Assembly: GCA_001000545.1 (NCBI GenBank) | Contig: LCOC01000005.1 | Coordinates: 10,013-74,012 of the forward strand | Origin: Parcubacteria group bacterium GW2011_GWA2_47_21 | GTDB lineage: Bacteria > Patescibacteriota > Minisyncoccia > Phycocordibacterales > DSPV01 | Direction: 5' to 3' | DNA length: 64,000 nucleotides | In this document: positions 1 to 64,000 of the stretch, in pieces | Position numbering within the stretch: position 1 is the first letter of the stretch | Layout of the letters: every line of letters starts with the position of its first letter | The notes under the pieces: model-generated | What the model saw: only the letters and a program-made list of their open reading frames with translations | The model's database searches: none | What the model was told of the DNA's origin: nothing | Program-made: the position numbers and the translations under genes

Positions 1-3000
1 AGACCTCGGTGATGCCCATCACCACATGCTCGGTCTTGGCCTCCGGCAAATCCTTCTCTTTGGTTTTTTTATTTTCTTCGGCCAATTCGTCCGAGCCAAC
101 AATATCGTGGGTGGCAAAACCGGTGCCACCCGGGTCTTTGACCTTTCGTCTGGAAAACATCTGCCGCACTATCAGTTCAATGTGTTTTCTGGCCACCGTT
201 TCGCCTTGCAATTCATAGGGCTTGGAGACTTCTTCAATGATGTAATTTTCCGTCCTCTCTTTGCCGGTGTATTTGAAAAGTTCGTCAATATCCGCCGAAC
301 CGTCCGTAAGGAAGTCGCCGGCTTTGACACTGTCGCCCGTCTTAACCAAAGGCGTGCGGCCGGCTAATGCGGTGTATTCAATGTTTTCCTTTTTGCCTTT
401 TTTGTCCGCGACTTCCGGAATCATGACAATGATTTTTTCGCGGCCGATGTCTTTGATTTCCGCGACCAAACCGTCTCCCTTAGAAATAATGGCCGGATTT
501 TTTGGCGAACGCTTCTCAAAAAGTTCTTCAACGCGCGGCAAACCCTGGGTGATGTCGCCGCCGACCGATGCCGTGCCGCCGGCGTGGAAAGTCCTCATCG
601 TAAGCTGGGTACCCGGCTCGCCGATGGCTTGGGCGGCCACCGTGCCGACCGCTTCGCCGATGTCAACCAATTTGTCCTTGCCCAAGTCAAAACCGTAACA
701 AAAGGCGCAGACACCGAAATTGGACTTGCAGGTCAAAGGCGAACGCACCTTGACGGCGTTTACTCCCGATTTTTCTACCGCCGCCGCGTCCGCTTTGGAA
801 AGGAGGTGGCCTTTTTTAAACAAAATCTTGCCGGCTGCTGAAACATCCTCCGCCACCACTCGTCCGCGAATCGCTTTGCCAATCAAAACCTCAATGCCGG
901 TCAAACTTTTATTGGTTATGGTCACAAAGTCCTTGGTGCCGCAATCCTCTTCGCCGACAATCGCATCTTGAGCCACATCAAACAGCCGGCGCGTCAAATA
1001 ACCGGCTTTGGCGGTGTTTAAAGCCGTATCAGTCAAGCCCTTTCTTGAGCCGTGGGTGGTAATAAAATATTCAATCGGCGTCAATCCTTCCTTCATTGAC
1101 GATAAAATCGGAAATTCAATGGTCTCGCCGGCCGTATTGGCGATAAGGCCCTTCATCCCGACCATCTGGGTAATCTGGGAAAGCGAGCCCCTAGCGCCGG
1201 ATTTCCACAAATCAAAGACCGAACCGACGGGATTTAGAGTGTCGGGAATTAGCCGCTCCACTTCATTTTTGGCTTCATGCCAAATCTGAATATTTTTCCT
1301 GATTCTTTCTTCTTCGGACAACAATCCGTCGTTAAATTCTTCGTTCACTTCATCGGAACGCTTCTTGGCTTTTTCAATCACCGCCCATTTGCCCTCAGGC
1401 ACCACCACATCGTCAATGCCCCAAGTAACGCCGGAGTAAGTGGCGTATTTGAAACCGAAGGCCTTGATTTTATCCATTATCGCCGGAATGTTTTCAATGC
1501 CGTATTTGATTATGAGCCCTTCCACAATGCCGGACATGGACTTCTTATCAATTTCTTTATTGATGAAAGGATAATCAGCCGGCAGGACGGTGTTGAAGAG
1601 CAAGCGCCCGACGGAGGTCTCAAAAAGCTCGCCTTGAAATTCTTTGTATTTGGGCTTATCGGTTGCCAGCACTTTTATCTTGGCGCGAAAATCCAAAACG
1701 CCGAAATCAAAAGCGGTAATGGCTGCGTTAGGGCTGGCAAAATATTTGCCTTCGCCCAAACCGCCCGGCACGATTTTAGTCATCCAGTAGCAACCCAAAA
1801 TGATATCCAGCAATTTGGCGGAAACAATCGGGTCGCCGCTTCCGGGTTTTAAGATATTTTTCGGCGCCGCCATAATTTCTTTCGCTTCCATCTGGGCTTC
1901 GTCGGAAAGCGGCACGTGAACGGCCATTTGGTCGCCGTCAAAGTCGGCGTTAAAGGCGGTGCAGACCAGAGGGTGGACTTGAATGGCGTTGCCTTCAACC
2001 AATATCGGCTGAAAGGCCTGAATGCCGAGCCGGTGGAGAGTCGGCGCGCGGTTTAGGAGCACGTGCTTACCTTTAATGACTTCCTCCAAAATCGCCCAGA
2101 CCTCAGGCGCGTCGTCTTCAATCAGCCGGCCGGCGCCCCTGATGTTGTAAGCCAATTCCCGCTCCAGAAGCTTGGCGATGACGAATGGGCGGAAAAGTTC
2201 AAGCGCCATATGCTTCGGCAAACCGCACTGATGAAGCCCCAATTCCGGACCAACCACAATGACCGAACGGCCCGAATAATCAACGCGTTTCCCCAAAAGA
2301 TTGGAGCGGAAAAGCCCTCTTTTACCCTTGAGATTGTCGGAAAGGGATTTGAGCGGCCGGCGGCTGGCCATAGTCGCCCCGCCGGCGGAGTTGGTGCTGT
2401 GACGGATTGAATTGTCAATCAGCGAATCCGCCGCCTCCTGAAGGATTCTTTTTTCGTTTCGAAGAATGACATCAGGCGCTTTTATCTCAAGGAGTTTCCT
2501 AAGCCGGTTGTTTCGGTTTATCACTCGGCGATAAAGGTCGTTGACATCGGAGGTGGCGTAGCGGCCGCCGTCCAGAGGCACCATCGGCCGAAGAGCCGGG
2601 GGAATGACGGGGATTCTCGTAAGAAACATCCATTCCGGCCGGAGGTTGTTCTTAATCATTGAGCGCACCAACCCCAGCCGTTTGGCGATTTTCTCCCGCT
2701 CGGCGGCGCCGGCATCGGCAAGGTCGCTTTCCAAATTTTCCGCCAGCTTACGCAAATCCAAACTCTTAAAAATTTCATAGATTGACTCGGCGCCAATGCC
2801 CGCCTCAAACATCGCTCCATACTTGACGGAGAAATGGTGGTAGGAAACCTCGTCAAGCACCCGCCCTTCTTGGACGGCGTCAATTTCGCTCTTGGCGTTT
2901 TTAAGCATTTCTTTAAGCGCTTCTTTGGTCTTGTCGTCTTGCACTCTCTTCACCTTGGTTTTGTATTCCGAATCAATGCTTTTAAGAATTTTCTCCCGTT

Positions 3001-3454
3001 CGCTTTCGTCAACGCGGGTGATGATGTAGCCGGCAAAATAAATGACTTTCTCCAAATCGGAGGAGGTCATGCCCAGGATAAGCCCCATTCTTGAAGGCAT
3101 GCTCCGGAGAAACCAAATATGGGATACGGGACTGGAAAGTTCAATATGCCCCATCCGGTCGCGCCGGACGATGGAGCGGGTAAGCTCCACGCCGCACTTT
3201 TCGCAGACGATTCCCTTGAAACGAATGCCGCGATATTTGCCGCAGTAACATTCAAAGTCCTTCTCCGGACCGAAAATCTTTTCGTCAAAGAGTCCGTTCT
3301 TCTCGCTTCTTTGGGTGCGATAATTGATGGTCTCCGGTTTCGTCACTTCGCCTTTTGACCACTCCAAAATTTTCTCCGGCGAAGCCAGTTGGAGGGCGAC
3401 CACGTTGAAGTCGTTAAAAGAAGACGCTTGGGGTTTTTTGTAATTGGTTCTCAT
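1..3454 (-). CDS. rpoC: DNA-directed RNA polymerase subunit beta' (3' end truncated by window edge)
   Basis: Own reverse-complement translation from ATG at 3452-3454 gives MRTNYKKPQASSFNDFNVVALQLASPEKILEWSKGEVTKPETINYRTQ..., Zn-finger CYCGKYRGIRFKGIVCEKCGVE, catalytic NADFDGDQMAVH; the frame continues open to position 1 (no stop, hence absent from ORF track); sits directly downstream of rpoB. All + strand ORFs listed in 9-3400 are antisense artefacts. Confidence 0.9.
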   Translation of the reverse strand, partial: MRTNYKKPQASSFNDFNVVALQLASPEKILEWSKGEVTKPETINYRTQRSEKNGLFDEKIFGPEKDFECYCGKYRGIRFKGIVCEKCGVELTRSIVRRDRMGHIELSSPVSHIWFLRSMPSRMGLILGMTSSDLEKVIYFAGYIITRVDESEREKILKSIDSEYKTKVKRVQDDKTKEALKEMLKNAKSEIDAVQEGRVLDEVSYHHFSVKYGAMFEAGIGAESIYEIFKSLDLRKLAENLESDLADAGAAEREKIAKRLGLVRSMIKNNLRPEWMFLTRIPVIPPALRPMVPLDGGRYATSDVNDLYRRVINRNNRLRKLLEIKAPDVILRNEKRILQEAADSLIDNSIRHSTNSAGGATMASRRPLKSLSDNLKGKRGLFRSNLLGKRVDYSGRSVIVVGPELGLHQCGLPKHMALELFRPFVIAKLLERELAYNIRGAGRLIEDDAPEVWAILEEVIKGKHVLLNRAPTLHRLGIQAFQPILVEGNAIQVHPLVCTAFNADFDGDQMAVHVPLSDEAQMEAKEIMAAPKNILKPGSGDPIVSAKLLDIILGCYWMTKIVPGGLGEGKYFASPNAAITAFDFGVLDFRAKIKVLATDKPKYKEFQGELFETSVGRLLFNTVLPADYPFINKEIDKKSMSGIVEGLIIKYGIENIPAIMDKIKAFGFKYATYSGVTWGIDDVVVPEGKWAVIEKAKKRSDEVNEEFNDGLLSEEERIRKNIQIWHEAKNEVERLIPDTLNPVGSVFDLWKSGARGSLSQITQMVGMKGLIANTAGETIEFPILSSMKEGLTPIEYFITTHGSRKGLTDTALNTAKAGYLTRRLFDVAQDAIVGEEDCGTKDFVTITNKSLTGIEVLIGKAIRGRVVAEDVSAAGKILFKKGHLLSKADAAAVEKSGVNAVKVRSPLTCKSNFGVCAFCYGFDLGKDKLVDIGEAVGTVAAQAIGEPGTQLTMRTFHAGGTASVGGDITQGLPRVEELFEKRSPKNPAIISKGDGLVAEIKDIGREKIIVMIPEVADKKGKKENIEYTALAGRTPLVKTGDSVKAGDFLTDGSADIDELFKYTGKERTENYIIEEVSKPYELQGETVARKHIELIVRQMFSRRKVKDPGGTGFATHDIVGSDELAEENKKTKEKDLPEAKTEHVVMGITEV

Positions 3455-3546
3455 ATGATTTTAATTGAATATAATCGCTTAATTTGTTTGGGAAAACTTT
3501 TGAACGGGGGGATTCCAAGAGGACGAATTTACTTTCTGGCAAGAAA

Positions 3547-6500
3547 CTATTGGGCATCCGCGCTCAAACCTTTGTCCGCGTTTCGACCTTCTTCCGGAAG
3601 CCGGAGCAATTCCACATTGAGCGACAGCCCTTTCAAGTTGTTCAAAAGCACGCTGAAAGAAGCGGGCGCGTTGGAGTCCTTAATGCGTTCGCCTTTGACG
3701 ATGGCGTCAAACGCCGCCGAGCGCCCCAAGATATCGTCGGATTTAATGGTGAGCATTTCCCGCAAAGTGTACGCGGCGCCGTGGCCCAAGAGAGCCCAGA
3801 CTTCCATTTCCCCGAATCGCTGGCCGCCGCCTTGAGCCTTGCCGCCCAAGGGCTGTTGGGTAATAAGCGAATACGGACCGATGGAGCGCATGTGGATTTT
3901 GTCTTCCACCATATGATGAAGTTTCAAAATATACATATAACCGACGGCGATATTTTGGCTGAATGATTCGCCGGTCCGGCCGTCATAGAGTTTCATCTTG
4001 CCGCTCCGGTCAAAACCGGCCTTTACCAATTCGTCTTTCACTTCCTCGTCGCTCGCGCCGGTAAAGGGGGGCACAATGGCCTGGTAACCCTGGGTGTGGG
4101 CGGCCAGGCCCAAATGTAATTCCAGAATTTGCCCCAAATTCATGCGCGACGGTACTCCGAGCGGAGTCAAAATAATGTCCACCGGCGTGCCGTCGGGCAG
4201 GTAAGGCATATCGGCTTCGGGCAGCACGCGGGAAATGACGCCTTTGTTGCCGTGCCGGCCAGCCAATTTGTCGCCCACCGAGACATTCCGGAGTTCCGCC
4301 ACTTCAATGTGAATTCGCTTCAAAATTCCGCTATCCAACTTATCGCCCCGTTCGCGGGAGAAAACTTTCACGCCGATTATCCGGCCCCTCTTGCCGTTCT
4401 CCATCCGCTTGGAGGTGTCTTTGACATCACGGGCTTTCTCGCCGAAAAGCGAGCGGAGCAATCGTTCCTCCGGAGTGAGCTGGGTTTCGCCTTTGGGCGT
4501 AATTTTCCCTACCAGAATATCACCCGGCCTAACTTCCGCCCCAACCCGGACAATGCCGTCCTCGTCAAGATTTTTGAGTTTGACTTCGCCGACATTCGGA
4601 ATATCGTGGGTCGTCACTTCGGGACCAAGCTTCGTGTCTCTGACATTCACCACAAATTCTTCAATGTGAATGGAAGTAAATTTACTGTCCTTGACCAACC
4701 GCTCGGAAATGATAATGGCGTCTTCGTAATTGAAACCGCTCCAAGACATAAAAGCGACCAGCACATTGTGGCCCAAAGCCATTTCCCCACCGACGCTTGA
4801 AGAGGTGTCGGCCAAAACCGTTCCTTTCTTTACTTTATCGCCAGCTTTGACAATCGGCCTCTGGTGGAAGACGGTAAAGCCGTTAGTTCGGGAAAAATTG
4901 ACAAGCTTGTATTCCCTGTCCTTGCTTTTGGAATTCTTGACGATAATTTTCTTGGCGTCAGAATAAGAGACCGTCCCTTCCTCAAGCGCGTTGACGACTC
5001 GGCCGGTGTCTTTAGCCGCCTGTTTTTCTATGCCCGTCGCAACCAAAGGCGCTTCCGGCACGATAGACGGCGTGGCTTGCTTTTGCATGTTTGAACCCAT
5101 AAGCGCTCTGTTGGCGTCGTCATGATTTAAAAATGGAATCATGGAGGTGGCGATGGAAAACGCTTGGTTGGTGGCGACATCTATAAAATCAACGCTTTCC
5201 TTTTTCGCCAAACCCGGCTTGCCACCAAGCCGGACTTCCGCCACTTCTTCCAGAAGCTCGCCTTTTTCGTTGTAGAGGGTGGCGGCGTGAGCGATATTGT
5301 AGTTTTCTTCTTCGTAAGCGTTTAGGTAGACGATTTCTTTGGTAATCATTCCGTTCTTCACTTTGGCATAAGGCGTCTCAATCATGCCGAAATCGTTTAT
5401 CCTGGCGTAGGTGGCCAATCTAAGAATCAAGCCGATGTTCGGGCCTTCCGGAGTGTGGATCGGACAAACCCGTCCGTAATGCGACGGGTGAACGTCCCGG
5501 ACTTCAAAACCGGCCCGCTCCCTGGTCAAACCGCCGGGGCCCAAAGCCGAAAAAGTCCGAAGGTGCTCCAACTCGGCCAAGATATTTTCTTGGGCCATAA
5601 ATTGGGAAAGCTGGTTGGTGGTGAAAAATTCTTTGATGCGGGCTTGCAGGGGCTTCGGAGAAATAAACTGGACCGGTGTCGTAACATCGGATTCAATCGT
5701 AGACATCCGGTCTTGGATATTCCGCTTTATCTGGGTCATACCAACGCGGATTTTTTGCTGGAGCAGTTCTCCCACATAGCGGACCCGCCGGCTTCCCAAG
5801 TGGTCTATATCGTCCTCCATCGCGCCGGCCGTGGTGTTTAATTTTATGATGTTGCCGACGATGTGAATCAAGTCGGTCAAGGTGATTTTCCTCTGCTCCA
5901 TGTCTTTTTCAGAAAGCCCCAAACCGAAGCGTTTGTTGAATTTGAAACGGCCGACTTTGGAAATATCATAACGCTCGGAGCTGAACAACCCATTGATGAA
6001 TTCCTTGGCATTATCTATGGAGCGCATATCGCCGTCGCGGAGCCGTTTGTGAATTTCAAGGTAGGATTCGGCAACGGTCTTGGCGTGGTCTTTTTCAAAA
6101 GACGCGTCAAGGAACGCCGGCGCTTCTTTAATGTCCGCAAAATGCTTTCTTATGATTTCGTCATTCTCGGCGCCAAACACCCGCAAGAGAGAGGTGATGG
6201 AGAATTTTCTCTGCCGGTCAATCCTAACGTAAATAGCACCGTCCGGCTCGGCATCTATCTCAACCCAAACGCCTCTGGAAGGAATAATCTTCGCGCCGAA
6301 ATACTGTTTGCCTTTGAATTCCGTCTTGGTAAAAAAGACGCCGAAAGAACGGGCCAGTTGCGGGACAATCACCCGCTCCACTCCGGAAATAATGAAAGTG
6401 CCGTGAGAGGTCATCATCGGCAAATCGGCGAGAAAAATTTCCTGCTCTTTGCTCACGCCCAATGTCTTATTTTTCAAACGAACGGTTACTTTAAGCGAAG

Positions 6501-6807
6501 CGTCATAAGTTAACTTATTGTCTTTGGCGAAATATTCGTCGCTCTTCGGCTCCCCGATTTTCAAACCCATGAAGTCCAATTCAAATTTTTTTCCCGAATG
6601 GTCTTTGAGCGCGGTGAACTCGCTTATCACTTCTTTGATGCCGTGGCTTAAAAGCCAGTTAAAGGAGTGGAGTTGCGATTCCACAAGGTTGGGCATGGTT
6701 ATTAGCGGCTCCTTGAAACGGCTCCAATATTTTTTGGGCCGGACGGCGCCATGAAGCAAAGGCGAAGCGATAAGTTGTTTGGTTATGGGAAATTTGTCGC
6801 TGGTCAT
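3547..6807 (-). CDS. rpoB: DNA-directed RNA polymerase subunit beta
   Basis: 1086-aa ORF; conserved RpoB blocks throughout (e.g. GRHGNKGVISRVLP, EVRDVHPSHYGRVCPIHTPEGPNIGLI, GGQRFGEMEVWALLGHGAAYTLREMLT); immediately followed by rpoC. Confidence 0.95.
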   Translation of the reverse strand: MTSDKFPITKQLIASPLLHGAVRPKKYWSRFKEPLITMPNLVESQLHSFNWLLSHGIKEVISEFTALKDHSGKKFELDFMGLKIGEPKSDEYFAKDNKLTYDASLKVTVRLKNKTLGVSKEQEIFLADLPMMTSHGTFIISGVERVIVPQLARSFGVFFTKTEFKGKQYFGAKIIPSRGVWVEIDAEPDGAIYVRIDRQRKFSITSLLRVFGAENDEIIRKHFADIKEAPAFLDASFEKDHAKTVAESYLEIHKRLRDGDMRSIDNAKEFINGLFSSERYDISKVGRFKFNKRFGLGLSEKDMEQRKITLTDLIHIVGNIIKLNTTAGAMEDDIDHLGSRRVRYVGELLQQKIRVGMTQIKRNIQDRMSTIESDVTTPVQFISPKPLQARIKEFFTTNQLSQFMAQENILAELEHLRTFSALGPGGLTRERAGFEVRDVHPSHYGRVCPIHTPEGPNIGLILRLATYARINDFGMIETPYAKVKNGMITKEIVYLNAYEEENYNIAHAATLYNEKGELLEEVAEVRLGGKPGLAKKESVDFIDVATNQAFSIATSMIPFLNHDDANRALMGSNMQKQATPSIVPEAPLVATGIEKQAAKDTGRVVNALEEGTVSYSDAKKIIVKNSKSKDREYKLVNFSRTNGFTVFHQRPIVKAGDKVKKGTVLADTSSSVGGEMALGHNVLVAFMSWSGFNYEDAIIISERLVKDSKFTSIHIEEFVVNVRDTKLGPEVTTHDIPNVGEVKLKNLDEDGIVRVGAEVRPGDILVGKITPKGETQLTPEERLLRSLFGEKARDVKDTSKRMENGKRGRIIGVKVFSRERGDKLDSGILKRIHIEVAELRNVSVGDKLAGRHGNKGVISRVLPEADMPYLPDGTPVDIILTPLGVPSRMNLGQILELHLGLAAHTQGYQAIVPPFTGASDEEVKDELVKAGFDRSGKMKLYDGRTGESFSQNIAVGYMYILKLHHMVEDKIHMRSIGPYSLITQQPLGGKAQGGGQRFGEMEVWALLGHGAAYTLREMLTIKSDDILGRSAAFDAIVKGERIKDSNAPASFSVLLNNLKGLSLNVELLRLPEEGRNADKGLSADAQ

Positions 6808-7284
6808 AAAAAATAACCGGTGAATTAATAAAAAAATTTAAATTAAAGAATGGCGCCGCGACGCCAACCAATATCCAAGTTCCTTTCGTAAAGTTAAAGC
6901 AAAAAACGAGGCCAAAAAGAAAAACACCCACGCAAAAAACCGCGTGAATCTTTAATAAGCCCTCGTTATTTAAAGTTTGCCAAAAAAATGGGGCGTTTAT
7001 TGGCTTCTAAAGCGTCGCCAGCCGCTACTCAATCGTGGCAGGTATTCTATACGAGCTATTTTTAATGTCAAGCGAAAAGTCAAGAGAGTTATCCACAACT
7101 GGATACGGAACAAGCGCGCCTGCCTGCCCCGCCGGGGCGGTAGGCAGGAAACTATACGACGCTAACGCAGAAAATACAAAGACGATTAAAGTGGGTTTTG
7201 CTCTACTGCCAAAATTAGTATGTTAACCCCATAAACCGAGAGCGTGTGCTATATTATTGTTCGGCAGGTATTAAAATAAAAGCC

Positions 7285-7366
7285 GGGCGAGTGGCGGAAC
7301 TGGCATACGCGTGCGCCTTAGGAGCGCATTCCGAAAGGATTGTGGGTTCAAATCCCACCTCGCCCA
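7285..7366 (+). tRNA. tRNA-Leu (anticodon UAG), class II with long variable arm
   Basis: Manual fold: acceptor GGGCGAG/CTCGCCC, D-arm with GG, anticodon stem TGCGC/GCGCA with loop CTTAGGA (UAG), 13-nt variable arm, T-arm GTGGG-TTCAAAT-CCCAC, discriminator A; no encoded CCA. Confidence 0.8.
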
Positions 7367-7530
7367 TTGAACGAAGTGAGACGGCGGAAGCATTGTGCCT
7401 ACGCACAATGCGGGTGGGATTTGAAAGGCTTTTCGTTATCGAACCGACTGGAAGGAGGTGAGATCGAAAAGCACCTGGCGATGATCGAAAAGCACCTGGC
7501 GATGTAGTCGCCAAATCCCACCCATTGACA
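7367..7530 (+). other. Structured non-coding region downstream of tRNA-Leu: local hairpin, 12-bp long-range inverted repeat (GGGTGGGATTTG...CAAATCCCACCC) enclosing a tandem 21-bp direct repeat (ATCGAAAAGCACCTGGCGATG x2); partial copy of tRNA-Leu 3' end (CAAATCCCACC..CCATTGA)
   Basis: Seen directly: CATTGTGC-ctac-GCACAATG hairpin at ~7393-7412; GGGTGGGATTTG at ~7412 pairs with CAAATCCCACCC at ~7513; exact 21-bp tandem duplication in between. Confidence 0.5.
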
Positions 7531-7620
7531 TTGATACATTAGATGTGCTAACTTTGTTTCCAGAGGCACAAATACAATTTTGGCTTCAATTCAAACACAC
7601 ACAGAAAAAACAGAAAGAAC

Positions 7621-8064
7621 ATGATAAGAACAAAAGTACTGTTAGTGTCTGGAAGGAGAGGCGGCAAAACCAAGGAGGAGATTAAAACCTTAATGAAAGA
7701 TGAGTTAGAGCAAGCGGGGCACGAAGTGCTCATTGCTCAAAATGTTGACGATGCGTTATACCTTGTCTACCACGAAGAAAACGTGTCGGTAATGATAACT
7801 GAGGCGGACATCACTGGTTATCAAGACGGCGTGGAGTTAATCAGGGCGGTCCATGATATAAACCACGGAACGACTAAGACCGTTCTCACCAGCGGCCGGT
7901 ATGTGGAAGAGTTAATTGAACTCGCCCACCTCGCTGGTGCCACCGCTTACTGGTCAAGACCGTCCAGCATGAAGAGTTTGGTCCACCTCATTGCCCAAAT
8001 TCTTCAAGACCAAGGAGAAATGGCGGCTGAAGCAATGGTCGCGACCGCGCCGGCAATGGCGTAA
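7621..8064 (+). CDS. CheY-like receiver-domain protein, atypical (stand-alone, degenerate acidic pocket)
   Basis: 147 aa; receiver-like spacing of conserved T (TKTVLTSG) and K-equivalent region (GATAYWSRP, K replaced by R); putative phospho-Asp in ITEAD; no output domain. Confidence 0.5.
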   Translation: MIRTKVLLVSGRRGGKTKEEIKTLMKDELEQAGHEVLIAQNVDDALYLVYHEENVSVMITEADITGYQDGVELIRAVHDINHGTTKTVLTSGRYVEELIELAHLAGATAYWSRPSSMKSLVHLIAQILQDQGEMAAEAMVATAPAMA

Positions 8065-8093
8065 CCTAATAACCGCCGAAGCCAAAATCACCA

Positions 8094-8126
8094 CAGGCCC
8101 GTCCGAAATGGACGGCCTGTTTTTTA
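8094..8126 (+). terminator. Rho-independent terminator after receiver gene
   Basis: CAGGCCCGTCC-gaaat-GGACGGCCTG followed by TTTTTT. Confidence 0.75.
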
Positions 8127-8220
8127 TGCTTCACCATTTTTTTACTACTTTTTTATGATTCATCTTTATAAATTTTATAAATTCTGGTTAGCAAAATCTC
8201 TTTAATTGAAGCCCCGCCAA

Positions 8221-8303
8221 CGCGTCAACCTGCCAGGTTGACGCGCAAAAATGGCTTTGTTTAGACGTATAATCTAAAGTGGTCAACCTGCCAGGTTGAC
8301 GCG
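8221..8303 (+). promoter_or_regulatory. Operator-like pair of palindromes (core GTCAACCTGCCAGGTTGAC) bracketing a TATAAT -10 element upstream of the SPFH operon
   Basis: CGCGTCAACCTGCCAGGTTGACGCG at 8221-8245 and GTCAACCTGCCAGGTTGACGCG at 8282-8303, centres ~59 bp apart with TATAAT at 8268-8273 between them; a third copy of the core occurs at 27902-27928. Confidence 0.5.
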
Positions 8304-8457
8304 TTGGGATGGCACGCAAGGACGGGAGGATAACACCCTCTGCTGTGACCATTTTTTCGACAAAACGCGACATTGACACAGTGAACATAATGTGATAGCT
8401 TATCCGACAGATTTCGTCAAAGTGGCCTTTGACAAAAGAAGAAACTGAAACACCATC

Positions 8458-9684
8458 ATGGAGTGGATTGTTCTATGGCTGGCTGAAAGGGATTTGTTCT
8501 TAACTACAGTAAAAGAGGCGCAAGCGAAGATCGTCGTGCGTTATGATGGGATTGACCGTTGTATCATGGCTTACAAGGACCATGTCTTGGCGCAAAAGGG
8601 CCAGACCTACAAAATGCCAATCAAAAAACTGAAACCGACTGATCCGAAGGAGTTGGAAGATGGGGCGGTGGATAAAAAGGTCGGAGAGGAGTACGAGACA
8701 TGGGTTAAAAACGCCGACGGCGCACTACAACAAAAAAAGTGCAAGTTGGACGAATGGGATGTGCTGCCGGCAGATTGGTTTCAAATAGACGCAAACGGAA
8801 ATACAACTCCCCCTTTGGAAGATGGGGGATGGCAAAAAAGATTCGGAGGGGGACTCCGCTGGCTCGGCTTGCCAGGCGTCAATACCATCTACAGATACAA
8901 CTTTATCTGGACAAGTCTAGAACAAAAAAAGGAAGAATCGTCTGGCAAAATCAAGACGGTCTTTGTCACCAAAGAATTCACGGGGGAGGCAGAAAAACGG
9001 GGCGGTAATGGTCCCATAGATTATGTTCCACTGTTTATTGACACCTATGTGGCCCAAGTGGAAGAAGCCGACAGCCGTGACGGGGTACCGTTTAATGTTC
9101 AGTACTTGATAACAGCTAGAGTGGTAAATCCGTACAAAGCTACACAAAAAGTCCATCGCTGGTTGGAGACCGTTCAAAACCAAATCGGTGGTAAAATTGT
9201 GGACTTTGTGCGCGACCACTCCTACACAGACCTATTAGATCAATCAAAAACGGATCCCAGTAAGCCGTCTGATTCCAAGATTGCGTTAGAATTAAACACT
9301 CTTCTATCGGACGAAAGACATTTCGATGAATTTGAGGAAAATCTGGGCGTTAAAGTGGACAAAATTCAAATCTGGGACATCAGTCCATCAAATCCAAAGT
9401 TCATTGAAACAGTCACGAAGAGGTTCACGGCCGAGCAGGAAGGTAAAGCCAATGTGGTTACAGCCACTTACTACCAACAACAACGCAAACTGGAGGCAAC
9501 CGCCGACGAGGATTACAACAGGAGGGTCTACGGCGCCATCAAGGAAGCCGGCGGCATGACGGTGGAAACGGCAAAACAACTCAAAGAAATCAAAGGTGTG
9601 TTGTCGCTTGGCGGCGAAGCTGCCAATATCATAGTCCAGCAACCACAACCAGAGAAAGAAAAGAAAGTGGAGGAAAAGAAATGA
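8458..9684 (+). CDS. SPFH/band-7 (stomatin/flotillin-like) domain protein with ~190-aa N-terminal extension
   Basis: Blocks alignable to SPFH consensus: RFGGGLRWLGLPGVNTIYRYNF (G..r.l.PG motif), LFIDTYVAQVEEADSRDGVPFNVQYLITARVVNP, IGGKIVDFVRDHSYTDLL, VKVDKIQIWDISPS..., C-terminal coiled-coil/lysine-glutamate tail. Confidence 0.55.
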   Translation: MEWIVLWLAERDLFLTTVKEAQAKIVVRYDGIDRCIMAYKDHVLAQKGQTYKMPIKKLKPTDPKELEDGAVDKKVGEEYETWVKNADGALQQKKCKLDEWDVLPADWFQIDANGNTTPPLEDGGWQKRFGGGLRWLGLPGVNTIYRYNFIWTSLEQKKEESSGKIKTVFVTKEFTGEAEKRGGNGPIDYVPLFIDTYVAQVEEADSRDGVPFNVQYLITARVVNPYKATQKVHRWLETVQNQIGGKIVDFVRDHSYTDLLDQSKTDPSKPSDSKIALELNTLLSDERHFDEFEENLGVKVDKIQIWDISPSNPKFIETVTKRFTAEQEGKANVVTATYYQQQRKLEATADEDYNRRVYGAIKEAGGMTVETAKQLKEIKGVLSLGGEAANIIVQQPQPEKEKKVEEKK

Positions 9685-10895
9685 TAACCCTTCTAACATT
9701 CATACACAACCTGAAGTCGCTTTGGGATGCGGCGTTTGAAGCTTGGTACGCTATCTTACTCACCGCTGTATTGGCGGCTGGAGTAATTTGGTGGCTTATC
9801 AAGTTCAAGCCATATAAGAAGGTGTGGACATGGATGCTTGCGGCGCTGAACTGGCCGGGGAAAATATTCGGATGGATGCTTGATAAGGTAGATAAAATGC
9901 TAAAGAAGTTGTTTTCTAAAACCACTTCGGCGCCGTTCAGCACTCGTTCAAGAATAATCGCGGCAATTGCCACCGGTATAGCTATCACCGGTATTGGATT
10001 AGCGGTCATACTAGGGACAGCCGGCGCCGGATTACCGTTACAGATGCCGAAAATCAGACAGGATGTACTGTGGGCAATCGGGGTTGTGTTTGTTTTGACA
10101 GTCATTGGCGGGTATTTCTTCTTCAAATGGCTCGTCGGTAAAGCAAAGTACAAACCAATCAGCACAGCGGCCGGCGGGAAAAAACCGTGGGATATCAAAA
10201 AGTTGAAGGATTCTCCGGTCGCCGGCACTTTGTTGGCACTGGCTGGGGTGGCTTTCATTTACTTCTTGACCAGCCAAATCTGGCCGAACTTCTGGGAAAA
10301 ATGGAGTGGTTCAGCTGGGTTTTGGTGGATACCGGTTGGCATTGCGGCGGGCTTCCTCCTTTACAACATTAAGGCGGGGTACGCGGCTACAGTTGCCGGT
10401 ATTGTCATTACCTTAATGTCCTTGGCCGTCATGGCAACCGCTCTATCCTCGTGCGTCGGGGTGTATAAGGAAAAGAAAACGGCGAAAATTGAAGCCGAAA
10501 GAAAGAAAAAGGAGGAAACAAAGCAATTGACGCTAGCAGAAGCGAGAAAAGACCCGACTAAGAGGGATTGGGAGTTGACATGGGAAAAAACGGATAATGT
10601 CGCGGGATACAATCCCCACCAGCGAAGCGGGACGTTCCAAGCAAAAGTAGTTCGGTTTGATGACAATGTCCTGGACATCCACGTCTATTACTCCCACGAA
10701 GGAAGGCGGTGGATATGCCGGATGAAAGGAGAAAAGCTGGGGCCGAAAACCTACGGCGGAACCTGGGAGCAGGACCCGCCGAAGTTACAAGGCCACTGGT
10801 CACTCACAAAAGTGGACGAAGACACCTTTATGGGTTGGCATACCAGTGAACGAAAAGAGAAGTATGTCCCCATGTGGCTCAAAGCCAAAAATTGA
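9681..10895 (+). CDS. Polytopic membrane protein with ~110-aa C-terminal soluble domain; translationally coupled partner of SPFH gene (ATGA overlap)
   Basis: Multiple hydrophobic helices over first ~260 aa, lysine-rich linker, then WELTWEKTDNVAGYNPHQ...DIHVYYSHEGRRWICRMKGEKLGPKTYGGTWEQ domain with no motif I recognise; start overlaps stop of upstream gene. Confidence 0.5.
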   Translation: MITLLTFIHNLKSLWDAAFEAWYAILLTAVLAAGVIWWLIKFKPYKKVWTWMLAALNWPGKIFGWMLDKVDKMLKKLFSKTTSAPFSTRSRIIAAIATGIAITGIGLAVILGTAGAGLPLQMPKIRQDVLWAIGVVFVLTVIGGYFFFKWLVGKAKYKPISTAAGGKKPWDIKKLKDSPVAGTLLALAGVAFIYFLTSQIWPNFWEKWSGSAGFWWIPVGIAAGFLLYNIKAGYAATVAGIVITLMSLAVMATALSSCVGVYKEKKTAKIEAERKKKEETKQLTLAEARKDPTKRDWELTWEKTDNVAGYNPHQRSGTFQAKVVRFDDNVLDIHVYYSHEGRRWICRMKGEKLGPKTYGGTWEQDPPKLQGHWSLTKVDEDTFMGWHTSERKEKYVPMWLKAKN

Positions 10896-10930
10896 AAAAA
10901 AGAAAAGGGATGTTCTTTAAGGATTCACAA

Positions 10931-10958
10931 AAGCGGGAAATGACTTCCCGCTTTTTTT
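10931..10958 (+). terminator. Rho-independent terminator after SPFH operon
   Basis: AAGCGGGAA-atgac-TTCCCGCTT followed by TTTTTTT. Confidence 0.75.
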
Positions 10959-11060
10959 ATGTTGCGCGCCCACCCCCCCCGCAACTTGCCGCGTGGGTAA
11001 GTTTTTTTATTCTCAATACGATGATAAGATAAAGAAAATTAAAAATAACTTATCCTCAAA

Positions 11061-12551
11061 GTGAAAATCGTGCTTTATGTCGTTGTTTTTATCGGGGGCG
11101 CGGTCGTTATGGTTTTAGAGTTGGTGGCGACCCGTATTATCGCGCCCTATCTCGGCGCGTCATCAATCGTCTGGACGAGTTTAATCGGCGTCATTCTGGC
11201 GGGCCTAAGCGTCGGCTACTTTGTAGGCGGAAAAATCGCCGATAAGAAAGCGACTTACAAAGGACTCGCGCTTATTTTCATAATTGCCGGACTTTTGGTG
11301 ATTCTCATTCTCTACTTCAAGCCCATACTCGGCTTAATCGCAAAAATAGAAAACCTGCAAGCCGGAGCATTGCTCGCCTCTTTAATCCTCTTTACGCCGG
11401 CGACAATCGCTTTGGGCACCATTGCTCCTTACGCCGTCCGTCTCCGGATTGAGTCGCTCCAAAATTCCGGAAATATCGTAGGGAAACTCTACGCTCTTTC
11501 AACGGTCGGAAGCATTGTCGGCACCTTCCTCGGCGGGTTTTTCCTTATCTCGTATTTCGGGAGCACTAAAATTCTAGAATACTTAAGCGCCACTCTGATT
11601 TTATCCGGGGTCTTCGTATATGTGGCAGATACCAGAAAATCAACCGGCTTAATTGCCCTGCCTTTGCTCCCCATAATACTGACAGCAATCATTCCCCCTT
11701 ATGGCTTAATCCTGGAAAAAAACGCCGAACTTCTCACCGATGTGGACAGCGAATACAGCCGGCTTTGGGTCTACGACAGCAGAGATAAAAAAACCAATCG
11801 GCCCGCCCGCTACCTTACGACAAGCGTTGAACTCACCCAATCGGGCATGTATCTCGATAACCCCGAAGAACTCCTCTTGGATTATGCCAAACTGCTTGAC
11901 CTGGCGGAAATGTTCAACCCGAAACTTAACCGCGGGCTTTTAATCGGCGCCGGGGCGTATTCATACCCAAAATACTTTTTGAAAAAGTATCCGGAAGCCA
12001 CCCTGGACGCGGTAGAAATAGATGAAAAAATGACAATGTTAGCCAGACAATATTTCTTTCTGAAAGATAACCCGCGGCTTGCCATATACCACCAAGACGG
12101 GAGGACATTTTTAAGTCGAATTGATAATAAATACGACGCGATTTTCATTGATGCTTTCCTCTCGCCTCTTTCCATTCCCTATCACCTTACAACGGTTGAA
12201 ATTATAAAAATGGCAGAGAGCAAGCTCGCCACAGAGGGAGTGGTGATTGTAAATATCATCGGCGCGCTTCAAGGCCACCGAAGCGATTTTTTCACAGCGG
12301 AATACGGCACTTACAAAACAGTGTTTCCTAATGTATACGTTTTTCGCGCGCAACCGGAGCGAAAACCCGATGAATTGCAAAACATTATTCTCGTGGCCGC
12401 AAAATCAAATAACACGCTCGTTATTGACAATAAGCTTAGGAAAAGCGATTACTTAAAAAATTGGTGGCCAGAAAAAGTAACGACAAATTTGCCCATCTTA
12501 ACCGACGACTTCGCTCCGGTAGAAAAATATGTGACAAAATCAATGTTCTGA
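11061..12551 (+). CDS. Fused polytopic membrane domain + spermidine-synthase-like (polyamine aminopropyltransferase fold) protein
   Basis: N-terminal ~8 predicted TM helices (LVATRIIAPYLGASSIVWTSLIGVILAGLSVGYFVGGKIADK) followed by class I MTase-like/spermidine synthase core (GLLIGAGAYSYPKYF...AVEIDEKM...DAIFIDAF); apparent GTG start. Confidence 0.65.
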   Translation: MKIVLYVVVFIGGAVVMVLELVATRIIAPYLGASSIVWTSLIGVILAGLSVGYFVGGKIADKKATYKGLALIFIIAGLLVILILYFKPILGLIAKIENLQAGALLASLILFTPATIALGTIAPYAVRLRIESLQNSGNIVGKLYALSTVGSIVGTFLGGFFLISYFGSTKILEYLSATLILSGVFVYVADTRKSTGLIALPLLPIILTAIIPPYGLILEKNAELLTDVDSEYSRLWVYDSRDKKTNRPARYLTTSVELTQSGMYLDNPEELLLDYAKLLDLAEMFNPKLNRGLLIGAGAYSYPKYFLKKYPEATLDAVEIDEKMTMLARQYFFLKDNPRLAIYHQDGRTFLSRIDNKYDAIFIDAFLSPLSIPYHLTTVEIIKMAESKLATEGVVIVNIIGALQGHRSDFFTAEYGTYKTVFPNVYVFRAQPERKPDELQNIILVAAKSNNTLVIDNKLRKSDYLKNWWPEKVTTNLPILTDDFAPVEKYVTKSMF

Positions 12552-12620
12552 AAGACGGATACGAGAGATTTTTAATTCCCGAGTGATTTAACGGTTTCCC
12601 CCATCAAATTCATAATCCCG
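12462..12620 (+). repeat. Direct repeat copy A (~158 bp): intact 3' end of the membrane/spermidine-synthase-like gene plus downstream junction
   Basis: TGGTGGCCAGAAAAAGTAACGACAAATTTGCCCATCTTAACCGACGACTTCGCTCCGGTAGAAAAATATGTGACAAAATCAATGTTCTGAAAGACGGATACGAGAGATTTTTAATTCCCGAGTGATTTAACGGTTTCCCCCATCAAATTCATAATCCC; recurs at 13924-13992 and 14782-14939. Confidence 0.9.
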
Positions 12621-12782
12621 AAAGGCTTTGTTGAATAATTCATTTTATGGCTCTAAATAAGAGCATTTTGGGCAGTCAAAAAATGGGGCAAAATAGAGAT
12701 ACGGCTTAAAATAAGGATATTTTGGTTGAATTATTCAACAACGCCATCCCGAAAACCGAAAACATTATCTTGCCGTAAAAAA

Positions 12783-13835
12783 TTACAAAAAATAATTCGC
12801 CTGTGAAAAATCGTGTTGTTCCAAAAATAATTTTTTTGCCAGCGAGGCGTTTTGCAGTTCATAAAACAAAATCATGGCTTTTTTGTATTCCGTCTCGCCA
12901 GCGCTCCGCAAAGAAAGCGGACAGGTATTGGCCGCCAAAAGACAAGCATTCGCCAAGAGCCGCGCCGTCCTTTTATTGCCATCTTCAAACGGCTGAATAT
13001 AAGAAATGACGATAAGAGCAATCAGCGCTTTGTTCCAGGGATCGCCTGCCTCGTTTATTTTTTCAAGCCCAAGCTCCAACGCTTCTTTAATTTGGTATTT
13101 ATTGTCCAAAGGCCGATAATTCGTGCCGGTAATGCCAACCGGTTTGCCCCGTAAACCAAAATTCACATTCAAACCATCAACCAAAAACCGATGAATGTCC
13201 TCCGTATCGCGCAAAGAAACCGTCTCAAATTTTTGCTTATTGCCAAAAATATAATCAAGGGCTTTCTTATGATTAAGAATCATTACCGCCTCTTCCTTCG
13301 GATGCCCCGCGGCCTCTCTGTTTTCCTTAATCAAGGTCTCGGTGTCCAAAAGAGTGTAAGTGTTGCCCTCAATTTTTGAGGACTTCCATGAAAACTCTAT
13401 GGTAATTCTCTCAAATTCCTTTTTTAAAATATCGGGCGGTAAACCAGCGATTCTTTTTTTATAATCGCCGTCTTTCGTTTTTAACGCAGCCAATTCTTTT
13501 TGATTTATCAAACCGCCGAGTTTTTCCACTGCCGTTGTCTTAAACGAAATAGGCGCCGGCGCGCGTTGGTCCGGTTCTTGCGCCAGATAACTCTCAAAAT
13601 CCATCGGTTTCAGAAACGGATGCGGGGCAACCGCCCGGTAAGCCAAAGAGCGGCCTTTGCCAAACTTTTCCAAAACGCCAGCCGCCACCAAAACCGAAAA
13701 TTCTCTGGCGACGGTTTCTCGGGAAAATGGTTCATTTTGTTCGGCAAAAAAAGCCACCAAATCAGAATTTCTAACGGAAGCTCGGGTGGCGGCAAATTCA
13801 AGTATTTTTTGTTGTCTTTTAGTTAATTGTGTCAT
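12783..13835 (-). CDS. Fic/Doc family protein (AMPylator-type toxin-like) with N-terminal winged-helix region
   Basis: Fic motif HxFx(D/E)GNxR present as IQPFEDGNKRTARLLANA; 350 aa. Confidence 0.75.
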   Translation of the reverse strand: MTQLTKRQQKILEFAATRASVRNSDLVAFFAEQNEPFSRETVAREFSVLVAAGVLEKFGKGRSLAYRAVAPHPFLKPMDFESYLAQEPDQRAPAPISFKTTAVEKLGGLINQKELAALKTKDGDYKKRIAGLPPDILKKEFERITIEFSWKSSKIEGNTYTLLDTETLIKENREAAGHPKEEAVMILNHKKALDYIFGNKQKFETVSLRDTEDIHRFLVDGLNVNFGLRGKPVGITGTNYRPLDNKYQIKEALELGLEKINEAGDPWNKALIALIVISYIQPFEDGNKRTARLLANACLLAANTCPLSLRSAGETEYKKAMILFYELQNASLAKKLFLEQHDFSQANYFL

Positions 13836-13923
13836 AAATTAACAACTATTCGCGTCAAGATGGCACAATTATACTGCCGTGTCTGACATAGAAGCAAATT
13901 CCGCGCAGAAGAATTCCTGACGG

Positions 13924-13992
13924 AAAATTTGCCCATCTTAACCGACGACTTCGCTCCGGTAGAAAAATATGTGACAAAATCAATGTTCTGAA
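13924..13992 (+). repeat. Direct repeat copy B (68-bp core of the junction repeat)
   Basis: AAATTTGCCCATCTTAACCGACGACTTCGCTCCGGTAGAAAAATATGTGACAAAATCAATGTTCTGAA identical to the core of copy A. Confidence 0.9.
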
Positions 13993-14047
13993 GAACAGAT
14001 GCGGATAATAATGGGATATGTCCTTAAAATTTTTCGTATTTATACGG

Positions 14048-14389
14048 TTATTCTAAATATTCCTTAATACGAAGTGCCGCTGCCGGCACATTATTCTTCA
14101 GTGTGTACCAGATGGTCGGCAAGTCAATGCTGAAATAATCGTGCGCCACAACATCGCGAAGTCCTGCCATCTGTTTCCATGGAATATCAATAGATATTTT
14201 AATTGAATCAGGCACTTTCTTGGCAAGTTCTCCAACAACTTCCAGTTGCATAATAACGGCGCTCTGGCTTTTGCTATCCACAGAAAAATCTTCATACGAC
14301 ATGCCTTCGGTAAAAGCGCGAATTTTAGCAAAGGCGTCAAGCATCAGACGAAGATACGCCGTGTCATCCTTGTTTTTATCTGGTCCCAT
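14048..14389 (-). CDS. HepT-like (DUF86) toxin of HepT/MNT type II TA pair
   Basis: R-x4-H-x-Y motif as LRDVVAHDY; overlaps upstream MNT gene by 14 bp. Confidence 0.7.
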   Translation of the reverse strand: MGPDKNKDDTAYLRLMLDAFAKIRAFTEGMSYEDFSVDSKSQSAVIMQLEVVGELAKKVPDSIKISIDIPWKQMAGLRDVVAHDYFSIDLPTIWYTLKNNVPAAALRIKEYLE

Positions 14390-14675
14390 AAATAATTTTC
14401 AAATCACGATAAATATAATCGCGAAAATACGGCACGATGGCTTTGTCAGAAATCAAATCAACCGGTTTTTGCAATCGTTCTGATAATTCTTCTTTAAACC
14501 CGACAAAATCCCACACGGAAAACGGCCGGTCTCCCAGAGAAACAAGAATATCCACATCACTGTCAGGTCTCGCATCACCGCGAGCGTATGACCCGAAAAT
14601 TCCGGCATAGCGAACTTCATATTTCCCCAAAATTGGTCTTATCGTGTCACCAATGTTTTGTATTGTCCTAGTCAT
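14376..14675 (-). CDS. MNT-type minimal nucleotidyltransferase antitoxin
   Basis: GSxxRG...DxD signature IFGSYARGDARPDSDVDILV. Confidence 0.75.
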   Translation of the reverse strand: MTRTIQNIGDTIRPILGKYEVRYAGIFGSYARGDARPDSDVDILVSLGDRPFSVWDFVGFKEELSERLQKPVDLISDKAIVPYFRDYIYRDLKIIYGTR

Positions 14676-14781
14676 ACAAAGATAATATCACAAGGAATGC
14701 GTGTTTGACAAAAAAAATAATAGCCAAAATACATCACTTGCGCCTAGAGAGCATAGAGAAAGGTTAAACCGCCGCCTTTCC

Positions 14782-14939
14782 TGGTGGCCAGAAAAAGTAA
14801 CGACAAATTTGCCCATCTTAACCGACGACTTCGCTCCGGTAGAAAAATATGCGACAAAATCAATGTTCTGAAAGACGGATACGAGAGATTTTTAATTCCC
14901 GAGTGATTTAACGGTTTCTCCTATCAAGTTCATAATCCC
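14782..14939 (+). repeat. Direct repeat copy C (~158 bp, 4 mismatches vs copy A), abutting first pilin-like gene
   Basis: Same 158-bp sequence as 12462-12620 with GTG->GCG and three substitutions in the distal part; its minus strand encodes the C-terminal tail (IMNLIGETVKSLGN*) of ORF 14892-15083. Confidence 0.9.
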
Positions 14940-15083
14940 AAACGCCGAGAACATTATGAACATTCCGATGATACCGAAGATAATCGCTAATCCGCCCTCT
15001 TTCCTCTTCGCCGCGTCATCACCTTTGGCTACATAACGAAAGACCCCCCAAATAAATACCAGAAAAGCCAGTGACAGAAGCAA
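14892..15083 (-). CDS. VirB2/TrbC-like small membrane protein paralog, N-terminally truncated (possible gene fragment)
   Basis: Two hydrophobic helices around loop VFRYVAKGDDAAKRKEGG; lacks signal peptide and overlaps 3' end of next paralog by 65 nt. Confidence 0.35.
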   Translation of the reverse strand: MLLSLAFLVFIWGVFRYVAKGDDAAKRKEGGLAIIFGIIGMFIMFSAFGIMNLIGETVKSLGN

Positions 15084-15528
15084 AAGGATAATCGGATTTC
15101 AAAAGTGGAATATCGTCGCTCTGCATTGTGCTGGAGCTCCCTGGAGCATCGGCTCTCTGCAAACCAAAAGTATAAAATAAAAGTTGGACAAACCCCCACA
15201 CCCCGACTAAAACCAACAAACCTATCACCCCATACATCATAAATTTACTTCCCTCGCTGCGTTGTTCCTCATTATGACCAGCGAAAACATATCGCATAAC
15301 CCCCCATAGAAATACCAATAAGCCCGCCCCCACTAATAATGAGAAAAGAGGAGCAAGAACCCCCCACCATGTCTCGGAAAGTAACGCCTCAACATAATTG
15401 CCGGGAGGAGCGAAATCAACGCGACCGGCAAAAACAAATCTAGAAAGCACAAAACCGGCAACGGTGGCCGTTACAGCCGTCGTCACACACTTTCTGACAA
15501 AAAATCTATTGGGGTTACTTCGGCTCAT
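15019..15528 (-). CDS. VirB2/TrbC-like (T4SS pilin-like) small membrane protein paralog
   Basis: Signal-peptide-like N-terminus then helix-loop-helix core LVFLWGVMRYVFAGHNEEQRSEGSKFMMYGVIGLLVLVGVWGFVQLL. Confidence 0.5.
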   Translation of the reverse strand: MSRSNPNRFFVRKCVTTAVTATVAGFVLSRFVFAGRVDFAPPGNYVEALLSETWWGVLAPLFSLLVGAGLLVFLWGVMRYVFAGHNEEQRSEGSKFMMYGVIGLLVLVGVWGFVQLLFYTFGLQRADAPGSSSTMQSDDIPLLKSDYPFASVTGFSGIYLGGLSLCSQR

Positions 15529-15664
15529 TTAAATAGACAATTATAAACCGTAACAATATCCTGTAGCTTACATGAAAGAGTTTTGACGAACGAAAAGCAA
15601 TCTTTGTTCTGAAGACATCCTAAATTCCACCCTCAATAAATTTAAAAAAATTCACACCGCCTAT

Positions 15665-16240
15665 CTACGAACACCCGGGCGACTTACCAATCAGCGTGCA
15701 CTCTGCATCCGTAAGTGGCGCCAATCGCGGTCCCGGCAAGGCGCCTCCCAAACCAACGCCCAAAGTATAAGCAAGAATGTTTACTATACCCCACACCCCG
15801 ACCATCACGAATAGAGCGATAACCCCAAAAACCATAAAACTGGCGCCCGCCTTCCGTTTCTCGTCATTGCCGCCGGCGCTTATGTATTTTACGACGCCCC
15901 ATAAAAACACTACCAAACCGATGCTGATGGCCAGGGCTATAAACTGATTTACCCATGTCTTCAGTGTGGCTATCACATCCTCAAAGTAGGTAAAATCTGG
16001 AGTCCCCGCACTGACAACTAGCGGTAGAAAAACTGCACCGATCACTGCGGCGGTACAAATTACCAATGACATAACTTGATTCTGATATTTTTTACCAATT
16101 AACTTCATAAAAACGGGATTTAAATGTTGAAAATTAAAAACGCGCGACTTAAGAAAACTTAATCTAGTCAGCCGCAAGACGACCTTAAGCATAATAGCAC
16201 GCAAACCTATAGCATTGGCAAGTGCGCAGACCGTACTCAC
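15665..16240 (-). CDS. VirB2/TrbC-like small membrane protein paralog (true start probably internal Met, MKLIGKK...)
   Basis: Core LVVFLWGVVKYISAGGNDEKRKAGASFMVFGVIALFVMVGVWGIVNIL preceded by signal peptide MSLVICTAAVIGAVFLPLVVSAG. Confidence 0.5.
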   Translation of the reverse strand: MSTVCALANAIGLRAIMLKVVLRLTRLSFLKSRVFNFQHLNPVFMKLIGKKYQNQVMSLVICTAAVIGAVFLPLVVSAGTPDFTYFEDVIATLKTWVNQFIALAISIGLVVFLWGVVKYISAGGNDEKRKAGASFMVFGVIALFVMVGVWGIVNILAYTLGVGLGGALPGPRLAPLTDAECTLIGKSPGCS

Positions 16241-16335
16241 TACGGAACCCCGCCACCGAACTAACCGGCGGCGGGGTTGTAATTACGACAGAAACCGCCC
16301 AGCAAACAACACTGAAATGTCTGGAAAGAATCCTC

Positions 16336-16743
16336 CTATGGAACAGGAACGATTGGGACTCCTCCACCAGACCGTCCACCTGTAAAATCAGGATTAGGCA
16401 CACTACCGCCAAGACCAACATTTAAGGTGTAAGCAAGCAACCGGACAAGACCCCAAACACCTACTATCACAAACAAAGCAATAACCCCCCAAATCATTGT
16501 TCCGCGAGCCGCTTTCTTTTGCTCCTCGTCAGCGCCGGCAGTAATATACCGAATCACGCCCCACATAAAGACAACCAAAGCAACTCCTATAAGGAGAGGG
16601 ACAAGAGCTACCACCCAGTTAACTAGCGTTGACAGAGCACTATCAACATATCCACTTTGGACAGCGGCGGCCGCCGCAAACGACGGCAGAAGTAATACTG
16701 AGACAATCCCAACCAAACCAATTATTTTTGCTTTAAGAGACAT
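16336..16743 (-). CDS. VirB2/TrbC-like small membrane protein paralog
   Basis: Signal peptide MSLKAKIIGLVGIVSVLLLPSFAAA then core LVVFMWGVIRYITAGADEEQKKAARGTMIWGVIALFVIVGVWGLVRLL; Gly/Pro-rich C-tail. Confidence 0.55.
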   Translation of the reverse strand: MSLKAKIIGLVGIVSVLLLPSFAAAAAVQSGYVDSALSTLVNWVVALVPLLIGVALVVFMWGVIRYITAGADEEQKKAARGTMIWGVIALFVIVGVWGLVRLLAYTLNVGLGGSVPNPDFTGGRSGGGVPIVPVP

Positions 16744-17166
16744 ATAATAAATATATATTTATTATTCGCTTGTAAATTTTTATGTTTTCTTTAATTCTAA
16801 ATAAAGACCGAAGACCCATTAAAACAAAGAAAACTAACTGATTTTAGTGCTTGCGCATTAAAAACCTCGACCTTTAACACGCGGCACACCAAACATCATG
16901 CACGGGATAAGTGTACCCTTAAGCCCGAAACCTCGCAAGGTACCCCTGTGAATTACTTTTTCCTGTCTATGAGACATCGGCTAAAGATTTTAGCGTCTCA
17001 ATAATAAGATTCATTATGCCACAAACCCCCAAACATTATAAACATACCCATTATTTCGTAATTCAAAATCCGTAAATAATGGCTTGACTTTCCTATCCTC
17101 CTTTACATTGAGTTTTGTGTTAAATGCGTCCATATCGCAATATTTACTTTTTTAATACATGATTAA

Positions 17167-17538
17167 TTAACTGGGAATTTCCGGCACCTCCGGATAGCTC
17201 CGACCGGTTTCGCCCGTACTGATGCCGAGCGTGCCGGCAATCAAAGAGACCAATCCCCACACACCCGCCATTACGAATATAAATACCAATCCCCAGAGCA
17301 TAAACTTACCCGCTTCTTTCCGTTGTTCTTCATTGTCAGCGGCGCCAAGATATCTAACAATCTGCCAAATGAAAAAAATTAGAGCAAACCCAATTAGAAC
17401 GGCAACCAGCGGGTTAAGAACTTTGTATAATCCATCAAGAAATTTGGCGTAGTAGGAGAAATCTTGAGCCAATACAATAAGAGGTGCGTAGCCAGAAACC
17501 AGAATAAGCAGGAATTTCAGCTTATAACATTTTGGCAT
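17167..17538 (-). CDS. VirB2/TrbC-like small membrane protein paralog
   Basis: Core FFIWQIVRYLGAADNEEQRKEAGKFMLWGLVFIFVMAGVWGLVSLI after signal peptide. Confidence 0.5.
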   Translation of the reverse strand: MPKCYKLKFLLILVSGYAPLIVLAQDFSYYAKFLDGLYKVLNPLVAVLIGFALIFFIWQIVRYLGAADNEEQRKEAGKFMLWGLVFIFVMAGVWGLVSLIAGTLGISTGETGRSYPEVPEIPS

Positions 17539-17560
17539 AAATTATTAAAAACTTTATCGT

Positions 17561-17986
17561 CTAGAAAGTCGGCGCGGTCGGCTTCGTCGACGACGAAAGA
17601 TTGAGTGTTACACTCAACAGATTTATCAACCCCCAAATTGAAAACATCACAAAAATACCGATGATGCCGAAGATAATAAAGTTCCGCGCCTCCTCTACCT
17701 TCTTACTGTCCGCCCCGGCGGTAATATACTTGAGCACGCCCCAAAGAAAAACCAGAACGGCAAGACCAATAACAAAAGCCACAAGTTGATTTACCAAAAT
17801 CTTCAAATTAACGACGATACTACTTAAAGTCGCGGCAAACACTACGGCCGGTAAAGCTGTTGCAAATAATGTCGGCAAGGCAACACCGGCAAAAAGTTTT
17901 TGGAAGTTTGCGCGCCCTGTTAGAAACCATGATGGTTTGTAGCGTGTCTTTGCCTCTAATGGGGAAATTTTGGCGATGGGGTTCAT
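17561..17986 (-). CDS. VirB2/TrbC-like small membrane protein paralog
   Basis: Core LVFLWGVLKYITAGADSKKVEEARNFIIFGIIGIFVMFSIWGLINLL after signal peptide. Confidence 0.5.
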   Translation of the reverse strand: MNPIAKISPLEAKTRYKPSWFLTGRANFQKLFAGVALPTLFATALPAVVFAATLSSIVVNLKILVNQLVAFVIGLAVLVFLWGVLKYITAGADSKKVEEARNFIIFGIIGIFVMFSIWGLINLLSVTLNLSSSTKPTAPTF

Positions 17987-18007
17987 TACTTGTCTTTTTA
18001 TTTTGCA

Positions 18008-18433
18008 CTAACTTTGCTTTTTCAAAAAAGCATCCACCAGTTTAACATACTCAACATATTGGCCGAAACCGTTCCTAATGTGGGCAACCATCAATTTTTT
18101 ATTAACATCGCCGTATTGATGGACAATGGCGTTTCTCATTCCGACCGATGGCGCGATTTTTAACGCAAAGTCAATGGGCAACATTCCCGCCTCGGCAATG
18201 ATTGAAAAACTACTCTGATAATCGTCAGCGGTTTTCAGTCCACTTTCAGCTATCAAATGCATATTGATATCCACCGCCGCGTCAACCATACCCTGAAAGT
18301 GCCTTTCCAGCGCAGCGAGAACATCTTCGTCGCGAAGAAAATGTTCATCTCCTTTCTGGAACAATCTTTCAATTTTCTGATATCGCGACTGAATCTCATC
18401 CATCTTTCTTTTTATCACTTCCTTGTCAATCAT
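18008..18433 (-). CDS. HepT-like (DUF86) toxin, second HepT/MNT pair, embedded in pilin-like array
   Basis: R-x4-H-x-Y motif as MRNAIVHQY. Confidence 0.7.
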   Translation of the reverse strand: MIDKEVIKRKMDEIQSRYQKIERLFQKGDEHFLRDEDVLAALERHFQGMVDAAVDINMHLIAESGLKTADDYQSSFSIIAEAGMLPIDFALKIAPSVGMRNAIVHQYGDVNKKLMVAHIRNGFGQYVEYVKLVDAFLKKQS

Positions 18434-18449
18434 ATTTTCCTACTCAATT

Positions 18450-18857
18450 TTAATGACTCAAGATAAATTTCTGAATCGCCGTTTCCCTTATTTCAAAAAG
18501 TCGTTTCGCTTCGGCAAAAAGTTTCAAAGCGTAAATTTTGAATGCGGCATATAGAGTCGATTTTTTTTGATAGAACAAAACGGAGTTGATCGCCACGTTT
18601 TTCATCAGAAGCGGCGGCGCTTTTTTCAAATCAACTAAGTCAGTTTTTCCGATTTTCAGAATCTCAGAAAGTTCAAACTCCATTCGGACTTGTTCTTCAA
18701 AACTTTTGGGTTGAGCGGAGATAAAACCAAAATCGTAATCGCTTTTTTTGTGAGTTTTGCCGGAAACCTGCGAACCGAACAACACCAACAAGTCCAAGTC
18801 GTGTTTCTCAGCGAATCCCGACGCTTTTTCTTTTATTATCTCTAAATTTTTCACCAT
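18450..18857 (-). CDS. MNT-type nucleotidyltransferase antitoxin (second pair)
   Basis: LFGSQVSGKTHKKSDYDFG nucleotidyltransferase signature; directly upstream of HepT. Confidence 0.7.
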   Translation of the reverse strand: MVKNLEIIKEKASGFAEKHDLDLLVLFGSQVSGKTHKKSDYDFGFISAQPKSFEEQVRMEFELSEILKIGKTDLVDLKKAPPLLMKNVAINSVLFYQKKSTLYAAFKIYALKLFAEAKRLFEIRETAIQKFILSH

Positions 18858-19010
18858 CTTATAATATCACAAGATATCGATATTTACCAAAAACCGGTGA
18901 TAGCAAAACGGCGGCGAGGATGGCAGCGAAAAGTTTTTGGGATTTTGCGCGCCCTGTTAGGCAAAACGAAGGTTTAGCTTCGTTTTATCTTATGCATACC
19001 CCCCCTCAAT

Positions 19011-19439
19011 CTACGGGCAGGTCTCAAACACAAACTTGCTGCCGGTAACCTGGCCGACTGTTTCGTTTAAGACCGTAGCGATAAGCCACGACCCCAATAA
19101 TACCGCCGTGCCGATAACCGCGCCGACAAAGGCGGTGCGGGCATTTTTTAGCGCCGCGGTGTCCCCTCCCGCCGTTACAAACAGAAAACCGGAGTAAATG
19201 ATAAATACGGCGGCGACAATAATGCCAATTTTAAGGAGGATATTAATGAACCCTTTGAGAAAACAGTAGATTGATGTTGAACAAAGGGGGTTGGGGAATC
19301 CCGTGCCCTCTCCTATGCTCCCGCCTGCCGGCGGCGTGCAGGCCGCGAGGACAAGCGCCGGCGCAATCGCGGTTAATAAAAGAATCAAAACCAGCGCCGG
19401 TATTTTTATTTTTTTGAAAAATTTGTTGAAAAACGCCAT
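19011..19439 (-). CDS. Divergent VirB2/TrbC-like small membrane protein paralog
   Basis: Signal peptide then VFIIYSGFLFVTAGGDTAALKNARTAFVGAVIGTAVLLGSWLIATVL (helix-AGGD loop-helix). Confidence 0.45.
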   Translation of the reverse strand: MAFFNKFFKKIKIPALVLILLLTAIAPALVLAACTPPAGGSIGEGTGFPNPLCSTSIYCFLKGFINILLKIGIIVAAVFIIYSGFLFVTAGGDTAALKNARTAFVGAVIGTAVLLGSWLIATVLNETVGQVTGSKFVFETCP

Positions 19440-19480
19440 AAATTCAATTCGGCCGAACTAAATTGTAACATATCGCCGCC

Positions 19481-19969
19481 CTACGGAAGATTCGAGAGTT
19501 GATAACCTGCCTTGGCGAGAACGGAAAGAATCGTGTCCACGATTAGCCAAGCGGTCAAAACCAGCACGAATCCTATAGCCGCATTTTTGAAAATCTTGTG
19601 GGCTTGCTTGATTTGGCCGACATCCCCGCCGGCGGTCATATATTTAAAACCGGCGAAAGCGAAAAGAAGAACGGCAATTAAAACGCTCATGTAAATCATG
19701 AAGTCCAGGAGATTATTCGCCAGAGCGACGGCGCCGTTCCAGTTACATTCCTCCATTGTGTTGGCATACGCCGGCCCATCATATGGGGCTACTCTGGTTG
19801 GCGGACCGCCTCCGGCCGGGTTTTCAATTTTACCGTCTCCATTCAAATCGTACCCGCACGGCACAAGCGCCTCTCCGGGTTTCCAAGCGAAAACCGCCGT
19901 TGGAACAAAAGTAAGCAAGACCACTACTACTCCGCAAAAGACCAAAAAAATATTTAGAGGGCGAGCCAT
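19481..19969 (-). CDS. Divergent VirB2/TrbC-like small membrane protein paralog
   Basis: LFAFAGFKYMTAGGDVGQIKQAHKIFKNAAIGFVLVLTAWLIVDTIL after signal peptide and Gly/Pro-rich segment. Confidence 0.45.
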   Translation of the reverse strand: MARPLNIFLVFCGVVVVLLTFVPTAVFAWKPGEALVPCGYDLNGDGKIENPAGGGPPTRVAPYDGPAYANTMEECNWNGAVALANNLLDFMIYMSVLIAVLLFAFAGFKYMTAGGDVGQIKQAHKIFKNAAIGFVLVLTAWLIVDTILSVLAKAGYQLSNLP

Positions 19970-19973
19970 TAAG

Positions 19974-20249
19974 TTATTTTACTATTAACTGAAGTCCCAA
20001 ACCATTAGTAACTTTTTTCAAAAAGGAAAGAGTCGGGTTAATCCTGCCCGACTCAAAACGAGCAAGCGCCGATTGCGTTACGCCAATCCTGCCCGCCAGC
20101 TGTTTTTGGGTTACCTTTTTATTTATTCGGGCCCGAATCATTGATTCGATAATGCGAAATTCCAAATCAATATCGGCTAATGCTTTTCGCACCCCTGCCC
20201 GTTTCAAAGAGGCCCGCTTAAATTGTTCAAATGTCTTCATTTTAATCAC
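19974..20249 (-). CDS. XRE-family HTH antitoxin (HigA-like)
   Basis: HTH block VTQKQLAGRIGVTQSALARFESGRINPTLSFLKKVTNGLG; immediately downstream of RelE/HigB-like gene. Confidence 0.65.
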   Translation of the reverse strand: MIKMKTFEQFKRASLKRAGVRKALADIDLEFRIIESMIRARINKKVTQKQLAGRIGVTQSALARFESGRINPTLSFLKKVTNGLGLQLIVK

Positions 20250-20275
20250 AAGGTCAATATAACATATACGCTATA

Positions 20276-20614
20276 TCAACGCAACCGCTTTTTCAACTGC
20301 AACACATAGTCAATCTCTTTTTTAGGAATCTTATTCGTCTTTTTAATAAGAGCGTGCAAAACCATGACTTCATCATTACGGTAAACAAAGAAAATTCTTA
20401 TATGCTTCACCCCAATCACTCGTAGCTCAAATATCCCTTGAGCCAGATATTTTGTATGCGGATATGCGGCAGTATTTCCGTATTTTTCAAGCAAACTTAA
20501 TGACCTGTTTATTCTAGCAACTGAACTATCGTCTAATGATAAAAGAAAGTCATAGGTCTTTGAAAAAAGAAATTTAATTTCCCTGCGCGCATTTAAGTAA
20601 TTCTTATCGTCCAA
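20276..20614 (-). CDS. RelE/ParE-superfamily toxin, HigB/Gp49-like
   Basis: Resembles phage Gp49/HigB family (GIFELRVIGVKHIRIFFVYRNDEVMVLHALIKKTNKIPKKEI); toxin-first, HTH-second order typical of higBA. Confidence 0.55.
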   Translation of the reverse strand: MDDKNYLNARREIKFLFSKTYDFLLSLDDSSVARINRSLSLLEKYGNTAAYPHTKYLAQGIFELRVIGVKHIRIFFVYRNDEVMVLHALIKKTNKIPKKEIDYVLQLKKRLR

Positions 20615-21890
20615 TCAGCGCGCTAAGTTCCGTGTTGGCTTGGCCGACCGCCTCGCTCACGCTTAAGCGGCCGGTAACCACCGCTTCAACCATCCGCTGG
20701 AAAATGGCGGACGTGGCGGATGGCGACGGGTCAGGCCAGCCCCTCGCCCAAAGCGCCGATTGGTCAAAAATGGCCCGCGCCGGATTGGTCTGGTCGGTGA
20801 AAAGCAAATCGCGCCTCGCCGACGGCAGGCCGGTCTTCGCGGACCACAGAAGTCCCGCGTTTTTATCAGTCAGCAAATAAATCCGGCTGACGGCGGCGGA
20901 GATGTTTCGGGAGGTTTTAAGAACCGCAACGGCGCGCATTTTACCGAAAGTGATTTTGTTCTTGGAATCCTTAAGCTGGGGAAGGCGGGAGACATCAAAA
21001 TTCAAATTGGGATTTTTCTCCCGAATCTCCTTAAATTCCGAAGCGAAACCGATGTAAATCGGCAAGGCGCCGGCCAGAAAATAATCTTTGGCCGGCGGAA
21101 AACTTTTATTCCACGAATAAACGGTCTTAAGCGGATTGGCAAAATCGGTGTAAAAACTCAAGACGGAAACAGCCGGATAAAGTTGCCCGACTGAATCCGC
21201 CAAAACCGCGTTAAAACCCTCGGGTGTCTTACCGATAATCGGCGTCCCCGCTTGAAGCAGGAGGGCCGAAAGAATCTCTTTGGCGTGGTTCACATTGCCG
21301 TATTCGCCGAAAGCCAAAGCGGGACTTACGACTTCGCCTTTTTCCGTTCGTTTGGCCAAACGGGAAACGACATAAAACATCTCCTCCCAAAATTCCGGCG
21401 GTCTGGGCAAACCGGCGGCCGAGAAAGAATCGCGGTTCCAATAAAGCACCAGCGGGTCAACGGAGAGGGGCAGGGCGGCGACGCCTTGCTCGGTTAGAAA
21501 CATCCCCCCTTCCTCAAGGAAAGTGTCTTTGAAGTCGCGAATCGGGTAGGAGTCGTAGGGAATGACCATCAACCGACTGGCAACGGCGGTAAAAAAGGAC
21601 TCCGGAAAAATGACAATGTCCGGCGCCACGCCATCGGCGATGGCGCTGATTAAATCCCGCTCAAAAGCCGCTTCGCTTTTGGCGACATAGACATTGGCGG
21701 TTTCGGTCTCCTGCGAGAACGACTCAACAAACGCGGAGTAGCTCGCGTCCGTGGGACCCCAGATTGTCAAATTAACGGCGCCCGGACCGCTTTTCCCTCC
21801 TTTATAAAGGGCAAAAGAAGCAACGCCCGCCAAAATGGCTACAAAAAACAGGCCGAGCAAAACCAGTTGGAATTTCGTCAAATTTTTCAT
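20604..21890 (-). CDS. Extracellular solute-binding protein (ABC-type SBP family 1-like), orphan
   Basis: N-terminal signal/anchor, LTIWGP and ALPLSVDPLVLYWNRD blocks typical of sugar-type SBPs; no permease/ATPase adjacent. Confidence 0.45.
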   Translation of the reverse strand: MKNLTKFQLVLLGLFFVAILAGVASFALYKGGKSGPGAVNLTIWGPTDASYSAFVESFSQETETANVYVAKSEAAFERDLISAIADGVAPDIVIFPESFFTAVASRLMVIPYDSYPIRDFKDTFLEEGGMFLTEQGVAALPLSVDPLVLYWNRDSFSAAGLPRPPEFWEEMFYVVSRLAKRTEKGEVVSPALAFGEYGNVNHAKEILSALLLQAGTPIIGKTPEGFNAVLADSVGQLYPAVSVLSFYTDFANPLKTVYSWNKSFPPAKDYFLAGALPIYIGFASEFKEIREKNPNLNFDVSRLPQLKDSKNKITFGKMRAVAVLKTSRNISAAVSRIYLLTDKNAGLLWSAKTGLPSARRDLLFTDQTNPARAIFDQSALWARGWPDPSPSATSAIFQRMVEAVVTGRLSVSEAVGQANTELSALIGR

Positions 21891-22414
21891 AGTTTTCTGG
21901 CGGTGAAGCCGTAGTGGTGAGCGCCGGCCAAGAAATTGGCTACGATTTCAAAACCGGATTTCTTAAAAATTTCCTTGGCCGATGCCGGAGGGACAACCAT
22001 ATTTGCCGTTGGCCCCAAATTGCCGAAGGACTCCGACCAATCAATAACAAACGCCCGGCCCCCTTTCTTCAAAATCCTCTTTACTTCGGACACGAGACCG
22101 GCTTTATTTTCCGCTTGAAACAAAACATTGGAGACAACGGCGGCGTCCAAGGAGTCGTCTTTGAGTTTTGTCCCGCCGATTTTTTCCGCGTCGCCCCAAA
22201 TAATTTCCAGATTATTGAGGTGCCCCTCCGCCGCCAAGCTCTTAAGCCGCGTGAGAAGATTCTCTTGCACATCAACGGCAAAAACCCGCCCGGAATCGCC
22301 GACGGCCTTCGCCAGAACCATTGAATACGCTCCGGAACCGGCGCCGATGTCGGCTACCTGCATGCCGGGTATTATGCCAAGCTGGTCAACGATGGATTGA
22401 GGGTTTAGGAACAT
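21887..22414 (-). CDS. Class I SAM-dependent methyltransferase (small, substrate unknown)
   Basis: Motif I VADIGAGSGAYS, motif post-I AVDVQ; 175 aa. Confidence 0.75.
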   Translation of the reverse strand: MFLNPQSIVDQLGIIPGMQVADIGAGSGAYSMVLAKAVGDSGRVFAVDVQENLLTRLKSLAAEGHLNNLEIIWGDAEKIGGTKLKDDSLDAAVVSNVLFQAENKAGLVSEVKRILKKGGRAFVIDWSESFGNLGPTANMVVPPASAKEIFKKSGFEIVANFLAGAHHYGFTARKL

Positions 22415-22450
22415 AGCTTCATAGCTTCATAGCTTCATAGCTTCATAGCT
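22415..22450 (-). repeat. Tandem 8-mer (ATGAAGCT on minus strand) x4.5 immediately upstream of the methyltransferase start codon, creating five in-register-shifted ATGs
   Basis: + strand AGCTTCAT x4 + AGCT directly 3' of CAT start (22412-22414); on the minus strand each unit reads ATG AAG CTA TGA (M K L stop) with TGA overlapping the next ATG. Confidence 0.9.
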
Positions 22451-22561
22451 AAAACAAATATGTCTTGAAACCAGTAATTATTTTCACTACCGCTACGATG
22501 ATGAAACTACCTTAAAAGTATACACTAAAATTATACACCAGTTATACACTGGCAAAGAACA

Positions 22562-22600
22562 CCGTGCCTGCCGGCGCGCAACGCGCGCCGGCAGGCACGG
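22562..22600. other. GC-rich perfect 18-bp-arm hairpin between gyrA 3' end and methyltransferase promoter region
   Basis: CCGTGCCTGCCGGCGCGC-aac-GCGCGCCGGCAGGCACGG; member of CCTGCC...GGCAGG palindrome family. Confidence 0.85.
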
Positions 22601-22608
22601 GAAACTAT

Positions 22609-22642
22609 GAAGCTAACGAAGCTAACGAAGCTAACGAAGCTA
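22609..22642. repeat. Tandem 9-mer (GAAGCTAAC) x3.5 abutting gyrA stop codon
   Basis: GAAGCTAACGAAGCTAACGAAGCTAACGAAGCTAAAT; + strand ORF 22607-22807 ([12 protein letters not shown]...) is just the translation of this repeat. Confidence 0.9.
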
Positions 22643-25096
22643 AATGGTAATAACCGATGCCAGCGAGTCCCCTTCTCTAAGTTTCATTATCCGAACCCCT
22701 TGGGTTTGCCGGCCGAGCGTTGGAATCTCTTTGAGAGCCACCCGAATCACTTGGCCTTTTTTGGAAATCGCCACCAATTCTGTTTCTTCATCGGTAACAA
22801 CCTTTGAGGTGATAAGCGAACCGGTCTTAGCCGTTACTTTGGCGGTCTTGATGCCCGAACCGCCTCGCTTTTGGATTTTGTATTCTTTGAGCTCGGAAAG
22901 CTTGCCGTAGCCATTCTCCGAAATGACAAGGAGCCGGGGGTTCGTCGCGGCCTTCCTCACGACATCGGCGCCGACGACAAAATCGCCCTTGCCGAGCCGC
23001 ACCGCCCGGACCCCGCCCGCGCCCCGCCCCATCACCCGAATATCGGACTCTTTGAAATGGATGGATTGACCTTTCCCCGTCGCCACCGCCGCTTCATCAC
23101 CCTTACCCACGAACGCGGCGTGCTTGAGCTCATCTCCCTGGTCTAAGCGGATGGCGATGATGCCGCTTCGCCTCACATCGTGGAAACCCTTTGAATCCAC
23201 TTTCTTGGCCACGCCGGCTTTAGTCACCATAAGTATGGCCGCTTCGGCTGCTTTGATTTCTTTAGGCATCGGCAAAACGGAAGTGACTTTTTCCTCGGCG
23301 GCCAGAGCCAGAAAATTCATAATGGACTTGCCTTTTGTTGCCCGCCGGCCTTCCGGAATCTCATACATTTTTATCTGATAGGCCTTGCCGCGGTCGGTGA
23401 AAAACAGAAGCTCGCTGTGAGTCGTGGTCGTAAGAAACATAGTCACAAAGTCCTCTTCTTTAGTGTCCAAATCAACCACCCCGACGCCCCCGCGGCGCTG
23501 TTTGCGGTACTCCTCCGGGTCGGTGCGCTTCACATAACCGCCCTTGGTAAGCACCAAAACGCTTTCTTCGTCGGCCACCAAATCCTCCATAGAGAAGCTC
23601 GCCGCCGCCGATTTGACGATTCTGGTCTTGCGCGGGTCGCCGTATTTCTCTTTGATTTCTTTGAATTCGTCTTTGATACTACCTAGAATTTTTTTCGGAT
23701 GAGCAAGGATGTCTTTGAGTTTGGCGATGAGCTCTTGGACACTCTTAAGCTCGTCCTCTATTTTCTTACGCTCCAAGCCCGCCAAGCGGGAAAGTTTCAT
23801 TTCCAAAATCGCCAGCGCCTGTCTTTCCGAAAACTTGAAGGACTTCATAAGGCCGGCTTTGGCTTCCTCCACGTCTTTAGATTTCTTTATTAACTTGATG
23901 ATTTCATCAATGTGGTCAAGGGCCTTCTTGAGGCCTAAGAGAATGTGCTCGCGGTCTTCCGCTTTGGCTAGGTCAAATTTCGTCCGTCGCTCTATCACCA
24001 CTTGGCGGTGAGAAACAAATTCTTCTAAAATGGATTTTAAGGAAAGGGTTTGAGGCACGCCGTTCACGAGCGCCACCATATTGAAATGGAAAGTGTCTTC
24101 CAGAGCGGTATGTTTGTAAAGAAAATTCAAAACGGTCTGGGGATGAGCGCCGTTCTTGAGGTCAATGACAATCCGAATATCGCGGGTGGACTCGTCGCGG
24201 AGCCCCTTAATGCCGTCCAATTTTTTCTCCCTGACCAAGTCGGCGATTTTCTCTATGAGGTCGGCTTTGTTGACGCGGTAAGGGATGGAGGTGATGACGA
24301 TTTGGAAAGCGCCGGCTTTCGTCTCAACAATTTCCGCTTCACCTCGGGCAACGACTCCGCCTTTCCCCGTGCTGTAAGCGTGGCGAATGTCATCCGCGCC
24401 AAAAATCACCCCGCCGGTCGGAAAATCGGGACCTTTGACGAATTTAAGCAAACCATCGGTGGTCATATCCGGGTCGTCTATTAGAGCGGACGCGGCATCC
24501 ACCACTTCGCCTAAGTTGTGAGTCGGAATGTTGGAAGCCATACCAACGGCGATGCCTAGCGTGCCGTTTAGAAGGAGTACCGGCACGGCGGCGGGCAAAA
24601 CTATCGGCTCTTTTTTGGTGCCGTCGTAATTGGGGCGAAAATCAACCGTGTCCTTCTCAATGTCCCGCAAAAGCTCGCCGGCGATTTTTGACATCTTGCA
24701 TTCGGTGTATCGGTACGCCGCCGCACTGTCGCCATCAATTGAACCCCAGTTGCCTTGGCCGATGACCAGTGGATATCTGATAGAAAAATCCTGAACCATT
24801 TTCACCATTGATTCATAGACGGCGGCGTCGCCGTGGGGATGATAACTGCCTAACACATCGCCGACCACCGTCGCCGATTTCTTAAATTTCGCCGAGGCCG
24901 TCAAACCCTTCTCGTGCATCACGTAAAGAATCCGCCGGTGGACCGGCTTTAAGCCGTCTCGCACATCAGGCAAAGCGCGGGCTGTTATCACCGACATGGC
25001 GTAATCCAAATACGCCTCTTTCATCTCCGTGCTGATATTTTGGAGTATCACGGCGCGAGCCACCGGCGCGCTTTTTGGTTCGGATTCTTTGGACAT
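22640..25096 (-). CDS. gyrA: DNA gyrase subunit A
   Basis: 818 aa; GyrA N-terminal blocks ([40 protein letters not shown], active-site Tyr region AAYRYTE) and C-terminal beta-pinwheel repeats. Confidence 0.95.
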
Positions 25097-25144
25097 AAGC
25101 GGCTATATTTTAGCAGAAAAAGCCGGCTTAAGCCAGCTTGAGTT

Positions 25145-25426
25145 CTAATTAGAAATCGCGTCGCTTGACGTCGCCAACGCCCCGAAATTTTCTTTAATCG
25201 CCTTAAACGATTCGCCGAAAGTGGAAAAACTTTCTTTCAGAACATTGAAAGGATTTTCGGTCTCTGCCCGTTTCTTTGCCTCGGCGTTAACCGCCAATTT
25301 GACTCGTAAATTGACAAGCCAAAAACCGGTAACGATGACGGTAAAAATGACAGTTACCGCCAAAGCAATCTGCCGCCTCCGCTCCGCCGGCAACCTCCTC
25401 AAGTTGTCTAGAATATTAAAAAACAT
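25145..25426 (-). CDS. Small hypothetical membrane protein
   Basis: One hydrophobic helix (IALAVTVIFTVIVTGFWLV); no recognisable motif. Confidence 0.3.
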   Translation of the reverse strand: MFFNILDNLRRLPAERRRQIALAVTVIFTVIVTGFWLVNLRVKLAVNAEAKKRAETENPFNVLKESFSTFGESFKAIKENFGALATSSDAISN

Positions 25427-25531
25427 GGAAAAAATAATAGGTAAGCGAGGTCAATTTGCTAGTAGCTGCAAGTTGAAAAAATCTTAAATCCTAAACAAAC
25501 CCCCAAATCATTTGTATATTGGTATAGTCAT

Positions 25532-26182
25532 TTATGGCTCTTTGAGCACCACTATCTCTCCCTCCTTGCCCTCCAAATCCTTTTTCTTGACTGTAAGCTT
25601 TTCAATGGGTTTGACTCCCTCGGCGCCGCTTTCTTTTAGAAAATTTTTAAGCGCATTGGGAACGCCAATCTCGCCAAAGTGAATCGGAATAATAATTTTC
25701 GGCTCTATCGCGACGGAGAGTTTATAGGCCTCGGCGGGAGTCAAAACGCCCTCGCCGCCAATCGGTATGAATAGAATATCAACATTATCAATCGCCTCAT
25801 TGGCTTCATGGGGCAAATCCTTGGTGTTTATCGCCCCCAAGTAACAGAGATTCATACCCTCCAAAGAAATCTGGTAGACGGTGTTTATTCTGTCGGCGGC
25901 AGCCGGTTTCTTGCCGTCATAACGGGAGGCGGATAAAAAACCTTTGATGAGCACGTCTTTAATTTCGTATTCACCCGGCCCTTGGACGATAAACGGCTGC
26001 TTGTCGCCAAACGCTGCTGCTTCAAAGCCGTTCGTATCCGCGTGATTTAGAGAAATCAAAGTCATATCAGCGCCGAACCGCGCCGCTTTTAAATTTGATT
26101 CTTTGGAAATAGGCCCGAGAGCGATGACGGTATTGCCGAATTGGAGCCGCACGCATTCCGCGCCATGGTAAGTGATTATCAT
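25532..26182 (-). CDS. MBL-fold metal-dependent hydrolase (UPF0173-like)
   Basis: MIITYHGAECVRLQF... start and overall pattern of beta-lactamase-fold hydrolases. Confidence 0.5.
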   Translation of the reverse strand: MIITYHGAECVRLQFGNTVIALGPISKESNLKAARFGADMTLISLNHADTNGFEAAAFGDKQPFIVQGPGEYEIKDVLIKGFLSASRYDGKKPAAADRINTVYQISLEGMNLCYLGAINTKDLPHEANEAIDNVDILFIPIGGEGVLTPAEAYKLSVAIEPKIIIPIHFGEIGVPNALKNFLKESGAEGVKPIEKLTVKKKDLEGKEGEIVVLKEP

Positions 26183-26507
26183 ACGACTATTATATAACAG
26201 GAATGCCGCGAATGAAAAACAAAGTGTCGCAAATCAACTGCCCAGAAGAGCGTGCTCTAAGTTGATTCACAAATATAAGCTGGCGTAACCTGTGAAAATC
26301 AGTTCTTCATAAATTGTGAGGAACTGATTTTCACAGAATCATAAAAACCCAAACTCACCCTCATGTTTCCCAAGGAAAAAATCTTTTGAAATCTTTTGCG
26401 AAACTCCGAGCGAAGAAGTTCGCCAAACGCGTAAGTCCAGAAATAGACAAAATGCGCTTTTCCCTTATACTACTCCTATTAACAACGCTGAAGCCGGTTA
26501 ACCCCGT

Positions 26508-27740
26508 TTGAGGCCGAAACGACTGCCAAACGGACACTACGCTTCGCAAAAACAAATGACCATAAAAGAGGATGTTAAGAAAAATAATAAAGTCGGCGAA
26601 AATGATTCAATAGACATTGGAAAAGAGGAAAATTTAGAAAAAAACGAGAGCGGTTTAGCCCCCAAAAAAGACGGGCTGATGACGAAACTTATCGGCAGTT
26701 CGGCTAATCCCCCGCAAGCCGGCGATTTGGTGGAAGGTCAAGTAAGCGCCGTGGAAAAAGCCGCTGTCTACGTGGATTTGCCGCCGTTCGGGGCCGGCAT
26801 TATTTATGGCCGGGAATACCAAAACGCCCGCGATTTGGTCAAAAAAATCCAAATCGGCGACAAGATTACGGCAAAGGTGGTAGACGCCGGCAATGAAAAC
26901 GGTTACATAGAATTATCTCTCCGCGAAGCCCGCCAAGCCCTTGTCTGGAACGAGGCCGAAGTGGCCATTAAAGAGCAGAAGGTGTTTGAATTGCCGATTA
27001 AAGACGCCAATAAAGGCGGCTTAATTATTGAGTGGCAAGGCATAGTCGGTTTCCTGCCCGCTTCCCAGCTTAAAAGCGAACACTACCCGAGAGTTGAGGG
27101 CGGCGACAAAGACAAGATTTTGGACGAACTCAAGAAGTTGGTCGGCACGCGCATGTCAGTCGCCATCATCACTGCGCTCCCCAAAGAGGGTAAATTGATT
27201 TTCTCCGAAAAGACATCCGAGGAGAAAGAGAAAGGCAAGATGGTGGAGAAATACAGCGTCGGCGACGAGTTGGCCGGCGTGGTAACCGGCATTGTTGACT
27301 TCGGCGTCTTCATCAAACTTGAAGACAATCTGGAGGGCTTGGTTCATATTTCAGAAATTGATTGGGGTTTGGTGGAAGACCCGCGAAAAATGTGCAAAGT
27401 CGGCGACCATGTGAAAGTAAAAGTCATTGAAGTCAAAGACGGCAAAGTGTCTCTTTCAATCAAGGCCTTAAAACCGAACCCGTGGATTGACGCGGCGACC
27501 AAATATAAAAAAGGCGACACGGTCAAGGGCATCATCATTAAATACAACAAGCACGGCGCGCTCGCTTCAATAGAAGAGGGAGTGGCCGGCTTGGTCCACA
27601 TCTCGGAATTCGGCGGAAGCGAGGAGAAACTCCGCGCGGCGCTTGAACTGGGCAAAGGATACGATTTCAAAATCGCCCTTTTTGACGCCAAAGAAATGAA
27701 GATGGCGCTCTCCTTTGCGGAGGCGAGTAAGAAGCAGTGA
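26508..27740 (+). CDS. rpsA: S1 RNA-binding domain protein (ribosomal protein S1-like, 4-5 S1 repeats)
   Basis: Repeated S1 motifs: GDLVEGQVSAVEKAAVYVDL, GDKITAKVVD, GDELAGVVTGIVDFGVFIKLEDNLEGLVHISEI, GDHVKVKVIEV, GDTVKGIIIKYNKHGALASIEEGVAGLVHISEF. Confidence 0.75.
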   Translation: MRPKRLPNGHYASQKQMTIKEDVKKNNKVGENDSIDIGKEENLEKNESGLAPKKDGLMTKLIGSSANPPQAGDLVEGQVSAVEKAAVYVDLPPFGAGIIYGREYQNARDLVKKIQIGDKITAKVVDAGNENGYIELSLREARQALVWNEAEVAIKEQKVFELPIKDANKGGLIIEWQGIVGFLPASQLKSEHYPRVEGGDKDKILDELKKLVGTRMSVAIITALPKEGKLIFSEKTSEEKEKGKMVEKYSVGDELAGVVTGIVDFGVFIKLEDNLEGLVHISEIDWGLVEDPRKMCKVGDHVKVKVIEVKDGKVSLSIKALKPNPWIDAATKYKKGDTVKGIIIKYNKHGALASIEEGVAGLVHISEFGGSEEKLRAALELGKGYDFKIALFDAKEMKMALSFAEASKKQ

Positions 27741-27901
27741 GAAGTTGTGTTGTCAATGTTTCTTTAAATTCCGTCTTTAAAAAAAGAAACGGGGCCGCTT
27801 CGCGGGCGGGGCATTAAAACCCTGCCCTTTGGAAACTCTTGCCCCCGCAGCCAGCTGCGGGGAAAGCTCCTGTATTCTAAAGACATTGTAAAAACACTCC
27901 C

Positions 27902-27928
27902 CCGTGTCAACCTGCCAGGTTGACACGG
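27902..27928. repeat. Third copy of GTCAACCTGCCAGGTTGAC palindrome (13-bp-stem hairpin) at convergent gene junction rpsA/pth
   Basis: CCGTGTCAACCTG-C-CAGGTTGACACGG. Confidence 0.85.
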
Positions 27929-28047
27929 AAATATGGCTTAACAAAAGCTTGGGCGCATCAGATTCTCCCAAACCGATTTGGGAGGAGCTGATGCTCCCAA
28001 AATGCTCCCGAAGACGGTGTTCCCGGAAGCTGAAAAATTAATGGGAG

Positions 28048-28641
28048 TTATGAAATCTTATTGAACTCCCCCATCGCCATCTCCCGCCCTAAAGTAATAA
28101 TCATTTGAAGCGCTTCATTCGTTTTCTTGGAAAGTTTCTTAAGAGCGGCAAGTTCGGCGGGTTTAAATTTGCCTAAAATGTGTTCAATAACGGCTTTTTC
28201 TCCGGCCGGCTTTTTTACTTTGCCTTTGGCGCCGGCGGACGAGATGCCGACCCGCACGCGGACGAAACCGTCGGTCTTGAGCATTTTGGAAATTGAGGCG
28301 ACGCCGCGATGTCCGCCGGCGCTTTTGTTGAAGGAAATTTTAAACCGGCCAAGCGGCAAATCTAAGTCATCGTGAACCACGACGAGCGCTTCGGCTTTTT
28401 TAGGCGAAATAATGAGTCCCTTAACGGCCTCGCCTGATTTATTCATAAAAGTCCCGGGCAGAAGAAGCAAGATTTTTTCTTTTCCGACTTTGCCTTCCGA
28501 AGTCAAGGACTTCTTTTTTTTATTTTCCTGCCAATCCGGAAAACCGGCGTAACGCCTGAAATTCTCAACCAAAAATGCCCCGGTATTATGACGAGTGTTT
28601 TCGTATTCGGCTCCCGGATTGCCCAAACCGACAATAATCAT
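28048..28641 (-). CDS. pth: Peptidyl-tRNA hydrolase
   Basis: MIIVGLGNPGAEYENTRHNTGAFLVE N-terminal signature; 197 aa. Confidence 0.9.
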   Translation of the reverse strand: MIIVGLGNPGAEYENTRHNTGAFLVENFRRYAGFPDWQENKKKKSLTSEGKVGKEKILLLLPGTFMNKSGEAVKGLIISPKKAEALVVVHDDLDLPLGRFKISFNKSAGGHRGVASISKMLKTDGFVRVRVGISSAGAKGKVKKPAGEKAVIEHILGKFKPAELAALKKLSKKTNEALQMIITLGREMAMGEFNKIS

Positions 28642-28879
28642 AAAAAATTTAAAGTAGAAAAGTCAAAGCGTAAAATGACAAAACTACAATTGACCTAAAT
28701 TAGGATTTGAGAATTGTTTAGAATAATTAGGATAATCAGGTAAATGAGAAATTGATTTATCATTCTTAATTTTGCCTGACTCGCTCAATGTTCCCGCAGT
28801 CGGCCGAGTGAACGTTTGCATTCTACATTCATCTTGAGTATTGCGTCAACGGCGCAAAAGGTAATACAATGTCGGCAAT

Positions 28880-29491
28880 ATGAATAAAGAGCAATCAAGC
28901 GCGAACGATGGAAACGCCGCTAACCCAACCCCCAAAAAAGAAAATTTCTGGTGGGAAACGCTAAAAATCATCATTACCACGCTGGCCATCGTTCTGCCTA
29001 TCCGTTACTTCATCGCCCAACCGTTCATTGTCGCCGGCAGTTCCATGTACCCCACTTTTGAGAACGGCGAGTACCTTATTATAGACGAAATTTCCTACCG
29101 ATTCGGCCCGCCAGAGCGCGGTGATGTCATAGTGTTCCGCTATCCCGGCAATCCGAAAAAGTTCTACATTAAAAGGATAGTCGGGTTGCCGGAAGAAACG
29201 ATAAAAATCAGAGACGAGGAAATCTTCATCACCACGCCGGCCGGCGAAACCTTTGAACTCTCGGAGTCCTATCTAAAAAGGCCGTCGCCGGGCAATTTCG
29301 TCTCTAATCTGGGACCGGACGAATATTACGTCTTGGGCGATAATCGGCAGGAAAGCTCTGACTCGCGCGTCTGGGGCGTTCTTCCCAAAGAGCTCATTAT
29401 CGGCAAACCGGTTGTCCGACTTTTACCTATCGGTAAAATAGACCTCTACCCGGGCAGGTTAACGGACGGCGAAGCGGCGACATCCGACTGA
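28880..29491 (+). CDS. lepB: Signal peptidase I (S26 family)
   Basis: Catalytic Ser block GSSMYPTF, RGDVIVFRYP, YIKRIVGLP, YYVLGDNRQESSDSRVWG. Confidence 0.9.
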   Translation: MNKEQSSANDGNAANPTPKKENFWWETLKIIITTLAIVLPIRYFIAQPFIVAGSSMYPTFENGEYLIIDEISYRFGPPERGDVIVFRYPGNPKKFYIKRIVGLPEETIKIRDEEIFITTPAGETFELSESYLKRPSPGNFVSNLGPDEYYVLGDNRQESSDSRVWGVLPKELIIGKPVVRLLPIGKIDLYPGRLTDGEAATSD

Positions 29492-29562
29492 GGAGTGGGG
29501 AAAAATAGATTGGCCGGCAAAAAATTTTTTGATTTTAAAATTACTTCAAAAAAACGCCAAAA

Positions 29563-30771
29563 ATGCAACCCAACACAGCAAAAGGTGGCGACATCCGCTT
29601 AAAAAACGCCAGCGTGGCCGAAGAGGTTGCCCTTTATTACGGCTTCAAGCCCGCCAGGGCACCCGCTGTGAACCGTGACGACTTGCACCAAGCCAAAATC
29701 CTAAGGGCCGGCGAAAGACGCTTAGTGGACGAGAAAACCATCGTCATCCGCCCGGAAGAACAAATCGCCATTCTACGGCTCTACGAAGAAAATAATTGGC
29801 ACAAAGAGCCCCAACCGATTTTTCTGTTCTTTGAGGGAAAGTTTCCCGGAGCGGCGGAACACAAAAACCCGCGGACTTTCCGACGAGTCCGTCTGGACAT
29901 CTTGGGTTCCTCAAAAAGCGTCTGTGAAGCCATCATAATAAAAACGGCGATAGAAATCCTCATTGAAGAGGGTTTTGAAAACCTCTATGTGGACATCAAC
30001 TCAATCGGCGATAAAGAATCCTTCCATTGTTTCAACAAGGACTTGGGCGCGTATTTAAGAAAGCGGGCCGGCGAGCTTCACGGCGTCTGCCGCGAAAAAC
30101 TGAAATTTGACCCTTTGGAGGCCTTAAATTGCGAAAATCAAAAATGCCAGGGCGTATTCGGCGAGGCGCCGAAGAGCATCTCTTATTTAAACGAGCCGAG
30201 CCGCAAACATTTTATGGAGGTCTTGGAATTTCTGGAATCAACCGGCATACCCTATCGCGTCAATGACCAGCTGGTTTCAAACCACGAAATGGCCTGCCAT
30301 ACGATTTTTGAAGTAAAATCATTAAATGACGAAACGGAGCAAAACCGAGCCCTGCCTTTGGCGTCCGGTTTTCGTTCCAACGGCTTGAGTAAAAAGGTCG
30401 GCTGGTCCCGCGATATAGCGTCAATCGGCATTGCTTTGCTTTACAAAGGCAACGGCAAAAATAAAAAAAATCTGCGTTTCAAGAAACCGAAAATCTACTT
30501 CGTGCAGATAGGTTTTGAAGCAAAACTTAAAAGCTTGAAGATAATAGAGATGCTTCGGAAGATTAAAGTGCCGCTTCTCCAAGCCCTTTCCAGAGACAAG
30601 CTAAGCGCCCAGCTCGCCACCGCGGAAAACCTGAAAATCCCCTACACCATCATTATGGGACAAAAAGAAGCGGTGGAAAATAACGTGATTATCCGCGATA
30701 TGAGCAACCGCTCCCAAGAGGTGGTGAAGATAGAAGAATTGCCGGCATACCTCAAAAAACTTGGGATTTAA
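29563..30771 (+). CDS. hisS: Histidine--tRNA ligase homolog (class II core + HGTP anticodon-binding domain), divergent
   Basis: Alignable to HisRS: RPEEQIAILRLYEENNW...FRRVRLDILG (motif 2 region), LYVDINSIG (cf. LELNSIG), EVLEFLESTGIPYRVNDQLV, C-terminal anticodon-binding fold (KIYFVQIGFEAK...IPYTIIMGQKE). Confidence 0.55.
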   Translation: MQPNTAKGGDIRLKNASVAEEVALYYGFKPARAPAVNRDDLHQAKILRAGERRLVDEKTIVIRPEEQIAILRLYEENNWHKEPQPIFLFFEGKFPGAAEHKNPRTFRRVRLDILGSSKSVCEAIIIKTAIEILIEEGFENLYVDINSIGDKESFHCFNKDLGAYLRKRAGELHGVCREKLKFDPLEALNCENQKCQGVFGEAPKSISYLNEPSRKHFMEVLEFLESTGIPYRVNDQLVSNHEMACHTIFEVKSLNDETEQNRALPLASGFRSNGLSKKVGWSRDIASIGIALLYKGNGKNKKNLRFKKPKIYFVQIGFEAKLKSLKIIEMLRKIKVPLLQALSRDKLSAQLATAENLKIPYTIIMGQKEAVENNVIIRDMSNRSQEVVKIEELPAYLKKLGI

Positions 30772-30789
30772 AAAGCGCGATGCCAATAC

Positions 30790-30900
30790 TGTCTCTGTGC
30801 AAACCTGCTTGCGCGCCGCCTGCCTGTGCGTGTCCTGCTTGCGCGCCGCGCGCAGGCAAGCCGCACGCAGACAGGCGCGCGGGCAAGCACACACAGGCAG
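30790..30900. repeat. GC-rich imperfect large palindrome with internal direct repeats between hisS and rpsU
   Basis: CCTGCTTGCGCGCCGC occurs twice 29 bp apart; region is largely self-complementary (CCTGCCTGTGCGTG...CAGACAGGCGCG...). Confidence 0.7.
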
Positions 30901-31024
30901 ATACTAACGCATACTTGCCCCGTAGTGAGCCGCGCTCTGCTAATGAGGCGAATGATACTAATGAAAAGTTCCTATCATTAACGCTGAATTTGCAGAGTAA
31001 AAAAACTCGTGTTAGTATCTCATT

Positions 31025-31279
31025 ATGTCAACCAATGTATCGGTAGAAAAAAATACCAATGAAAATACGGGCGGCCTGCTTCGCAGATTTTCAAGGAAAG
31101 TCCAAAGTTCCGGCGTCTTGCCTCGGGTCAAATCCATTCGTTACAAAGCCCGCAACCAATCACGCTACACGACAAGGAAAAAAGCTCTGAAAACCCTGCG
31201 CCGTCGCGCGGAAATAGCCAAACTAATCAAGCTTGGAAAATTGCCCGACAAACCGGCGCGCGGCTCATACAAGCGCTAA
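31025..31279 (+). CDS. rpsU: 30S ribosomal protein S21 with N-terminal extension
   Basis: LLRRFSRKVQSSGVLPRVKSIRYKARNQSRYTTRKKALKTLRRRAE matches S21 family pattern. Confidence 0.8.
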   Translation: MSTNVSVEKNTNENTGGLLRRFSRKVQSSGVLPRVKSIRYKARNQSRYTTRKKALKTLRRRAEIAKLIKLGKLPDKPARGSYKR

Positions 31280-31287
31280 AACGGAAG

Positions 31288-31668
31288 ATGAATCACTTGT
31301 CTTTAACCAACCTGACTCGCAGCGAATTGCCTCGCCTACCTTTTAGAAAAATTACAGAAAAAATCCTCAGTAAGAAATACTCTTTGTCGGTGGTTTTTAC
31401 CGGCAATAAGCGCGCCGCGCGCTTAAACAAAAAATATCGCGGCAAAAACTACGCGCCGGATGTCTTGGCTTTTCCTTTGTCGGACAAGTCGGGAGAAATA
31501 TTTATCGCGCCGAAGGCCGCTTCGCGGCAAGCGGCGCTTTTTGGAGAGCCAACGGCAAAATACATCGGACGCCTGTTTATCCACGGTTTGCTTCATTTGA
31601 AAGGATACCGCCATGGTAGTAAAATGGAGCATGAAGAAAGAAAAATTTTGAGAAGGATTGATTCTTAA
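31288..31668 (+). CDS. ybeY: rRNA maturation RNase YbeY
   Basis: HGLLHLKGYRHGSKMEHEE (H-x3-H-x5-H zinc motif); follows rpsU as in many bacteria. Confidence 0.85.
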   Translation: MNHLSLTNLTRSELPRLPFRKITEKILSKKYSLSVVFTGNKRAARLNKKYRGKNYAPDVLAFPLSDKSGEIFIAPKAASRQAALFGEPTAKYIGRLFIHGLLHLKGYRHGSKMEHEERKILRRIDS

Positions 31669-31843
31669 TTCTCAATATTTGCCGAAGACATCTGAAAAGG
31701 GCGGCGAGATTTTTAGCGACGGAGCGAATCATAGGCGCGGGGTGAAGGTTGGCGTCAGAATGCTTTATTATTTTGACACTGTCATCTTTTGTCGTTTATT
31801 GGCGAATTTTTAACGGCGTTGATTTTTTAAATTTTTTACTATC

Positions 31844-33016
31844 GTGACCAATAAAATCGGAGCGGGCATAGACATCGGCACTTACCATACCAAGGTTATG
31901 ATTGTTCAAAGCGCTTCCACGGACGGCAAGCCGCCGCGCATAATCGGCACGGGTTTTGCCGAAACGAAAGGCCTCCGGCACGGTTACATAATGAACAGAA
32001 ACGAAACGGCGGAAGGGCTCAAAACGGCTCTCCGGCAAGCGGAAAAAGCCGCCGGCGTCCCAATCAGGAAAGCGCTCGTGTCAGTCGGCGGAATCGGCCT
32101 CTCTTCAGTCGCGACATTCGGCAGCGCCGTCATTTCGCGCGCCGATTCTGAAATCACCAAGTTGGATATTGAGAAAGCCGTCGCCGCAAGCAACGAAGCC
32201 ATAACCGCGGCGGCTTCGCAAAACAGGAAAATCATTCACCGCATTCCCGTCCAATACAAAGTTGACGGCCGGCCGATAGTCGGCGCGACGCCGGTCGGCA
32301 TGAAAGGCGCCAAACTTGAAGTCAAAACCCTTTTCATCGCCTGCGCGGAACAACATTTAAACGATTTGATTCAAGCTGTGGAAGACAGCGGGGTGGAAAC
32401 CTTAGACCCCGTCGCCTCACCCTTGGCGGCCAGTATGGTGGTCTTAAACAAGACCCAAAAAATCGCCGGCGTCGTTTTGGCTAATATCGGCGCCGAGACC
32501 GTCTCTATCGCGGTTTTTGAAAACAACATCCCGATATCTTTGGAGGTCTTCCCTTACGGCGGCACCAATATCACGAATGACATCGCTTTGGGACTAAAAG
32601 TGCCGATTGAAGAGGCGGAGGAAATCAAACGCGGGAGCGTCCTTTCCACCAATTATTCGCGAAGAGAGTTGGACAAAATCGTCATCGCCCGTCTCCATGA
32701 CATTTTTGATTTGGTGGAGGCCCACCTTAAAAAAATCGGCCGGAGCGGACTTCTGCCGGCAGGCATTGTCATTACCGGCGGCGGTTCAAGAATTGAGACC
32801 ATTGAGGACTTGGCAAAAGCATCGTTAAATCTCCCTTCGCGCGTCGCGAAACTAAATTTCGGCGGCAATATCAGAGACCTCCATGATTCGGTTTGGTCGG
32901 TCTGTTACGGCCTCTGTCTTCTAAATCTCGCCGGAAGCGACAAGCCCTTCGGTTTTGATATATTCGCGAAAACCAAAAGACGTGCCGTTGACTGGCTCCG
33001 GCAGTTTCTGCCATAA
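31844..33016 (+). CDS. ftsA: Cell division protein FtsA
   Basis: Actin-fold N-terminus GIDIGTYHTKVMIV and C-terminal blocks (IVITGGGSRI); precedes ftsZ. Confidence 0.85.
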   Translation: MTNKIGAGIDIGTYHTKVMIVQSASTDGKPPRIIGTGFAETKGLRHGYIMNRNETAEGLKTALRQAEKAAGVPIRKALVSVGGIGLSSVATFGSAVISRADSEITKLDIEKAVAASNEAITAAASQNRKIIHRIPVQYKVDGRPIVGATPVGMKGAKLEVKTLFIACAEQHLNDLIQAVEDSGVETLDPVASPLAASMVVLNKTQKIAGVVLANIGAETVSIAVFENNIPISLEVFPYGGTNITNDIALGLKVPIEEAEEIKRGSVLSTNYSRRELDKIVIARLHDIFDLVEAHLKKIGRSGLLPAGIVITGGGSRIETIEDLAKASLNLPSRVAKLNFGGNIRDLHDSVWSVCYGLCLLNLAGSDKPFGFDIFAKTKRRAVDWLRQFLP

Positions 33017-33326
33017 AAATCGCCCGGGCATATGTTTTTCAACGCGCGACAAAACACCCCCCCAGCCGGGCGTTTTTTGTGCTCGCCTTGCCGCTTGCCC
33101 TGCCGCTTGCCAACTCCCGTTGGCAAGCGGCAGGATTCCCAAAAAAGACGCTGGGGTCAAATTTTTAAGAAACATTTGCTTGACTTGTCAACTCTTCCTT
33201 TTTTGAGCGGGTTTGTGTAGTATGCGACACTATAAAGCGGAGCGGATTCAAAACGGCGCTTCTGGCAAAAGCTCTCAAACGGTTTTTCATTTTTCGTTTG
33301 GCTTTTTAAATTTTACATAAATCATT

Positions 33327-34463
33327 ATGCCTCAAGTAAAACCCGAAGTTGAAGCGTTTGCGCGCATTAAAGTCATCGGGGTCGGCGGCTCGGGCAAGAA
33401 CGCCGTCAATCATATGCTCGGCGCCAAAGTCAAAGGCGTGGAATTCATCGTGGTCAATACCGACGCCCAAGACCTCCACAACGCGCAGGCGAGGAAGAAA
33501 ATCCACATCGGGAAAAATCTCACTCACGGGCTGGGGGCCGGCATGAATCCCGAAGTCGGCCGCAAAGCGGTTGAAGAAAATAAAGAAGAAATCCAAGAAG
33601 CCATCAAGGGCGCCGATATGGTGTTCGTGGCGGGAGGACTCGGTGGCGGCACTTACACCGGCGCGGCGCCGATGATCGCAAAAACCGCCAAGGAACTCGG
33701 CGCGCTCACTGTCGCCATCGCCACTAAGCCGTTTTTCTTTGAAGGCCAGCAAAGAATGAGAATTGCCGAAAGCGGGCTGGAAGAGCTTCGCCACTCGGTT
33801 GACGCCATCGTGGTCATTCCCAACGACCGCTTATTGGGAGTGGTGACCAAAGAGACCACCGCCAAGAACGCTTTCGCTATGTGCGATGAAGTGCTTAAGC
33901 AGGCGGTGGAAGGCATTTCCGACCTGATTACCATCCCGGGCATCATCAATGTTGATTTCGCCGATGTTAAAGCGGTTTTGGAAAATGCCGGCTCGGCTTT
34001 AATGGGCATCGGCATCGCCTCCGGCGAAAAAAGAGCCGAGGAAGCGGCCCGAGCGGCCATTAATTCCCCGCTTTTGGAGGTTTCAATCAGCGGCGCCAAA
34101 GGAGTCCTCTTCTCCATTGCCGGCGGCGACGACCTCACTATGTTTGAAATCCAAGATGCCGCCAAAGTCATTACCGAATCCATTGACCCTGACGCCAAAG
34201 TTATTTTTGGCACGGTCCGCGACGACAAACTCAAGAAAGGCGAAGTGAAAATTACGGTCATCGCTTCCGGTTTCCCCGAGCCGTCCACTCCCAGGAAAAC
34301 CTTATTTATGGCCGATTCGGAAGAGAAAAAAGGGAAAATTTTCAACGCAATGATGGCGCCGACCGCGGCCTCGGCCAACGAAACTAAAACGGACGGCAAG
34401 ACACTGCCTGAAGATGAAGACGAGTGGAGCGCCGTGCCGGCATTTCTAAGGAGGAAAAAGTAG
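33327..34463 (+). CDS. ftsZ: Cell division protein FtsZ
   Basis: Tubulin signature GGLGGGTYTGAAPMIAKTAKELGALTVAIATKPFFFEG and IKVIGVGGSGKNAVNHM. Confidence 0.95.
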   Translation: MPQVKPEVEAFARIKVIGVGGSGKNAVNHMLGAKVKGVEFIVVNTDAQDLHNAQARKKIHIGKNLTHGLGAGMNPEVGRKAVEENKEEIQEAIKGADMVFVAGGLGGGTYTGAAPMIAKTAKELGALTVAIATKPFFFEGQQRMRIAESGLEELRHSVDAIVVIPNDRLLGVVTKETTAKNAFAMCDEVLKQAVEGISDLITIPGIINVDFADVKAVLENAGSALMGIGIASGEKRAEEAARAAINSPLLEVSISGAKGVLFSIAGGDDLTMFEIQDAAKVITESIDPDAKVIFGTVRDDKLKKGEVKITVIASGFPEPSTPRKTLFMADSEEKKGKIFNAMMAPTAASANETKTDGKTLPEDEDEWSAVPAFLRRKK

Positions 34464-34600
34464 TTTAGTATTTTTCGCCTTTTTTAAATTCAAAGGAGGG
34501 TTTAAATTTTGGAATAAAAAAACTGCCCGCACGCAATGGTGTCGGGCTAGTTTAAGCTTTCATAGATTTTCACCTTTCTCTTTAGTGGGGATTGATTAGT

Positions 34601-35029
34601 TTAGTTGGGAATTTCAACGGCACTACCAGCGCTACGGAATGCTCTCTTGAGAAAACATTCTCTCTTTTCTGCAACGACTTGTGGCATCAAGTCGCGCACT
34701 TGATAGCACAGCCAGACAAGACGGTCTCCGCCTTGTTGTCCTTTGAAGCGGTGAGCAAGTTTTACTACCTCGCTCGCCAATTCGGGACTTTCACAGAGTA
34801 ATTTTCTCGCTGTATCCTTGAACTCACTGATTGATGAACAACTCTGGAGCAAAGTATAATGCTCCGTTCTATTTCCTTTACTCGCGACTTTTTTCCACAT
34901 AGCTTCGCGTTCGGCGAAACTATGAGCTTGGTCTGCAAGTGCCCGATCTCGTTCCTGTTGGTCAATCAGCCCAACTTTACACAATGCGTCTGCTAAGGAG
35001 TTAGCCATATTTTTATCACCAAGGTTCAA
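34601..35029 (-). CDS. Hypothetical protein in AT-richer segment
   Basis: 142-aa ORF with no motif I recognise; flanked by ~330-bp AT-rich non-coding DNA. Confidence 0.35.
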   Translation of the reverse strand: MNLGDKNMANSLADALCKVGLIDQQERDRALADQAHSFAEREAMWKKVASKGNRTEHYTLLQSCSSISEFKDTARKLLCESPELASEVVKLAHRFKGQQGGDRLVWLCYQVRDLMPQVVAEKRECFLKRAFRSAGSAVEIPN

Positions 35030-35357
35030 TTTCTAAGCTTGTTTTCTGGTACATACCAGGGCATTGCTTAGCCGCCAATAGGTTAGCATGGCTAATGATT
35101 TATGTCAATGGAGAAAAAATTTTGTGGATGAAGTGTCAAAATATGCCATTGTTTAACGATTTTTTCACCTACACCAACTTTCAACGATTGCTGTTTTTGT
35201 GTGTATGCCACAAAAATAAACGAAGGCATTAACAAGGTATTAACGAAGATATTTTTGCAAACAGCACAAACAGTAAATATCTGCCATAAATGTAATTTGC
35301 TAAATGGCGAAACTAAACATGAATCCTTCTTTGTAAAAGTGTGATAAACTATCGGTT

Positions 35358-36293
35358 ATGATTTACGATTTGGCCATCATCGGCGGGGGGCCGGCCGGCG
35401 TTGCGGCCGGCGTTTATGCTGCCAGAAAAAAACTCAAAACGATTTTTCTGACCATGGACTTTGGCGGCCAAAGCGTCGTTTCGCCCGACATTCAAAATTG
35501 GATTGGCACTATTTCCATTTCCGGCGAGGAATTGGCGAAAAACCTCAAGAATCATCTTTTGGCTTACGGCAAAGAAGTCGTGGCCGTGAAAGAAGGCCTT
35601 CGGGTTAAAAATGTAGAAAAGACCGAGGACGGCTTTGAAATCGCGCTTGATGACGGCGAGTCCTATCACGCAAAAATTGTCCTGATAACCACCGGTTCAA
35701 GCCGCCGGAAACTTTCTGTCCCGGGCGCCAAAGAATTTGAAAATAAAGGCATCACTTATTGCGCCACTTGCGACGGGCCGCTTTTCGCCGGCCAAGACGT
35801 CGCCGTCATCGGCGGGGGCAATGCCGCCTTTGAAACTGCCGTTCAGCTTTCCGCCTATTGTAAATCTGTAACACTACTCCAAAGAAGCGGGGGGTTCCGC
35901 GCCGACCCAGTCACGGCGGAGCGGGTTTTAGCTAAACCAAATGTTAAAGGCATTACCGGCACGGAAATCCTAGAAATCAAAGGCGGTAAATTCGTTTCTT
36001 CATTGCTCTTTAAGAAAACCGCTGCGGGAGAAATTACGGACCTGCCGGTAACCGGCATATTCGTTGAAATAGGCCTTGTGCCGGCCACCGGTTTCGTAAA
36101 AAATCTGCTCAAGTTAGACCCGTGGGGACATATAATCGTTGACCCGAAAACGCAAAGAACCTCATGCCCCGGTGTTTGGGCGGCTGGCGACTCCACCGAC
36201 GGACTATATCACCAAAATAACATCGCCGCCGGCGATGCCATTAAAGCGCTGGAAGATATTTATATGTTCCTTCACGCCGGTAAAACAAAGTAG
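35358..36293 (+). CDS. trxB: Thioredoxin-disulfide reductase
   Basis: FAD motif DLAIIGGGPAGVAAGVYAAR, redox-active CATCDG, NADPH motif VAVIGGGNAAFETA. Confidence 0.9.
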   Translation: MIYDLAIIGGGPAGVAAGVYAARKKLKTIFLTMDFGGQSVVSPDIQNWIGTISISGEELAKNLKNHLLAYGKEVVAVKEGLRVKNVEKTEDGFEIALDDGESYHAKIVLITTGSSRRKLSVPGAKEFENKGITYCATCDGPLFAGQDVAVIGGGNAAFETAVQLSAYCKSVTLLQRSGGFRADPVTAERVLAKPNVKGITGTEILEIKGGKFVSSLLFKKTAAGEITDLPVTGIFVEIGLVPATGFVKNLLKLDPWGHIIVDPKTQRTSCPGVWAAGDSTDGLYHQNNIAAGDAIKALEDIYMFLHAGKTK

Positions 36294-36491
36294 GCGTATC
36301 CTCCTCTGATTGACAATAACAATCAATGGAATACACTGGTAGTGGCAACAGTTCGCAGATTTCCGTCCCCAAAAAGCGTCTCTCGCATCTCCCAGTTACG
36401 TTTGAACGAACTCGATATGCAACACCCACAGCGAGCCACGCCTGACGCTTTGGTCTGCGTTCCTTCTTCGGAACTTTAGCCCGCCCTCGCA

Positions 36492-36839
36492 TTGATGTTG
36501 AGGGCGGGCTATCATTCTTCATATGAGGGTTTTTCAAGCGCAAGCGGCGGACACATTTTCTACCAGGGAGTGAAGAAACGCCAAAGGGGGCGACGCATTT
36601 TCCAAGACGACCTAGCGCCAAATACTCTTATCAGAATTATTCCATGGGACCGCTTCAGAGTGCTTTTCATAGATGATGACGGGAAGGAGAGGTTTCTTCA
36701 GCTAAACGCTCCCCTGCCGAAAGGCAACTGTTTTCGCACGGAGGCGGTTGGAGGGCAAATCCAACTTAAACCGATAGCGGACTTTGAAAGCGCGAGCAAC
36801 GAGGCCTTTGAAATGCCAGATGACTACAGACCGGCATAG
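36492..36839 (+). CDS. Hypothetical small protein
   Basis: 115-aa ORF followed by terminator-like hairpin AAGCCACC-TTT-GGGTGGCTT at ~36858-36878. Confidence 0.3.
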   Translation: MMLRAGYHSSYEGFSSASGGHIFYQGVKKRQRGRRIFQDDLAPNTLIRIIPWDRFRVLFIDDDGKERFLQLNAPLPKGNCFRTEAVGGQIQLKPIADFESASNEAFEMPDDYRPA

Positions 36840-36959
36840 CCAATCTTTTCGGCCGGCACAAGCCACCTTTGGGTGGCTTTCTCTTTGCGCACTTACTTAA
36901 AAAATGCGCTCGCGTGGTGGGGCTTCGATGCGGACGAGGCAAAGCAAAACTATTTTTGC

Positions 36960-37030
36960 GGGAGGAAAAGGATTTGCTTTGCCTCGGCTCTTTTTCCAAA
37001 ACCACGGGGATTTGGTATCCGCCGCGCCGG
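36960..37030. repeat. Inverted repeat, left copy (71 bp) flanking UDG-like/radical SAM cassette
   Basis: GGGAGGAAAAGGATTTGCTTTGCCTCGGCTCTTTTTCCAAAACCACGGGGATTTGGTATCCGCCGCGCCGG; exact reverse complement at 39184-39254. Confidence 0.9.
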
Positions 37031-37203
37031 TGTTGACGAAAAAACTGGAGATAGTTGGCGTAGATCGTGTGAGCGATTTTCGACACTTGGTTTTTTCTGC
37101 GACAATATCAAAATTATAAATTCCGATATATCGAGAAGATTCGTATGCTTCCCACTCTTCACGCGCGCTTCGCAAGCGATGTCCGTCCGCATCTCTTCCA
37201 TCT

Positions 37204-37686
37204 TCATGAGACAAGTCGTTCAATAACGGCTTTCACTGCTTGAACATATCGATTTTTTTCCTTTCGCTTGTACACCATGATGTACGAGGGATGTTGAATA
37301 GGCACATACCATTTCCCTCCATACTCAAAAGAGCGATATCTGTAAGACAATTTTGGCATCTGTAGTCCAATCTGACGAAGAACAAATGTTGCTGTCTTGT
37401 TACCAAGCAATAAGACAACGCGAGGATTAACTGTCTGAATCTCAACTTGTAGTTCAGGATAGCACAGCACACACTCTTCAGGTGTCGGATACCTCAACTT
37501 CCCCTTGGAATCCAATGGAGGAAACTTTACAAGGTTTGTTTTGTAAAAGCTTGCATGGCGGCATCGTGCCTCAATTTCTGCCACCAGCTTACCGGTGTTT
37601 GTGTCTATATGAAGAGGAGCGCAAATCTCGGCATTAATTGCCTTTTTCGCAGAAAGACCAACCCACATTACATTTGCGTTTTTCAT
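37204..37686 (-). CDS. Uracil-DNA glycosylase superfamily-like protein (family 4/5-like, non-canonical motif A)
   Basis: UDG-fold pattern: hydrophobic core VVLLLGNKTATFVL and C-terminal HPS motif (PIQHPSYI); N-terminal motif region VGLSAKKA instead of GEGPG. Confidence 0.45.
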   Translation of the reverse strand: MKNANVMWVGLSAKKAINAEICAPLHIDTNTGKLVAEIEARCRHASFYKTNLVKFPPLDSKGKLRYPTPEECVLCYPELQVEIQTVNPRVVLLLGNKTATFVLRQIGLQMPKLSYRYRSFEYGGKWYVPIQHPSYIMVYKRKEKNRYVQAVKAVIERLVS

Positions 37687-37749
37687 CGGTTTATTCCATT
37701 AGTTTCGGTAATGAATTTCCGAAGAATCTCATCGGACACTTCGGAAAAA

Positions 37750-38910
37750 TTACCACTCGTGAAATTGAAAGACGCTCGTCCTAAAGTTAACGCCATTTTT
37801 CACAGACGATTCTTTGAGTCCCGCCGCTAAATCGTAAGACATCCGCATATCATCAATGGTTTCAGTTTCAAAACCAAAAATGAAATACCCTTTTACATTT
37901 ATGCCGGCGAGGAATAATCTTTCGATGGTCCGTTTGATCAAATCCACATCCGAAGTTTTGTGAATCATTTTGAGTATGCGCGGAGATCCAGACTCAATAC
38001 CAATGAACACCTCCTTACAACCTGACCGCTTCAGTTCAAGTAATTGCGCATCACTCAATTTATAAAATGATAACACATGAGCCATGGCACGCCATGTTAC
38101 GGGAACATGCCCAAACATACGAACCGCACGCTCCACACTATCAGCATTCCTTAGGAATAAATCGTCAAGAACCCGCACCGAATCAACATTCGGGTACAGT
38201 TCGCATATCATCGCCACTTCATTTGCCACGCTTTGAGCATTTCTTTCTCTAATCGGTGTTTCCCTGTTCAGAGATCGAGCCGCTGAACAAAACGCGCAGT
38301 TATACATACACCCGCGACTGGTCACAATACTCACTTCGTTGAATCCTAACGTGTGTCGCAACGGCTGATTTACGAAGAATGACCTGTCTAAGGGAATATT
38401 GGAAATATCCTGAGGGAAATACGGTGAACTCACAGATACCGTAATAACCCGCTTATTACCTTTCTGACTAATGATATCAAGGGGCTTCCCCTGCACAATC
38501 GCGCTGACCACAAAATCCCCTTCTCCAATGACTATATCCACGGGACAAGAAGTATTCCAATGCAATATAGTTTTATAGAGATTCTTCGTAGCTAATCCAC
38601 CGATGATGAACCGTACTCCACCCTTAATTGATTCAACTATTTCACGAACCAAGTGCAAATTAGTTGTGAATACATTCAGAGCCACATAGCACGGACGCTT
38701 TTGACGAATAACCGCCAAAAGAATTTCAAGAGAAATGTTTGCCTCAACAGTATCCAACAGTTCAACGGTTATTCCATTACTCCAGAGATCCGTAGCTATA
38801 TACCCTAATCCAAGTGGTGGTAAAGAATCTTCATCGTATCCGTCCACCTTATCTCGAAATAAGGGTGAGTTGATAATCAAAACATCGAGCGATTGACTTT
38901 CTTCTTGCAT
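37750..38910 (-). CDS. Cobalamin-binding-domain (class B) radical SAM protein
   Basis: N-terminal B12-binding-like Rossmann segment (LPPLGLGYIATDL...VRFIIGGLATKN...DIVIGEGD) followed by radical SAM CxxxCxxC (GCMYNCAFCSA). Confidence 0.7.
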   Translation of the reverse strand: MQEESQSLDVLIINSPLFRDKVDGYDEDSLPPLGLGYIATDLWSNGITVELLDTVEANISLEILLAVIRQKRPCYVALNVFTTNLHLVREIVESIKGGVRFIIGGLATKNLYKTILHWNTSCPVDIVIGEGDFVVSAIVQGKPLDIISQKGNKRVITVSVSSPYFPQDISNIPLDRSFFVNQPLRHTLGFNEVSIVTSRGCMYNCAFCSAARSLNRETPIRERNAQSVANEVAMICELYPNVDSVRVLDDLFLRNADSVERAVRMFGHVPVTWRAMAHVLSFYKLSDAQLLELKRSGCKEVFIGIESGSPRILKMIHKTSDVDLIKRTIERLFLAGINVKGYFIFGFETETIDDMRMSYDLAAGLKESSVKNGVNFRTSVFQFHEW

Positions 38911-39183
38911 GACACTTTCCTCCTTTTTCTGTGTTGTGAGTGTTCTGGGTTTGCTGTACTGGCGGATAAACGCCGTCGCTTTTCTTCATTCACGAACGAG
39001 CCGTGAATGAGTCGATTTATCTTTCTTGAGCGAATGTTGAGTTGTCTTTTGATCCACCATGTTTTTATCTCCTTTCTTTTTTAGATTGTCAAAAAACAGC
39101 TTTGACTGATTGCTATTCTACATTAGTTTTTGATTTTGTGCAAGGCCGCCCGCCGAAAATCCGCCGCGCATTCCTCCCCACAC

Positions 39184-39254
39184 CCGGCGCGGCGGATACC
39201 AAATCCCCGTGGTTTTGGAAAAAGAGCCGAGGCAAAGCAAATCCTTTTCCTCCC
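39184..39254. repeat. Inverted repeat, right copy (71 bp)
   Basis: Reverse complement of 36960-37030; the two copies enclose 37031-39183. Confidence 0.9.
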
Positions 39255-39326
39255 TTTTGAAAATAGGTGCGAGCTTGGTACAATAGACACACCATAAGGA
39301 GATTAGGAGGAATTTTTCCTATTTCA

Positions 39327-39355
39327 CAATGGGCTTCCGCAATGGAAGCCCATTG
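39327..39355. repeat. Hairpin repeat element CAATGGGCTTCC-GCAAT-GGAAGCCCATTG, copy 1
   Basis: 31-bp identity (CACAATGGGCTTCCGCAATGGAAGCCCATTG) with 46290-46320. Confidence 0.9.
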
Positions 39356-39643
39356 AATTTCCGCAACGCCGCGCGCTTCGCGCGCGTGAAGTGTCAGGTT
39401 CAATCCGAAGATTTTTTGAGCGAACGATTTTTTGAGAGAAAGAGGGGCGAAGACATTTAATATAATGCTTGCCCCACGCCACCCGTGCGCGCATTATGAA
39501 AACTTTGCCGATTTTCAAATCGGCAACTCCATAAGATACGAGTTAAGTTCCTATAACTTCTTCACCTCGTTAGAAACGCTCTCAATACCGCAAAGATTTT
39601 ATTTTTCATTATTTCAATCAACCGGCGATTGGTGTCGGCTATT

Positions 39644-42637
39644 TTAGCCTTCATTATGTCTGTATAAATCTCCAAGTTTCAAAACGCTCCGATTCTCCCA
39701 CCAGCTTATATCCTTTTTCCCAACTTCCAGATTTTCTAGAATGAATAAATAACGCCATTCCTCTTTTGCCGGATCTGCCTCGGTTAGCATCGAGACATAT
39801 TTCTCGCCCCGCTCTTTTTTCGCCTTGTCTCGCTCGTCCATTCGTCCCTTTACTTCAATAATATAATTTACTACTCTATCGCCTTCATTTGCGCGTGCGA
39901 TAAAATCTGGAAAGTAATTTACATAAAACCCTTGCCAAAGATACTCAAAGTTATATCCCACGCCCTGCTGATGATTATAAATCCAGCCACTCACGTCCTC
40001 ACACGCATCTAATAATTGTGCGGCGCGCAACTCGTCATTATTAGCCATGCATTGCTTATCAAAACCGGCTCGCTCGGGATTCTCAAGGGCATTTTCAAAA
40101 ATCACCTGGTATGGCTCAATAACCCTGCTTTCTAAAATATCAAATTTGTCCGTCGCTGGTTTCTCATTTGAGCGCAAGCCGTTGATAAATTTGACGAGTT
40201 CCTGCTTCACCGCCGCCATCACATCGTCATTGAATATATTTTTCTTCACGATCTTGTCTGTCTTTTCATCCACCGAATCCAACCGCAAGGACGCACCGGC
40301 AGGAAGATCAAATACCCGCTTTTCCAAAAATCGCTTCACCACATCGAGTACGCGCAATTTATCGGAATGAGACAAACGCAATTCATTTAAAATCGGCCGG
40401 ACATAGCCAGAAATAAGTAACCGATCCAGCCCGTAATAATTTGCTGATTGTTCAAACTCAAATTCAAGCCCCTTTTCAATATCTTTCTCAAACTGTGTTT
40501 TGATCTTTAGTTTATCGGCAAATTCAATCCATTCAAGTCGCTTTGCCAACTCCGGCAAATCTGCCTCGCGGAAATTATCATGCCAAGTTTTTACATGCTC
40601 AATCAGCCCTAAAAATTTAATCATTCTCACATTACGAGCCTTCCGCACATCCGCATCAGAGAGCGGATTTACAACTGTGTATACTGGCGGTTCTTTCTCT
40701 CCTGCGTCCACTTCATCAACAATGTCGTCTATCTCGTCAATAATCGCTTGAAATGAGGGATGCTGGATAACATAGAGATTTTCAGGTTTGGAATATACTG
40801 CCCCCTCATCATCCATTTCCGGTTGATGCATTTTGCGAAGCCCTCGGCCCAATGTCTGCTCCGCTAGGGTCCGTGAATCACACGGCCGAAGTGGCACAAT
40901 GGTTTTCACATTCCGCACATCCCAGCCCTCTTTCAGCATCAAAACCGCGACAATCACGTTAAATGGATTCTCCACTACTTCGCCCTTCAATTGTGGATCC
41001 TCAATATATTCCTTATCTATCAAATGCACGAGCTTACGCACTTTGTCCCACTCCTTGTCGTTTTTAAGTTCCTTTTCGCCGATGTGTATTTGCACAACAG
41101 TTGTTTTGTCATCTTTTACAAACAGTGTTTGCTTGGCTTCGTCATCATAAAATCCTTTCACCGGCAGATTGTCTTGTGATAAGTCTTTGCCCTCATCGTC
41201 AATCTCCCGATACACTAAATAATTATATATCTGATTGGCTTCTTTTCTATCGTTACAGATAATAAAAAGAATTTGTTTGCGCTTATCGCCTTCTTGGTCA
41301 AAAACTTTTTGATTTTCCTGCCAGCGTTTGATACCTGTACGGAGCAGATTTTCGTACTTCTCCCAAGCGCATAGCTTTTCGTTATTGATAATACCGCGTG
41401 CCTCATCGCCCTCGTACACTTTCACCTTTTCCAGTTTTGGGAGTTTTATTATGCCGTCCCGTTTCGCATCGCCGAGCGAATACAAATCAACTGTGTGTTT
41501 GAATAAATCCATCCAACGGTAACGAATCTCCTCATTATCGTTCTTTTTCGTTTTATGAGACCCCTTTTCTTCAAAAAGCGTGGCCGATAAATCAATCTGT
41601 AAGCCAACTTCGCAAAGCTTATCTATATTTCTTATAGAGCGAATCCAACCCAATTCTTCGGCCGCCTGCTTTTCTTTCACGCCAATTTCCTTCAGGTTCT
41701 TTGTTTTCTTTTCATACTCCTTGTGCTTTTCTTCGTCGTGAACATGATGTGCCTCGTCGTTGATGACGAGAACATTCGATGAATTCTTAAAACTATCAAC
41801 CAATGCTCGCTTTTGGTTCTCTAACTTTTTGGGCATTGCCGTTTCAAAAATGCCAAGTTCCTTCGATAATCCCACGCTTTCTTCTTCACCTTCGTTTCCC
41901 GATTCCCTATAGAGCTTGTGGATGTTCGTTACTATAAGCGCACCTTCATCCGGCGCAAGCTCGCTTGGCACGGTTTCCGGCGAATACACTTTGAGATTCC
42001 AATATCGCTCAAGTTCTTTTGGAACTACCGGATCACCGTGGAAAATATCCGGCCTTTCATCTGACGGCGAAAAGTCCTCCAAAAGACGGTCAAGCACAAA
42101 CAAGTTCGGTGCAATCAAAATACTATGCTTGCCAATGTTTAAATGTTTTTCACCTTCAATCACTGCGTTTAAGTAACTCCATGCAATTACCAAGCCCATG
42201 ATTTTAGTCTTGCCGGAACCTGTTGCAAGTTGCGCGCCAAGCTTGGTCCAATCGTCGCGTTGGGGCACAATTTCAAAATCGATCACTTTGGAGATGTCCT
42301 CACGCCGACGAACCCCACAAACTTCGTAAAGATAAATAAAAGTTTCAAGTGCACGCCTCTGATGCGGCCAGTATTTGAAGCGATAACTTTTCCCGTCCCT
42401 TCCTTTTAACTCATGCGGAAATGGACGAAACCAATGTCTCAAAAGTAAATCCGTTGTTTCTGAAATATTCTTTTCAAACGGCATAACTGGCTTGTATCTT
42501 GGTTGCTCTTTCGGATAGGGCAGTTTAGCGCTTTGCAAAGCAAACCTTCGCCAAGCATCTACACGCTCACGGAGTTTTTGGATGACGATTTTCTGCGCTG
42601 GCAGAGTTTTCTCAGTTTTAGATGGTTTTGTAGGCAT
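39644..42637 (-). CDS. res: Type III restriction-modification system restriction subunit (Res), SF2 helicase + nuclease
   Basis: 997 aa; Walker A LATGSGKTKIM, DEAH box VINDEAHHV, helicase motifs; last gene of C-mod-...-res operon. Confidence 0.8.
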   Translation of the reverse strand: MPTKPSKTEKTLPAQKIVIQKLRERVDAWRRFALQSAKLPYPKEQPRYKPVMPFEKNISETTDLLLRHWFRPFPHELKGRDGKSYRFKYWPHQRRALETFIYLYEVCGVRRREDISKVIDFEIVPQRDDWTKLGAQLATGSGKTKIMGLVIAWSYLNAVIEGEKHLNIGKHSILIAPNLFVLDRLLEDFSPSDERPDIFHGDPVVPKELERYWNLKVYSPETVPSELAPDEGALIVTNIHKLYRESGNEGEEESVGLSKELGIFETAMPKKLENQKRALVDSFKNSSNVLVINDEAHHVHDEEKHKEYEKKTKNLKEIGVKEKQAAEELGWIRSIRNIDKLCEVGLQIDLSATLFEEKGSHKTKKNDNEEIRYRWMDLFKHTVDLYSLGDAKRDGIIKLPKLEKVKVYEGDEARGIINNEKLCAWEKYENLLRTGIKRWQENQKVFDQEGDKRKQILFIICNDRKEANQIYNYLVYREIDDEGKDLSQDNLPVKGFYDDEAKQTLFVKDDKTTVVQIHIGEKELKNDKEWDKVRKLVHLIDKEYIEDPQLKGEVVENPFNVIVAVLMLKEGWDVRNVKTIVPLRPCDSRTLAEQTLGRGLRKMHQPEMDDEGAVYSKPENLYVIQHPSFQAIIDEIDDIVDEVDAGEKEPPVYTVVNPLSDADVRKARNVRMIKFLGLIEHVKTWHDNFREADLPELAKRLEWIEFADKLKIKTQFEKDIEKGLEFEFEQSANYYGLDRLLISGYVRPILNELRLSHSDKLRVLDVVKRFLEKRVFDLPAGASLRLDSVDEKTDKIVKKNIFNDDVMAAVKQELVKFINGLRSNEKPATDKFDILESRVIEPYQVIFENALENPERAGFDKQCMANNDELRAAQLLDACEDVSGWIYNHQQGVGYNFEYLWQGFYVNYFPDFIARANEGDRVVNYIIEVKGRMDERDKAKKERGEKYVSMLTEADPAKEEWRYLFILENLEVGKKDISWWENRSVLKLGDLYRHNEG

Positions 42638-42708
42638 TGTGGATAACTATTGATTTTTAATAAGGGCTTGCTACAATACAGATGATCGTAAGATCACGGA
42701 TTTTAGAG

Positions 42709-43485
42709 CTAAGGGGCCCCAGAAATGGGGTCCTTTGTGCGTTTACCGTTATACTCCTTTTTCCAACAAATAAAATCTCTGATATTAAAAATATCAAATA
42801 TCCCCAAACCGCTTGTTTTGAGTTCGTTTAATTCCCTAGAGATTCGGCCGGCGGTTGCGAATAAAACAACCTTTTTGCCCACTTTAAGCAACCTTTCTAA
42901 GGGATCGGCGAAATCACTATCTCCGCTCCATAGTATAAAAGTTTCGGCGCTGTTTCGCTCACAATCAAGAAGCATATCAACTCCGATTTCAACATCAAAA
43001 TTACATTTCATATCCTCAATAAAATACTCCCCTTTTTTATTCATATCCTTGAAACGCTCATTCAAATATTCAATGGTCGCAATTTCATATTTCTTTAAAA
43101 GCGCCCGGCGAATAAACTGACTAACCAATACCGTTGAATCAGGCAATATACTGGAAACATCAATGGAAAAATTCATAATTTTTACCGGCTTTGTCCGAAG
43201 AATGTATTTGCAGTTCTCTGCTTCTGTTTTTTCTTTCTCTGATCTTTCATTTCCAGCCAAATAACCATTATAAAAATTAACTGCTTCAACTGTATCAAAA
43301 GAACCCAGAAATTGTTTTAATCTTTTAAGTTCAATATGCCAACCAAGTTTTTCACTCCACGGGCGCACGTTCGCATAATCAATATAGACACGAGTTTTTG
43401 CGCTAAAAATACTATCGAGTTGGCTAATAATTTCTTGCTGGTCCTTGGCAATTTTTTCAATCCTTTCTGTTTTTGGTGTGAACAT
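42709..43485 (-). CDS. NYN-domain (LabA-like, PIN-related) nuclease-family protein
   Basis: NYN blocks VYIDYANV, DVEIGVDML, LWSGDSDFADPL. Confidence 0.65.
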   Translation of the reverse strand: MFTPKTERIEKIAKDQQEIISQLDSIFSAKTRVYIDYANVRPWSEKLGWHIELKRLKQFLGSFDTVEAVNFYNGYLAGNERSEKEKTEAENCKYILRTKPVKIMNFSIDVSSILPDSTVLVSQFIRRALLKKYEIATIEYLNERFKDMNKKGEYFIEDMKCNFDVEIGVDMLLDCERNSAETFILWSGDSDFADPLERLLKVGKKVVLFATAGRISRELNELKTSGLGIFDIFNIRDFICWKKEYNGKRTKDPISGAP

Positions 43486-43497
43486 ATGGGTAGGTAA

Positions 43498-43710
43498 TTA
43501 GCTTATTTTCTGGTATCGATAACTATATCGAATATTGTCGTTAAGGAATTGCCCCGGCGATGAGGCCTGAAAAAATTGCCGATATAAATGATCCGGCACA
43601 TTAAAATACTGATATATATCGCCCGAAGTAAACTCCACCTCTAAAGTACCCAACTGCCGATCGTAGCCAATTGAGCGAATATTTGAGGACGATACTGATA
43701 CTCTATGCAT
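43498..43710 (-). CDS. KTSC-domain protein
   Basis: 70 aa; IRSIGYDRQLGTLEVEFTSGDIYQYFNVPDHLYRQFFQASSPGQFLNDNIRYSYRYQKI matches KTSC domain pattern. Confidence 0.6.
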   Translation of the reverse strand: MHRVSVSSSNIRSIGYDRQLGTLEVEFTSGDIYQYFNVPDHLYRQFFQASSPGQFLNDNIRYSYRYQKIS

Positions 43711-43712
43711 AG

Positions 43713-45800
43713 TTATTTTATCACGACTTTCGTCATCACAATCCCGTCGTTTCCGAAAATGTCTACGACCTTGACGGCAATGGTATATTCGCCGGATTTT
43801 TCGTAAGTATGGAAGGCCTTAAAAATCAAATCCTCAACCACTTTTTTGCCTTTTCGCTTGCGGAAACTCTGCCACTCATTTTCAAAAATAGGCCCATGTC
43901 CGTCTTCTTCATTCTTCAAATTTTCGTAATTCCAATCTACCGCCCAGAAATCCACAAAGCTCTGCCAGCTTTTTTCTTTTTCCAGCCACTTTTTGAGCTC
44001 ATCCCTTCGTTCCGGCTTCTGGCTTTCAAGAAAACTCTCCACATCCACCTCAAGCCCAGAAAGTTCAATGCTGGCCTCTTTGCCATCGACAACTTTGTGA
44101 ACCTTTACCGCAAGTGGCGCGAAAAAAGCAATATTGGGCATATCACTCACTTTCTCTGGACTCTTAACGCCTTGTTTAATGAGCTCCAAGCGTTTTTTCA
44201 CTTCTTCAATGGCGCTTGCCGGAATCATGCGTACAAAAACCTGCACGCCAAATTCTTCTTTCGCCTTTTCAACTGCCTGATTAAGGTGCGCGGTAAAATC
44301 CGCCGAAAGCACATAACACTTTTTAAAATCGGTGTCTTTGACTTCTTTGGCAATCGCTTGGATTTGCTCGGAAACTATCGGCTGGGAAAGCGGACCAACA
44401 TGAATCCACGCGCCTCTTTTCTTGCCGTGTAGTAATTTTGAATATGGCGTGTACTCTCCGCCAAAAAGTTCAATAATTGCTTGCCGATAAGCATCGGCTT
44501 GATTCCCAACCTGAATCGGGTCCCATTTCACGCCGCGTTGATAATAACCCATATTCTCAACCGTAAACGGACGGACTTTATAAACCCCCGCATTCTTTTC
44601 ACTTTTTTGCTTGCCGTTTAGCTCAATCAATCTTTTTCGTGCAGTATGAACAGCAAATTTTGAGTTATCAATCCCAATCCATGTGTAATTTAAACCGTCT
44701 GTCATTTGCTCAGTAGCTTTACAAGTTGTACCAGAGCCCATGAAAGAGTCCAAAATCACACCATTTTTAGGACAAGACGTTTCAATGATTCTCAATAATA
44801 GCTCAATTGGTTTTTGAGTAGGGTACCCTGTACGCTCAAGAGCTTTTGGATGCTCTTTATTGATTAACCAGTAGTCTCTTAGTGGGTTACCTTCTGGATC
44901 TTTGTAAATGACACGAGCGAATTTATTACTTTTAATTAATGCTTTTATATTTTCCTTATTTTCACTTCCCTTATAAACGATTAATTGTTTCTCACCATTT
45001 TTAAGTAAGTTGGTGGTATATCCTCTGTCAAGCGTTAGTTGTCTTTTGTCATCAATTTCTCTAAGTGATCGAAAATAATAATCATCGGTTTTGCTATATC
45101 GTAGTATGACATCATGGTCTTTTTGAAAATCGTTAGATGGAGCTGGCCACTTATCATAACACCAGACCACTTCGTTTCTAAAGTTTTGATATTCAAAAAT
45201 TTCATCCATCAATACTTTTACATAGTGAGATGTGTGCCAATCTAAATGCACATAAATTGAACCTGTAGGGGCGAGAAGCTCTTTCATTAAAAGCAACCGC
45301 TCGCGCATCATTTGGAGAAAACTATCCAACCCATTTTTCCAGGTGTCTTTGTAGGCAATCGTTTCTATAATCGTCGGCTCTTTTACTGACATCACGCCCT
45401 CCTCCTCATCCACCTCAATATCAATAGAATTTTCTGCCACAAAATCGTTCTGTACCATAAACGGCGGATCTATGTAGATAAGGTCAATTTTATTGCGGTA
45501 TCTATGTTCGCCAGAGATGGAATCTTTTTCGTCTAAAAGCGTCTTGAGCGCAACTAAATTATCGTTTGTCCAAATAAGCCGATTTTTAGGAAAATCCGCT
45601 GATTTAATAATTTTACCGGTCCCAATTTGTCCTTCGTGAAAAAATCTAAGGGTTTCGCCCTTCTTTTCTTCTTCGTTTGATTTATGCGGATAAACAATTT
45701 CCACTACTTGCGTAGGCACGGCTTCCGCAAGCGTCTTTTTGTCCATGCCGACATAGGCGAGCTTTGGCTTCTTTGGTTTTAGTTCAATTTCTTTTTTCAT
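43713..45800 (-). CDS. mod: Type III restriction-modification system methyltransferase subunit (Mod), beta-class N6-adenine MTase
   Basis: Mod hallmark WTNDNLVALKTL, motif IV DPPF (LIYIDPPF) before motif I FMGSGTT, TGYPTQKP. Confidence 0.85.
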   Translation of the reverse strand: MKKEIELKPKKPKLAYVGMDKKTLAEAVPTQVVEIVYPHKSNEEEKKGETLRFFHEGQIGTGKIIKSADFPKNRLIWTNDNLVALKTLLDEKDSISGEHRYRNKIDLIYIDPPFMVQNDFVAENSIDIEVDEEEGVMSVKEPTIIETIAYKDTWKNGLDSFLQMMRERLLLMKELLAPTGSIYVHLDWHTSHYVKVLMDEIFEYQNFRNEVVWCYDKWPAPSNDFQKDHDVILRYSKTDDYYFRSLREIDDKRQLTLDRGYTTNLLKNGEKQLIVYKGSENKENIKALIKSNKFARVIYKDPEGNPLRDYWLINKEHPKALERTGYPTQKPIELLLRIIETSCPKNGVILDSFMGSGTTCKATEQMTDGLNYTWIGIDNSKFAVHTARKRLIELNGKQKSEKNAGVYKVRPFTVENMGYYQRGVKWDPIQVGNQADAYRQAIIELFGGEYTPYSKLLHGKKRGAWIHVGPLSQPIVSEQIQAIAKEVKDTDFKKCYVLSADFTAHLNQAVEKAKEEFGVQVFVRMIPASAIEEVKKRLELIKQGVKSPEKVSDMPNIAFFAPLAVKVHKVVDGKEASIELSGLEVDVESFLESQKPERRDELKKWLEKEKSWQSFVDFWAVDWNYENLKNEEDGHGPIFENEWQSFRKRKGKKVVEDLIFKAFHTYEKSGEYTIAVKVVDIFGNDGIVMTKVVIK

Positions 45801-45801
45801 A

Positions 45802-46005
45802 TTATTTCAAAAGCTCATCGCTTGAAACACCAAGAGCTTTTGCCAGTTTCGTAATAGTTGAAAGTGTAGGATTCGTCTTTCCGTTTTCTATGTTGCTTAC
45901 AAACCCTTTATCCACGGCAAGTATCCGGCCAATCTCACCTTGGGATATGCCCTTCGCGGTTCTAATGCATTTTAGATTTTTGCCTAGTTTCGCAGATTCG
46001 TTCAT
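45802..46005 (-). CDS. XRE-family HTH regulator, controller (C-protein)-like, immediately upstream of mod
   Basis: 67 aa, HTH ISQGEIGRILAVDKGFVSNIENGKTNPTLSTITKLAKALGV; stop 2 bp before mod start codon. Confidence 0.6.
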   Translation of the reverse strand: MNESAKLGKNLKCIRTAKGISQGEIGRILAVDKGFVSNIENGKTNPTLSTITKLAKALGVSSDELLK

Positions 46006-46063
46006 TATTCATAGTATATCCTGTTGTTGTATTCTACACTATCCGTTGTGGTATACTATAACT

Positions 46064-46291
46064 ATGCCTAATTACTTTCTCTACGCTCGCAAAAGCACCG
46101 ATGTTGAAGACAAGCAAGTCCGGTCTATTGACGACCAACTTACTGTCTTGCGAGCGTTGGCGAAAGAGCAAAATTTCTCCATCACCCGAGAGTTCATAAA
46201 GAGGCAATCCGCGAAAATGCCCGGACACCCCGTCTTTGATGAAATGCTCGCCCTGATTGAGAAAGGCGAAGCGCGCGGCGGTCCACAAACA
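46064..46291 (+). pseudogene. Serine recombinase (resolvase/invertase-type) N-terminal catalytic-domain fragment, interrupted after ~75 aa by the hairpin repeat
   Basis: MPNYFLYARKSTDVEDKQVRSIDDQLTVLRALAKEQNFSITREFIKRQSAKMPGHPVFDEMLALIEKGEA matches Y-x-R-x-S-T...Q...L serine recombinase N-terminus; similarity ends where palindrome 46290-46320 begins. Confidence 0.6.
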
Positions 46292-46320
46292 CAATGGGCT
46301 TCCGCAATGGAAGCCCATTG
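46292..46320. repeat. Hairpin repeat element, copy 2
   Basis: Identical 31-bp core to 39325-39355. Confidence 0.9.
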
Positions 46321-46549
46321 TTTGGCTGGTAAAAAATCTTTCAGTTGGATTATGGTGGGCGGTATAGGGCTCGACCCTTACAGGGTCAGTACACCTTTCC
46401 CATTTTCTCGCGATAAGAATCGCTCGAAAATATGGGAGAAGGTCTTCAAATCCTCTCTCGCAACCAAAATCTTTTGCCCATCTAAATATATCAAAAAACT
46501 TGTTTGTTACAACTCAAACCAATTTTTTCAAAAAGTCATTTTCAAAAAC

Positions 46550-46636
46550 GGAAGGGGTGGGATTCGAACCCACGTGGGGCTTGCGCCCCCAGCCGATTTC
46601 GAGTCGGCGCCGTTATGACCGCTTCGGTACCCTTCC
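46550..46636 (-). tRNA. tRNA-Ser (anticodon CGA), class II
   Basis: Manual fold of reverse complement: acceptor GGAAGGG/CCCUUCC, anticodon stem GCCGA/UCGGC loop CUCGAAA, variable stem-loop GGGGGC-GCAA-GCCCC, T-arm GUGGG-UUCGAAU-CCCAC; 3' end faces the R-M island. Confidence 0.75.
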
Positions 46637-46700
46637 AACTGGTAGCTTTAGACCCCTGCCCGCCGAAGTCTCGGTGTAGGCGGGACTCAGCCACCCTTCC
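46637..46700 (-). other. tRNA-like 5' fragment (GGAAGGGUGGCUGAGU...) directly upstream of tRNA-Ser, not foldable into a complete tRNA
   Basis: First 16 nt resemble acceptor+D-arm start of a class II tRNA with the same acceptor 5' strand as tRNA-Ser; remainder forms an unrelated GC hairpin; no matching 3' acceptor strand. Confidence 0.5.
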
Positions 46701-46794
46701 CATAGAACGATAGCAATTTTTTGAATTTTTTTCAAAAAATGCTATTGTATGTCTGCCGTTTTTAGTTTTTCGCTTTTCGTTTTTAATTTACCGC

Positions 46795-46866
46795 GGCCCT
46801 ATCGTCTAACGGTTAGGACACAGGCTTTTCAAGCCTGGAATCGGGGTTCGATTCCCCGTGGGGTCA
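46795..46866 (+). tRNA. tRNA-Glu (anticodon UUC)
   Basis: Manual fold: D-arm GUCU-AACGGUUA-GGAC, anticodon stem CAGGC/GCCUG loop UUUUCAA, T-arm CGGGG-UUCGAUU-CCCCG; acceptor has two G-U pairs. Confidence 0.65.
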
Positions 46867-46926
46867 AAGTTTTTGAGCATGGCGAGAAAACTTTGAGCCC
46901 AAGCAAGCAAACTGCTTGGCTTGCGT

Positions 46927-47037
46927 CGGGGAATCGAACGGCGGAGTATGTCGCGAGTTTCGAGCGACGACGAGCCGGTGCCCAGACAAATTTTTGCGAC
47001 GGCAAAAATTTAGTCGCGGGCGATTCCCCGTGGGTCA
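46927..47037. repeat. Partial tRNA-Glu T-arm/3'-end-like copies downstream of tRNA-Glu (one inverted ~46927-46947, one direct ~47021-47037)
   Basis: CGATTCCCCGTGGGTCA (direct) vs tRNA 3' end TCGATTCCCCGTGGGGTCA; CGTCGGGGAATCGAACGG is an inverted GTTCGATTCCCC-like segment. Confidence 0.55.
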
Positions 47038-47107
47038 CCGAAAGAAACTTTGCCGAGATTTCGTAGTTGTAATATTTGTTGTATAGCCGGTGTTTTCTTC
47101 AATATAA

Positions 47108-47878
47108 ATGGACCAATTCAAAATAATTATTCTCGCCGCGGGCAAAGGCAAGCGGATGAATTCAAATTCACCAAAAGTGCTTCTCCCTCTTCGGGGGAAG
47201 CCCTTGCTTTTACATTTGCTTGATTCGGTGGCTAAATCAGAAATCACCGAGCCGGCCACTATCGTTGTTGGCATTGGAAAAGAATTAGTTCAAACTGCCG
47301 CCGGAAACGATTATCATTATGTTCATCAAAAAGAACAACTCGGCACCGGACACGCCGTCGCCTCCGCCGAAACGAAGCTTCGCGGAAAAGCAAAATACAT
47401 TATGGTGCTTTACGGCGACCACCCCCTCCTTGAGGCAAGGGCTATAAACAAGATTGCCAAGACCCACCTTCGGGGAAACATGCCGATAACTATGGCAACG
47501 GTAAGCGTTTCTGATTTCAATGATTGGCGAGCCGGGTTCTTTGATTTTGGCAGAATTGTCCGCGATAAGTCAGGAGAAATTATAAGAATCGTTGAGAAAA
47601 AAGACGCGACGCCAGTAGAGCAGAGTATCACGGAAATCAATCCGTCTTATATGTGTTTTGATTCTGAATGGCTCTGGGAACGGCTGAAACTGCTTAAAAA
47701 CGACAACGCCCAGAAAGAATATTATTTGACTGACTTGCCGGGTATCGCCCAAAAAGAGGGGTTGGGAATAAATTCGGTTGAAATAGAACCGGAAGCCGCT
47801 CTTGGCGCCAATACCAAAGAACAACTCCAAATCCTTGAACAAATTCTTGAGGAAAGAGAGGGTGGCAAACAGATTTAA
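47108..47878 (+). CDS. Sugar-phosphate nucleotidyltransferase (GlmU N-terminal domain-like, no acetyltransferase domain)
   Basis: IILAAGKGKRMNSNSPKVLLPLRGKPLL nucleotide-binding loop; 256 aa. Confidence 0.7.
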   Translation: MDQFKIIILAAGKGKRMNSNSPKVLLPLRGKPLLLHLLDSVAKSEITEPATIVVGIGKELVQTAAGNDYHYVHQKEQLGTGHAVASAETKLRGKAKYIMVLYGDHPLLEARAINKIAKTHLRGNMPITMATVSVSDFNDWRAGFFDFGRIVRDKSGEIIRIVEKKDATPVEQSITEINPSYMCFDSEWLWERLKLLKNDNAQKEYYLTDLPGIAQKEGLGINSVEIEPEAALGANTKEQLQILEQILEEREGGKQI

Positions 47879-47896
47879 TTCTTGTAATATAACGAA

Positions 47897-49282
47897 ATGG
47901 TGATTTTAGGCGTTGAAACGAGTTGTGACGAAACGGCTCTGGCTTTAATAGAAGCCGAGGACGATTCGGTGCGGGTCCTGGCAGACATCACGCATTCGCA
48001 AGCGGCGCTTCACGCAAAATACGGTGGCGTGTTTCCTAATCTTGCCAAACGGGAACACAGCCGAAACCTGATTCCATTGCTGAAAAATCTCTTAGCGGAA
48101 TCAGGTTTCGGAAATCCCAAATCACAAGCGCCCCGCCTGCCAATCGGCGGGCAGGCAAATTCCCTGCCTGCGCCGAATCGGCTTCGGCAGGCAGGCAAAC
48201 AAATCCAAAGTGTTAAATCCAAAACACTAAACGCTAAACGCTCTACGCTAAACGCTATCTTCGAGCGGGAGCCGGAGTTGTGGGAACAATTTGAGAGGTT
48301 TATCCCGACAATTGAAAAGCCGCCGATTGATGCGATTGCAGTAACCTACGGACCCGGGCTTGAGCCGGCGCTGTGGGTCGGCATTAATTTCGCGAAAGCG
48401 CTCGGAGTGATTTGGAACATCCCGGTGATTCCAACGAATCATATGGAAGGGCACATCGTTTCCGCGCTGTTGCGCAGAAACGCAAACTCTAAATCCGAAA
48501 CTCTAAATTCCCTGCCTGCGCCGAATCGGCTTCGGCAGGCAGGCAAACAAATCCTAAATTCAAAATCTCAAATACTAAATGCTACACGCTATACACTACA
48601 CGCCATACGCTTTCCTGCTATTGCTTTACTCATCTCCGGCGGGCATACAGAGTTGGTGCTGGTTAAAAAGCTGGGACAATACGAAATTATTGGCGAGACG
48701 AAAGATGATGCGGTCGGCGAGGCGTTTGATAAAGTGGCGCGCATCCTTGGACTTCCCTATCCTGGAGGACCGGAAATCTCCGCGCTGGCAGAGCGGGCGC
48801 GGCAAGCAAAACAAGGTTCGACCTTGGAGTCGGGAAAAAGGTCGAACCTTGTTTTGCCAAGACCCATGCTCCATTCGGGCGACTACCACTTTTCTTTTTC
48901 CGGTTTAAAAACTGCGGTGCTGTACACGGTAAAAAAGATTCCGAGGGTCACGGCCGCAATCAAACAAGCGCTCGCGAAAGAGTTTGAAGATTCCGTCACG
49001 GAAGTGCTCATTTCCAAAACAACCAAAGCCATCAAAGAATACGAAGCAAAGACCTTAATCATCGCCGGCGGGGTAATCGCCAACAAACACATCCGCTCCG
49101 CCTTTGAGGAACTTCGCGCATCTGCCTTCCCTTCCCTTGAGCTCCTCATCCCCGAAATCCCCCATTCCACCGACAACGCACTCATGATCGCCGTTGCGGG
49201 GTATCTCAACCTAAAATCCGGCCGCCGACCAGCAAAGGGAAACGAGTTTATAATCATCGCCTCCGGCCGCGTTCGACTGTAA
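47897..49282 (+). CDS. tsaD: tRNA N6-adenosine threonylcarbamoyltransferase TsaD (Kae1/Gcp family) carrying in-frame repeat insertions
   Basis: ILGVETSCDETA, NHMEGH, LISGGHTELVLV, DDAVGEAFDKVARILGLPYPGGP, FSFSGLKT conserved blocks; interrupted by two copies of a 49-bp palindromic repeat and AT-rich simple repeats (peptide NSLPAPNRLRQAGKQI occurs twice). Confidence 0.85.
   Translation: MVILGVETSCDETALALIEAEDDSVRVLADITHSQAALHAKYGGVFPNLAKREHSRNLIPLLKNLLAESGFGNPKSQAPRLPIGGQANSLPAPNRLRQAGKQIQSVKSKTLNAKRSTLNAIFEREPELWEQFERFIPTIEKPPIDAIAVTYGPGLEPALWVGINFAKALGVIWNIPVIPTNHMEGHIVSALLRRNANSKSETLNSLPAPNRLRQAGKQILNSKSQILNATRYTLHAIRFPAIALLISGGHTELVLVKKLGQYEIIGETKDDAVGEAFDKVARILGLPYPGGPEISALAERARQAKQGSTLESGKRSNLVLPRPMLHSGDYHFSFSGLKTAVLYTVKKIPRVTAAIKQALAKEFEDSVTEVLISKTTKAIKEYEAKTLIIAGGVIANKHIRSAFEELRASAFPSLELLIPEIPHSTDNALMIAVAGYLNLKSGRRPAKGNEFIIIASGRVRL
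48158..48206. repeat. Palindromic repeat copy 1 inside tsaD (AATTCCCTGCCTGCGCCGAATCGGCTTCGGCAGGCAGGCAAACAAATCC)
   Basis: Identical 49-mer at 48506-48554; nested palindrome CCTGCCTGC...GCAGGCAGG. Confidence 0.9.
48506..48554. repeat. Palindromic repeat copy 2 inside tsaD
   Basis: Same 49-mer as 48158-48206. Confidence 0.9.
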
Positions 49283-49422
49283 GCTGAGTAGAAACCACCT
49301 CAAGAATAAAAACAAACGGTTGAGATGTAGACATCAGATGTCTACAGCGTGTTAAAGTTCCTAAAATGGCAGAAAGTGGAAACCTTTTGGGGAAAAACCT
49401 TATTTCTGATACTATTTCTTGA

Positions 49423-51597
49423 ATGGCACTACCGGAAAAATTTTTAAAACCCTACAACCACACCGAGACGGAGGCGCGGATTTACAAACTCTGGGAAGAG
49501 GGCGGCTTTTTCCAGCCCGAGGCTGGTCGGCCTTGGGCCGATAACCCTGACTCTCCCTCTACCAACCACAAACTATCAACTAACAACTTCTGCATCATTA
49601 TGCCTCCCCCGAACGCCAACGGCCACCTTCACGCCGGCCACGCGCTTTTTATCACCCTTGAAGACATTATGACCCGCTATAAACGAATGCGGGGTTTTAA
49701 GACACTCTGGCTTCCCGGCGCCGACCACGCCGGTTTTGAGACCCAAATCGTCTACGAGAAAAAACTGGAAAAGGAGGGGCGCTCTCGTTTCAAAATGGCG
49801 CCTAAAGAGCTTTTTGACGAAATAATGGCTTTTACGCTAGAAAATAAAAAGTTCATGGAAGCGGAAGTCCGAGCGCTCGGCGCTTCATGCGACTGGACGA
49901 GAGAACGTTTTACGCTTGACCCCGATATCATCAAAAAAGTCCAACAAACATTCAAGAAAATGTATGACGACGGCCTTATCTATCGCGGACCGAGAATCGT
50001 CAACTGGTGTTCCAAACATCTGACTTCCCTTTCCGATGTGGAAACGGAAAACCGCGAAGTGAAAGACAAATTTTATTATTTCCAATACGGCCCGTTCGTT
50101 ATCGGCACATCAAGGCCGGAAACCAAGTTTGGCGACAAATATGTGGTCATGCACCCCAAGGACAAACGCTATGACAAATACAAAGACGGGGAGAAAATGG
50201 AACTGGAATGGATTAACGGAAAAATCACCGCCACCGTCATTAAAGACGAAGCGGTTGATATGGAATTCGGCACCGGCGTCATGACCATCACCCCGTGGCA
50301 CGACGCGGCGGACTTTGAAATCGCCAAGCGCCACAACCTTGACCAAGAACAAATCATTGATTGGCGCGGGAAACTTCTGCCCATCGCCGGAGAATTTGCG
50401 GGAATGAAAATCGCCGAAGCCCGCCCCAAAATCGTGGAAAAACTCAAAGCCAAAGGCCTCTTGGTCAAAGTGGAAGAAAATTACGTCCATAATGTGCCAA
50501 TCTGCTATAAATGCGAAACGCCAATTGAGCCGCAAATTATGCCGCAATGGTTCGTCAAAATGGCGCCCTTAGCGAAGCTCGCCACGGACGCGGTGGAAGC
50601 GGGAAAAATAAAATTTATGCCCGACAACTACCGAAAAATTTTCCTCTACTGGATGAAAAACGCGCTGGACTGGAACATTTCCCGCCAAATCGTCTGGGGT
50701 ATTCCGATTCCGGCAAAAATCTGCGACAACTGCGGCGAAGGAACGCCGGACTTGGACAACGAGGTGAGAGAATGTCCGAAGTGCAAAGGCGTTATCCGCG
50801 CCGATACTGACACCTTTGACACTTGGTTCTCTTCCGGCCAGTGGCCGCTTCTCACTTTGAATTTCCCAGACGGCGAGGACTTCAAGGCCTTCTATCCGAC
50901 CGATGTGATGGAAACCGGCTCCGACCTAATTTTCAAGTGGGTGCCGAGAATGGTGATTTTCGGCCTATACCTAGCGGACGAGGTGCCCTTTAGGACCGTC
51001 TACCTCCACGGTTTGGTCAACGACGCTAAGGGGCAAAAGATGTCCAAAAGCAAGGGCAACATTATCAATCCTTTAGAACTCACGGCGAAATACGGCACTG
51101 ACGCTTTGCGCATCGCTCTCATTATCGGCAATACGCCGGGTACCGCTCTGTCACTTTCGGAGAATCGCATCAGGGGTTACAAACATTTTGCCAATAAACT
51201 CTGGAACATTACCCGTTTTGCTCTGGAAAATATTCCGGAAGACATCCTTGACAAAGAACCAAAGCTCTCCGAGACGGACGAAATCCACCTTAAAAATTTT
51301 GAGGCCTTAACGCGCGAAGTGACCGAGGATATGGAACAGTTTCGTTTTTATCTCGCCGCCGAAAAACTCTATCACTATGTCTGGCACGAATTTGCTGATA
51401 AAATAATTGAGGAGAAAAAAAATAATCTAAACGGCGACGATACTCCGGCGAAAAAATCAGCCGAACGACTCCTGCAACATATCCTGAAAAATTCGCTCGT
51501 CATGCTCCACCCCTTCATTCCTTTCGTTACTGAAGAAATTTGGTCGCACCTGAAGAAAAAGGAGATGCTTATGGTAGAAAGATGGCCTGTTGAATAG
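49423..51597 (+). CDS. valS: Valine--tRNA ligase (short form, no long C-terminal coiled coil)
   Basis: Class I HIGH variant PPPNANGHLHAGHA, KMSKSKGN, ValRS-like N-terminus YNHTETEARIYKLWEEGGFF. Confidence 0.75.
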   Translation: MALPEKFLKPYNHTETEARIYKLWEEGGFFQPEAGRPWADNPDSPSTNHKLSTNNFCIIMPPPNANGHLHAGHALFITLEDIMTRYKRMRGFKTLWLPGADHAGFETQIVYEKKLEKEGRSRFKMAPKELFDEIMAFTLENKKFMEAEVRALGASCDWTRERFTLDPDIIKKVQQTFKKMYDDGLIYRGPRIVNWCSKHLTSLSDVETENREVKDKFYYFQYGPFVIGTSRPETKFGDKYVVMHPKDKRYDKYKDGEKMELEWINGKITATVIKDEAVDMEFGTGVMTITPWHDAADFEIAKRHNLDQEQIIDWRGKLLPIAGEFAGMKIAEARPKIVEKLKAKGLLVKVEENYVHNVPICYKCETPIEPQIMPQWFVKMAPLAKLATDAVEAGKIKFMPDNYRKIFLYWMKNALDWNISRQIVWGIPIPAKICDNCGEGTPDLDNEVRECPKCKGVIRADTDTFDTWFSSGQWPLLTLNFPDGEDFKAFYPTDVMETGSDLIFKWVPRMVIFGLYLADEVPFRTVYLHGLVNDAKGQKMSKSKGNIINPLELTAKYGTDALRIALIIGNTPGTALSLSENRIRGYKHFANKLWNITRFALENIPEDILDKEPKLSETDEIHLKNFEALTREVTEDMEQFRFYLAAEKLYHYVWHEFADKIIEEKKNNLNGDDTPAKKSAERLLQHILKNSLVMLHPFIPFVTEEIWSHLKKKEMLMVERWPVE

Positions 51598-51600
51598 ATT

Positions 51601-51730
51601 AAAGAAAAAAATTCCAAATAACAAATCCTAAACAAGATTAAAATCTGAATGTTCAAAATTACAAAAGTTTAGAAGTTTTGAATTTAGAATTTGTTTGTTA
51701 TTTGGAATTTGTGATTTGTAATTTTAACAT
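51601..51730. repeat. AT-rich simple-repeat/inverted-repeat element (AAATCC/GGATTT family) downstream of valS
   Basis: ATTCCAAATAACAAATCCTAAAC ... GTTTGTTATTTGGAATTTG inverted arms plus TTTAGAA/TTGAATTTAGAATTTG units. Confidence 0.7.
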
Positions 51731-51781
51731 TGGCGCTTTTTTAGAAATTAGGTCAATTAGAGCAATTAGAAATTTATTCTG

Positions 51782-52507
51782 ATGTCTTTCCCAACCATTC
51801 TTTATGCCATTCTCGGCGGCCTTCTTCCCGCCCTCCTTTGGCTTTGGTTCTGGCGGCATGAAGACGGGCGCCATCCGGAGCCGAGACGGCTCATCGCTAT
51901 CGCTTTTCTCGCCGGCGTCCTGGCGGTGCCCTTTGCCATACCGCTGGAAAAATTCGTCTTGGAAGAAATCCTTGGTGGGCAAAATGTTGAACTCGCGGCG
52001 AAAGCATTGCCACTCGCCGCCCTCTTAGCCGTTCTCCTTTGGGCCATTATAGAAGAGCTCCTTAAATTCATCGCCGCCTATTTATCCGTCCTTACGAGAC
52101 CTTCGGTAGACGAACCGATTGACCCGGTGATTTATATGATAAGCGCGGGACTCGGCTTTGCCGCCGCCGAAAATATTATGTTTTTAATTGAACCGATTCT
52201 GGCTGGCGAGACCACGGTAAGCTTTATGACGGGAAATCTCCGATTTATGGGCGCCACGCTTCTCCACATCACCGCTTCGGCTATAATAGGAGCGGCTTTA
52301 GGATTTGGCTTCTATAAACAAAAGAAAATCCGCCGGCGGATTGCCGGCTTGGGAGTTATCCTCGCCATAACCTTGCATACGGTTTTCAACTTTCTTATAA
52401 TTATTGAAACCCCTGTCGGCATATTCGCGTCTTTCCTCTTGGTCTGGCTCGCCGTCATCGCCCTCATCGTCGCGTTGGAAAAAGTAAAACGAGTCCATCC
52501 GGCGTAA
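51782..52507 (+). CDS. PrsW-family intramembrane metalloprotease
   Basis: PrsW motifs EELLKF, FAAAEN, HTVFN across polytopic membrane protein. Confidence 0.7.
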   Translation: MSFPTILYAILGGLLPALLWLWFWRHEDGRHPEPRRLIAIAFLAGVLAVPFAIPLEKFVLEEILGGQNVELAAKALPLAALLAVLLWAIIEELLKFIAAYLSVLTRPSVDEPIDPVIYMISAGLGFAAAENIMFLIEPILAGETTVSFMTGNLRFMGATLLHITASAIIGAALGFGFYKQKKIRRRIAGLGVILAITLHTVFNFLIIIETPVGIFASFLLVWLAVIALIVALEKVKRVHPA

Positions 52508-52583
52508 TCTTTAAAAAGTCGGCCGAAGAATCCACGCCCTCAAACTGTTTAATAAAAAATTATTAGATTTAAAAATATAAACT

Positions 52584-53039
52584 ATGGCAAAAGACAAGCG
52601 GTCATTTTTTGAACGGCTAACCGGCGCCGGCGCCGAGGAGCTTGAAGATGAAAAAGAATTATCGGTTTCCCAAAATCTATCCCCTCTGTCCGATTCGGAC
52701 GACGAGGCCGGCGAGCTGGCCGTTGATGTGTATCAGACGGCCGACAATATCATCATCAAAGCGATGGTCGCGGGCATTAAGCCGGACGATTTGGACATCG
52801 CCATCACGCGCGATATGGTAACCATCAAAGGAACGCGCGAATCCGACCGCGAGGCCAACGATGAAAATTTCTTTTTCAAAGAGCTTTACTGGGGCTCGTT
52901 CTCCCGCACGATTCTCCTGCCCCAAGAAGTGGAGGTGGAGGAAGCCGAGGCCTCGGAGAAAAACGGCTTGCTAACCATTAAATTGCCGAAAGTAGACAAG
53001 GGACGCCAAACCAAACTCAAGGTCCGCTCGTCAAGCTAA
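52584..53039 (+). CDS. Hsp20/alpha-crystallin family small heat-shock protein
   Basis: ACD pattern AVDVYQTADNIIIKAMVAGIKPDDLDIAI...NGLLTIKLPK. Confidence 0.8.
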   Translation: MAKDKRSFFERLTGAGAEELEDEKELSVSQNLSPLSDSDDEAGELAVDVYQTADNIIIKAMVAGIKPDDLDIAITRDMVTIKGTRESDREANDENFFFKELYWGSFSRTILLPQEVEVEEAEASEKNGLLTIKLPKVDKGRQTKLKVRSSS

Positions 53040-53045
53040 TTCATC

Positions 53046-53074
53046 AAAAAATCACGCTAGCGCGTGATTTTTTG
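53046..53074 (+). terminator. Rho-independent terminator after hsp20
   Basis: AATCACGC-tagc-GCGTGATT followed by TTTTT. Confidence 0.75.
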
Positions 53075-53081
53075 ATAACGG

Positions 53082-53154
53082 TGCCGAGACCCAGGTTTGC
53101 ACTGGGGACCCTTCGCTCTTCAGGCGAATGCTCTACTAACTGAGCTATCTCGGC
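53082..53154 (-). tRNA. tRNA-Phe (anticodon GAA)
   Basis: Reverse complement GCCGAGAUAGCUCAGUUAGUAGAGCAUUCGCCUGAAGAGCGAAGGGUCCCCAGUGCAAACCUGGGUCUCGGCA; anticodon loop CUGAAGA; unusual T-loop UGCAAAC. Confidence 0.75.
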
Positions 53155-53225
53155 GTGTATTATTTAACTCTGCCAAACTATTAGTTTAATTTAACGCCTT
53201 TACTGAATACAATCAAGAGACGGGG

Positions 53226-53492
53226 TTATTCCGCTAACTGTTTTAAGGAATCGCCGACATTCCGCACGCTTTCCACACTTTGCCTGACTGTCCCTATGGA
53301 GCCGGTAATCGCTTCCAAATACGGCTGAATGAGCCAATACGCGCCGAAAGCAGTGCCGAGAATGAGAACCCAGTAAGTTATCTTAATCGCTCTCCCCCAT
53401 TTGTGGCTCCTGTAAAATTTTTTGATAATCTCATTGTTCTCTGCCGCCAGCCGATGGGTTTCCTCCAGTAATTCTTTTTCTTCTTCGTTCAT
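53226..53492 (-). CDS. Small hypothetical membrane protein
   Basis: One TM helix (ITYWVLILGTAFGAYWLI); no motif recognised. Confidence 0.35.
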   Translation of the reverse strand: MNEEEKELLEETHRLAAENNEIIKKFYRSHKWGRAIKITYWVLILGTAFGAYWLIQPYLEAITGSIGTVRQSVESVRNVGDSLKQLAE

Positions 53493-53555
53493 AAAATTAA
53501 AATAAAAATGTTAGCTGTAAATCCCAAAAAGAACTTGGAACTATTTTATCACAAA

Positions 53556-53627
53556 TGCCACCGACAGGAATCGAACCTGTATCTAGACGTTAGGAGTGTC
53601 TTGTTCTATCCATTGAACTACGGCGGC
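53556..53627 (-). tRNA. tRNA-Arg (anticodon CCU)
   Basis: Reverse complement GCCGCCGUAGUUCAAUGGAUAGAACAAGACACUCCUAACGUCUAGAUACAGGUUCGAUUCCUGUCGGUGGCA; anticodon loop CUCCUAA. Confidence 0.7.
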
Positions 53628-53736
53628 AACGGATTAAATCTACGCTCTACAACTTACCACCGACGACATCCAAAAACAAACCGGGCTAATCTGCTATTTT
53701 AGCGAACTTGAGTTGTCAGTGGTTAATTGTAAGCGG

Positions 53737-53973
53737 TCAGTTAATTCCTAATGCTGCCGCGATTTTGGGTTGGTTGTAACCCACAATAAGTTCATCGTCT
53801 ATTGTAATCACCGGCACGCCCATCTGGCCGCTTTTGTCCATCATTTCTCTGCGTTTCTCCAAATCACTGGCTACATTATGTTCGGTATAAGAAATATTGT
53901 GGGCGTTAAAGAGGTCCTTGGCGGCGTTGCAATAAACACAGGTTGGGGTTGAATAGATGACAACTTTTTTCAT
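53737..53973 (-). CDS. Glutaredoxin-like/NrdH-like redoxin
   Basis: 78 aa, VVIYSTPTCVYCNAAK CxxC thioredoxin-fold start, GVPVITIDD. Confidence 0.75.
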   Translation of the reverse strand: MKKVVIYSTPTCVYCNAAKDLFNAHNISYTEHNVASDLEKRREMMDKSGQMGVPVITIDDELIVGYNQPKIAAALGIN

Positions 53974-54177
53974 TTTTTTCTCAAGTTAAACGGATAAGGA
54001 AAGTCATTATATCAACCGAAGCCGTCTTTGCGCAAAAAATTCAATCGTTAACCAAAGAAAAAAACCATCCGTCAATATGTTCATCCGAGCGAACTCATTA
54101 TTTCCTAGCGAGAATCGGCTACTACATAGCCAGATGGTTTTCGTTATCGCCGCGAGCGAATATAGGTCCCCACGGCA

Positions 54178-54220
54178 GACCTGCCTGCCCTGTCTGCGTC
54201 TGGACGCACAGGCGGGCAGG
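54178..54220. repeat. GC-rich imperfect palindrome of CCTGCC...GGCAGG family
   Basis: GACCTGCCTGCCCTGTCTGCGTCTGGACGCACAGGCGGGCAGG. Confidence 0.8.
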
Positions 54221-54291
54221 AACCACGCGGTCTTGACCTAATTTGCGTTACTCGCTTAACTCGCAAAATACATACGCCTCGCTCATTATTT

Positions 54292-54362
54292 TGCGGGTAG
54301 CGAGAATCGAACTCGCGTCTCAACCTTGGGAAGGTCGCATTCTGCCACTAAACCATACCCGC
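54292..54362 (-). tRNA. tRNA-Gly (anticodon CCC)
   Basis: Reverse complement GCGGGUAUGGUUUAGUGGCAGAAUGCGACCUUCCCAAGGUUGAGACGCGAGUUCGAUUCUCGCUACCCGCA; anticodon loop UUCCCAA; D-stem with two G-U pairs. Confidence 0.65.
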
Positions 54363-54369
54363 TTAAAAA

Positions 54370-54750
54370 TCAGATTCCTAAAATTTTTTTAAATTTATCC
54401 CATAAATTTTCACTTTCTCCTTTGCCATATAAAGACCCGCCATCATCGTCGTTCACAATAACCACAGTTCGCTCGCCCTCTTTCTCCATTCCGAATTTCC
54501 CTCTGATTTCCTCTTCAACGCCGGCGGGCGTTTGAAGCCGGCCGAGCGCCGCTTGAATAAAATCCCTTCTCGCCGATAGCGCGTCGCGCCTAGAAGCTAC
54601 GCCTTGGAGAAGCGCTTTGCTCTCCGCGCTCTTTTGATAAGCGCTATACGCTGTTTGGACCAAAAAAACGGCGACGATAATCGCGAGAATTATGAATACT
54701 GGCGAGTGGCTTATTTTCTTAAAATTGTTTTTCTTTTCAAATAAACGCAT
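54370..54750 (-). CDS. Hypothetical membrane-anchored protein (single N-terminal TM, possibly FtsB/DivIC-like)
   Basis: N-terminal helix VFIILAIIVAVFLV then charged/coiled region; weak resemblance only. Confidence 0.3.
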   Translation of the reverse strand: MRLFEKKNNFKKISHSPVFIILAIIVAVFLVQTAYSAYQKSAESKALLQGVASRRDALSARRDFIQAALGRLQTPAGVEEEIRGKFGMEKEGERTVVIVNDDDGGSLYGKGESENLWDKFKKILGI

Positions 54751-54997
54751 AAATGTTGCAAGTTACACGGTATATAGTACATAATATTCTCATGTTTTTC
54801 CAAAATAAACATCGCAAAAAAATAAATGCCATCTGGGCGGTGCTTTGCGTGCTCATAATCATCAGCATGATACTTCTTTACACGCCGATATTGTTTTACT
54901 AAAATATATACTTGAGACAGGACTCCTTATTCTAAATAACAAGTAAATACTATTCGTAGTTATTGGTAGATTGGTATCATTCGTATATTGGTATTTT

Positions 54998-56890
54998 TTA
55001 TTGTCTCATCATCTTCACAAACACCTCCTCCGGAATATTGACCTTGCCTCGCTCTTTGAGCCGTTTCTTGCCTTCCTTTTGTTTCTCCCACAGTTTTCTT
55101 TTTCGCGTGATATCGCCGCCGTATAAATAGCCGGTAACATCTTTTCGGAGCGCTGAAAGGGTGCGGGAAGAAATAATGCGGCCCAAGGCCTTGGCTTGAA
55201 TTTTTGTTGCAAACATTTGGCGAGGCAGAATTTTGTGAAGTTTTTCAACGCTGGCTTCGGCTTCGGTTTCAAGGCGTCGCCGCGATACGATGCGGGCAAA
55301 AGCCGGCACCGATTCCCCAGCCACCAGAATTTCCATCTTTACCACATCGGCCATTTCTTCTCCTTGGATTTTATAAGAAAGGGAGCCGTAACCGGAGGTG
55401 GCACTTTTGAGCTCGTCAAAAAAATTCCGCATCAGTTCCCTAAGAGGCATTCTGGCTTCCACCTCGGTCCGGTTGTCGCTTAAATTTTCCGTGACGCCAA
55501 CCACCGCTTCGTGTTCGTAAAAAAGCTGCATCACATTGCCCAGATAATCCGCCGGCGCGATTATTTGGACGGCGGCCCACGGCTCCCGAACTGACACCAC
55601 CTCGCCGTGGTCGGGAAAATGAATCGGCGAGTAAGCGATTTTCTGCCGGCCGGCGCGGTCGGTTACCTCGTAACTGATTGAGGGCGTGGTAACAATTATT
55701 TTCAGACCAAATTCCCGCCGAAGCCGTTCGGTAATAATTTCCAAGTGAAGCATCCCGAGAAAACCGACCCGAAATCCCCGCCCCAAGACGCCGGAGGACT
55801 CTTCCTCATAAGCGAACGATGAATCGGAAAGCCGAAGGCGCGCCAAGGCCTGACGCAAAGCATTAAAGTCATCCTGACTTTCCGGATAGACGGACGCCCA
55901 GACCACCGGAGCGGGTTTGCCGTAACCGGGGAGCGCTAAGGCCGGGTTTTTATCGGAAGTAACCGTGTCGCCAACCGTCGCAATACCCGGCTCTTTTATG
56001 CCCGTTATAATGTAGCCGATTTCGCCAGCCGAGAGGGTTTCTGTCGGCATTTCTTTTGGCGAGAAAACCCCAAGATCAATCGGGATAAAGCGGGCTTTGC
56101 CGGCAATGAGGCGAAGCGCGTCTCTCTTATTCACTTCGCCCGCCATTACCCTAAGATAAAGAATTACGCCGGTGTGATTAGAGTATTGGAAATCAAAAAT
56201 GAGGGCCTGGAAGTTTTCTCCTGTTTGTTTCGGCGGCGGCACTTTCCCAATGATTTCTTCAAGAAGTTCAGGAACGCCTTGGCCGGTTCTACCCGATACT
56301 TCCATTATCTCGCCTTCCGCTACGTGGAGAAGTTTTGCCATATCGGCCTTAACATCGACCACTCTTGCCAAAGGCGAATCAATTTTATTTACCGCCGGAA
56401 TAATGGCTAGGCCCTGTTCCCTGGCCATCTGAAGCACTGAAAGCGTCTGTGCCTGCACACCCTGCGTCGCGTCTACCAGTAAAATCGCGCCCTCCACGGC
56501 CTTAAGCGCGCGTGACACCTCATACGAGAAATCAATGTGACCCGGCGTGTCTATCAAATTCAGAATGAATTCTGAACCTGCAAACCCTAAACTCGAAACC
56601 CTAATCTCTAAACTTTTTGGGAAATTTGGATTTGAATATTGGGATTTGTTTAGAATTTTGGATTTAGAACTTAAATTTTCCGCATGATTCCCTTTGTAAA
56701 TCATGCGGACGGGTTTCATCTTTATGGTGATTCCCCTTTCCCGTTCGAGCTCCATGGAATCAAGCACTTGGTCTTGCATCTTTCTTTTTTCAATCGTGCC
56801 AGTCAGCTCCAAAAAACGGTCCGCAAGCGTGGACTTGCCGTGGTCTATATGCGCTATGACGCAAAAGTTGCGGATGTTTTCCAGACCCAT
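54998..56890 (-). CDS. lepA: Translation elongation factor 4 (LepA) with ~40-aa low-complexity insertion in G domain
   Basis: MGLENIRNFCVIAHIDHGKSTLADR G1 motif, DTPGH G3 motif, LepA C-terminal domain; insertion AENLSSKSKILNKSQYSNPNFPKSLEIRVSSLGFAGSEF encoded by AT-rich simple repeat at 56570-56680. Confidence 0.9.
   Translation of the reverse strand: MGLENIRNFCVIAHIDHGKSTLADRFLELTGTIEKRKMQDQVLDSMELERERGITIKMKPVRMIYKGNHAENLSSKSKILNKSQYSNPNFPKSLEIRVSSLGFAGSEFILNLIDTPGHIDFSYEVSRALKAVEGAILLVDATQGVQAQTLSVLQMAREQGLAIIPAVNKIDSPLARVVDVKADMAKLLHVAEGEIMEVSGRTGQGVPELLEEIIGKVPPPKQTGENFQALIFDFQYSNHTGVILYLRVMAGEVNKRDALRLIAGKARFIPIDLGVFSPKEMPTETLSAGEIGYIITGIKEPGIATVGDTVTSDKNPALALPGYGKPAPVVWASVYPESQDDFNALRQALARLRLSDSSFAYEEESSGVLGRGFRVGFLGMLHLEIITERLRREFGLKIIVTTPSISYEVTDRAGRQKIAYSPIHFPDHGEVVSVREPWAAVQIIAPADYLGNVMQLFYEHEAVVGVTENLSDNRTEVEARMPLRELMRNFFDELKSATSGYGSLSYKIQGEEMADVVKMEILVAGESVPAFARIVSRRRLETEAEASVEKLHKILPRQMFATKIQAKALGRIISSRTLSALRKDVTGYLYGGDITRKRKLWEKQKEGKKRLKERGKVNIPEEVFVKMMRQ
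56570..56680. repeat. AT-rich AAACCCTAA / TTGGATTT simple-repeat element lying in-frame inside lepA
   Basis: AAACCCTAAACTCGAAACCCTAATCTCTAAAC...GGAAATTTGGATTTGAATATTGGGATTTGTTTAGAATTTTGGATTTAGAAC. Confidence 0.8.
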
Positions 56891-56936
56891 CGGCTTATCC
56901 TAACAGAAATCCGCTCAACTGTTTAGCTTCCTTCAT

Positions 56937-57416
56937 TTGTGGTATAGTATGGGCATGGTAGAAATAGACAAAAACAAAATCGCGGAAATTATGGAGAAAC
57001 ACAGCATCATTGTTGGGTATGTTTTCGGTTCGGTTGCGCGTGGCACTTTGAGACCACATTCCGATATTGATGTGGCAGTGCTCTTTCCATACGACATGCC
57101 GAAAGAAAAACAAGGAATGTCCAGGGAAGAAATACGCGATGAAATCGCTAGTGTTTTTGGTGTTGAGAAAGTGGATGTTATTAACTTAAACCAACAGACA
57201 AATCCGGTACTGCGCTATGACGCCGTACTTGAAGGCAAAGCGGTTCTCGTTAAAGATGTTGCCGTCAAAGCGCAGCTTACTCGTGCGGTGCTTCGCGAAT
57301 ACGAAAACACCAGACATCTTCGGGAAACTTCCTATAAAATTTTGCGCCGGCAGATACGGTCTGGACAATTCGGCCGAGCGGCAATCAATTCTCAAAAATA
57401 TGTCTCCTTTAAATAA
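56937..57416 (+). CDS. MNT-type nucleotidyltransferase antitoxin (third HepT/MNT pair)
   Basis: VFGSVARGTLRPHSDIDVAVLF signature. Confidence 0.7.
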   Translation: MWYSMGMVEIDKNKIAEIMEKHSIIVGYVFGSVARGTLRPHSDIDVAVLFPYDMPKEKQGMSREEIRDEIASVFGVEKVDVINLNQQTNPVLRYDAVLEGKAVLVKDVAVKAQLTRAVLREYENTRHLRETSYKILRRQIRSGQFGRAAINSQKYVSFK

Positions 57417-57840
57417 AAAAACAATTCACGAAAAGTTATTTAAACTTCAAGAATCAGTTAAAATTCTTGAAGAATTGCGAGCCGAGGGACGCAATCCGTT
57501 TTTTACTGACAGAAAAAATCAAGACGTCGCTTTACTTAATATGTTTGTTTCTATTGAACTGATTACTGACATTGGTAACCATATAATCACGGAAGTTTTC
57601 CAAAAGCAGGCAAAAAACTACAAAGAAATTATTGAGCTCTTGGGTAAAACCGGGGTCATAACGGAAATATTTGCGAAAGAAAACGAAGATATGACAAAAT
57701 TCCGAAACCTAATTGCTCATGATTACGAGAAAATTACACCAGAGGGCATCTATGAAAATCTCCAAAAAGCTCCGGATGTCTTCCGCGAGTTTGCAAAATA
57801 TTTCGTGGAATTTATGGACAAGCAGCCAAGTAAAGATTAA
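57400..57840 (+). CDS. HepT-like (DUF86) toxin, third pair; start at internal ATG 57400 (ORF-track 57217 start is an upstream extension overlapping MNT)
   Basis: R-x4-H-x-Y motif as FRNLIAHDY; ATG 57400 overlaps MNT stop by 17 bp in the same frame as track ORF. Confidence 0.65.
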   Translation: MSPLNKKTIHEKLFKLQESVKILEELRAEGRNPFFTDRKNQDVALLNMFVSIELITDIGNHIITEVFQKQAKNYKEIIELLGKTGVITEIFAKENEDMTKFRNLIAHDYEKITPEGIYENLQKAPDVFREFAKYFVEFMDKQPSKD

Positions 57841-57902
57841 GGATGGGTAAAACACCATGGATAATCTCACTCTCCCGACAGGCCAGACACCGCCGACATT
57901 GA

Positions 57903-58649
57903 ATGCGGCAGATGAAAATATTATGGGTATTCCGCCCGAAAAACCGCGCGGCAATAAAACCGCCCTCTGTATATTTAATCGTTGCAACCCTAACGGTGGT
58001 AGTTGTAGTCTCTGGATACCTCGCTCTCAACTCTATCAAGAGGCCGCCTACCATTCCTACCACACCAACAAACGAGCCCCAAACCGAAAGCACCGCCGAC
58101 AAAACCGTCAACTGGCAAATTTATCAAAATGAAAAGTATGGTTTGGAGTTCAAATATCCTACTGAAGCTAGGTTATTTCTTGGGGCTGATTGTCTGGGGT
58201 GCTCTGATGAAGAACTGGAAGCAGTAAATAGCGCAAGAGTGATCATCGATTATTCAGGCGGAATAATTTTTCAGGTTCAGATTTTAGAATATAACAAGAC
58301 GCAACCACAATTTGTTAAAATAGGTAAAAACGCAGAACAAACAGCCGAGTTATGGCGGAAATATAACAAAGAGGGGGAAAATAATCCAAATGTTTTCACC
58401 TACGTTAGCAGAATTGTGGAGCAAAACACAAATGGCCTTGGAGGTTATTCATACACGGTTTCAGGTAGTATCAACTTCCCTTGGGAAATGGGGTTACTTT
58501 CTTACCCAATGAGATTTAATTTTTTTGATTTCCCAGCACGACCAGAAACTATAATTGTGATATCACTATCAATTAGGGAGGAAAATTTGAATGATGTGTC
58601 AAATCAAATTATCTCCACCTTCAAATTCTTCGAGCCGACAGAAAAATAA
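57903..58649 (+). CDS. Hypothetical membrane-anchored/secreted protein
   Basis: N-terminal hydrophobic helix, Pro/Thr-rich linker, no motif recognised. Confidence 0.4.
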   Translation: MRQMKILWVFRPKNRAAIKPPSVYLIVATLTVVVVVSGYLALNSIKRPPTIPTTPTNEPQTESTADKTVNWQIYQNEKYGLEFKYPTEARLFLGADCLGCSDEELEAVNSARVIIDYSGGIIFQVQILEYNKTQPQFVKIGKNAEQTAELWRKYNKEGENNPNVFTYVSRIVEQNTNGLGGYSYTVSGSINFPWEMGLLSYPMRFNFFDFPARPETIIVISLSIREENLNDVSNQIISTFKFFEPTEK

Positions 58650-58780
58650 TTATTTCATTCCTACAAGCTAACCTCCTACAAGCTACAAGCTCTCTTGCTC
58701 CGGCACGATGACTTTGGCCTTCCAAATTTTGTGGTGGAGGGTTATCCAAACTTCTTTGAGTTCTCTATTCTTGAGGAGTA

Positions 58781-60244
58781 TCAAGACAACCAAACCGACC
58801 GCGATACCAAGGAGAAAACCTCAAAAAATGTTTTATTGACCTGCGGGGAAAATTCTTTAAACCGCCGGGCGAAGTAATACCAGAAGACAGCGGCGTTAAG
58901 AAGCATGGCCGTTGAAAAGCCGAGCGGGAGCATGAGGACTTCGGTGCCGGCAACCTCCGGCACCCGAAGCAAACTCTCAATAAAGTAGCGAAAGAACTCC
59001 CACTCGCGGAAGATTCTCAAAAAACCAAAGGCAAAAATGACGACAAAAAGCGAAGCGATGATATTTATAACAAGTGGTTTCTTAGTATTCCCTCCGGCGT
59101 AATAGCCGCGGACAAATAAGAGAATCAGCGACTGCGCCAAAATTGAGATGGAGAACAAAGCGAGAGCGGCGGCGGTAAGGCGTGTGTCCGTCCAATCAAA
59201 ACTGCCCGAGCCCAAAATCGTTCTGACAATTTGCGCGCGAAGCACTATAAAAAGGATGATTATCGGCACCGACCAGAAGGTAATATGGCGCGCCGCTACC
59301 GTCATCTCCTCCAAAAATTTCTGCCGTTCGCCGTTTGAAAAAAGGCGGCTAATAGTCGGAAACAGGGCGACGGTATAACTCACGCCGACGAGCGCGAGCG
59401 GCACCGACTGCAAATTCCAAGCGAAATTAAACACCGCCACCGAGCCGGACGCCAAAATCGCCGCCATAATAATCAACACAAGAGTGGAAAGCTGGCTTCC
59501 GGAAAGAGCGAGGGTGCGAGAGAACGACAGTCCGACCACCTCCCGAATCGTCCGGAAATCAAAAGGAAAACTAAAAGACGGAAAGGGCTTGGTAATGGTT
59601 GAAAGCTGGCAGAGCAGATGGAGAACGGCGCCGATAACGACTCCTAAAGAGAGTCCTTTGAGGCCCATTTTAGGATAGAGAAAAACGACGCCGATGATAA
59701 TGCCGGCATTGTAGAAAATTGGGCTCAAAGCGTAAGAGATGAAGCGGTGCCTTGCCTGAGCGATGGACGCAAACAAATTAGAAAAGCCGAGAAGAATCGG
59801 CGAGAGGAGCATAATCCTCGTCATTGAGACAAACTCCGCGCCGTAAGCGGAAGAGGTAAGCTCTGGAAAAAGCTGAGCGAGCAGCCAAGGCACAAAGGCG
59901 AAGCAAATAGCGCTCACGAGAATGATAAGCACCGAGAAAAAAGAAAAAATGGAATCAACAAAACGCTTCGCCTCACCCTCGCTCCTTTCAAGCCGCTCAA
60001 TCACAAAAGGCACCAGCACGGAAACCGATACAATGGAAGCGACAGACACGAAGATTAAATCGGGTATCCTGAAAGCGCTGTAATAAGTATCCAAGGCAAG
60101 GCCCGCTCCGAAGATATGAGCCAAAACCCGGTCGCGGAATAGTCCTAAAACTTGAGAAAGAAAAGTGAAGAACGCCAAAAGATAAGCGGCCTCGTGGAGT
60201 CCGCTTATCTCTTTGTTAATGAACCGAAGAATTCTTGAAACCAT
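58781..60244 (-). CDS. murJ: Lipid II flippase MurJ (MviN family)
   Basis: LGLFRDRVLAHIFGAGLALDTYYSAFRIPDL N-terminal MurJ signature; polytopic 487 aa. Confidence 0.8.
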   Translation of the reverse strand: MVSRILRFINKEISGLHEAAYLLAFFTFLSQVLGLFRDRVLAHIFGAGLALDTYYSAFRIPDLIFVSVASIVSVSVLVPFVIERLERSEGEAKRFVDSIFSFFSVLIILVSAICFAFVPWLLAQLFPELTSSAYGAEFVSMTRIMLLSPILLGFSNLFASIAQARHRFISYALSPIFYNAGIIIGVVFLYPKMGLKGLSLGVVIGAVLHLLCQLSTITKPFPSFSFPFDFRTIREVVGLSFSRTLALSGSQLSTLVLIIMAAILASGSVAVFNFAWNLQSVPLALVGVSYTVALFPTISRLFSNGERQKFLEEMTVAARHITFWSVPIIILFIVLRAQIVRTILGSGSFDWTDTRLTAAALALFSISILAQSLILLFVRGYYAGGNTKKPLVINIIASLFVVIFAFGFLRIFREWEFFRYFIESLLRVPEVAGTEVLMLPLGFSTAMLLNAAVFWYYFARRFKEFSPQVNKTFFEVFSLVSRSVWLS

Positions 60245-60251
60245 ATTCTAA

Positions 60252-62708
60252 CTATTGCCCCGCACCGTTTTCGGAAACCGGCAAGGTGTTGCGATTCTCC
60301 GGGCTGGCTTCCGGAATGCCGGCAAAGGGCGTCCGGCCGGCTTTGATGTTTTTTATAATCGTCGGCAATTCTTTGTTGTCCGGGTTGGTCTTCCGAATTT
60401 CCTCAAATTGCGCCAAGGCCTCGGCGTCCCGAGCCACCCTCTCATAGGAAAGCCCCAGGAAGTAACGAGCGTTGGCGTAAACCGGATTAAGACCGACGGC
60501 CCGCTCTAAGGCGGTTACGGCGCCGCGATAATCCTTGTCGTTGAATTTAAGAACGCCTAGCTGGAAGTGAATGACCGCGTCATTGGGCGCTATAAGCGCG
60601 CCGGCTTCGGCCGCGGTTATCGCCTTGTCAATATTGCCGAGTCCCGCTTCAAGCTGCGACTCAAAGAACACCGCTTCCAGATAGTTGGTCTTCTTGGCGC
60701 GAGCGGCCGCCAATCTCTCTTTGGCCTTGTTGAAATTCCGATTGGCTACTTCCAACCGAGCCAAAACCAAATCAATTTCCGGGTTCGTGGGATTTAAAGC
60801 CATAGCGCTATTGTAAACCCGAAGAGCGTTGTCATAGGCCCCTTGAACGCCAAGCGGCACAACCGATTCATACACCCGGCCAAGCTGCATGTAATTCTGG
60901 TAGTTTTTGTCGTTGAAGCTTACGGCGGCCTGGGCGTCAGAAAGCGCGGCGCCGAAAATATCTTTAAATTGATTCTGAACCGCCTCGGTGGACAAATTCT
61001 GATTGGCGCTTACCAATTGGTTAAGTTTGACGAGTTTTAATTCGGAAAGAAAACGATAAGCGGTATCTGTTTTGCTGGTTTTAAGCGATTTGGAAATCAG
61101 ATTCTCCGCCCTCTCCATATTGCCGTCGGTGTTTAACACCAGCACTCCCTTCTGAAGCCGCCACAAAGCGAGAAATTTCGAGGTCTCGGCGTAAGCCAGT
61201 GAAATTGACAGCACCAAGAACATAATCATTGCCACCACCAAAGCAAAACCGATTTTCGGCTGTTCGGGGAAAGAAACCGTTTTCACCTTAAGCGTATTTT
61301 CCAATACCAGGCTTGCGATTAGCAGACCAGAGAGAAAGAAAGCTAAAGCCGTGCTGGATAAACTCGGCACATAGAAAAAAGTAATGGTAAAGAGATAAAG
61401 GGCGCCGAGGAACGAAGTAACGCCCAGATACCGGCTAAATCGGTCGGCTGGTTGGCTAAAGAATAACTTAAGCCCGGTTGACAGGAAAAAGACGGCGAAA
61501 AGCAGCCACGAAAGCAGTCCCAGGAGCCCGGTGCTTATGATAAAGGTCGGAATCAAACCGACGGCAAAAACAAAATCAGAGGACCAAAAGACCGTTTCGT
61601 TGACGCCGGCCGGCTTGTGGCTTTGCCACTGATTGACAAAGGTGTTCGGTCCAGCGCCAAAAATCGGGTTTGCCTTCACGCTCTCTTTGGCGATATTCAG
61701 AGTGGCGCTCCATGATGGCCTGGTTTCAAGTTGGAAAATTTGGAAGAAGTTAGAAATGGCGGTGCTAAGCGGCCTGCTCTCGCTGAAGGCGTATCGCTCG
61801 GTAATAAACACAGCCGATACGACAAGGAGAATAACGGGTAAAATTGGAATTCTTTTTTTATTTGTTGCGCCACCAGAATCCAAATCATCCGGTTTAGGCG
61901 TCGTGTGGGCTCTCGGAAAATTCTTATAGCCGGAAAACCCAAGGTAGACGATAAGTAGCAGCGAGAAAACAGCCAGCACGACCCAAGCGGTGTCAAAATT
62001 CACAATCGCAAGGAGCGCGAGCGAGATAGTAAATACTCCGTAAAATGTGATTCGTAATTTTCTACTGAGCGAAGCGATTTCGAGCGCCAAAGCGGAAATG
62101 AGCGCGCTTAAACCAAAGAGGACGGCGAGGTCATTCCACTTGCCGAGGAAGTTGGCGGTTACGTTAGTAAAAATACCGAAAGAGAGAAAATCGGGACCTA
62201 TAATAAGTTTCAGAAGCTGATACAAAGCCAGAATGGAGGTGACGGCAAAAAGCGCGAGATAGGCGCCAAAAATCCGGCCTTTAGAATTAAAAACTTGAGC
62301 TGAAACGAAGAATAAGGCGAACAAAACAATAAGCGATGCCAGAGTGCCCAACTCAAAGTTTCCTCCCACAAACGAATTCCTGAAACCGCCGGAAAAAATG
62401 GCCGACAACAAAGCGCTTATGAGCACTAAGAACGCCCCGATGTTTAAGTGGCTCTGGCTAAACTCGAACCGACCAACCTTCAATCGGGCGACTAGCCAAA
62501 AAGCAACGCCGATTAAAACGAAAAATGAAATAAAAGCGATTTTCCCAACTTGAAAGGGATAGGAGGTTGACGGTAAAAAGAAAAGCGGAGCGAGTAGCGC
62601 GCCAATAGCGATAAAAATACAGGACATTTTATCTAAAAAAGAACTGCGGGCGGCACGGGGCTCTTCTTGACTCTCCACGACCTCAACATTTTCATTTTGC
62701 GTATCCAT
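60252..62708 (-). CDS. O-antigen-ligase-like polytopic membrane protein with C-terminal TPR repeats
   Basis: ~12 TM helices with Wzy_C-like central region; C-terminal ~250 aa of TPR-like repeats (RGAVTALERAVGLNPVYANARYFLGLSYERVARDAEALAQF...). Confidence 0.55.
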   Translation of the reverse strand: MDTQNENVEVVESQEEPRAARSSFLDKMSCIFIAIGALLAPLFFLPSTSYPFQVGKIAFISFFVLIGVAFWLVARLKVGRFEFSQSHLNIGAFLVLISALLSAIFSGGFRNSFVGGNFELGTLASLIVLFALFFVSAQVFNSKGRIFGAYLALFAVTSILALYQLLKLIIGPDFLSFGIFTNVTANFLGKWNDLAVLFGLSALISALALEIASLSRKLRITFYGVFTISLALLAIVNFDTAWVVLAVFSLLLIVYLGFSGYKNFPRAHTTPKPDDLDSGGATNKKRIPILPVILLVVSAVFITERYAFSESRPLSTAISNFFQIFQLETRPSWSATLNIAKESVKANPIFGAGPNTFVNQWQSHKPAGVNETVFWSSDFVFAVGLIPTFIISTGLLGLLSWLLFAVFFLSTGLKLFFSQPADRFSRYLGVTSFLGALYLFTITFFYVPSLSSTALAFFLSGLLIASLVLENTLKVKTVSFPEQPKIGFALVVAMIMFLVLSISLAYAETSKFLALWRLQKGVLVLNTDGNMERAENLISKSLKTSKTDTAYRFLSELKLVKLNQLVSANQNLSTEAVQNQFKDIFGAALSDAQAAVSFNDKNYQNYMQLGRVYESVVPLGVQGAYDNALRVYNSAMALNPTNPEIDLVLARLEVANRNFNKAKERLAAARAKKTNYLEAVFFESQLEAGLGNIDKAITAAEAGALIAPNDAVIHFQLGVLKFNDKDYRGAVTALERAVGLNPVYANARYFLGLSYERVARDAEALAQFEEIRKTNPDNKELPTIIKNIKAGRTPFAGIPEASPENRNTLPVSENGAGQ

Positions 62709-63079
62709 AAATTAACTTTTGCTTAAAATTTATAATATTGCCGTTAATTATAACAATGAGAATTGAATAATCAACAAGAGAGTGTTAATTAAAAGGACCA
62801 GTGCCATTATTATTGCAACAAAAATCAGCTTGTGGTAGTTTAATGGACGGAAAACACAAAGGTGTATCAAGAGTGTGGAGGAGGGCCTGGCCCGTTATTA
62901 CTCCATCGGCAACTTGTCCTAAGTGGCTAAGCATTGGTGCTTTTGCGAAACCACTAAAAGATAAAGTGCCAATTCCAACCCGCTTGGCGGGAACGATACT
63001 TAACTGATTGGGTCTGTTTGACCATCAGTGAATATCTTGGAATATCTCTTGATACACCTCGACATTTCGTCGGGGTGTT

Positions 63080-63331
63080 TTGTTCGTTGAAAATATGCCT
63101 ATCCTGTCTCTATACCCTCGATATGTTGCAGTTAAATTTACGGATGACACGCGTTCACGCGGAGAGCAGATTATCTTTACTCAAACGAAGGAAAGTGTCG
63201 GTCTTCGTCATGGCATCAATGTATTAGGGGAAGAAGACCTAGTTCACCTTGATTGTGCGGGTATTGAATACGCACGATACTACCCTAAGTCTATTGAGAC
63301 TAGAGAGATATACGAGTTTTTCGGTGTCTAA
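63080..63331 (+). CDS. Hypothetical small protein
   Basis: 83-aa ORF followed by strong terminator; no motif recognised. Confidence 0.3.
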   Translation: MFVENMPILSLYPRYVAVKFTDDTRSRGEQIIFTQTKESVGLRHGINVLGEEDLVHLDCAGIEYARYYPKSIETREIYEFFGV

Positions 63332-63362
63332 TAAAAATCCGTAGAATTTGTATTTACACCGC

Positions 63363-63390
63363 AAAACCCCGCTTTTTTAAGCGGGGTTTT
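63363..63390. terminator. Bidirectional rho-independent terminator (A-tract/hairpin/T-tract)
   Basis: AAAACCCCGC-ttttttaa-GCGGGGTTTT. Confidence 0.8.
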
Positions 63391-63429
63391 CATTTTGAAT
63401 TTGTAATTTTAAATTTTGCGTTTTTAATT

Positions 63430-64000
63430 TTACACTATCTCGCACACCCCCGCCACACAGGCCAGTTCTTTCTTGGGGTCCGTTTCGTTTTGCTTTTCGT
63501 AAGTCAAAATCTTTGAGTAATCAATGTGGGTCAAACGCTTGGCCAGCTCGTTGTAGCGCTTCTCGTCAATCGTTTCGTAGGGCGCCAGCTGATAAACATG
63601 ATTGTCGCGCGGCAAAAACGAGAGTCCGCCGATGTAATCCCAATTTTTATAAAGCCAGTCAGCCGCGGCAATCCACTCGTCTTCTCCGATTGAAACCGTA
63701 ACGGACGGATTGTGTTCGGTATAATTTTGTTTGACCGACTTCCAATGTTCAAGCTGTTCAATCGCCGACAAATCATCGCGAAAAACTTTCGTGCCAGCCG
63801 GCGCTTTGACCGGAAATTCTAAAACATAAGTCGTGGCATTTTCCGGCGACTGGCCGACTTCCGGATAATAAAGCACGCCCTGGTCTTTAAGCATCTTGAA
63901 AAGAGCGTCGGTGGCGGCAATTCTGATTCGTCTGATGTAATAGGCGGAGTGCCTCGGATGCATGCCGGAAGAACAGTCAACCATTTGGGAAAGCGTGCCC
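63430..64000 (-). CDS. C-terminal part of a larger protein running off window end; possibly class II (B12-dependent) ribonucleotide reductase-like C-terminus
   Basis: Minus-strand frame open to 64000; C-terminal tail ...LACVAGVCEIV with C-x4-C pair reminiscent of RNR C-terminal redox cysteines; weak assignment. Confidence 0.3.
   Translation of the reverse strand, partial: GTLSQMVDCSSGMHPRHSAYYIRRIRIAATDALFKMLKDQGVLYYPEVGQSPENATTYVLEFPVKAPAGTKVFRDDLSAIEQLEHWKSVKQNYTEHNPSVTVSIGEDEWIAAADWLYKNWDYIGGLSFLPRDNHVYQLAPYETIDEKRYNELAKRLTHIDYSKILTYEKQNETDPKKELACVAGVCEIV

Follow-up and report, generated by a model that had tools for sequence, protein, structure and literature searches.

Introduction

Almost all of the REP/RAYT systems characterised so far come from Proteobacteria, where the sequence of the REP is lineage-specific and the number of copies can reach hundreds. 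In IS608 and ISDra2, the hairpin is recognised on single-stranded DNA, and IS608 has distinct LE and RE hairpins. The REP/BIME-REPIN and RAYT (TnpA-REP) systems of Enterobacteria and Pseudomonas have been described in several studies (Nunvar 2010; Bertels & Rainey 2011 PMC3116915; Ton-Hoang 2012; Messing 2012 PMC3479197; Bertels 2017 PMC5581495; Quentin 2018 PMC6006769). Their defining arrangement is a single-copy HUH/Tyr gene that is bracketed by a dispersed extragenic hairpin (PMC5581495, PMC6006769). Canonical REPs have a conserved 5' GT[AG]G at the foot of the hairpin (PMC6006769). The TnpAY1 subclass 2.6 and class 3 are accompanied by atypical REP-like structures of weaker secondary structure, which lack the GT[AG]G consensus and are also found at other places in the host genome; that survey does not mention CPR taxa (PMC6006769). 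A literature search returned no paper containing the sequence described here and none linking RAYT or REPIN to Patescibacteria.

The DNA studied here is a stretch of 64,000 nucleotides (64 kb), which is called the window throughout. An initial annotation of the window had described a dispersed palindrome and preferred to read it as the dual operators of a dimeric HTH repressor, with a REP-like element of dual role as the alternative. We conclude, at a probability of about 0.8, that the palindromes in the window are REP-type hairpins recognised by single-copy Y1 HUH (RAYT-like) transposases of a family found throughout the CPR. This reading is chosen because a single-copy HUH/Tyr gene bracketed by an extragenically scattered hairpin is the defining arrangement of REP/RAYT systems.

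Results

Three copies of the palindrome in the window

The window has a GC content of 46.7% and looks like CPR/Patescibacteria DNA. Exact look-ups of its proteins revealed near-identical strains (99.8-99.99%) in groundwater metagenomes of the Rifle type. Data sets with relatives of the window are PRJNA268031 (runs SRR1658462 and SRR1658344), ENA ERZ27254745 and JGI 3300025308. The features of the two palindrome loci are the following.

7621-8064: receiver-only response-regulator gene, no DNA-binding domain, upstream of the doublet
8099-8125: canonical terminator of the receiver-only gene, upstream of the doublet
8210-8264, + strand: palindrome copy 1, full unit, AAGCC-N7-CGC, core GTCAACCTGCCAGGTTGAC at 8224-8242, GCG-CAAAA-ATGGCTTTGTTTAG; D6 repeat
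8217-8307, no strand: REPIN-like composite hairpin (the doublet), 26-nt arms 8217-8242 and 8282-8307, 25/26 complementary (inverted repeat I4)
8279-8315, + strand: palindrome copy 2, core at 8282-8300, then GCGTTGG-G-ATGGCAC; by its flank the inverted partner of copy 1
26508-27740, + strand: rpsA, convergent with pth
27902-27939, + strand: palindrome copy 3, CCGT, core at 27906-27924, ACGG-AAAT-ATGGCTT; 13-bp stem
28048-28641, - strand: pth, convergent with rpsA

The 19-nt core is present in three exact copies in the whole window, where 0.01 copies are expected by chance from dinucleotide-preserving shuffles. This confirms the dispersed palindrome, with three copies, of the initial annotation. 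No further copy was found in the window at up to three mismatches, nor at up to five. The symmetry of the core is 9+1+9, and the unpaired centre base is a C on the + strand in all three copies. The repeat unit is larger than the 19-mer, about 37 nt, and each copy has an ATGGC(TT) motif 6-8 nt 3' of the core (repeat family D6).

The copies differ in their individual folds. Copy 1 alone forms a 12-bp stem at 8221-8245 (-14.4 kcal/mol), and its unit is also found, flank and ATGGCTTT tail included, in the metagenome contigs L103/L106 and others. Copy 2 alone has a stem of only 9 bp. The 13-bp-stem hairpin described earlier for copy 3 (27902-27928) is formally correct, and folding gives 12 bp with a 3-nt loop at -13.9 kcal/mol. 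The earlier gene labels hold as well: copy 3 lies between convergent rpsA (an S1-domain protein) and pth, in an intergenic region that contains other hairpins, and the doublet is followed by a Band_7/SPFH gene and the gene for a 404-aa membrane protein.

Searching Rfam with the whole window at gathering thresholds returned tRNAs only, and with both palindrome loci at E<=1 only sub-threshold chance matches to generic hairpin models. A CRISPR remnant was rejected, as there is no array, no regular spacing except in the one pair and no additional copies. A DNA-uptake sequence was rejected on the copy number, which is much too low.

Both loci are present in all 99.8%-identical strains, so that no presence/absence polymorphism was seen among them. 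The doublet is unchanged in six near-identical strain contigs, and two more contigs end at it, as expected because it is a repeat. Copy 3 is present in four near-identical strains, and the sole change is a 4-nt deletion in its loop in L097.

The doublet folds as a single hairpin

The centres of copies 1 and 2 are 58 bp apart, one less than the 59 bp first reported. Copy 1 has CCAACGC as its left flank, and the reverse complement of this sequence, GCGTTGG, follows copy 2 on the right. Together with the cores, these flanks make up the 26-nt inverted arms, and therefore the whole doublet folds as one hairpin. The minimum free energy as single-stranded DNA is -34.9 kcal/mol for the + strand and -37.9 kcal/mol for the - strand, with z scores of -7.3 and -8.9, respectively. 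The inner stem is TTTAGA/TCTAAA, and the apical loop CGTATAA falls inside the region of the TATAAT at 8268-8273, the element noted before between the two copies. Because the apical loop is located there in the fold, the TATAAT is the tip of the composite hairpin.

The pair at 8217-8307 is thus a REPIN-like inverted doublet, and the copy at 27902-27939 is a singlet. In other genomes the copies are mostly singlets; there are a few other close pairs (e.g. L101, L111 and L130), taken here without regard to orientation.

Other repeats and strain differences in the window

Several further observations were made in the window. At 8451/8452, 106 nt are absent that are present in all eight near-identical strain contigs (L112-L119). 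In the relatives, the missing segment supplies the Band_7/SPFH gene with its RBS, ATG and N-terminal transmembrane helix; the gene encodes 436 aa there and is a 408-aa ORF (8458-9684) in the window. Either the window represents a true deletion variant or its assembly is in error here.

A second dispersed palindrome, ACAATGGGCTTCCGCAATGGAAGCCCATTGT, is found at 39325-39355 and 46290-46320, with 13-bp arms and a 5-nt loop. Its two copies are 100% identical, and their partly similar flanks form 56-nt inverted arms of 80% complementarity; this palindrome may represent a further repeat family. A 71-nt perfect inverted repeat (36960-37030 and 39184-39254) encloses about 2.15 kb, and strain contig L095 stops there. 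The non-coding stretch 26272-26438 upstream of rpsA contains a palindrome with 23-nt arms (26290-26336) and is 90-93% identical to parts of the otherwise unrelated metagenome contigs L103 and L106. This stretch may represent either a conserved leader or a further mobile repeat. Direct repeats of 84-161 nt with 93-99% identity lie at 12462-12622, 13920-14003 and 14782-14942. The first overlaps the 3' end of a spermidine-synthase-like gene (11061-12551), and the other two may mark the ends of paralogous genes.

The same core is found across the CPR

One genome for each of 185,579 species (596 Gb) was scanned for the exact 19-mer. The scan yielded 93 stretches in 49 assemblies, nearly all of them Patescibacteria/CPR, compared with about 2-4 chance matches estimated by simple arithmetic for a palindromic 19-mer in 596 Gb. 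The CPR hosts include Saccharibacteria, Zambryski-, Nomura-, Giovannoni-, Kaiser- and Taylorbacteria and Paceibacterota, and each assembly has between 1 and 12 exact copies. A handful of singletons in non-CPR phyla are compatible with chance or mis-binning. A phage or plasmid origin was rejected, since the scan of viral contigs gave 0 matches and tblastn against phages was negative.

The sub-type of the window's clade, AAGCCAT-N5-CGY-core-RCG-N5-ATGGCTT, was found at 14 metagenome loci, many of them from a sample that also holds a relative of the window. At one of these loci, L101, which comes from another sample and another organism than the window, four copies of the hairpin surround an HUH/Tyr gene.

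Three copies (L015 2644, L018 5878 and L048 6792) are located on JALVFE010000010, a contig of 128 kb and 33% GC labelled Melioribacteraceae. These have a 5' GTAG directly before the core, without a complementary 3' flank, and this is the sole place with the canonical REP foot. The Melioribacteraceae label may be a binning error.

The outer stem covaries around an invariant tip

The 3-6 bp adjacent to the core differ between genomes, are common to the copies within a genome and are self-complementary. Examples are aaaccc...gggttt, caaggt...accttg and ccccgt...acgggg. Among 131 distinct copies, the four positions next to the core (1-4) form Watson-Crick pairs in 89, 92, 79 and 74%, respectively, compared with 29-45% in shuffles, and each of the four pair types is represented at positions 1-2. 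Pairing exceeds that of the shuffles at positions 5-6 as well, and from position 8 onwards it is at background. The mean extension of the stem is 4.4 bp, compared with 0.32 bp in a shifted control. Judged from the sequences, covariation of this kind is the signature of a hairpin and not of a duplex that a repressor would read base by base.

The tip of the core is identical in every CPR class sampled, also where the associated proteins described below are only about 35-50% identical. The sole variant seen, GTCAACGTGSCACGTTGAC, is a compensated double substitution (C7>G and G13>C) that keeps the palindrome. This variant flanks the RAYT-like genes of L127/L128 (9960, 10634) and L129 (4, 684).

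At some sites the left half of the element, consisting of the genome-specific flank and GTCAACCT, is duplicated directly against a full copy, and the break is always in the loop region (L026 147, L055 3772, L062 5192, L068 4288, L120 4386, L098 720 and L023 ~7260). Near cores, 13 such left halves were counted in 14 kb, compared with 37 in 974 kb elsewhere, a density about 24-fold higher; without redundant contigs they amount to about 6-8 independent loci. The sequences at these sites hint that breakage happens in the loop.

The copies lie mainly between genes and near stop codons

Genes were called by a simple longest-ORF (heuristic) model to count positions. By this model, 73 copies of the core are intergenic and 22 lie in called ORFs. 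The intergenic copies are divided into 43 in co-directional, 17 in convergent and 13 in divergent gaps, and those in divergent gaps are mostly the copies flanking the RAYT-like gene. In co-directional gaps outside the RAYT-like loci, the median distance is 25.5 nt to the upstream stop and 84.5 nt to the next start, and half of the copies are at most 16 nt from the stop. In these gaps, 22 copies are nearer the upstream stop and 8 nearer the next start. The distribution is thus extragenic and 3'-biased, which is the outcome that the initial annotation had named as arguing against operators.

According to the operator reading, a dimeric HTH repressor would bind the duplex palindrome, the 58-bp pair would bracket the promoter of the SPFH operon, and the other copies would mark members of a regulon. 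The palindrome is perfect and dyad-symmetric, two copies precede an operon and have a TATAAT in the interval that separates them, and autoregulation of the RAYT-like gene through the copies located about 30-50 nt before it is conceivable in principle. However, a consensus scan did not place the TATAAT of the doublet in any sigma-70-type promoter. The hexamers 16-18 nt upstream of it (cgcaaa, gcaaaa and caaaaa) are unlike TTGACA, and the window contains 38 TATAAT in total. A promoter role for the TTGAC of the core or for the TATAAT was rejected in the absence of a hexamer partner at 16-18 nt. A spacing of 58 bp corresponds to 5.5 helical turns, so that the two sites would be on opposite faces of the helix. 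The adjoining gene, where a candidate regulator had been proposed to be sought, encodes a receiver without a DNA-binding domain.

The genes next to the copies in the 49 assemblies also argue against a regulon. They are unrelated across genomes, and no Band_7 gene was found near any other copy. Outside the RAYT loci, divergent (5'/5') gaps are rare among the copies, most of which come just after stops, and the flanks covary as a stem rather than being conserved as contacts. A functional promoter, a nearby regulator and recurring regulon genes, as would be expected of a dual operator, were not found here. We therefore hold the operator reading, which the initial annotation had favoured, to be extremely improbable.

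The 3' bias would also suit hairpins whose main action is in the transcript, where they would terminate transcription in both directions or stabilise the 3' part of the mRNA, and that are conserved for that role. E. coli REPs stabilise upstream mRNA, copy 3 has a terminator-like score on the - strand, and the element recurs downstream of rpsA in L087 and L042. A T-rich tail, defined as six or more T among the 9 nt that follow the stem, is present in only 10 of 130 copies, no enrichment over the background of 8.9%, and the copies as a whole do not show the combination of a GC-rich hairpin with a U-tract that characterises an intrinsic terminator. A terminator does not need a 19-nt tip that is constant across the CPR classes sampled, and a role in transcripts leaves unexplained why an HUH/Tyr gene is bracketed at both ends. 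The doublet in the window, moreover, is upstream of a gene and downstream of the separate canonical terminator at 8099-8125. On balance, we consider it unlikely that the hairpins are maintained mainly for a function in the transcript.

The element is found downstream of rpsA in three divergent CPR lineages, namely in the window (27906-27924), in L087 (4391-4409) and in L042 (2542-2560). L087 has the same convergent junction of pth and rpsA, with the hairpin about 170 nt after the rpsA stop. The intergenic DNA around these copies is otherwise unalignable. The recurrence suggests either a site preference or very old retention.

A Y1 HUH gene is bracketed by the palindrome in other CPR genomes

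At many loci, two cores are 660-710 bp apart, always with an ORF of 217-235 aa between them that starts MIGDIAH... In at least 17 genome loci, one core is located about 30-50 nt upstream of the ATG of this RAYT-like gene and another at or over its stop. Where the downstream core overlaps the stop codon, GTCAACCTGGCAGGTTGA reads ...VNLAG*. A look-up from the protein side, made regardless of the motif, gave six proteins at seven loci, and the core or a near-core (including GTCAACGTGSCACGTTGAC) flanks the gene at all seven. The link between the hairpin and the HUH/Tyr gene in other genomes is thus tight. Some loci have additional copies nearby in a 'REPtron' layout (L093, L101 and L130).

Some ORFs run into or through the hairpins. 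The RAYT-like gene ends inside its 3' hairpin (...VNLAG*) in L020, L067 and L068, and a KsgA-like ORF of L101 (5382-6323) continues through the hairpin at 6115.

The protein family comprises 424 clusters at 90% identity. A profile search found 338 50%-identity representatives at E<=1e-30 and 12,260 at E<=1e-3. Its members are mostly annotated as 'hypothetical', sometimes as 'transposase' and once as 'REP-associated tyrosine transposase'. Without exception, the 40 sequences compared have H75, H77 and Y136, and the invariant HUH motif is PNH(Y/F)HLL. The distance from HUH to the Tyr is about 60 aa in the CPR family, and medians of 58-67 aa have been reported for most TnpAY1 subclasses (PMC6006769). 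The family profile aligns with ISDra2 TnpA at E 1e-3, matching the HUH motif and the catalytic Y132, and with TnpA-REP (4er8) at E 0.14.

The AlphaFold model of the protein (pLDDT 89.6, pTM 0.89) has the predicted fold of a Y1 transposase. When it was compared with the PDB by Foldseek, the top 27 matches were all IS608, ISDra2, IS200, Sulfolobus Y1 transposase or TnpA-REP, and 4er8 had the largest query coverage (TMq 0.44). The CPR protein therefore has the HUH motif and single Tyr at the usual spacing as well as the modelled fold of the superfamily. Its scores against the family models are low: 16.6-23 bits against Pfam Y1_Tnp (PF01797), where the gathering score is 23, and 21.8 bits against NCBIfam REP_Tyr_transpos (NF047646), where the cutoff is 80. 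Among full-length intermediate relatives, 8 of 10 pass Pfam at 25.7-42 bits, one scores 22.6 and one has no match. These relatives match NCBIfam REP_Tyr_transpos at E 1e-6 to 1e-11, none of them at the equivalog cutoff.

No assembly has more than one RAYT-like locus, as counted in the fetched 8-kb blocks of MAGs that are incomplete; within this scope the gene is single-copy and is not carried on plasmids or phages. The order SMC, RAYT, RNase R is common to L020 and L067, and SMC adjoins the gene in L050 too. This shared gene order suggests vertical inheritance.

A Y1 transposase relative flanked by hairpins, named 'transposase' in some databases, could also be an autonomous insertion sequence of the IS200/IS605 type. 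In that case the unit of palindrome, tnpA and palindrome, about 0.7 kb in length, would be mobile, and the solitary palindromes would be its decayed remnants. The numbers are against this, with at most one gene copy per assembly compared with up to 12 palindromes. In the solitary copies the core is still perfect and the stems show the compensation specific to their genome, which implies that the hairpin itself is propagated or selected, and the left and right hairpins have the same sequence. There is no tnpB, there are no phage or viral copies, and the synteny described above suggests vertical inheritance. These observations make an autonomous insertion sequence very unlikely.

Discussion

A proposed mechanism for the hairpin and its enzyme

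The REP/RAYT reading leads to the following proposal, in which the hairpin is probably moved by the RAYT-like enzyme, by homology with known systems. The tip of the element is invariant and consists of 9 bp, GTCAACCTG/CAGGTTGAC, with a single unpaired C or G at the centre; outside this tip are 3-6 genome-specific covarying pairs, with a short ATGGCTT tail in the clade of the window. The enzyme may bind the hairpin in single-stranded DNA, for example at a replication fork, as its homology with IS608/ISDra2 TnpA and E. coli TnpA-REP would predict. The catalytic Tyr would then nick and rejoin the DNA, so that REPs or REP doublets are copied to new extragenic sites in trans. Binding, cleavage and mobilisation of the hairpin by the enzyme are thus what the homology predicts, and any effects on the transcripts of the SPFH operon, rpsA or pth would be incidental.

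The window itself contains no RAYT-like gene (best tblastn E 0.09). Look-ups of the window proteins, the 14 clade-specific metagenome loci and look-ups of the closest homologues, which are from other samples, did not reveal such a gene for the source genome. We infer that the source genome encodes a RAYT-like protein outside the 64 kb. Alternatively, the copies in the window may be an orphan REP population.

More tentatively, the CPR elements may be a distinct REP/RAYT class, ancient in and largely confined to the CPR, with an enzyme that reads the invariant tip instead of a GTAG foot. Such an enzyme might nick in or near the apical loop, like rolling-circle Rep proteins. The idea of nicking in the loop arises because the left-half duplicates break there and because the doublet of the window can also be written as a loop-to-loop insertion. 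We regard this extension as a speculative possibility, less probable than its opposite.

The proposed element would bring REP/RAYT logic into the ultra-small genomes of the CPR, with a constant 19-nt tip and a covarying outer stem. With it, annotators could name a gene family that is mostly 'hypothetical' as well as an intergenic motif that recurs in CPR MAGs, and the repeats explain a class of assembly breaks. Palindromes of this sort should not be taken for operators. If the RAYT-like system is vertically inherited, its persistence in streamlined genomes would imply a domesticated host function. The protein and its hairpin form a compact pair for studying both DNA recognition by HUH enzymes and the persistence of domesticated transposases in streamlined genomes.

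Comparison with known systems

The CPR element appears to work like REP/REPIN-RAYT, and its protein is placed in the Y1 HUH transposase superfamily by its motif and predicted fold. It is ordinary in principle; what is unusual is the pattern of conservation and the host group. As in Enterobacteria and Pseudomonas, short hairpin repeats are spread over the extragenic DNA, and copies of them bracket a single-copy HUH/Tyr gene in a 'REPtron'-like manner (e.g. L093 and L101). Inverted doublets that form one hairpin occur now and then, and some copies are read through by ORFs. The window has a stem-loop palindrome of 20-40 nt that is dispersed, over-represented (though low in copy number compared with classical REPs) and mainly extragenic, as well as one REPIN-like inverted doublet, where most copies in other genomes are singlets. 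Flanking of a RAYT gene in the same genome is seen in other CPR genomes, at the at least 17 loci and the 7/7 loci given above, and not in this window. The alternative offered by the initial annotation, a REP-like element with a dual role, therefore stands in its REP-like part, given the Y1 HUH gene that is flanked in many CPR genomes, whereas a general role as terminator is not borne out by the T-rich tails.

There are clear differences from the canonical REPs. Most copies have no GT[AG]G foot, and the flanks are genome-specific (accc/gggt, aggt/acct and ccgt/acgg), with a GTGG overlapping the core in a few lineages. It is the hairpin tip that is conserved, the same 19-mer in every CPR class sampled, whereas proteobacterial REPs are lineage-specific. 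The outer stem covaries, unlike that of known REPs. The copy number is 1-12, mostly as singlets, compared with tens to hundreds in classical REPs. The CPR protein scores far below the NCBIfam RAYT equivalog cutoff and carries a helical C-terminal extension of about 80 aa.

The TnpA proteins of IS200/IS605 (IS608 and ISDra2) are the best matches of the CPR protein in sequence profile and in predicted fold, with the HUH motif and catalytic Tyr aligned. In contrast to these insertion sequences, the CPR gene is single-copy, its hairpins are also dispersed alone, the hairpins at both ends are identical, and there are neither a tnpB nor multiple IS copies. The REP-like structures of TnpAY1 subclass 2.6 and class 3 share the lack of a GT[AG]G consensus; compared with them by description, the CPR hairpin is strong and has an invariant tip.

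Follow-up and report, generated by a model that had tools for sequence, protein, structure and literature searches.

New cargo in a known pattern: Fic and HepT-MNT cassettes between long direct repeats in a Parcubacteria genome

Introduction

How do compact toxin genes without any mobility gene come to lie between direct copies of the ends of their neighbors? The question is raised by a window of 64 kb (the whole stretch of DNA analyzed) from Parcubacteria group bacterium GW2011_GWA2_47_21, a groundwater CPR/Patescibacteria bacterium, in which the junction of a convergent gene pair recurs around a Fic gene and a HepT-MNT pair. The original prediction explained this layout by a series of site-specific integrations at a defined att core, possibly through an undescribed mechanism of cassette capture.

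Results

The locus and its three junction copies

The gene on the left is a fused membrane/spermidine-synthase-like (SpeE-like) ORF on the plus strand (11061-12551, 496 aa; PF01564 Spermine_synth, E 2.5e-7), homologues of which bear the source annotation 'fused MFS/spermidine synthase'; the 90 nt at its end make up the repeat's left part and are the intact, functional copy of this gene end. On the right, on the minus strand, stands the first T4SS_pilin-family gene of an array (14892-15083, PF18895), which compared with other contigs has a 112-bp deletion and encodes 63 aa instead of 83 aa. Between them, also on the minus strand, are the Fic ORF (12783-13835, 350 aa, wHTH-Fic; PF02661, E 1.4e-11) and a HepT-MNT toxin-antitoxin pair (14048-14675, in a cassette spanning ~14006-14781), with HepT at 14048-14389 (PF01934, E 4.9e-24) and MNT at 14376-14675 (PF18765 and PF01909). 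Pfam thus bears out the predicted identities of the SpeE-like, Fic, HepT, MNT and pilin genes. The inserts, 1.4 kb and 0.9 kb, hold Fic or HepT plus MNT alone and have the SpeE-like and pilin genes as neighbors; no mobility genes were found by Pfam in or beside them.

Three direct copies of the SpeE-like/pilin junction, bracketing Fic and HepT-MNT, were found where they had been predicted, and the coding tails quoted for both strands of the repeat are present. Allowing up to 3 mismatches, the 68-mer core is found three times in the 64 kb, where shuffled sequences lead one to expect 0.00, so it is not a high-copy repeat; its matches in JGI metagenomes come from the same locus only, and a search of viral contigs gave zero matches. 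By pairwise alignment copy A spans 12462-12622 and copy C 14782-14942, with the predicted 4 mismatches between them. The left segment of copy A (12462-12623) consists of the SpeE tail (12462-12551), a 20-nt spacer (12552-12571) in a form we call allele 1 and a remnant of the pilin 3' end, which begins at 12572 on the minus strand. This copy had been described as intact; it is present in its place but split by a 122-bp MITE-like insertion (12624-12745), and it continues at 12755-12768 with a further remnant of the pilin tail (codons ..IMFSVF..), as found by aligning the MITE-free copy A to copy C and as seen uninterrupted in contig L008. Once the MITE is removed, the homology between A and C (12462-12623 plus 12755-12768 against 14782-14957) amounts to 176 nt with 9 mismatches. 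In copy C (14782-14957) it is the SpeE tail that is a non-functional remnant; after the spacer comes the genuine 3' end of the first gene in the pilin array. Copy B (13920-14005) had been taken for the 68-bp core only: the core (13925-13992) is indeed identical to A over 68 nt, but with its right extension, GAACAGATGCGGA, which is the allele 2 spacer also found in copy C of contig L005, the copy reaches ~14005 (~81 nt).

The element within copy A has terminal inverted repeats of 19 nt (GGC[T/G]TTGTTGAATAATTCA, matching at 18/19 positions), a 9-bp target duplication (ATCCCGAAA, at 12615-12623 and 12746-12754) and an empty site in contigs L008 and L030, so that inverted repeats, short target duplication and empty site are all there, as in a MITE, together with a lack of coding capacity. 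It folds far better than shuffled sequences (z -6.1) and occurs in one copy only within the window and the fetched loci.

The direct repeats accordingly differ in length with the unit they enclose: 68 nt exact around Fic (A/B), 79-91 nt, or 104 nt with allele 2, around HepT-MNT (B/C), and 176 nt around the whole insert (A/C). Their boundaries vary as well, on the left between 12462 and 12485 and on the right between 13992/14005 and 14957. The left edge of copy B coincides with the Fic-side duplication and its right edge with the allele 2 spacer, and judged from these edges it appears to be the stretch in which two distinct target duplications overlap. As had been proposed, the two cassettes between the repeats were acquired separately, and the SpeE-like and pilin genes are kept intact through the outer copies.

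The Fic cassette was delimited by blastn to L031, L117 and L119 and by alignment of cassette ends. Its core (12777-13898, minus strand) is the sole stretch common with the Fic cassettes of other lineages, at ~82% nucleotide identity, and contains a -35/-10-like promoter region, the wHTH-Fic ORF and ~8 nt past its stop; in this family an invariant Gln replaces the catalytic His. The junction of the cassette with copy B falls in AAATTT, a short microhomology common to the SpeE tail and to the upstream flank of related Fic cassettes, with which the alignment is ambiguous at this point.

Variation among contigs and soundness of the assembly

As the source is a metagenome, and as the MITE (12746) or the repeats mark the break points of several assemblies (L009, L015, L016), an assembler might have concatenated strain variants sharing the junction. 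We give this hardly any credence, because all six internal junctions recur in 8 independent contigs from differing samples and assemblers, and the repeats are shorter than typical reads. The same layout is seen in at least 10 independent Rifle groundwater assemblies.

The locus is variable. Two contigs show a MITE-less form and one, L001, a Fic-less form, which equals the window minus 12553-13992, i.e. exactly one repeat unit together with Fic is gone. L001 could in principle be a mis-assembly by collapse of repeats, against which speak the length of the repeat, whose 68 nt are below a typical read length, and the fact that no Fic contig is listed from its sample. Spacer alleles are shuffled between copies A and C among contigs L001, L002, L005 and L008. 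In the nearest relatives (L022 and L026, about 50% SpeE identity) the cargo downstream of the SpeE orthologue is different: L022 has HicBA there, and L026 a gene of the LAGLIDADG type together with unknowns. A search for empty sites was successful in part: L001, with one copy, provides it for the Fic unit, but there is none for HepT-MNT or for the whole insert, for which the nearest relatives are too distant (52% amino acid identity), and the fully empty arrangement (SpeE, single junction, pilin) was not found in the metagenome contig collections, for which reason duplication by HepT-MNT is inferred rather than demonstrated.

Divergence between functional and remnant copies

Functional and remnant copies, compared over 8 pairs, differ at 24 codons synonymously and at 14 non-synonymously, a synonymous bias with p = 6e-8 against 22% and p = 6e-4 against 36%. 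Such differences fit copies with a past as coding sequence in separate lineages, and point to exchange between lineages.

Similar architecture elsewhere

A second HepT-MNT cassette (18008-18857, minus strand; HepT 18008-18433, MNT 18450-18857) lies within the pilin array of the same window. It is flanked by 50-nt direct repeats with 82% identity, one at 17889-17938, in the genuine 5' coding end of the pilin gene 17561-17986, and the other a remnant duplicate of a pilin 5' end upstream of MNT (18926-18975). The cassette is ~74% identical in nucleotides to that of L032, which is also bracketed by pilin 5' ends, as are PemK and MNT/HepT in L031/L032. In other genomes Fic homologues lie between two copies of a gene start, namely the first 35-82 nt of a glycosyltransferase, uvrA, fpg or dnaX gene. 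With a cutoff of 50 bits, flanking repeats were present at 15 of the 78 Fic loci and at 6 of 109 shifted controls (Fisher p = 0.0036). The duplicated host sequences around such cassettes vary in length (35-176 nt) and are unrelated to each other, and alignment of cassette ends revealed no conservation of the termini. In L089 the duplicated segment begins exactly at the stop codon of the upstream gene, which is reused by the inserted Fic ORF. Some repeat-bracketed arrays have an intergenic repeat instead of a gene end (31 nt in L031, ~45 nt in L079), and to judge from their repeats these could reflect a different process. Cargo between conserved flanks also varies: Fic only in L117, Fic plus HicBA in L031 and HicBA only in L022.

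Structure of the repeat and search for recombinases

The repeat consists of ordinary coding sequence. When both strands of copies A and B were folded as DNA, z relative to shuffles was +0.47 to +1.91 in three of four cases and -0.15 for the minus strand of copy B, so that attC-like imperfect palindromes are absent from these copies, and an Rfam search with the repeat returned no match. Fifty ORFs from across the window were scanned with Pfam, with no match of the IntI/Phage_integrase type and no intact recombinase. The statement that the window holds no integrase is thus correct for intact genes, but an N-terminal fragment of a serine recombinase (~70 aa, ~46064-46280) adjoins a tRNA-Ser. The layout is, as had been said, not integron-like, with neither attC structure nor intI.

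Discussion

From these results we lean to the view that the three repeats are not att sites but were left behind by two independent insertions with long target duplication, on overlapping targets in the convergent SpeE/pilin junction. The defined att core of the original prediction does not agree with what was found: the repeat is plain coding sequence with no fold beyond that of shuffles and no Rfam match, the same kinds of cassettes are flanked elsewhere by differing host duplicates with unconserved termini, and the copies differ with the synonymous bias expected from different lineages. It is nevertheless worth considering accretion by a tyrosine or serine recombinase encoded elsewhere, genomic or on a helper element, that integrated circular cassettes lacking an integrase at an att core located within the SpeE tail, as in tandem CIME/ICE accretion. 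Three direct copies with an exact 68-nt core at a gene 3' end, the regenerated gene end, which resembles that of many integrative elements, and the precise loss of one unit in the Fic-less form would all suit this, and the genome was examined over 64 kb, where the degraded serine-recombinase fragment at ~46.1 kb was met; a recombinase acting in trans from outside is conceivable. Against it stand the window's lack of an intact recombinase and of inverted-repeat or hairpin architecture in the repeats, and edges that differ per cassette (68-81, 104, 176 nt) where a fixed core and crossover point would be expected at every junction. Elsewhere, members of these cassette families have unrelated host sequences of differing length on their flanks, and segments of attP/attB identity would not predict synonymous-biased divergence, which makes accretion of this kind rather improbable. 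Repeat-separated toxin-antitoxin cassettes in a single orientation also resemble sedentary chromosomal integron arrays (CALIN), with the repeats acting as attC sites. The fold test effectively refutes this, the repeats being coding tails without imperfect palindromes, and with intI absent from the window, a promoter-like -10 in the cassettes themselves and different repeats around other cassettes, we regard it as scarcely tenable.

A dedicated machinery that cuts gene termini with a wide stagger (35-180 nt), the gaps then being filled in to give de novo duplications, would explain why the pattern recurs over many genomes and cargo types, why cassette boundaries are tight on the ORF with targets at gene ends, and the reuse of the upstream stop codon by the Fic ORF of L089; the literature, moreover, concedes that the mechanism of long target duplication is unknown. 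We consider it unlikely, however, since the duplications are highly variable in length, the cassette ends are unconserved and no candidate enzyme is linked to them, and since the synonymous bias (p = 6e-4 against the in-situ expectation) argues for separate lineage histories and not for duplication in situ followed by neutral decay.

[quoted passage not shown] Each cassette is a compact unit of promoter plus gene without a mobility gene, set between direct copies of host gene ends (~104 nt for HepT-MNT, ~68-176 nt for Fic), and the population is polymorphic for Fic, as L001 indicates. The cassettes would arrive on DNA of sister lineages, already situated beside the same genes. Homologous recombination would take place at the SpeE 3' end, which serves as the anchor, and an illegitimate or short-homology join at the other end; this would be homology-facilitated illegitimate recombination (HFIR) or, equivalently, the ends-in (Campbell) crossover of a circle that had been excised, and in both cases the incoming junction copy would be added to the resident one. 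A Fic unit (allele 1 spacer plus pilin tail) and a HepT-MNT unit (allele 2 spacer) may then have come to lie in tandem through a crossover in their common 68-81 nt, the present copy B. RecA-type deletion, reacquisition and gene conversion would now act on the repeats, and the landing of the MITE in copy A probably came later. Natural competence of this organism is our assumption from CPR bacteria in general. The model accounts for the spread of cassettes among related lineages more readily than for the initial insertion at any new target.

Whether insertion with long target duplication is a general, cargo-independent route by which compact toxin or defense cassettes of one or two genes enter gene termini in naturally competent bacteria, including CPR, is a more speculative matter, and we think it doubtful. 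Such a route could use a specific unrecognized pathway, such as a host factor that nicks at widely staggered positions or the ends-in recombination of cassette DNA that is permuted or circular, and if it is true the wHTH-Fic family might promote its own insertion.

Comparison with known systems

To call the mechanism undescribed was too strong, as the pattern is that of insertion with long target duplication (ILTD), described for restriction-modification (R-M) genes (PMC2853133). ILTD of R-M gene units was reported in 2000 (Nobusato et al., Gene 259:99) and in 2010 (Furuta, Abe & Kobayashi, NAR, PMC2853133), with long, variable target duplications of 46 to >400 bp, some of which overlap gene 3' ends, without mobility genes and mostly in naturally competent species; its mechanism is still unexplained in the literature (PMC2853133). 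Furuta et al. (2010) define such events by direct repeats >30 bp, an empty site, no mobility genes, an insert <20 kb and a repeat that is not high-copy. Here the repeats exceed 30 bp and are not high-copy, the inserts are <20 kb without mobility genes, and there is a clean empty site for the Fic unit alone. Both cases share a small addiction-type unit without transposase or integrase, flanked by long and variable direct repeats (tens to hundreds of bp) which are host target sequence and can overlap a host gene 3' end, and presence or absence that varies between strains. They differ in the cargo, here Fic and HepT-MNT (PemK and HicBA in relatives) and not R-M, which weakens the published idea that DNA cleavage by the cargo itself drives insertion. 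They differ also in the CPR/Patescibacteria host, and in a repeat which covers both ends of a convergent gene pair and is present in three copies from two units stacked in tandem on overlapping targets.

Other systems resemble the locus in part. HFIR is known from natural transformation of Acinetobacter, Streptococcus pneumoniae and Pseudomonas stutzeri, where a one-sided homologous anchor and a microhomology join insert foreign DNA without an element-encoded enzyme and at variable junction positions. A likeness to it would account for one repeat copy that looks donor-derived and one that looks recipient-derived, although HFIR is usually described as deleting recipient DNA and not as duplicating it. 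In the tandem accretion of integrative elements and CIMEs at a gene 3' end, e.g. ICESt1/ICESt3 at fda, modules without an integrase likewise lie between several direct att-like repeats, and the end of the gene is restored, but here the window holds no integrase, no fixed core is common to other cassettes, repeat lengths vary per cassette and the modules have one or two genes only. Integrons and CALIN have in common with the locus compact, repeat-separated toxin-antitoxin cassettes in one orientation, and are set apart by attC structure and IntI, both lacking here, where each cassette brings its own promoter and host coding sequence makes up the repeats. The 'minimal mobile elements' of Neisseria are alternative cargo between the same conserved genes, exchanged by transformation and homologous recombination; the swapped cargo of L117, L031 and L022 is similar, but these elements are not defined by flanking direct target duplications. 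The locus thus matches a known, mechanistically unexplained pattern, which here carries new cargo, rather than a new capture system of the integron kind.

Results and Discussion

Junction repeats and cassettes of the window

Three direct copies of the convergent junction between a SpeE-like and a pilin gene, with Fic and HepT/MNT genes between them, were confirmed as originally predicted, and the gene calls are backed by Pfam. The SpeE-like gene, a fused membrane/spermidine-synthase-like gene (11061-12551, + strand), is followed by a wHTH-Fic gene (12783-13835, - strand) between copies A and B, by HepT (14048-14389, - strand) and MNT (14376-14675, - strand) between copies B and C, and by an array of PF18895 "T4SS_pilin" genes (14892-19969, - strand). 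Pfam also identified a second HepT-MNT pair within the pilin array (18008-18857) and a Gp49(HigB-like)/HTH pair (19974-20614), and there is a third HepT-like/MNT pair (57217-57840 with 56937-57416). The G+C content of the cassettes (0.38-0.43) is slightly lower than that of the host genes (0.45-0.50). The order of SpeE-like gene, variable accessory region, T4SS_pilin array, solute-binding protein, methyltransferase and gyrA (11061-21890) is kept in distant relatives (contigs L026 and L022), and the accessory genes that lie between SpeE and the pilins differ in each of the lineages examined.

Copy C (14782-14942) aligns with copy A (12462-12622) over 161 nt with four mismatches, and the central 68 nt of copy A (12485-12552) are matched exactly at 13925-13992 in copy B, which agrees with the prediction; with up to 3 mismatches allowed, the 64-kb window contains this 68-mer three times, where shuffles predict 0.00 occurrences. 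Two details have to be corrected, however: copy A is not uninterrupted but holds a 122-bp MITE-like segment, and copy B is longer than its core, gaining 13 nt on the right when it is compared with GAACAGATGCGGA, the second of two alleles of the SpeE-pilin spacer, seen in copy C of contig L005. Because this right extension matches allele 2, copy B appears to be the overlap between two different target duplications and not a minimal "att core", its left edge being the edge of the Fic-side duplication and its right edge that of the HepT-MNT-side duplication. When the MITE is taken out, the alignment of copies A and C grows to 176 nt with 9 mismatches and reaches 22 codons into the pilin tail. The repeat codes for the conserved C-terminus of the SpeE-like protein together with the pilin tail; short "ORFs" such as 14701-14871 are remnants of gene ends, and annotators should treat them with caution.

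The insert in copy A (12624-12745) ends on both sides in inverted repeats of 19 nt, GGC[T/G]TTGTTGAATAATTCA (18/19 match), and a 9-bp target duplication ATCCCGAAA (12615-12623 and 12746-12754) encloses it; it folds much more stably than shuffled sequence does (z -6.1). It is missing in contigs L008 and L030, and several assemblies end at position 12746. The window contains it once, and none of the fetched loci holds another copy. It is a MITE-like insertion for which the population is polymorphic.

Canonical Fic/Doc proteins carry a catalytic His in the Fic motif. In the wHTH-Fic family this motif reads QPFEDGNKR(T)xR, with an invariant Gln at the position of the catalytic His in 35/35 homologues of the Fic alignment (A2); its NKR is Doc-like, and the family further conserves SSKIEG, an SxxxEG motif resembling that of an inhibitory helix. 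The label "toxin" is thus an assumption for this family.

Population variants

Exact-protein look-ups in the ENA ANAN16 scaffolds, the PRJNA268031 assemblies and JGI metagenomes assigned the window to a population of Parcubacteria-type Patescibacteria (CPR) from the Rifle aquifer and gave further contigs of it. Every internal junction of the arrangement A-Fic-B-HepT/MNT-C is present in 8 independent contigs, therefore the arrangement is no assembly artefact. One 25-kb contig (L001) lacks Fic and, at the assembly level, equals the window minus 12553-13992, that is, minus one repeat unit with Fic; this form would be expected either as the product of homologous recombination across the 68-nt repeat or as the state before the arrival of Fic. 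Single-base alleles of copies A and C are mixed across contigs L001, L002, L005 and L008, and such shuffling indicates that gene conversion or exchange is ongoing. With Fic-plus and Fic-minus forms, MITE-plus and MITE-minus forms and shuffled alleles, the Rifle population offers a natural setting where the process could be caught in the act by read-level data.

No fully empty site turned up when JGI metagenome contigs were scanned for an exact pattern (SpeE-specific left flank, gap of 125-150 nt, pilin-specific right flank), and a core 35-mer had a match in a single JGI contig, which represents the same locus, and in zero viral contigs. The junction duplication is absent in the closest SpeE-like relatives, which at 52-53% identity are too distant to retain the repeat, and the best match of the window Fic among GTDB representatives has 63% amino acid identity. 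Two short contigs considered as a possible circular Fic element (L016, 1297 bp, and L030, 1438 bp) are both linear pieces of the chromosomal arrangement. A 1564-bp Fic-only contig from a Moraniibacteriota MAG (L066) has ends identical over 36 nt; such ends could stem from a circular or tandem Fic cassette, or the contig may simply be broken at flanking repeats. It was also observed that nearly all other population contigs hold 112 bp more at ~15100, where the window lacks the beginning of the first pilin gene and the last part of the following one, which leaves ORFs of 63/169 aa instead of 83/152 aa, and 103 bp more at ~8452, in the region of a Band_7 gene. These absences may be strain-specific deletions or assembly collapses.

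The same footprint at other sites

The second HepT-MNT pair has on both sides 50-nt direct repeats (17889-17938 and 18926-18975, 82% identity), one being the 5' coding end of the pilin gene next to the cassette and the other its remnant duplicate. Duplicated pilin 5' ends also surround PemK and MNT/HepT in another Rifle lineage (contigs L031 and L032). No convincing flanking duplication was found for the third HepT-like/MNT pair or for the Gp49/HTH pair, hence not every toxin-antitoxin cassette of this genome carries the footprint. In L031 a 31-nt sequence is present in three copies, which bracket a Fic gene (84% protein identity to the window Fic) and a HicBA pair. Three related groundwater contigs carry at this one site, upstream of a gene of 505-544 aa followed by an LTD/PKD gene, Fic only (L117), Fic and HicBA (L031) or HicBA only (L022), which makes it a clear alternative-cargo hot spot. 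In other CPR genomes, accessory genes standing in arrays are separated by intergenic repeats with no obvious gene end, of ~31 nt (Fic and HicBA; L031, 4178-5940) and of ~45 nt (Fic, a second Fic type, DUF3800 and a transglutaminase-like gene; L079, 4975-8310). These repeats may mark cassette boundaries of another type, or they may be target duplications of short length.

On a wider scale, 80 loci with homologues of the window Fic were fetched from GTDB representatives and the 1.5-kb flanks of either side were compared. A direct repeat of at least 50 bits was present in 15/78 Fic loci and in 6/109 shifted control intervals (Fisher p = 0.0036). In the tight cases, with gene identities assigned by Pfam, the start of the downstream housekeeping gene is duplicated upstream of Fic: that of a glycosyltransferase (58-82 nt, L050 and L043), of uvrA (78 nt, L103), of fpg (44 nt, with its first base at the stop codon of the upstream gene, L089) and of dnaX (70 nt, 98.6% identity, L080). 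Repeats found by the generic scan in L075 (terminator-type elements) and L038 (paralogous gene ends) were left out of support, as was L099, where three copies of a perfect 28-nt palindrome, GTAGAGACGCATTGCAATGCGTCTCTAC, lie around the Fic locus (1897-1927, 4601-4630 and 4939-4969) and look like REP-type elements, not target duplications.

Origin of the repeats

Serial site-specific integration into a defined att core, as originally proposed, is not supported, given that copy B appears to be the overlap of two duplications and that cassette families elsewhere use other repeats of varied length. The repeats range from 35 to 176 nt, and the cassette termini are not conserved, the shared part of the Fic cassette extending only from the promoter region to ~8 nt beyond the stop codon; since repeats differ in sequence and length and termini are not conserved, a site-specific system with one att core cannot account for them. 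The view that the layout is not integron-like was borne out: folds of the repeat are no better than those of shuffles (z +0.47 to +1.91 in three of four, -0.15 for the minus strand of copy B) and no Rfam family matches it, on which grounds an attC-type site or RNA structure was rejected. That the window lacks an integrase holds insofar as no intact recombinase is present among the 50 ORFs scanned, but there is a serine-recombinase N-terminal fragment at ~46064-46280 (+ strand; PF00239, E 3e-6, MPNYFLYARKSTD..., degraded after ~70 aa). It adjoins tRNA-Ser (46548-46637, - strand) and type III R-M genes (39644-45800); genes for a ResIII helicase, NYN and an N6_N4 methylase stand beside the tRNA gene together with it, and the whole has the look of an integrated element with an R-M system that has since decayed. 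What does find support is the view that the site is a hot spot where cassettes are captured recurrently.

Functional copies (intact gene ends) and their remnant duplicates were compared codon by codon in eight repeat pairs. Differing codons were synonymous in 24 cases and not in 14 (e.g. AGT/TCA for Ser and CTT/TTA for Leu in L050; four synonymous and two conservative in the window pilin tail). This share exceeds both the ~22% expected under random change (p = 6e-8) and the ~36% expected under duplication in situ, with one copy constrained and the other decaying (p = 6e-4). The synonymous bias suggests that both copies were coding for most of their divergence and hence came from different lineages, a concrete and testable signature of one donor and one recipient copy. 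Incoming DNA would thus derive from a relative already holding the cassette beside the same gene and would be inserted by recombination, one side of the insert being resolved by homology and the other joining within the homology region, so that the incoming gene end is added to the resident one. Such a process could be homology-facilitated illegitimate recombination (HFIR) or an ends-in (Campbell) crossover of an excised circle. In the simplest history of the window, HepT-MNT would have arrived with a ~104-nt duplication in an allele-2 background, Fic would have come with an allele-1 spacer and pilin tail from another lineage, a crossover within the 68-81 nt common to both units would have linked them, and the MITE would have inserted later. 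The Fic/copy-B junction falls in AAATTT, a hexamer also found upstream of related cassettes, where the alignment is ambiguous; microhomology at this joint is at most hinted at.

Relation to known insertion patterns

From 2000 on, insertion with long target duplication (ILTD) has been described for R-M units alone (Nobusato et al. 2000; Furuta, Abe & Kobayashi 2010, PMC2853133). The inserts have no mobility genes, their direct repeats vary from 46 to over 400 bp and sometimes overlap the 3' end of a gene, and they occur mostly in naturally competent species; the mechanism is unexplained, and a role of double-strand breakage by the R-M cargo was suggested (PMC2853133). A review gives ILTD for R-M systems only (PMC3874152), and our literature search brought up no case with toxin-antitoxin or Fic cassettes, nor any from CPR bacteria. 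The Fic unit has in common with ILTD repeats of over 30 bp, a small insert, a low-copy repeat, the lack of mobility genes and an empty-site-like variant (L001), whereas for the HepT-MNT unit the empty-site form is lacking. The cargo of ILTD is R-M, while in the window and its relatives it is Fic, HepT-MNT, PemK and possibly HicBA. Judged by its sequence features the locus matches ILTD and belongs to this known, mechanistically unexplained kind. To our knowledge, none of Fic, HepT-MNT, PemK and HicBA cuts DNA, and CPR bacteria have tiny genomes with few classical mobile elements. The same footprint around such cargo in such hosts argues for a cargo-independent, recombination-based process and weakens the published suggestion that DNA cleavage by the cargo drives ILTD. 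New in comparison with the described cases are cargo without known DNA-cutting activity, the phylum of the host, units stacked in tandem on overlapping targets and the synonymous bias, which points to a donor and a recipient origin of the two copies.

What the first reader, a model, noticed from the sequence alone, without database searches (positions are those of the whole stretch)
14892..19969. Tandem array of eight diversified VirB2/TrbC-like (T4SS-pilin-like) small membrane protein genes
All eight minus-strand ORFs share one architecture. A signal-peptide-like N-terminus is followed by hydrophobic helix 1 ending in [VL]VF[LM]WGV.[KR]Y[IV].AG(G/A)(D/N)EE.[RK]K. A short charged loop leads to hydrophobic helix 2 (F[MI].[FG]GVIAL[FL]V[MI]VGVWG[LI]V.LL). 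The C-terminus is a variable Gly/Pro-rich tail. This matches the helix-loop-helix topology of VirB2/TrbC conjugative pilins. They are not type IV pilins, as there is no G/FTLIE prepilin motif. Diversifying tandem paralogs of this kind suggest surface-exposed, possibly host- or partner-interaction proteins under diversifying pressure. No VirB4/VirB6/VirD4 gene is in the window.
Basis: partly seen in the sequence, partly recalled or inferred. Interest (0 to 1): 0.7.

Follow-up and report, generated by a model that had tools for sequence, protein, structure and literature searches.

The report
VirB2-like pilin gene array in Parcubacteria
This is a chromosomal row of eight small membrane-protein genes from the "T4SS pilin" family that ultrasmall Patescibacteria (CPR) carry, a kind of array already described in the literature, here sitting in a conserved operon far from any secretion-machine genes.

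Summary
The array is real. Eight same-strand ORFs at 14892-19969 all match Pfam PF18895 (T4SS_pilin), five of them above the curated cut-off.

The kind is already known. VirB2-like pilin arrays of 2-11 genes have been reported in 383 Patescibacteria assemblies, and a six-gene array is essential in Southlakia.

- The array is the tail of a tight, conserved operon: gyrA, a small methyltransferase, a solute-binding-like protein, then the pilins. It recurs in about 36 species-level genomes, and none has VirB4 or VirB6 within 10 kb.
- The members are not freely diversifying. The position-1 (pil8) and position-2 (pil7) types are positional orthologues across genomes. Only the "core" type (pil6-pil2) varies in copy number.
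- pil1 is truncated and pil2 has a false tail because this assembly lacks 115 bp that six other assemblies of the same population contain. This is probably an assembly error.
- Toxin-antitoxin cassettes have been inserted into the operon.

Function as pilus subunits is inferred, not shown.

Verdict: a new member of a known kind, of moderate-to-low interest.

The parts
19481..19969 (-). pil8: position-1 pilin-like gene (162 aa). Signal peptide, then a roughly 50-aa ectodomain with a Cys...Cys loop that holds a DxNxDG motif, then the two-helix hairpin.
   Evidence: PF18895 47.1 bits and TrbC E=0.004. All 32 foreign genes of this type are first in their arrays. The 'LVPC...C' motif is conserved.
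19011..19439 (-). pil7: position-2 pilin-like gene (142 aa). Signal peptide, 'NPL' motif, then the hairpin.
   Evidence: PF18895 21.5 bits, E 2.5e-4. 29 of 37 foreign genes of this type are second in their arrays. Identical to P0014 = UX94_C0005G0028 of Parcubacteria group bacterium GW2011_GWA2_47_21.
18008..18857 (-). MNT (18450-18857) and HepT (18008-18433) toxin-antitoxin pair inserted inside the array.
   Evidence: Pfam Polbeta/NTP_transf_2 and HepT-like. Flanked by a 50-nt direct repeat at 17889-17938 and 18926-18975, 82% identical.
17561..17986 (-). pil6: core-type pilin-like gene (141 aa).
   Evidence: PF18895 28.9 bits; own HMM 2e-41.
17167..17538 (-). pil5: core-type pilin-like gene (123 aa).
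   Evidence: PF18895 32 bits. NF045849 E 1.1e-9, below its cut-off.
16976..17060 (-). Frameshifted remnant of the 3' end of a pil1-type gene (…IMGMFIMF… / GIMNLIIETLKSLAD*).
   Evidence: tblastn of pil1 against the 16744-17166 gap gives two collinear pieces at 70-73% identity. The E-values refer only to that small gap.
16336..16743 (-). pil4: core-type pilin-like gene (135 aa).
   Evidence: PF18895 46.4 bits. AlphaFold2 model: signal-peptide helix 3-23 and hairpin H30-68/H73-107, pLDDT 70.8.
15665..16108 (-). pil3: core-type pilin-like gene (147 aa from the ATG at 16108). C-terminal tail with two Cys.
   Evidence: PF18895 22 bits, E 1.7e-4; own HMM 2e-53; start codon checked.
15019..15528 (-). 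pil2: core-type pilin-like gene. It is 152 aa in other assemblies. Here it reads 169 aa because a 115-bp gap at 15100/15102 removes its stop codon.
   Evidence: PF18895 34 bits. Alignment with L001-L003. All six population assemblies carry the extra 115 bp.
14892..15083 (-). pil1: last, short, leaderless pilin-like gene. It is 83 aa in other assemblies and 5'-truncated here by the same gap.
   Evidence: PF18895 26.1 bits.
19974..20614 (-). Gp49 (HigB-like) and HTH toxin-antitoxin pair, inserted between the SBP-like gene and pil8.
   Evidence: Pfam Gp49 and HTH_3 on the identical genes of L001/L002. Absent at this junction in the other 36 loci, where the gap between the SBP gene and the first pilin has a median of 3 bp.
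20604..21890 (-). Membrane-anchored solute-binding-protein-like gene (428 aa). It immediately precedes the pilin array in related genomes.
   Evidence: SBP_bac_1 40.2 bits. Clustered with 37 loci. Gap statistics.
21887..22414 (-). Small class-I SAM methyltransferase (175 aa). It overlaps the SBP start by 4 nt and is the first gene of the conserved MT-SBP-pilin unit.
   Evidence: MT-to-SBP gaps. A strong terminator-like hairpin at 22562-22600 separates it from gyrA.

Best explanation
The locus is a chromosomal array of VirB2-like 'T4SS pilin' (Pfam PF18895) genes in a groundwater Parcubacteria/Paceibacteria-type bacterium of the Patescibacteria. One array protein, pil7, is identical to UX94_C0005G0028 of Parcubacteria group bacterium GW2011_GWA2_47_21.

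Architecture. Each product is a small bitopic hairpin. A Sec-type signal peptide (absent in the last, short member) is followed by a variable exposed N-terminal segment, hydrophobic helix 1, a short charged cytoplasmic loop (R/K-Y-x-x-A-G-G/A-D/N-E-E-x-R/K-K), hydrophobic helix 2 and a variable exposed tail.

Subunit classes. The array is a fixed set of classes rather than a pool of interchangeable variants:
- a position-1 subunit with a disulfide-type Cys loop, which in other genomes carries fn3-like ectodomains of up to about 650 aa;
- a position-2 subunit with an NPL motif;
- a variable number of 'core' subunits, expanded here to five;
- a terminal leaderless subunit.

Operon. The array is co-transcribed with, and probably translationally coupled to, an upstream methyltransferase and a membrane-anchored solute-binding-like protein.

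Inferred mechanism. The subunits insert into the membrane N-out/C-out and co-assemble side by side into one hetero-oligomeric structure. By homology, and by analogy with the essential pilin array of Southlakia, this is most likely a T4SS-dependent surface fibre or channel sheath used in contact with a host cell. The VirB4/VirB6 machinery would be encoded elsewhere in the genome.

Shown versus inferred. Shown: family membership, topology, operon and positional orthology, and the existence of natural fusions. Inferred: pilus formation, dependence on a T4SS, and a role in host interaction.
For: - Family: PF18895 hits all 8 ORFs. All 101 aligned homologues hit PF18895, and 23 also hit TrbC/VirB2 PF04956, best 3.4e-9. 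The top PDB profile hit is the pKM101 TraM pilin, aligned in register, but at E=0.31.
- Topology: hydropathy; AlphaFold2 hairpin after a signal-peptide helix.
- Operon and synteny: 43 of 47 related loci carry same-strand arrays of 2-9 genes. The order S1<, LacB>, GyrA>, MT>, SBP>, pilins> recurs in about 35 loci. It was confirmed by independent gene calls and precomputed Pfam hits on L057-L059. The gap between the SBP gene and the first pilin has a median of 3 bp, and 33 of 36 gaps are <=60 bp.
- Positional orthology.
- Ectodomain fusions at positions 1-3.
- Natural fusions: single polypeptides with 2-8 or more pilin domains exist. Two-domain fusions occupy a core position in the same operon. 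This argues that neighbouring subunits assemble together.
- Literature: six PF18895 pilins, SEML1_0014-0019, lie inside the essential T4SS locus of Southlakia (PMC10633639). 441 arrays of 2-11 pilin genes were found in 383 assemblies, and VirB4 is present in 2,407 assemblies (PMC12102498).
Against: - I found no VirB4, VirB3, VirB6 or VirB8 gene in the 64-kb window, in about 9 kb beyond its right end, or among the recurrent neighbour families and larger ORFs that I scanned within 10 kb of the array in the 47 related loci. Precomputed Pfam hits on L057-L059 show none either. Only L011 has a weak VirD4/TraD-like gene 3 kb away.
- The window proteins themselves do not reach the TrbC/VirB2 gathering score; the best is 17.7 bits against 27.9.
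- Long covalent chains of up to 8 or more hairpins are easier to picture as a polytopic membrane assembly than as a classical extruded pilus.
- No pilus has been seen experimentally for any PF18895 protein, as far as the papers I read state.
Confidence: 0.7

Rival explanations
1. T4SS-independent membrane assembly. The hairpin proteins form a hetero-oligomeric membrane ring or bundle, in the manner of c-ring subunits. They work with the co-operonic solute-binding-like protein (and perhaps the methyltransferase) as an uptake, tethering or envelope module, not as a secretion-system pilus.
For: - The MT-SBP-pilin operon is tight and conserved, and I found no T4SS ATPase or VirB6 within 10 kb in any of about 50 loci.
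- Natural polyproteins with 2-8 or more tandem hairpins would be polytopic membrane proteins.
- According to PMC12102498, virB4 in Paceibacteria usually lies near dnaA/dnaN, not near gyrA.
- Hairpin fold matches include ATP-synthase c-like hairpins in others' annotation of the Southlakia pilins.
Against: - The family is related by sequence to TrbC/VirB2.
- In Saccharibacteria the same family sits inside the T4SS cluster and is essential together with it.
- About 40% of VirB2-like genes in Patescibacteria lie away from virB4 anyway, so distance alone is weak evidence.
- Nothing known links SBP-fold proteins to such hairpins.
Confidence: 0.2
2. One reading: a recently diversifying paralogue family under positive or antigenic-variation-type selection, as proposed for the virB2 paralogues of Bartonella and Anaplasma, giving interchangeable surface variants for different hosts.
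For: - Identity among members is low, 24-49%.
- The exposed N- and C-terminal segments vary.
- Copy number ranges from 4 to 9 among genomes.
- pil3, pil4 and pil2 are each other's best matches, and a pseudogene remnant shows local duplication and loss.
- The authors of PMC12102498 suggest the same idea.
Against: - Positions 1 and 2 are conserved orthologues across species and are more similar to foreign genes than to their own paralogues.
- Divergence is ancient: pS is saturated, and dN/dS is below 1 where it can be computed.
- There is no population-level hypervariability; six assemblies are 99.8-100% identical.
- No silent cassettes or recombination repeats lie between the genes, only coding-sequence similarity.
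- Fusion proteins imply that the subunits are used together rather than as alternatives.
Confidence: 0.08
3. They are type IV pilus (T4P) pilins or pseudopilins assembled by the PilB/PilC machinery that Patescibacteria also carry.
For: - A T2SSE/T2SSF/N_methyl cluster lies 6-9 kb downstream of the array in one related locus, L057.
- A PilB-like ATPase lies near a lone pilin-like gene in L030.
Against: - None of the eight has a G|F(T/S)L(I/L)E prepilin motif.
- None hits N_methyl or other T4P pilin models.
- The two-helix hairpin differs from the single N-terminal helix plus globular head of T4P pilins.
Confidence: 0.02

Closest known systems
Patescibacteria VirB2-like pilin arrays (Pfam PF18895 T4SS_pilin), e.g. 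Southlakia epibionticum SEML1_0014-0019 and the 441 arrays catalogued by Quinonero-Coronel et al. 2025
   Same: Same Pfam family, same size and topology, and the same organisation as a same-strand tandem array of divergent paralogues. Published average identity is 25% with a maximum of 54%; here it is 24-49%. Also chromosomal and in a monoderm CPR bacterium.
   Different: - In Southlakia the array lies inside the T4SS gene cluster near the origin. Here, and in about 36 related Paceibacteria-type genomes, it follows gyrA, a methyltransferase and an SBP-like gene, with no T4SS gene found within 10 kb.
[quoted passage not shown]
- The positional subunit classes, the SBP linkage and the multi-domain fusions are not mentioned in the papers I read.
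TrbC/VirB2 conjugative pilins (PF04956): Agrobacterium VirB2, RP4 TrbC, pKM101 TraM
   Same: A leader peptide followed by two hydrophobic helices separated by a short charged loop. Family members bridge the two Pfam models. TraM is the best, though non-significant, PDB profile hit, aligned in register.
   Different: The window proteins score below the PF04956 threshold. No adjacent virB3/virB4/virB6 genes were found, and no cyclase or acetylase partner was identified. The organism has no outer membrane. There are eight paralogues rather than one pilin gene.
virB2 paralogue arrays of Bartonella and Anaplasma
   Same: Tandemly amplified, sequence-divergent VirB2-type genes in a host-dependent bacterium.
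   Different: Those arrays are interpreted as antigenic or host-range variants. Here two positions are conserved orthologues across species, and fusion proteins imply co-assembly.
Mycoplasma ICE Mbov_0395 family pilin-like conjugal transfer protein (NCBIfam NF045849)
   Same: An 80-aa two-helix protein of a monoderm. It is the best NCBIfam hit for all eight ORFs (E 1.1e-9 to 0.13) and resembles the leaderless pil1.
   Different: All scores are below the family cut-off of 40 bits. That family is encoded on a mobile conjugative element, whereas this array sits among housekeeping genes.

Membership tests
Pfam PF18895 T4SS_pilin | Profile match at or above the gathering score (26.6 bits) | tested here: met
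   pil8 47.1, pil4 46.4, pil2 34.0, pil5 32.0 and pil6 28.9 bits are above it. pil1 26.1, pil3 22.0 and pil7 21.5 bits are just below, with E<=2.5e-4. All are linked by a common HMM at E<=1e-26, and all 101 aligned relatives match.
Pfam PF18895 T4SS_pilin / VirB2-like | Small protein with a cleavable leader, two hydrophobic helices and a short charged connecting loop | tested here: met
   Hydropathy segments. AlphaFold2 model: H3-23, H30-68, H73-107. Seven of eight have a leader with an A-x-A-like end, read from the sequence. pil1 is leaderless. No dedicated signal-peptide predictor was available.
TrbC/VirB2 (PF04956) | Profile match at or above the gathering score (27.9 bits) | tested here: not met
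   Best window scores are 17.7 bits (pil8, E 0.004) and 13.6 bits (pil4). Relatives in the same alignment do reach it: 23 of 101 at E<=0.01, best 3.4e-9. This is superfamily-level homology, not membership of PF04956 itself.
VirB2-type T4SS pilin (functional class) | Encoded with, or served by, VirB4/VirB3/VirB6-type assembly machinery | tested here: not met
   None found in the window, in 9 kb beyond its right end, or in the neighbour genes scanned within 10 kb in 47+3 related loci. The rest of the genome could not be examined. The literature reports VirB4 in 2,407 of about 3,030 Patescibacteria assemblies.
VirB2-type T4SS pilin (functional class) | Polymerises into an extracellular pilus, with pilin processing or cyclisation | not testable with these tools
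   Needs microscopy or biochemistry. The fold searches were non-discriminating.
Antigenic-variation-type virB2 paralogue arrays | Lineage-specific, recently diversified, interchangeable copies | tested here: not met
   Positional orthology of pil8 (32/32 first) and pil7 (29/37 second). Saturated pS. A near-clonal population. The core copies pil2-pil4 do show local duplication.
Type IV pilus pilins (T4P) | Class III signal peptide, G|F(T/S)L(I/L)E, processed by a prepilin peptidase | tested here: not met
   A regular-expression search was negative in all eight. There are no N_methyl hits.

The most novel reading that the evidence does not exclude
The gyrA-linked methyltransferase-SBP-pilin operon is a distinct, conserved cell-surface module of Paceibacteria-type Patescibacteria. 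It would consist of a fixed-order set of VirB2-derived hairpin subunits: a Cys-loop or fn3-bearing 'tip/adhesin' subunit, an NPL subunit, several core subunits and a leaderless terminator. These would co-assemble (sometimes as covalently fused poly-hairpins) together with an orphan solute-binding-like protein. The assembly would work either without the T4SS or with a remotely encoded one. That would make it a new use of the conjugative-pilin fold rather than a conventional T4SS pilus.
Probability: 0.2. Interest if true: 0.65.

Novelty: new member of a known kind. Interest (0 to 1): 0.35.

Why it matters
Patescibacteria make up a large share of bacterial diversity and appear to live attached to host cells. 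In the one genetically tractable species, the VirB2-like pilin array and its T4SS are essential for that lifestyle. Monoderm T4SSs were otherwise thought to lack pilins.

This window adds one more array and no new principle. Comparison with about 50 related loci gives three testable points:
- In the largest class (Parcubacteria/Paceibacteria) the array is wired to an SBP-like protein and a methyltransferase rather than to the T4SS genes.
- The subunits fall into fixed positional classes.
- Natural multi-hairpin fusions exist.

All three bear on whether these proteins really form a pilus. The family is very large, with about 103,000 clusters at 50% identity.

Tried and rejected
- **PDB sequence-profile search.** Only a non-significant top hit to the pKM101 TraM pilin, E 0.31.
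Synonymous sites are saturated, so the test is uninformative.
- **Promoter and terminator scans.** Counts are no higher than in shuffled sequence. Only the gyrA terminator hairpin and the promoter-like sites upstream of the toxin-antitoxin genes stand out.
- **Further copies in the window.** None beyond the eight plus the remnant found later.
- **Lipoprotein reading of pil7 (LAAC lipobox).** The motif is present in only 3 of 29 orthologues, so I dropped it.
- **Search for T4SS genes.** I scanned the recurrent neighbour families and the larger unassigned ORFs of the related loci. I found only one weak VirD4/TraD-like gene, in L011.
- **rpoB look-up to extend the contig leftwards.** It failed because that exact product is not on record.
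- **First genome scan with the 8-sequence alignment.** A 4-sequence alignment worked.
- **NCBI taxonomy look-up of the source strain name.** It failed.
- **Source genome in the GTDB representative set.** The window's own genome was not among the hits, so I could not inspect the rest of the genome for VirB4.

Full report
**1. Observation**

The region 14892-19969 holds eight minus-strand ORFs, here called pil8 to pil1 in the direction of transcription. An HMM built from them was searched with all filters off against every stop-to-stop segment of the window. It recovers exactly these eight at E 1e-27 to 2e-53, and the next hit has E 0.66. The array is therefore real, is confined to these coordinates, and is far beyond chance. 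Pairwise identity is 24-49%, mean 35%.

Hydropathy shows an N-terminal hydrophobic leader plus two long hydrophobic segments in seven of the eight. None has a type IV prepilin motif.

- pil3 starts at the ATG at 16108 (147 aa).
- pil1 has no leader.
- The quoted motif and the Gly/Pro tail fit pil2-pil6 well but fit pil7 and pil8 only loosely.

**2. A defect in this assembly**

Six independently assembled contigs of the same groundwater population (Rifle aquifer samples; L001-L006) are 99.8-100% identical to the window over the array. All of them contain 115 bp that the window lacks at 15100/15102. With that segment, pil2 is 152 aa with its own stop, and pil1 is an intact 83-aa leaderless protein. 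In the window pil2 runs on out of frame and pil1 is cut at its 5' end.

A second gap of about 107 bp at 58810/58814, again absent from three other assemblies, frameshifts murJ (487 aa against 557 aa). Two gaps of similar, roughly read-sized length, one of them in a gene expected to be essential, point to local assembly errors rather than biology. This is an inference and needs read mapping.

**3. Family**

- All eight ORFs hit Pfam PF18895 'T4SS_pilin', five above the gathering score. pil8 and pil4 give weak hits to TrbC/VirB2 PF04956.
- The best NCBIfam model for all eight is the Mycoplasma ICE 'pilin-like conjugal transfer protein' NF045849, below its cut-off.
- A profile search of 5.8 billion proteins returned only PF18895 proteins from Parcubacteria, Nomurabacteria, Giovannonibacteria, Paceibacterota and unclassified Patescibacteria. 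NCBI names several of them 'pilin'.
- Of 101 aligned members, all hit PF18895 and 23 also hit PF04956 at E<=0.01, best 3.4e-9. This ties the family to canonical conjugative pilins at superfamily level.
- The profile's best PDB match is the pKM101 TraM pilin, aligned in register from the leader's A-x-A site into helix 1, but at E=0.31.
- The family is huge: 102,845 representatives of 50%-identity clusters at E<=1e-3.
- pil7 is identical to UX94_C0005G0028 of 'Parcubacteria group bacterium GW2011_GWA2_47_21'.

**4. Context**

The window is ordinary chromosome, with rpoB/rpoC, gyrA, ftsA/ftsZ, lepA and murJ. I found no VirB4, VirB6 or VirD4 gene in it, nor in about 9 kb beyond the right end.

A scan of one genome per species (GTDB) found 47 loci. 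Of these, 43 carry same-strand arrays of 2-9 pilin-like genes, most often 5. Clustering the neighbouring genes shows a strikingly conserved order in about 35 loci, identical to the window: S1 protein (reverse strand), Lactamase_B_3, GyrA, a 175-aa SAM methyltransferase, a 430-aa membrane-anchored SBP_bac_1/8-like protein, the pilin array, and then a convergent gene pair that in some loci includes an SPFH/Band-7 protein.

Independent gene calls with precomputed Pfam hits on three further contigs show the same order. The gap between the SBP gene and the first pilin has a median of 3 bp, 33 of 36 gaps are <=60 bp, and many overlap by 4 nt. The gaps between the methyltransferase and the SBP gene are equally small. 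A strong terminator-like hairpin at 22562-22600 follows gyrA. The pilins are therefore the distal part of an MT-SBP-pilin operon.

None of the recurrent neighbour families or the larger unassigned ORFs that I scanned is a T4SS ATPase or VirB6. The only hint is a weak TraD/VirD4-like gene 3 kb downstream in L011. The literature finds such genes scattered through nearly all Patescibacteria genomes.

**5. The array is structured, not a swarm of variants**

- pil8 and pil7 score 66-87 bits against genes at the first and second positions of foreign arrays, but at most 44 bits against any paralogue in their own array.
- Across arrays of four or more genes, all 32 pil8-type genes are first and 29 of 37 pil7-type genes are second.
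- Position-1 proteins share an 'LVPC...C' Cys loop just before helix 1. In pil8 the loop carries a 36-residue insert with a DxNxDG motif.
- Position-2 proteins share an 'NPL' motif after a low-complexity linker.
- In other genomes the proteins at positions 1-3 carry N-terminal ectodomains of 100-650 aa, some fn3-like, ahead of the C-terminal hairpin. This fits an exposed N-terminus.
- The last gene is usually short, 80-116 aa, with room only for the hairpin.
- pil6-pil2 belong to one 'core' type whose copy number varies. pil2, pil3 and pil4 are each other's closest relatives.
- A frameshifted remnant of a pil1-type 3' end lies between pil5 and pil4. This suggests a past segmental duplication of a 'core...terminal' block.
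- Synonymous sites between paralogues are saturated (pS 0.63-0.86). dN/dS is 0.2-0.45 where defined.

None of this supports ongoing diversifying selection.

**6. Natural fusions**

The highest-scoring relatives in the 1.84-billion-protein library are single polypeptides with 2-8 or more pilin domains spaced about 102 aa apart. They have one leader and no internal leaders, stops or X residues. Examples are P0121 (six units in 552 aa) and P0136 (1,147 aa). Two-domain versions, P0010 and P0004, occupy a core position inside the same MT-SBP-pilin operon.

By gene-fusion ('Rosetta stone') logic, adjacent subunits work side by side in one assembly. The hairpin's N-out/C-out topology allows such chaining in a membrane, and in principle in a pilus lattice, where both termini face outward. 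That last point rests on my knowledge of F- and T-pilus structures and was not tested here.

**7. What is known**

- Wang et al. 2023 (PMC10633639) found six PF18895 pilin genes, SEML1_0014-0019, inside the T4SS locus of Southlakia epibionticum. All are essential for epibiotic growth.
- Quinonero-Coronel et al. 2025 (PMC12102498) searched 3,035 genomes. They found VirB2-like genes in 1,948 VirB4-positive assemblies, near virB4 in 1,135 of them. They found 441 arrays of 2-11 genes in 383 assemblies, with average identity 25%. They suggested host-range versatility by analogy with Bartonella and Anaplasma.
- A 2025 review calls these the only monoderm T4SSs with potential pili (PMC12857230).

The finding is therefore a further member of a described kind. 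I did not find the gyrA-MT-SBP linkage, the positional classes or the poly-hairpin fusions in these papers. I have not read their supplementary tables in full.

**8. Mechanism and rivals**

Best-supported mechanism:
1. Sec-dependent insertion as N-out/C-out hairpins with the basic loop inside.
2. Co-assembly of one position-1 (adhesin-like) subunit, one position-2 subunit, several core subunits and a leaderless subunit.
3. Most likely, extraction and polymerisation by a T4SS encoded elsewhere, to contact a host cell.

Shown: the family, topology, operon, subunit classes and fusions. Inferred: the pilus, T4SS dependence and the host-contact role.

The main rival, at about 0.2, is a T4SS-independent membrane assembly that works with the SBP-like protein. 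The consistent absence of T4SS genes nearby and the long fusions favour it. The antigenic-variation reading (about 0.08) and the T4P reading (about 0.02) are disfavoured.

**9. Mobile insertions**

The operon has been invaded by toxin-antitoxin cassettes:
- A Gp49/HTH pair sits exactly between the SBP gene and pil8 (19974-20614).
- An MNT/HepT pair sits between pil7 and pil6, bracketed by a 50-nt direct repeat.
- Downstream of pil1 lie a second MNT/HepT pair and a Fic gene. Each is bounded by copies of a 70-160-bp segment that contains the 3' end of pil1. One population variant, L001, lacks Fic.

**Verdict**

The family assignment is supported, and the 'diversifying pressure' inference is not. 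This is a new member of a known kind, with interest of about 0.35.

Noticed in passing
window 15100-15102 and 58810-58814: The window lacks 115 bp and about 107 bp that six and three other assemblies of the same population contain. The first gap truncates pil1 and extends pil2. The second frameshifts murJ (487 aa against 557 aa). These are probably local assembly errors in the source genome.
   Followed up: partly
window 12462-12623, 13925-13992, 14782-14942: A 70-160-bp segment holding the last 14 codons of pil1 plus its downstream junction is repeated three times. The copies bracket the Fic gene (12783-13835) and an MNT/HepT pair (14048-14675). Contig L001 of the same population lacks Fic. 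The pattern looks like cassette gain and loss by recombination at duplicated junctions.
   Followed up: partly
window 14682-14714 and 18861-18893: A 33-nt repeat, 76% identical, with -35/-10-like hexamers lies just upstream of both MNT genes. It is likely a shared promoter or operator of the two MNT/HepT modules. A third MNT/HepT pair maps to about 56949-57840 (+) according to the gene calls on L007.
   Followed up: no
P0121, P0126, P0129, P0136, P0146; P0010 in L057 10001-10678; P0004 in L058 10001-10669: Single polypeptides carry 2 to 8 or more tandem T4SS_pilin hairpin domains, with one leader and about 102 aa per unit. Two-domain versions sit at a core position of the same MT-SBP-pilin operon. 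I did not see this mentioned in the papers I read.
   Followed up: partly
L027 6965-9208, L032 5895-7613, L051 6608-8173, L026 7184-8446 and others: Position-1 to position-3 array members in other genomes are 250-790 aa. They carry fn3-like or Pur_ac_phosph_N-like ectodomains N-terminal to the pilin hairpin, which looks like adhesins anchored by a pilin domain.
   Followed up: partly
window 19820-19870 (pil8 residues about 38-76): The Cys-Cys loop of pil8 contains DLNGDGKIE, an EF-hand or dockerin-like DxNxDGxIxxE calcium-loop pattern (Pfam EF-hand_5, E 0.31 only). A few position-1 orthologues have similar D-x-N/D-x-D-G stretches.
   Followed up: no
L011 3720-5261 and 9364-10576: This locus shares the MFS/spermidine-synthase neighbour (52% identity to window 11061-12551) and ranks second in identity (42%) to the query in the genome scan. 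A TraD/VirD4-like ATPase (TIGR03743 1.2e-13, PF12696) lies 3 kb downstream of its pilin genes, and an MltB-like protein lies further on. It is the only T4SS-like neighbour seen in 47 loci.
   Followed up: partly
window 8458-10895 (+), and the convergent gene pair downstream of arrays in 26 loci: An SPFH/Band-7 protein (408 aa) and an unannotated 404-aa protein converge on the array. In some related loci the second gene of the downstream convergent pair is homologous to the Band-7 gene (BLAST 1e-19 to L018, 8e-9 to L056), so the synteny extends downstream too.
   Followed up: partly
window 39644-45800 (-): A low-GC (about 0.40-0.43), strongly skewed island encodes a ResIII/SNF2-type helicase-nuclease (997 aa), a NYN-domain protein (258 aa) and an N6/N4 DNA methylase (695 aa). 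It looks like a type III-like restriction-modification or defence island.
   Followed up: no
L057 16192-19010: A type IV pilus cluster (T2SSE ATPase, T2SSF platform, N_methyl prepilin) lies 6-9 kb downstream of the pilin-like array in a Nomurabacteria genome. This is probably coincidental proximity of two surface-fibre loci.
   Followed up: no
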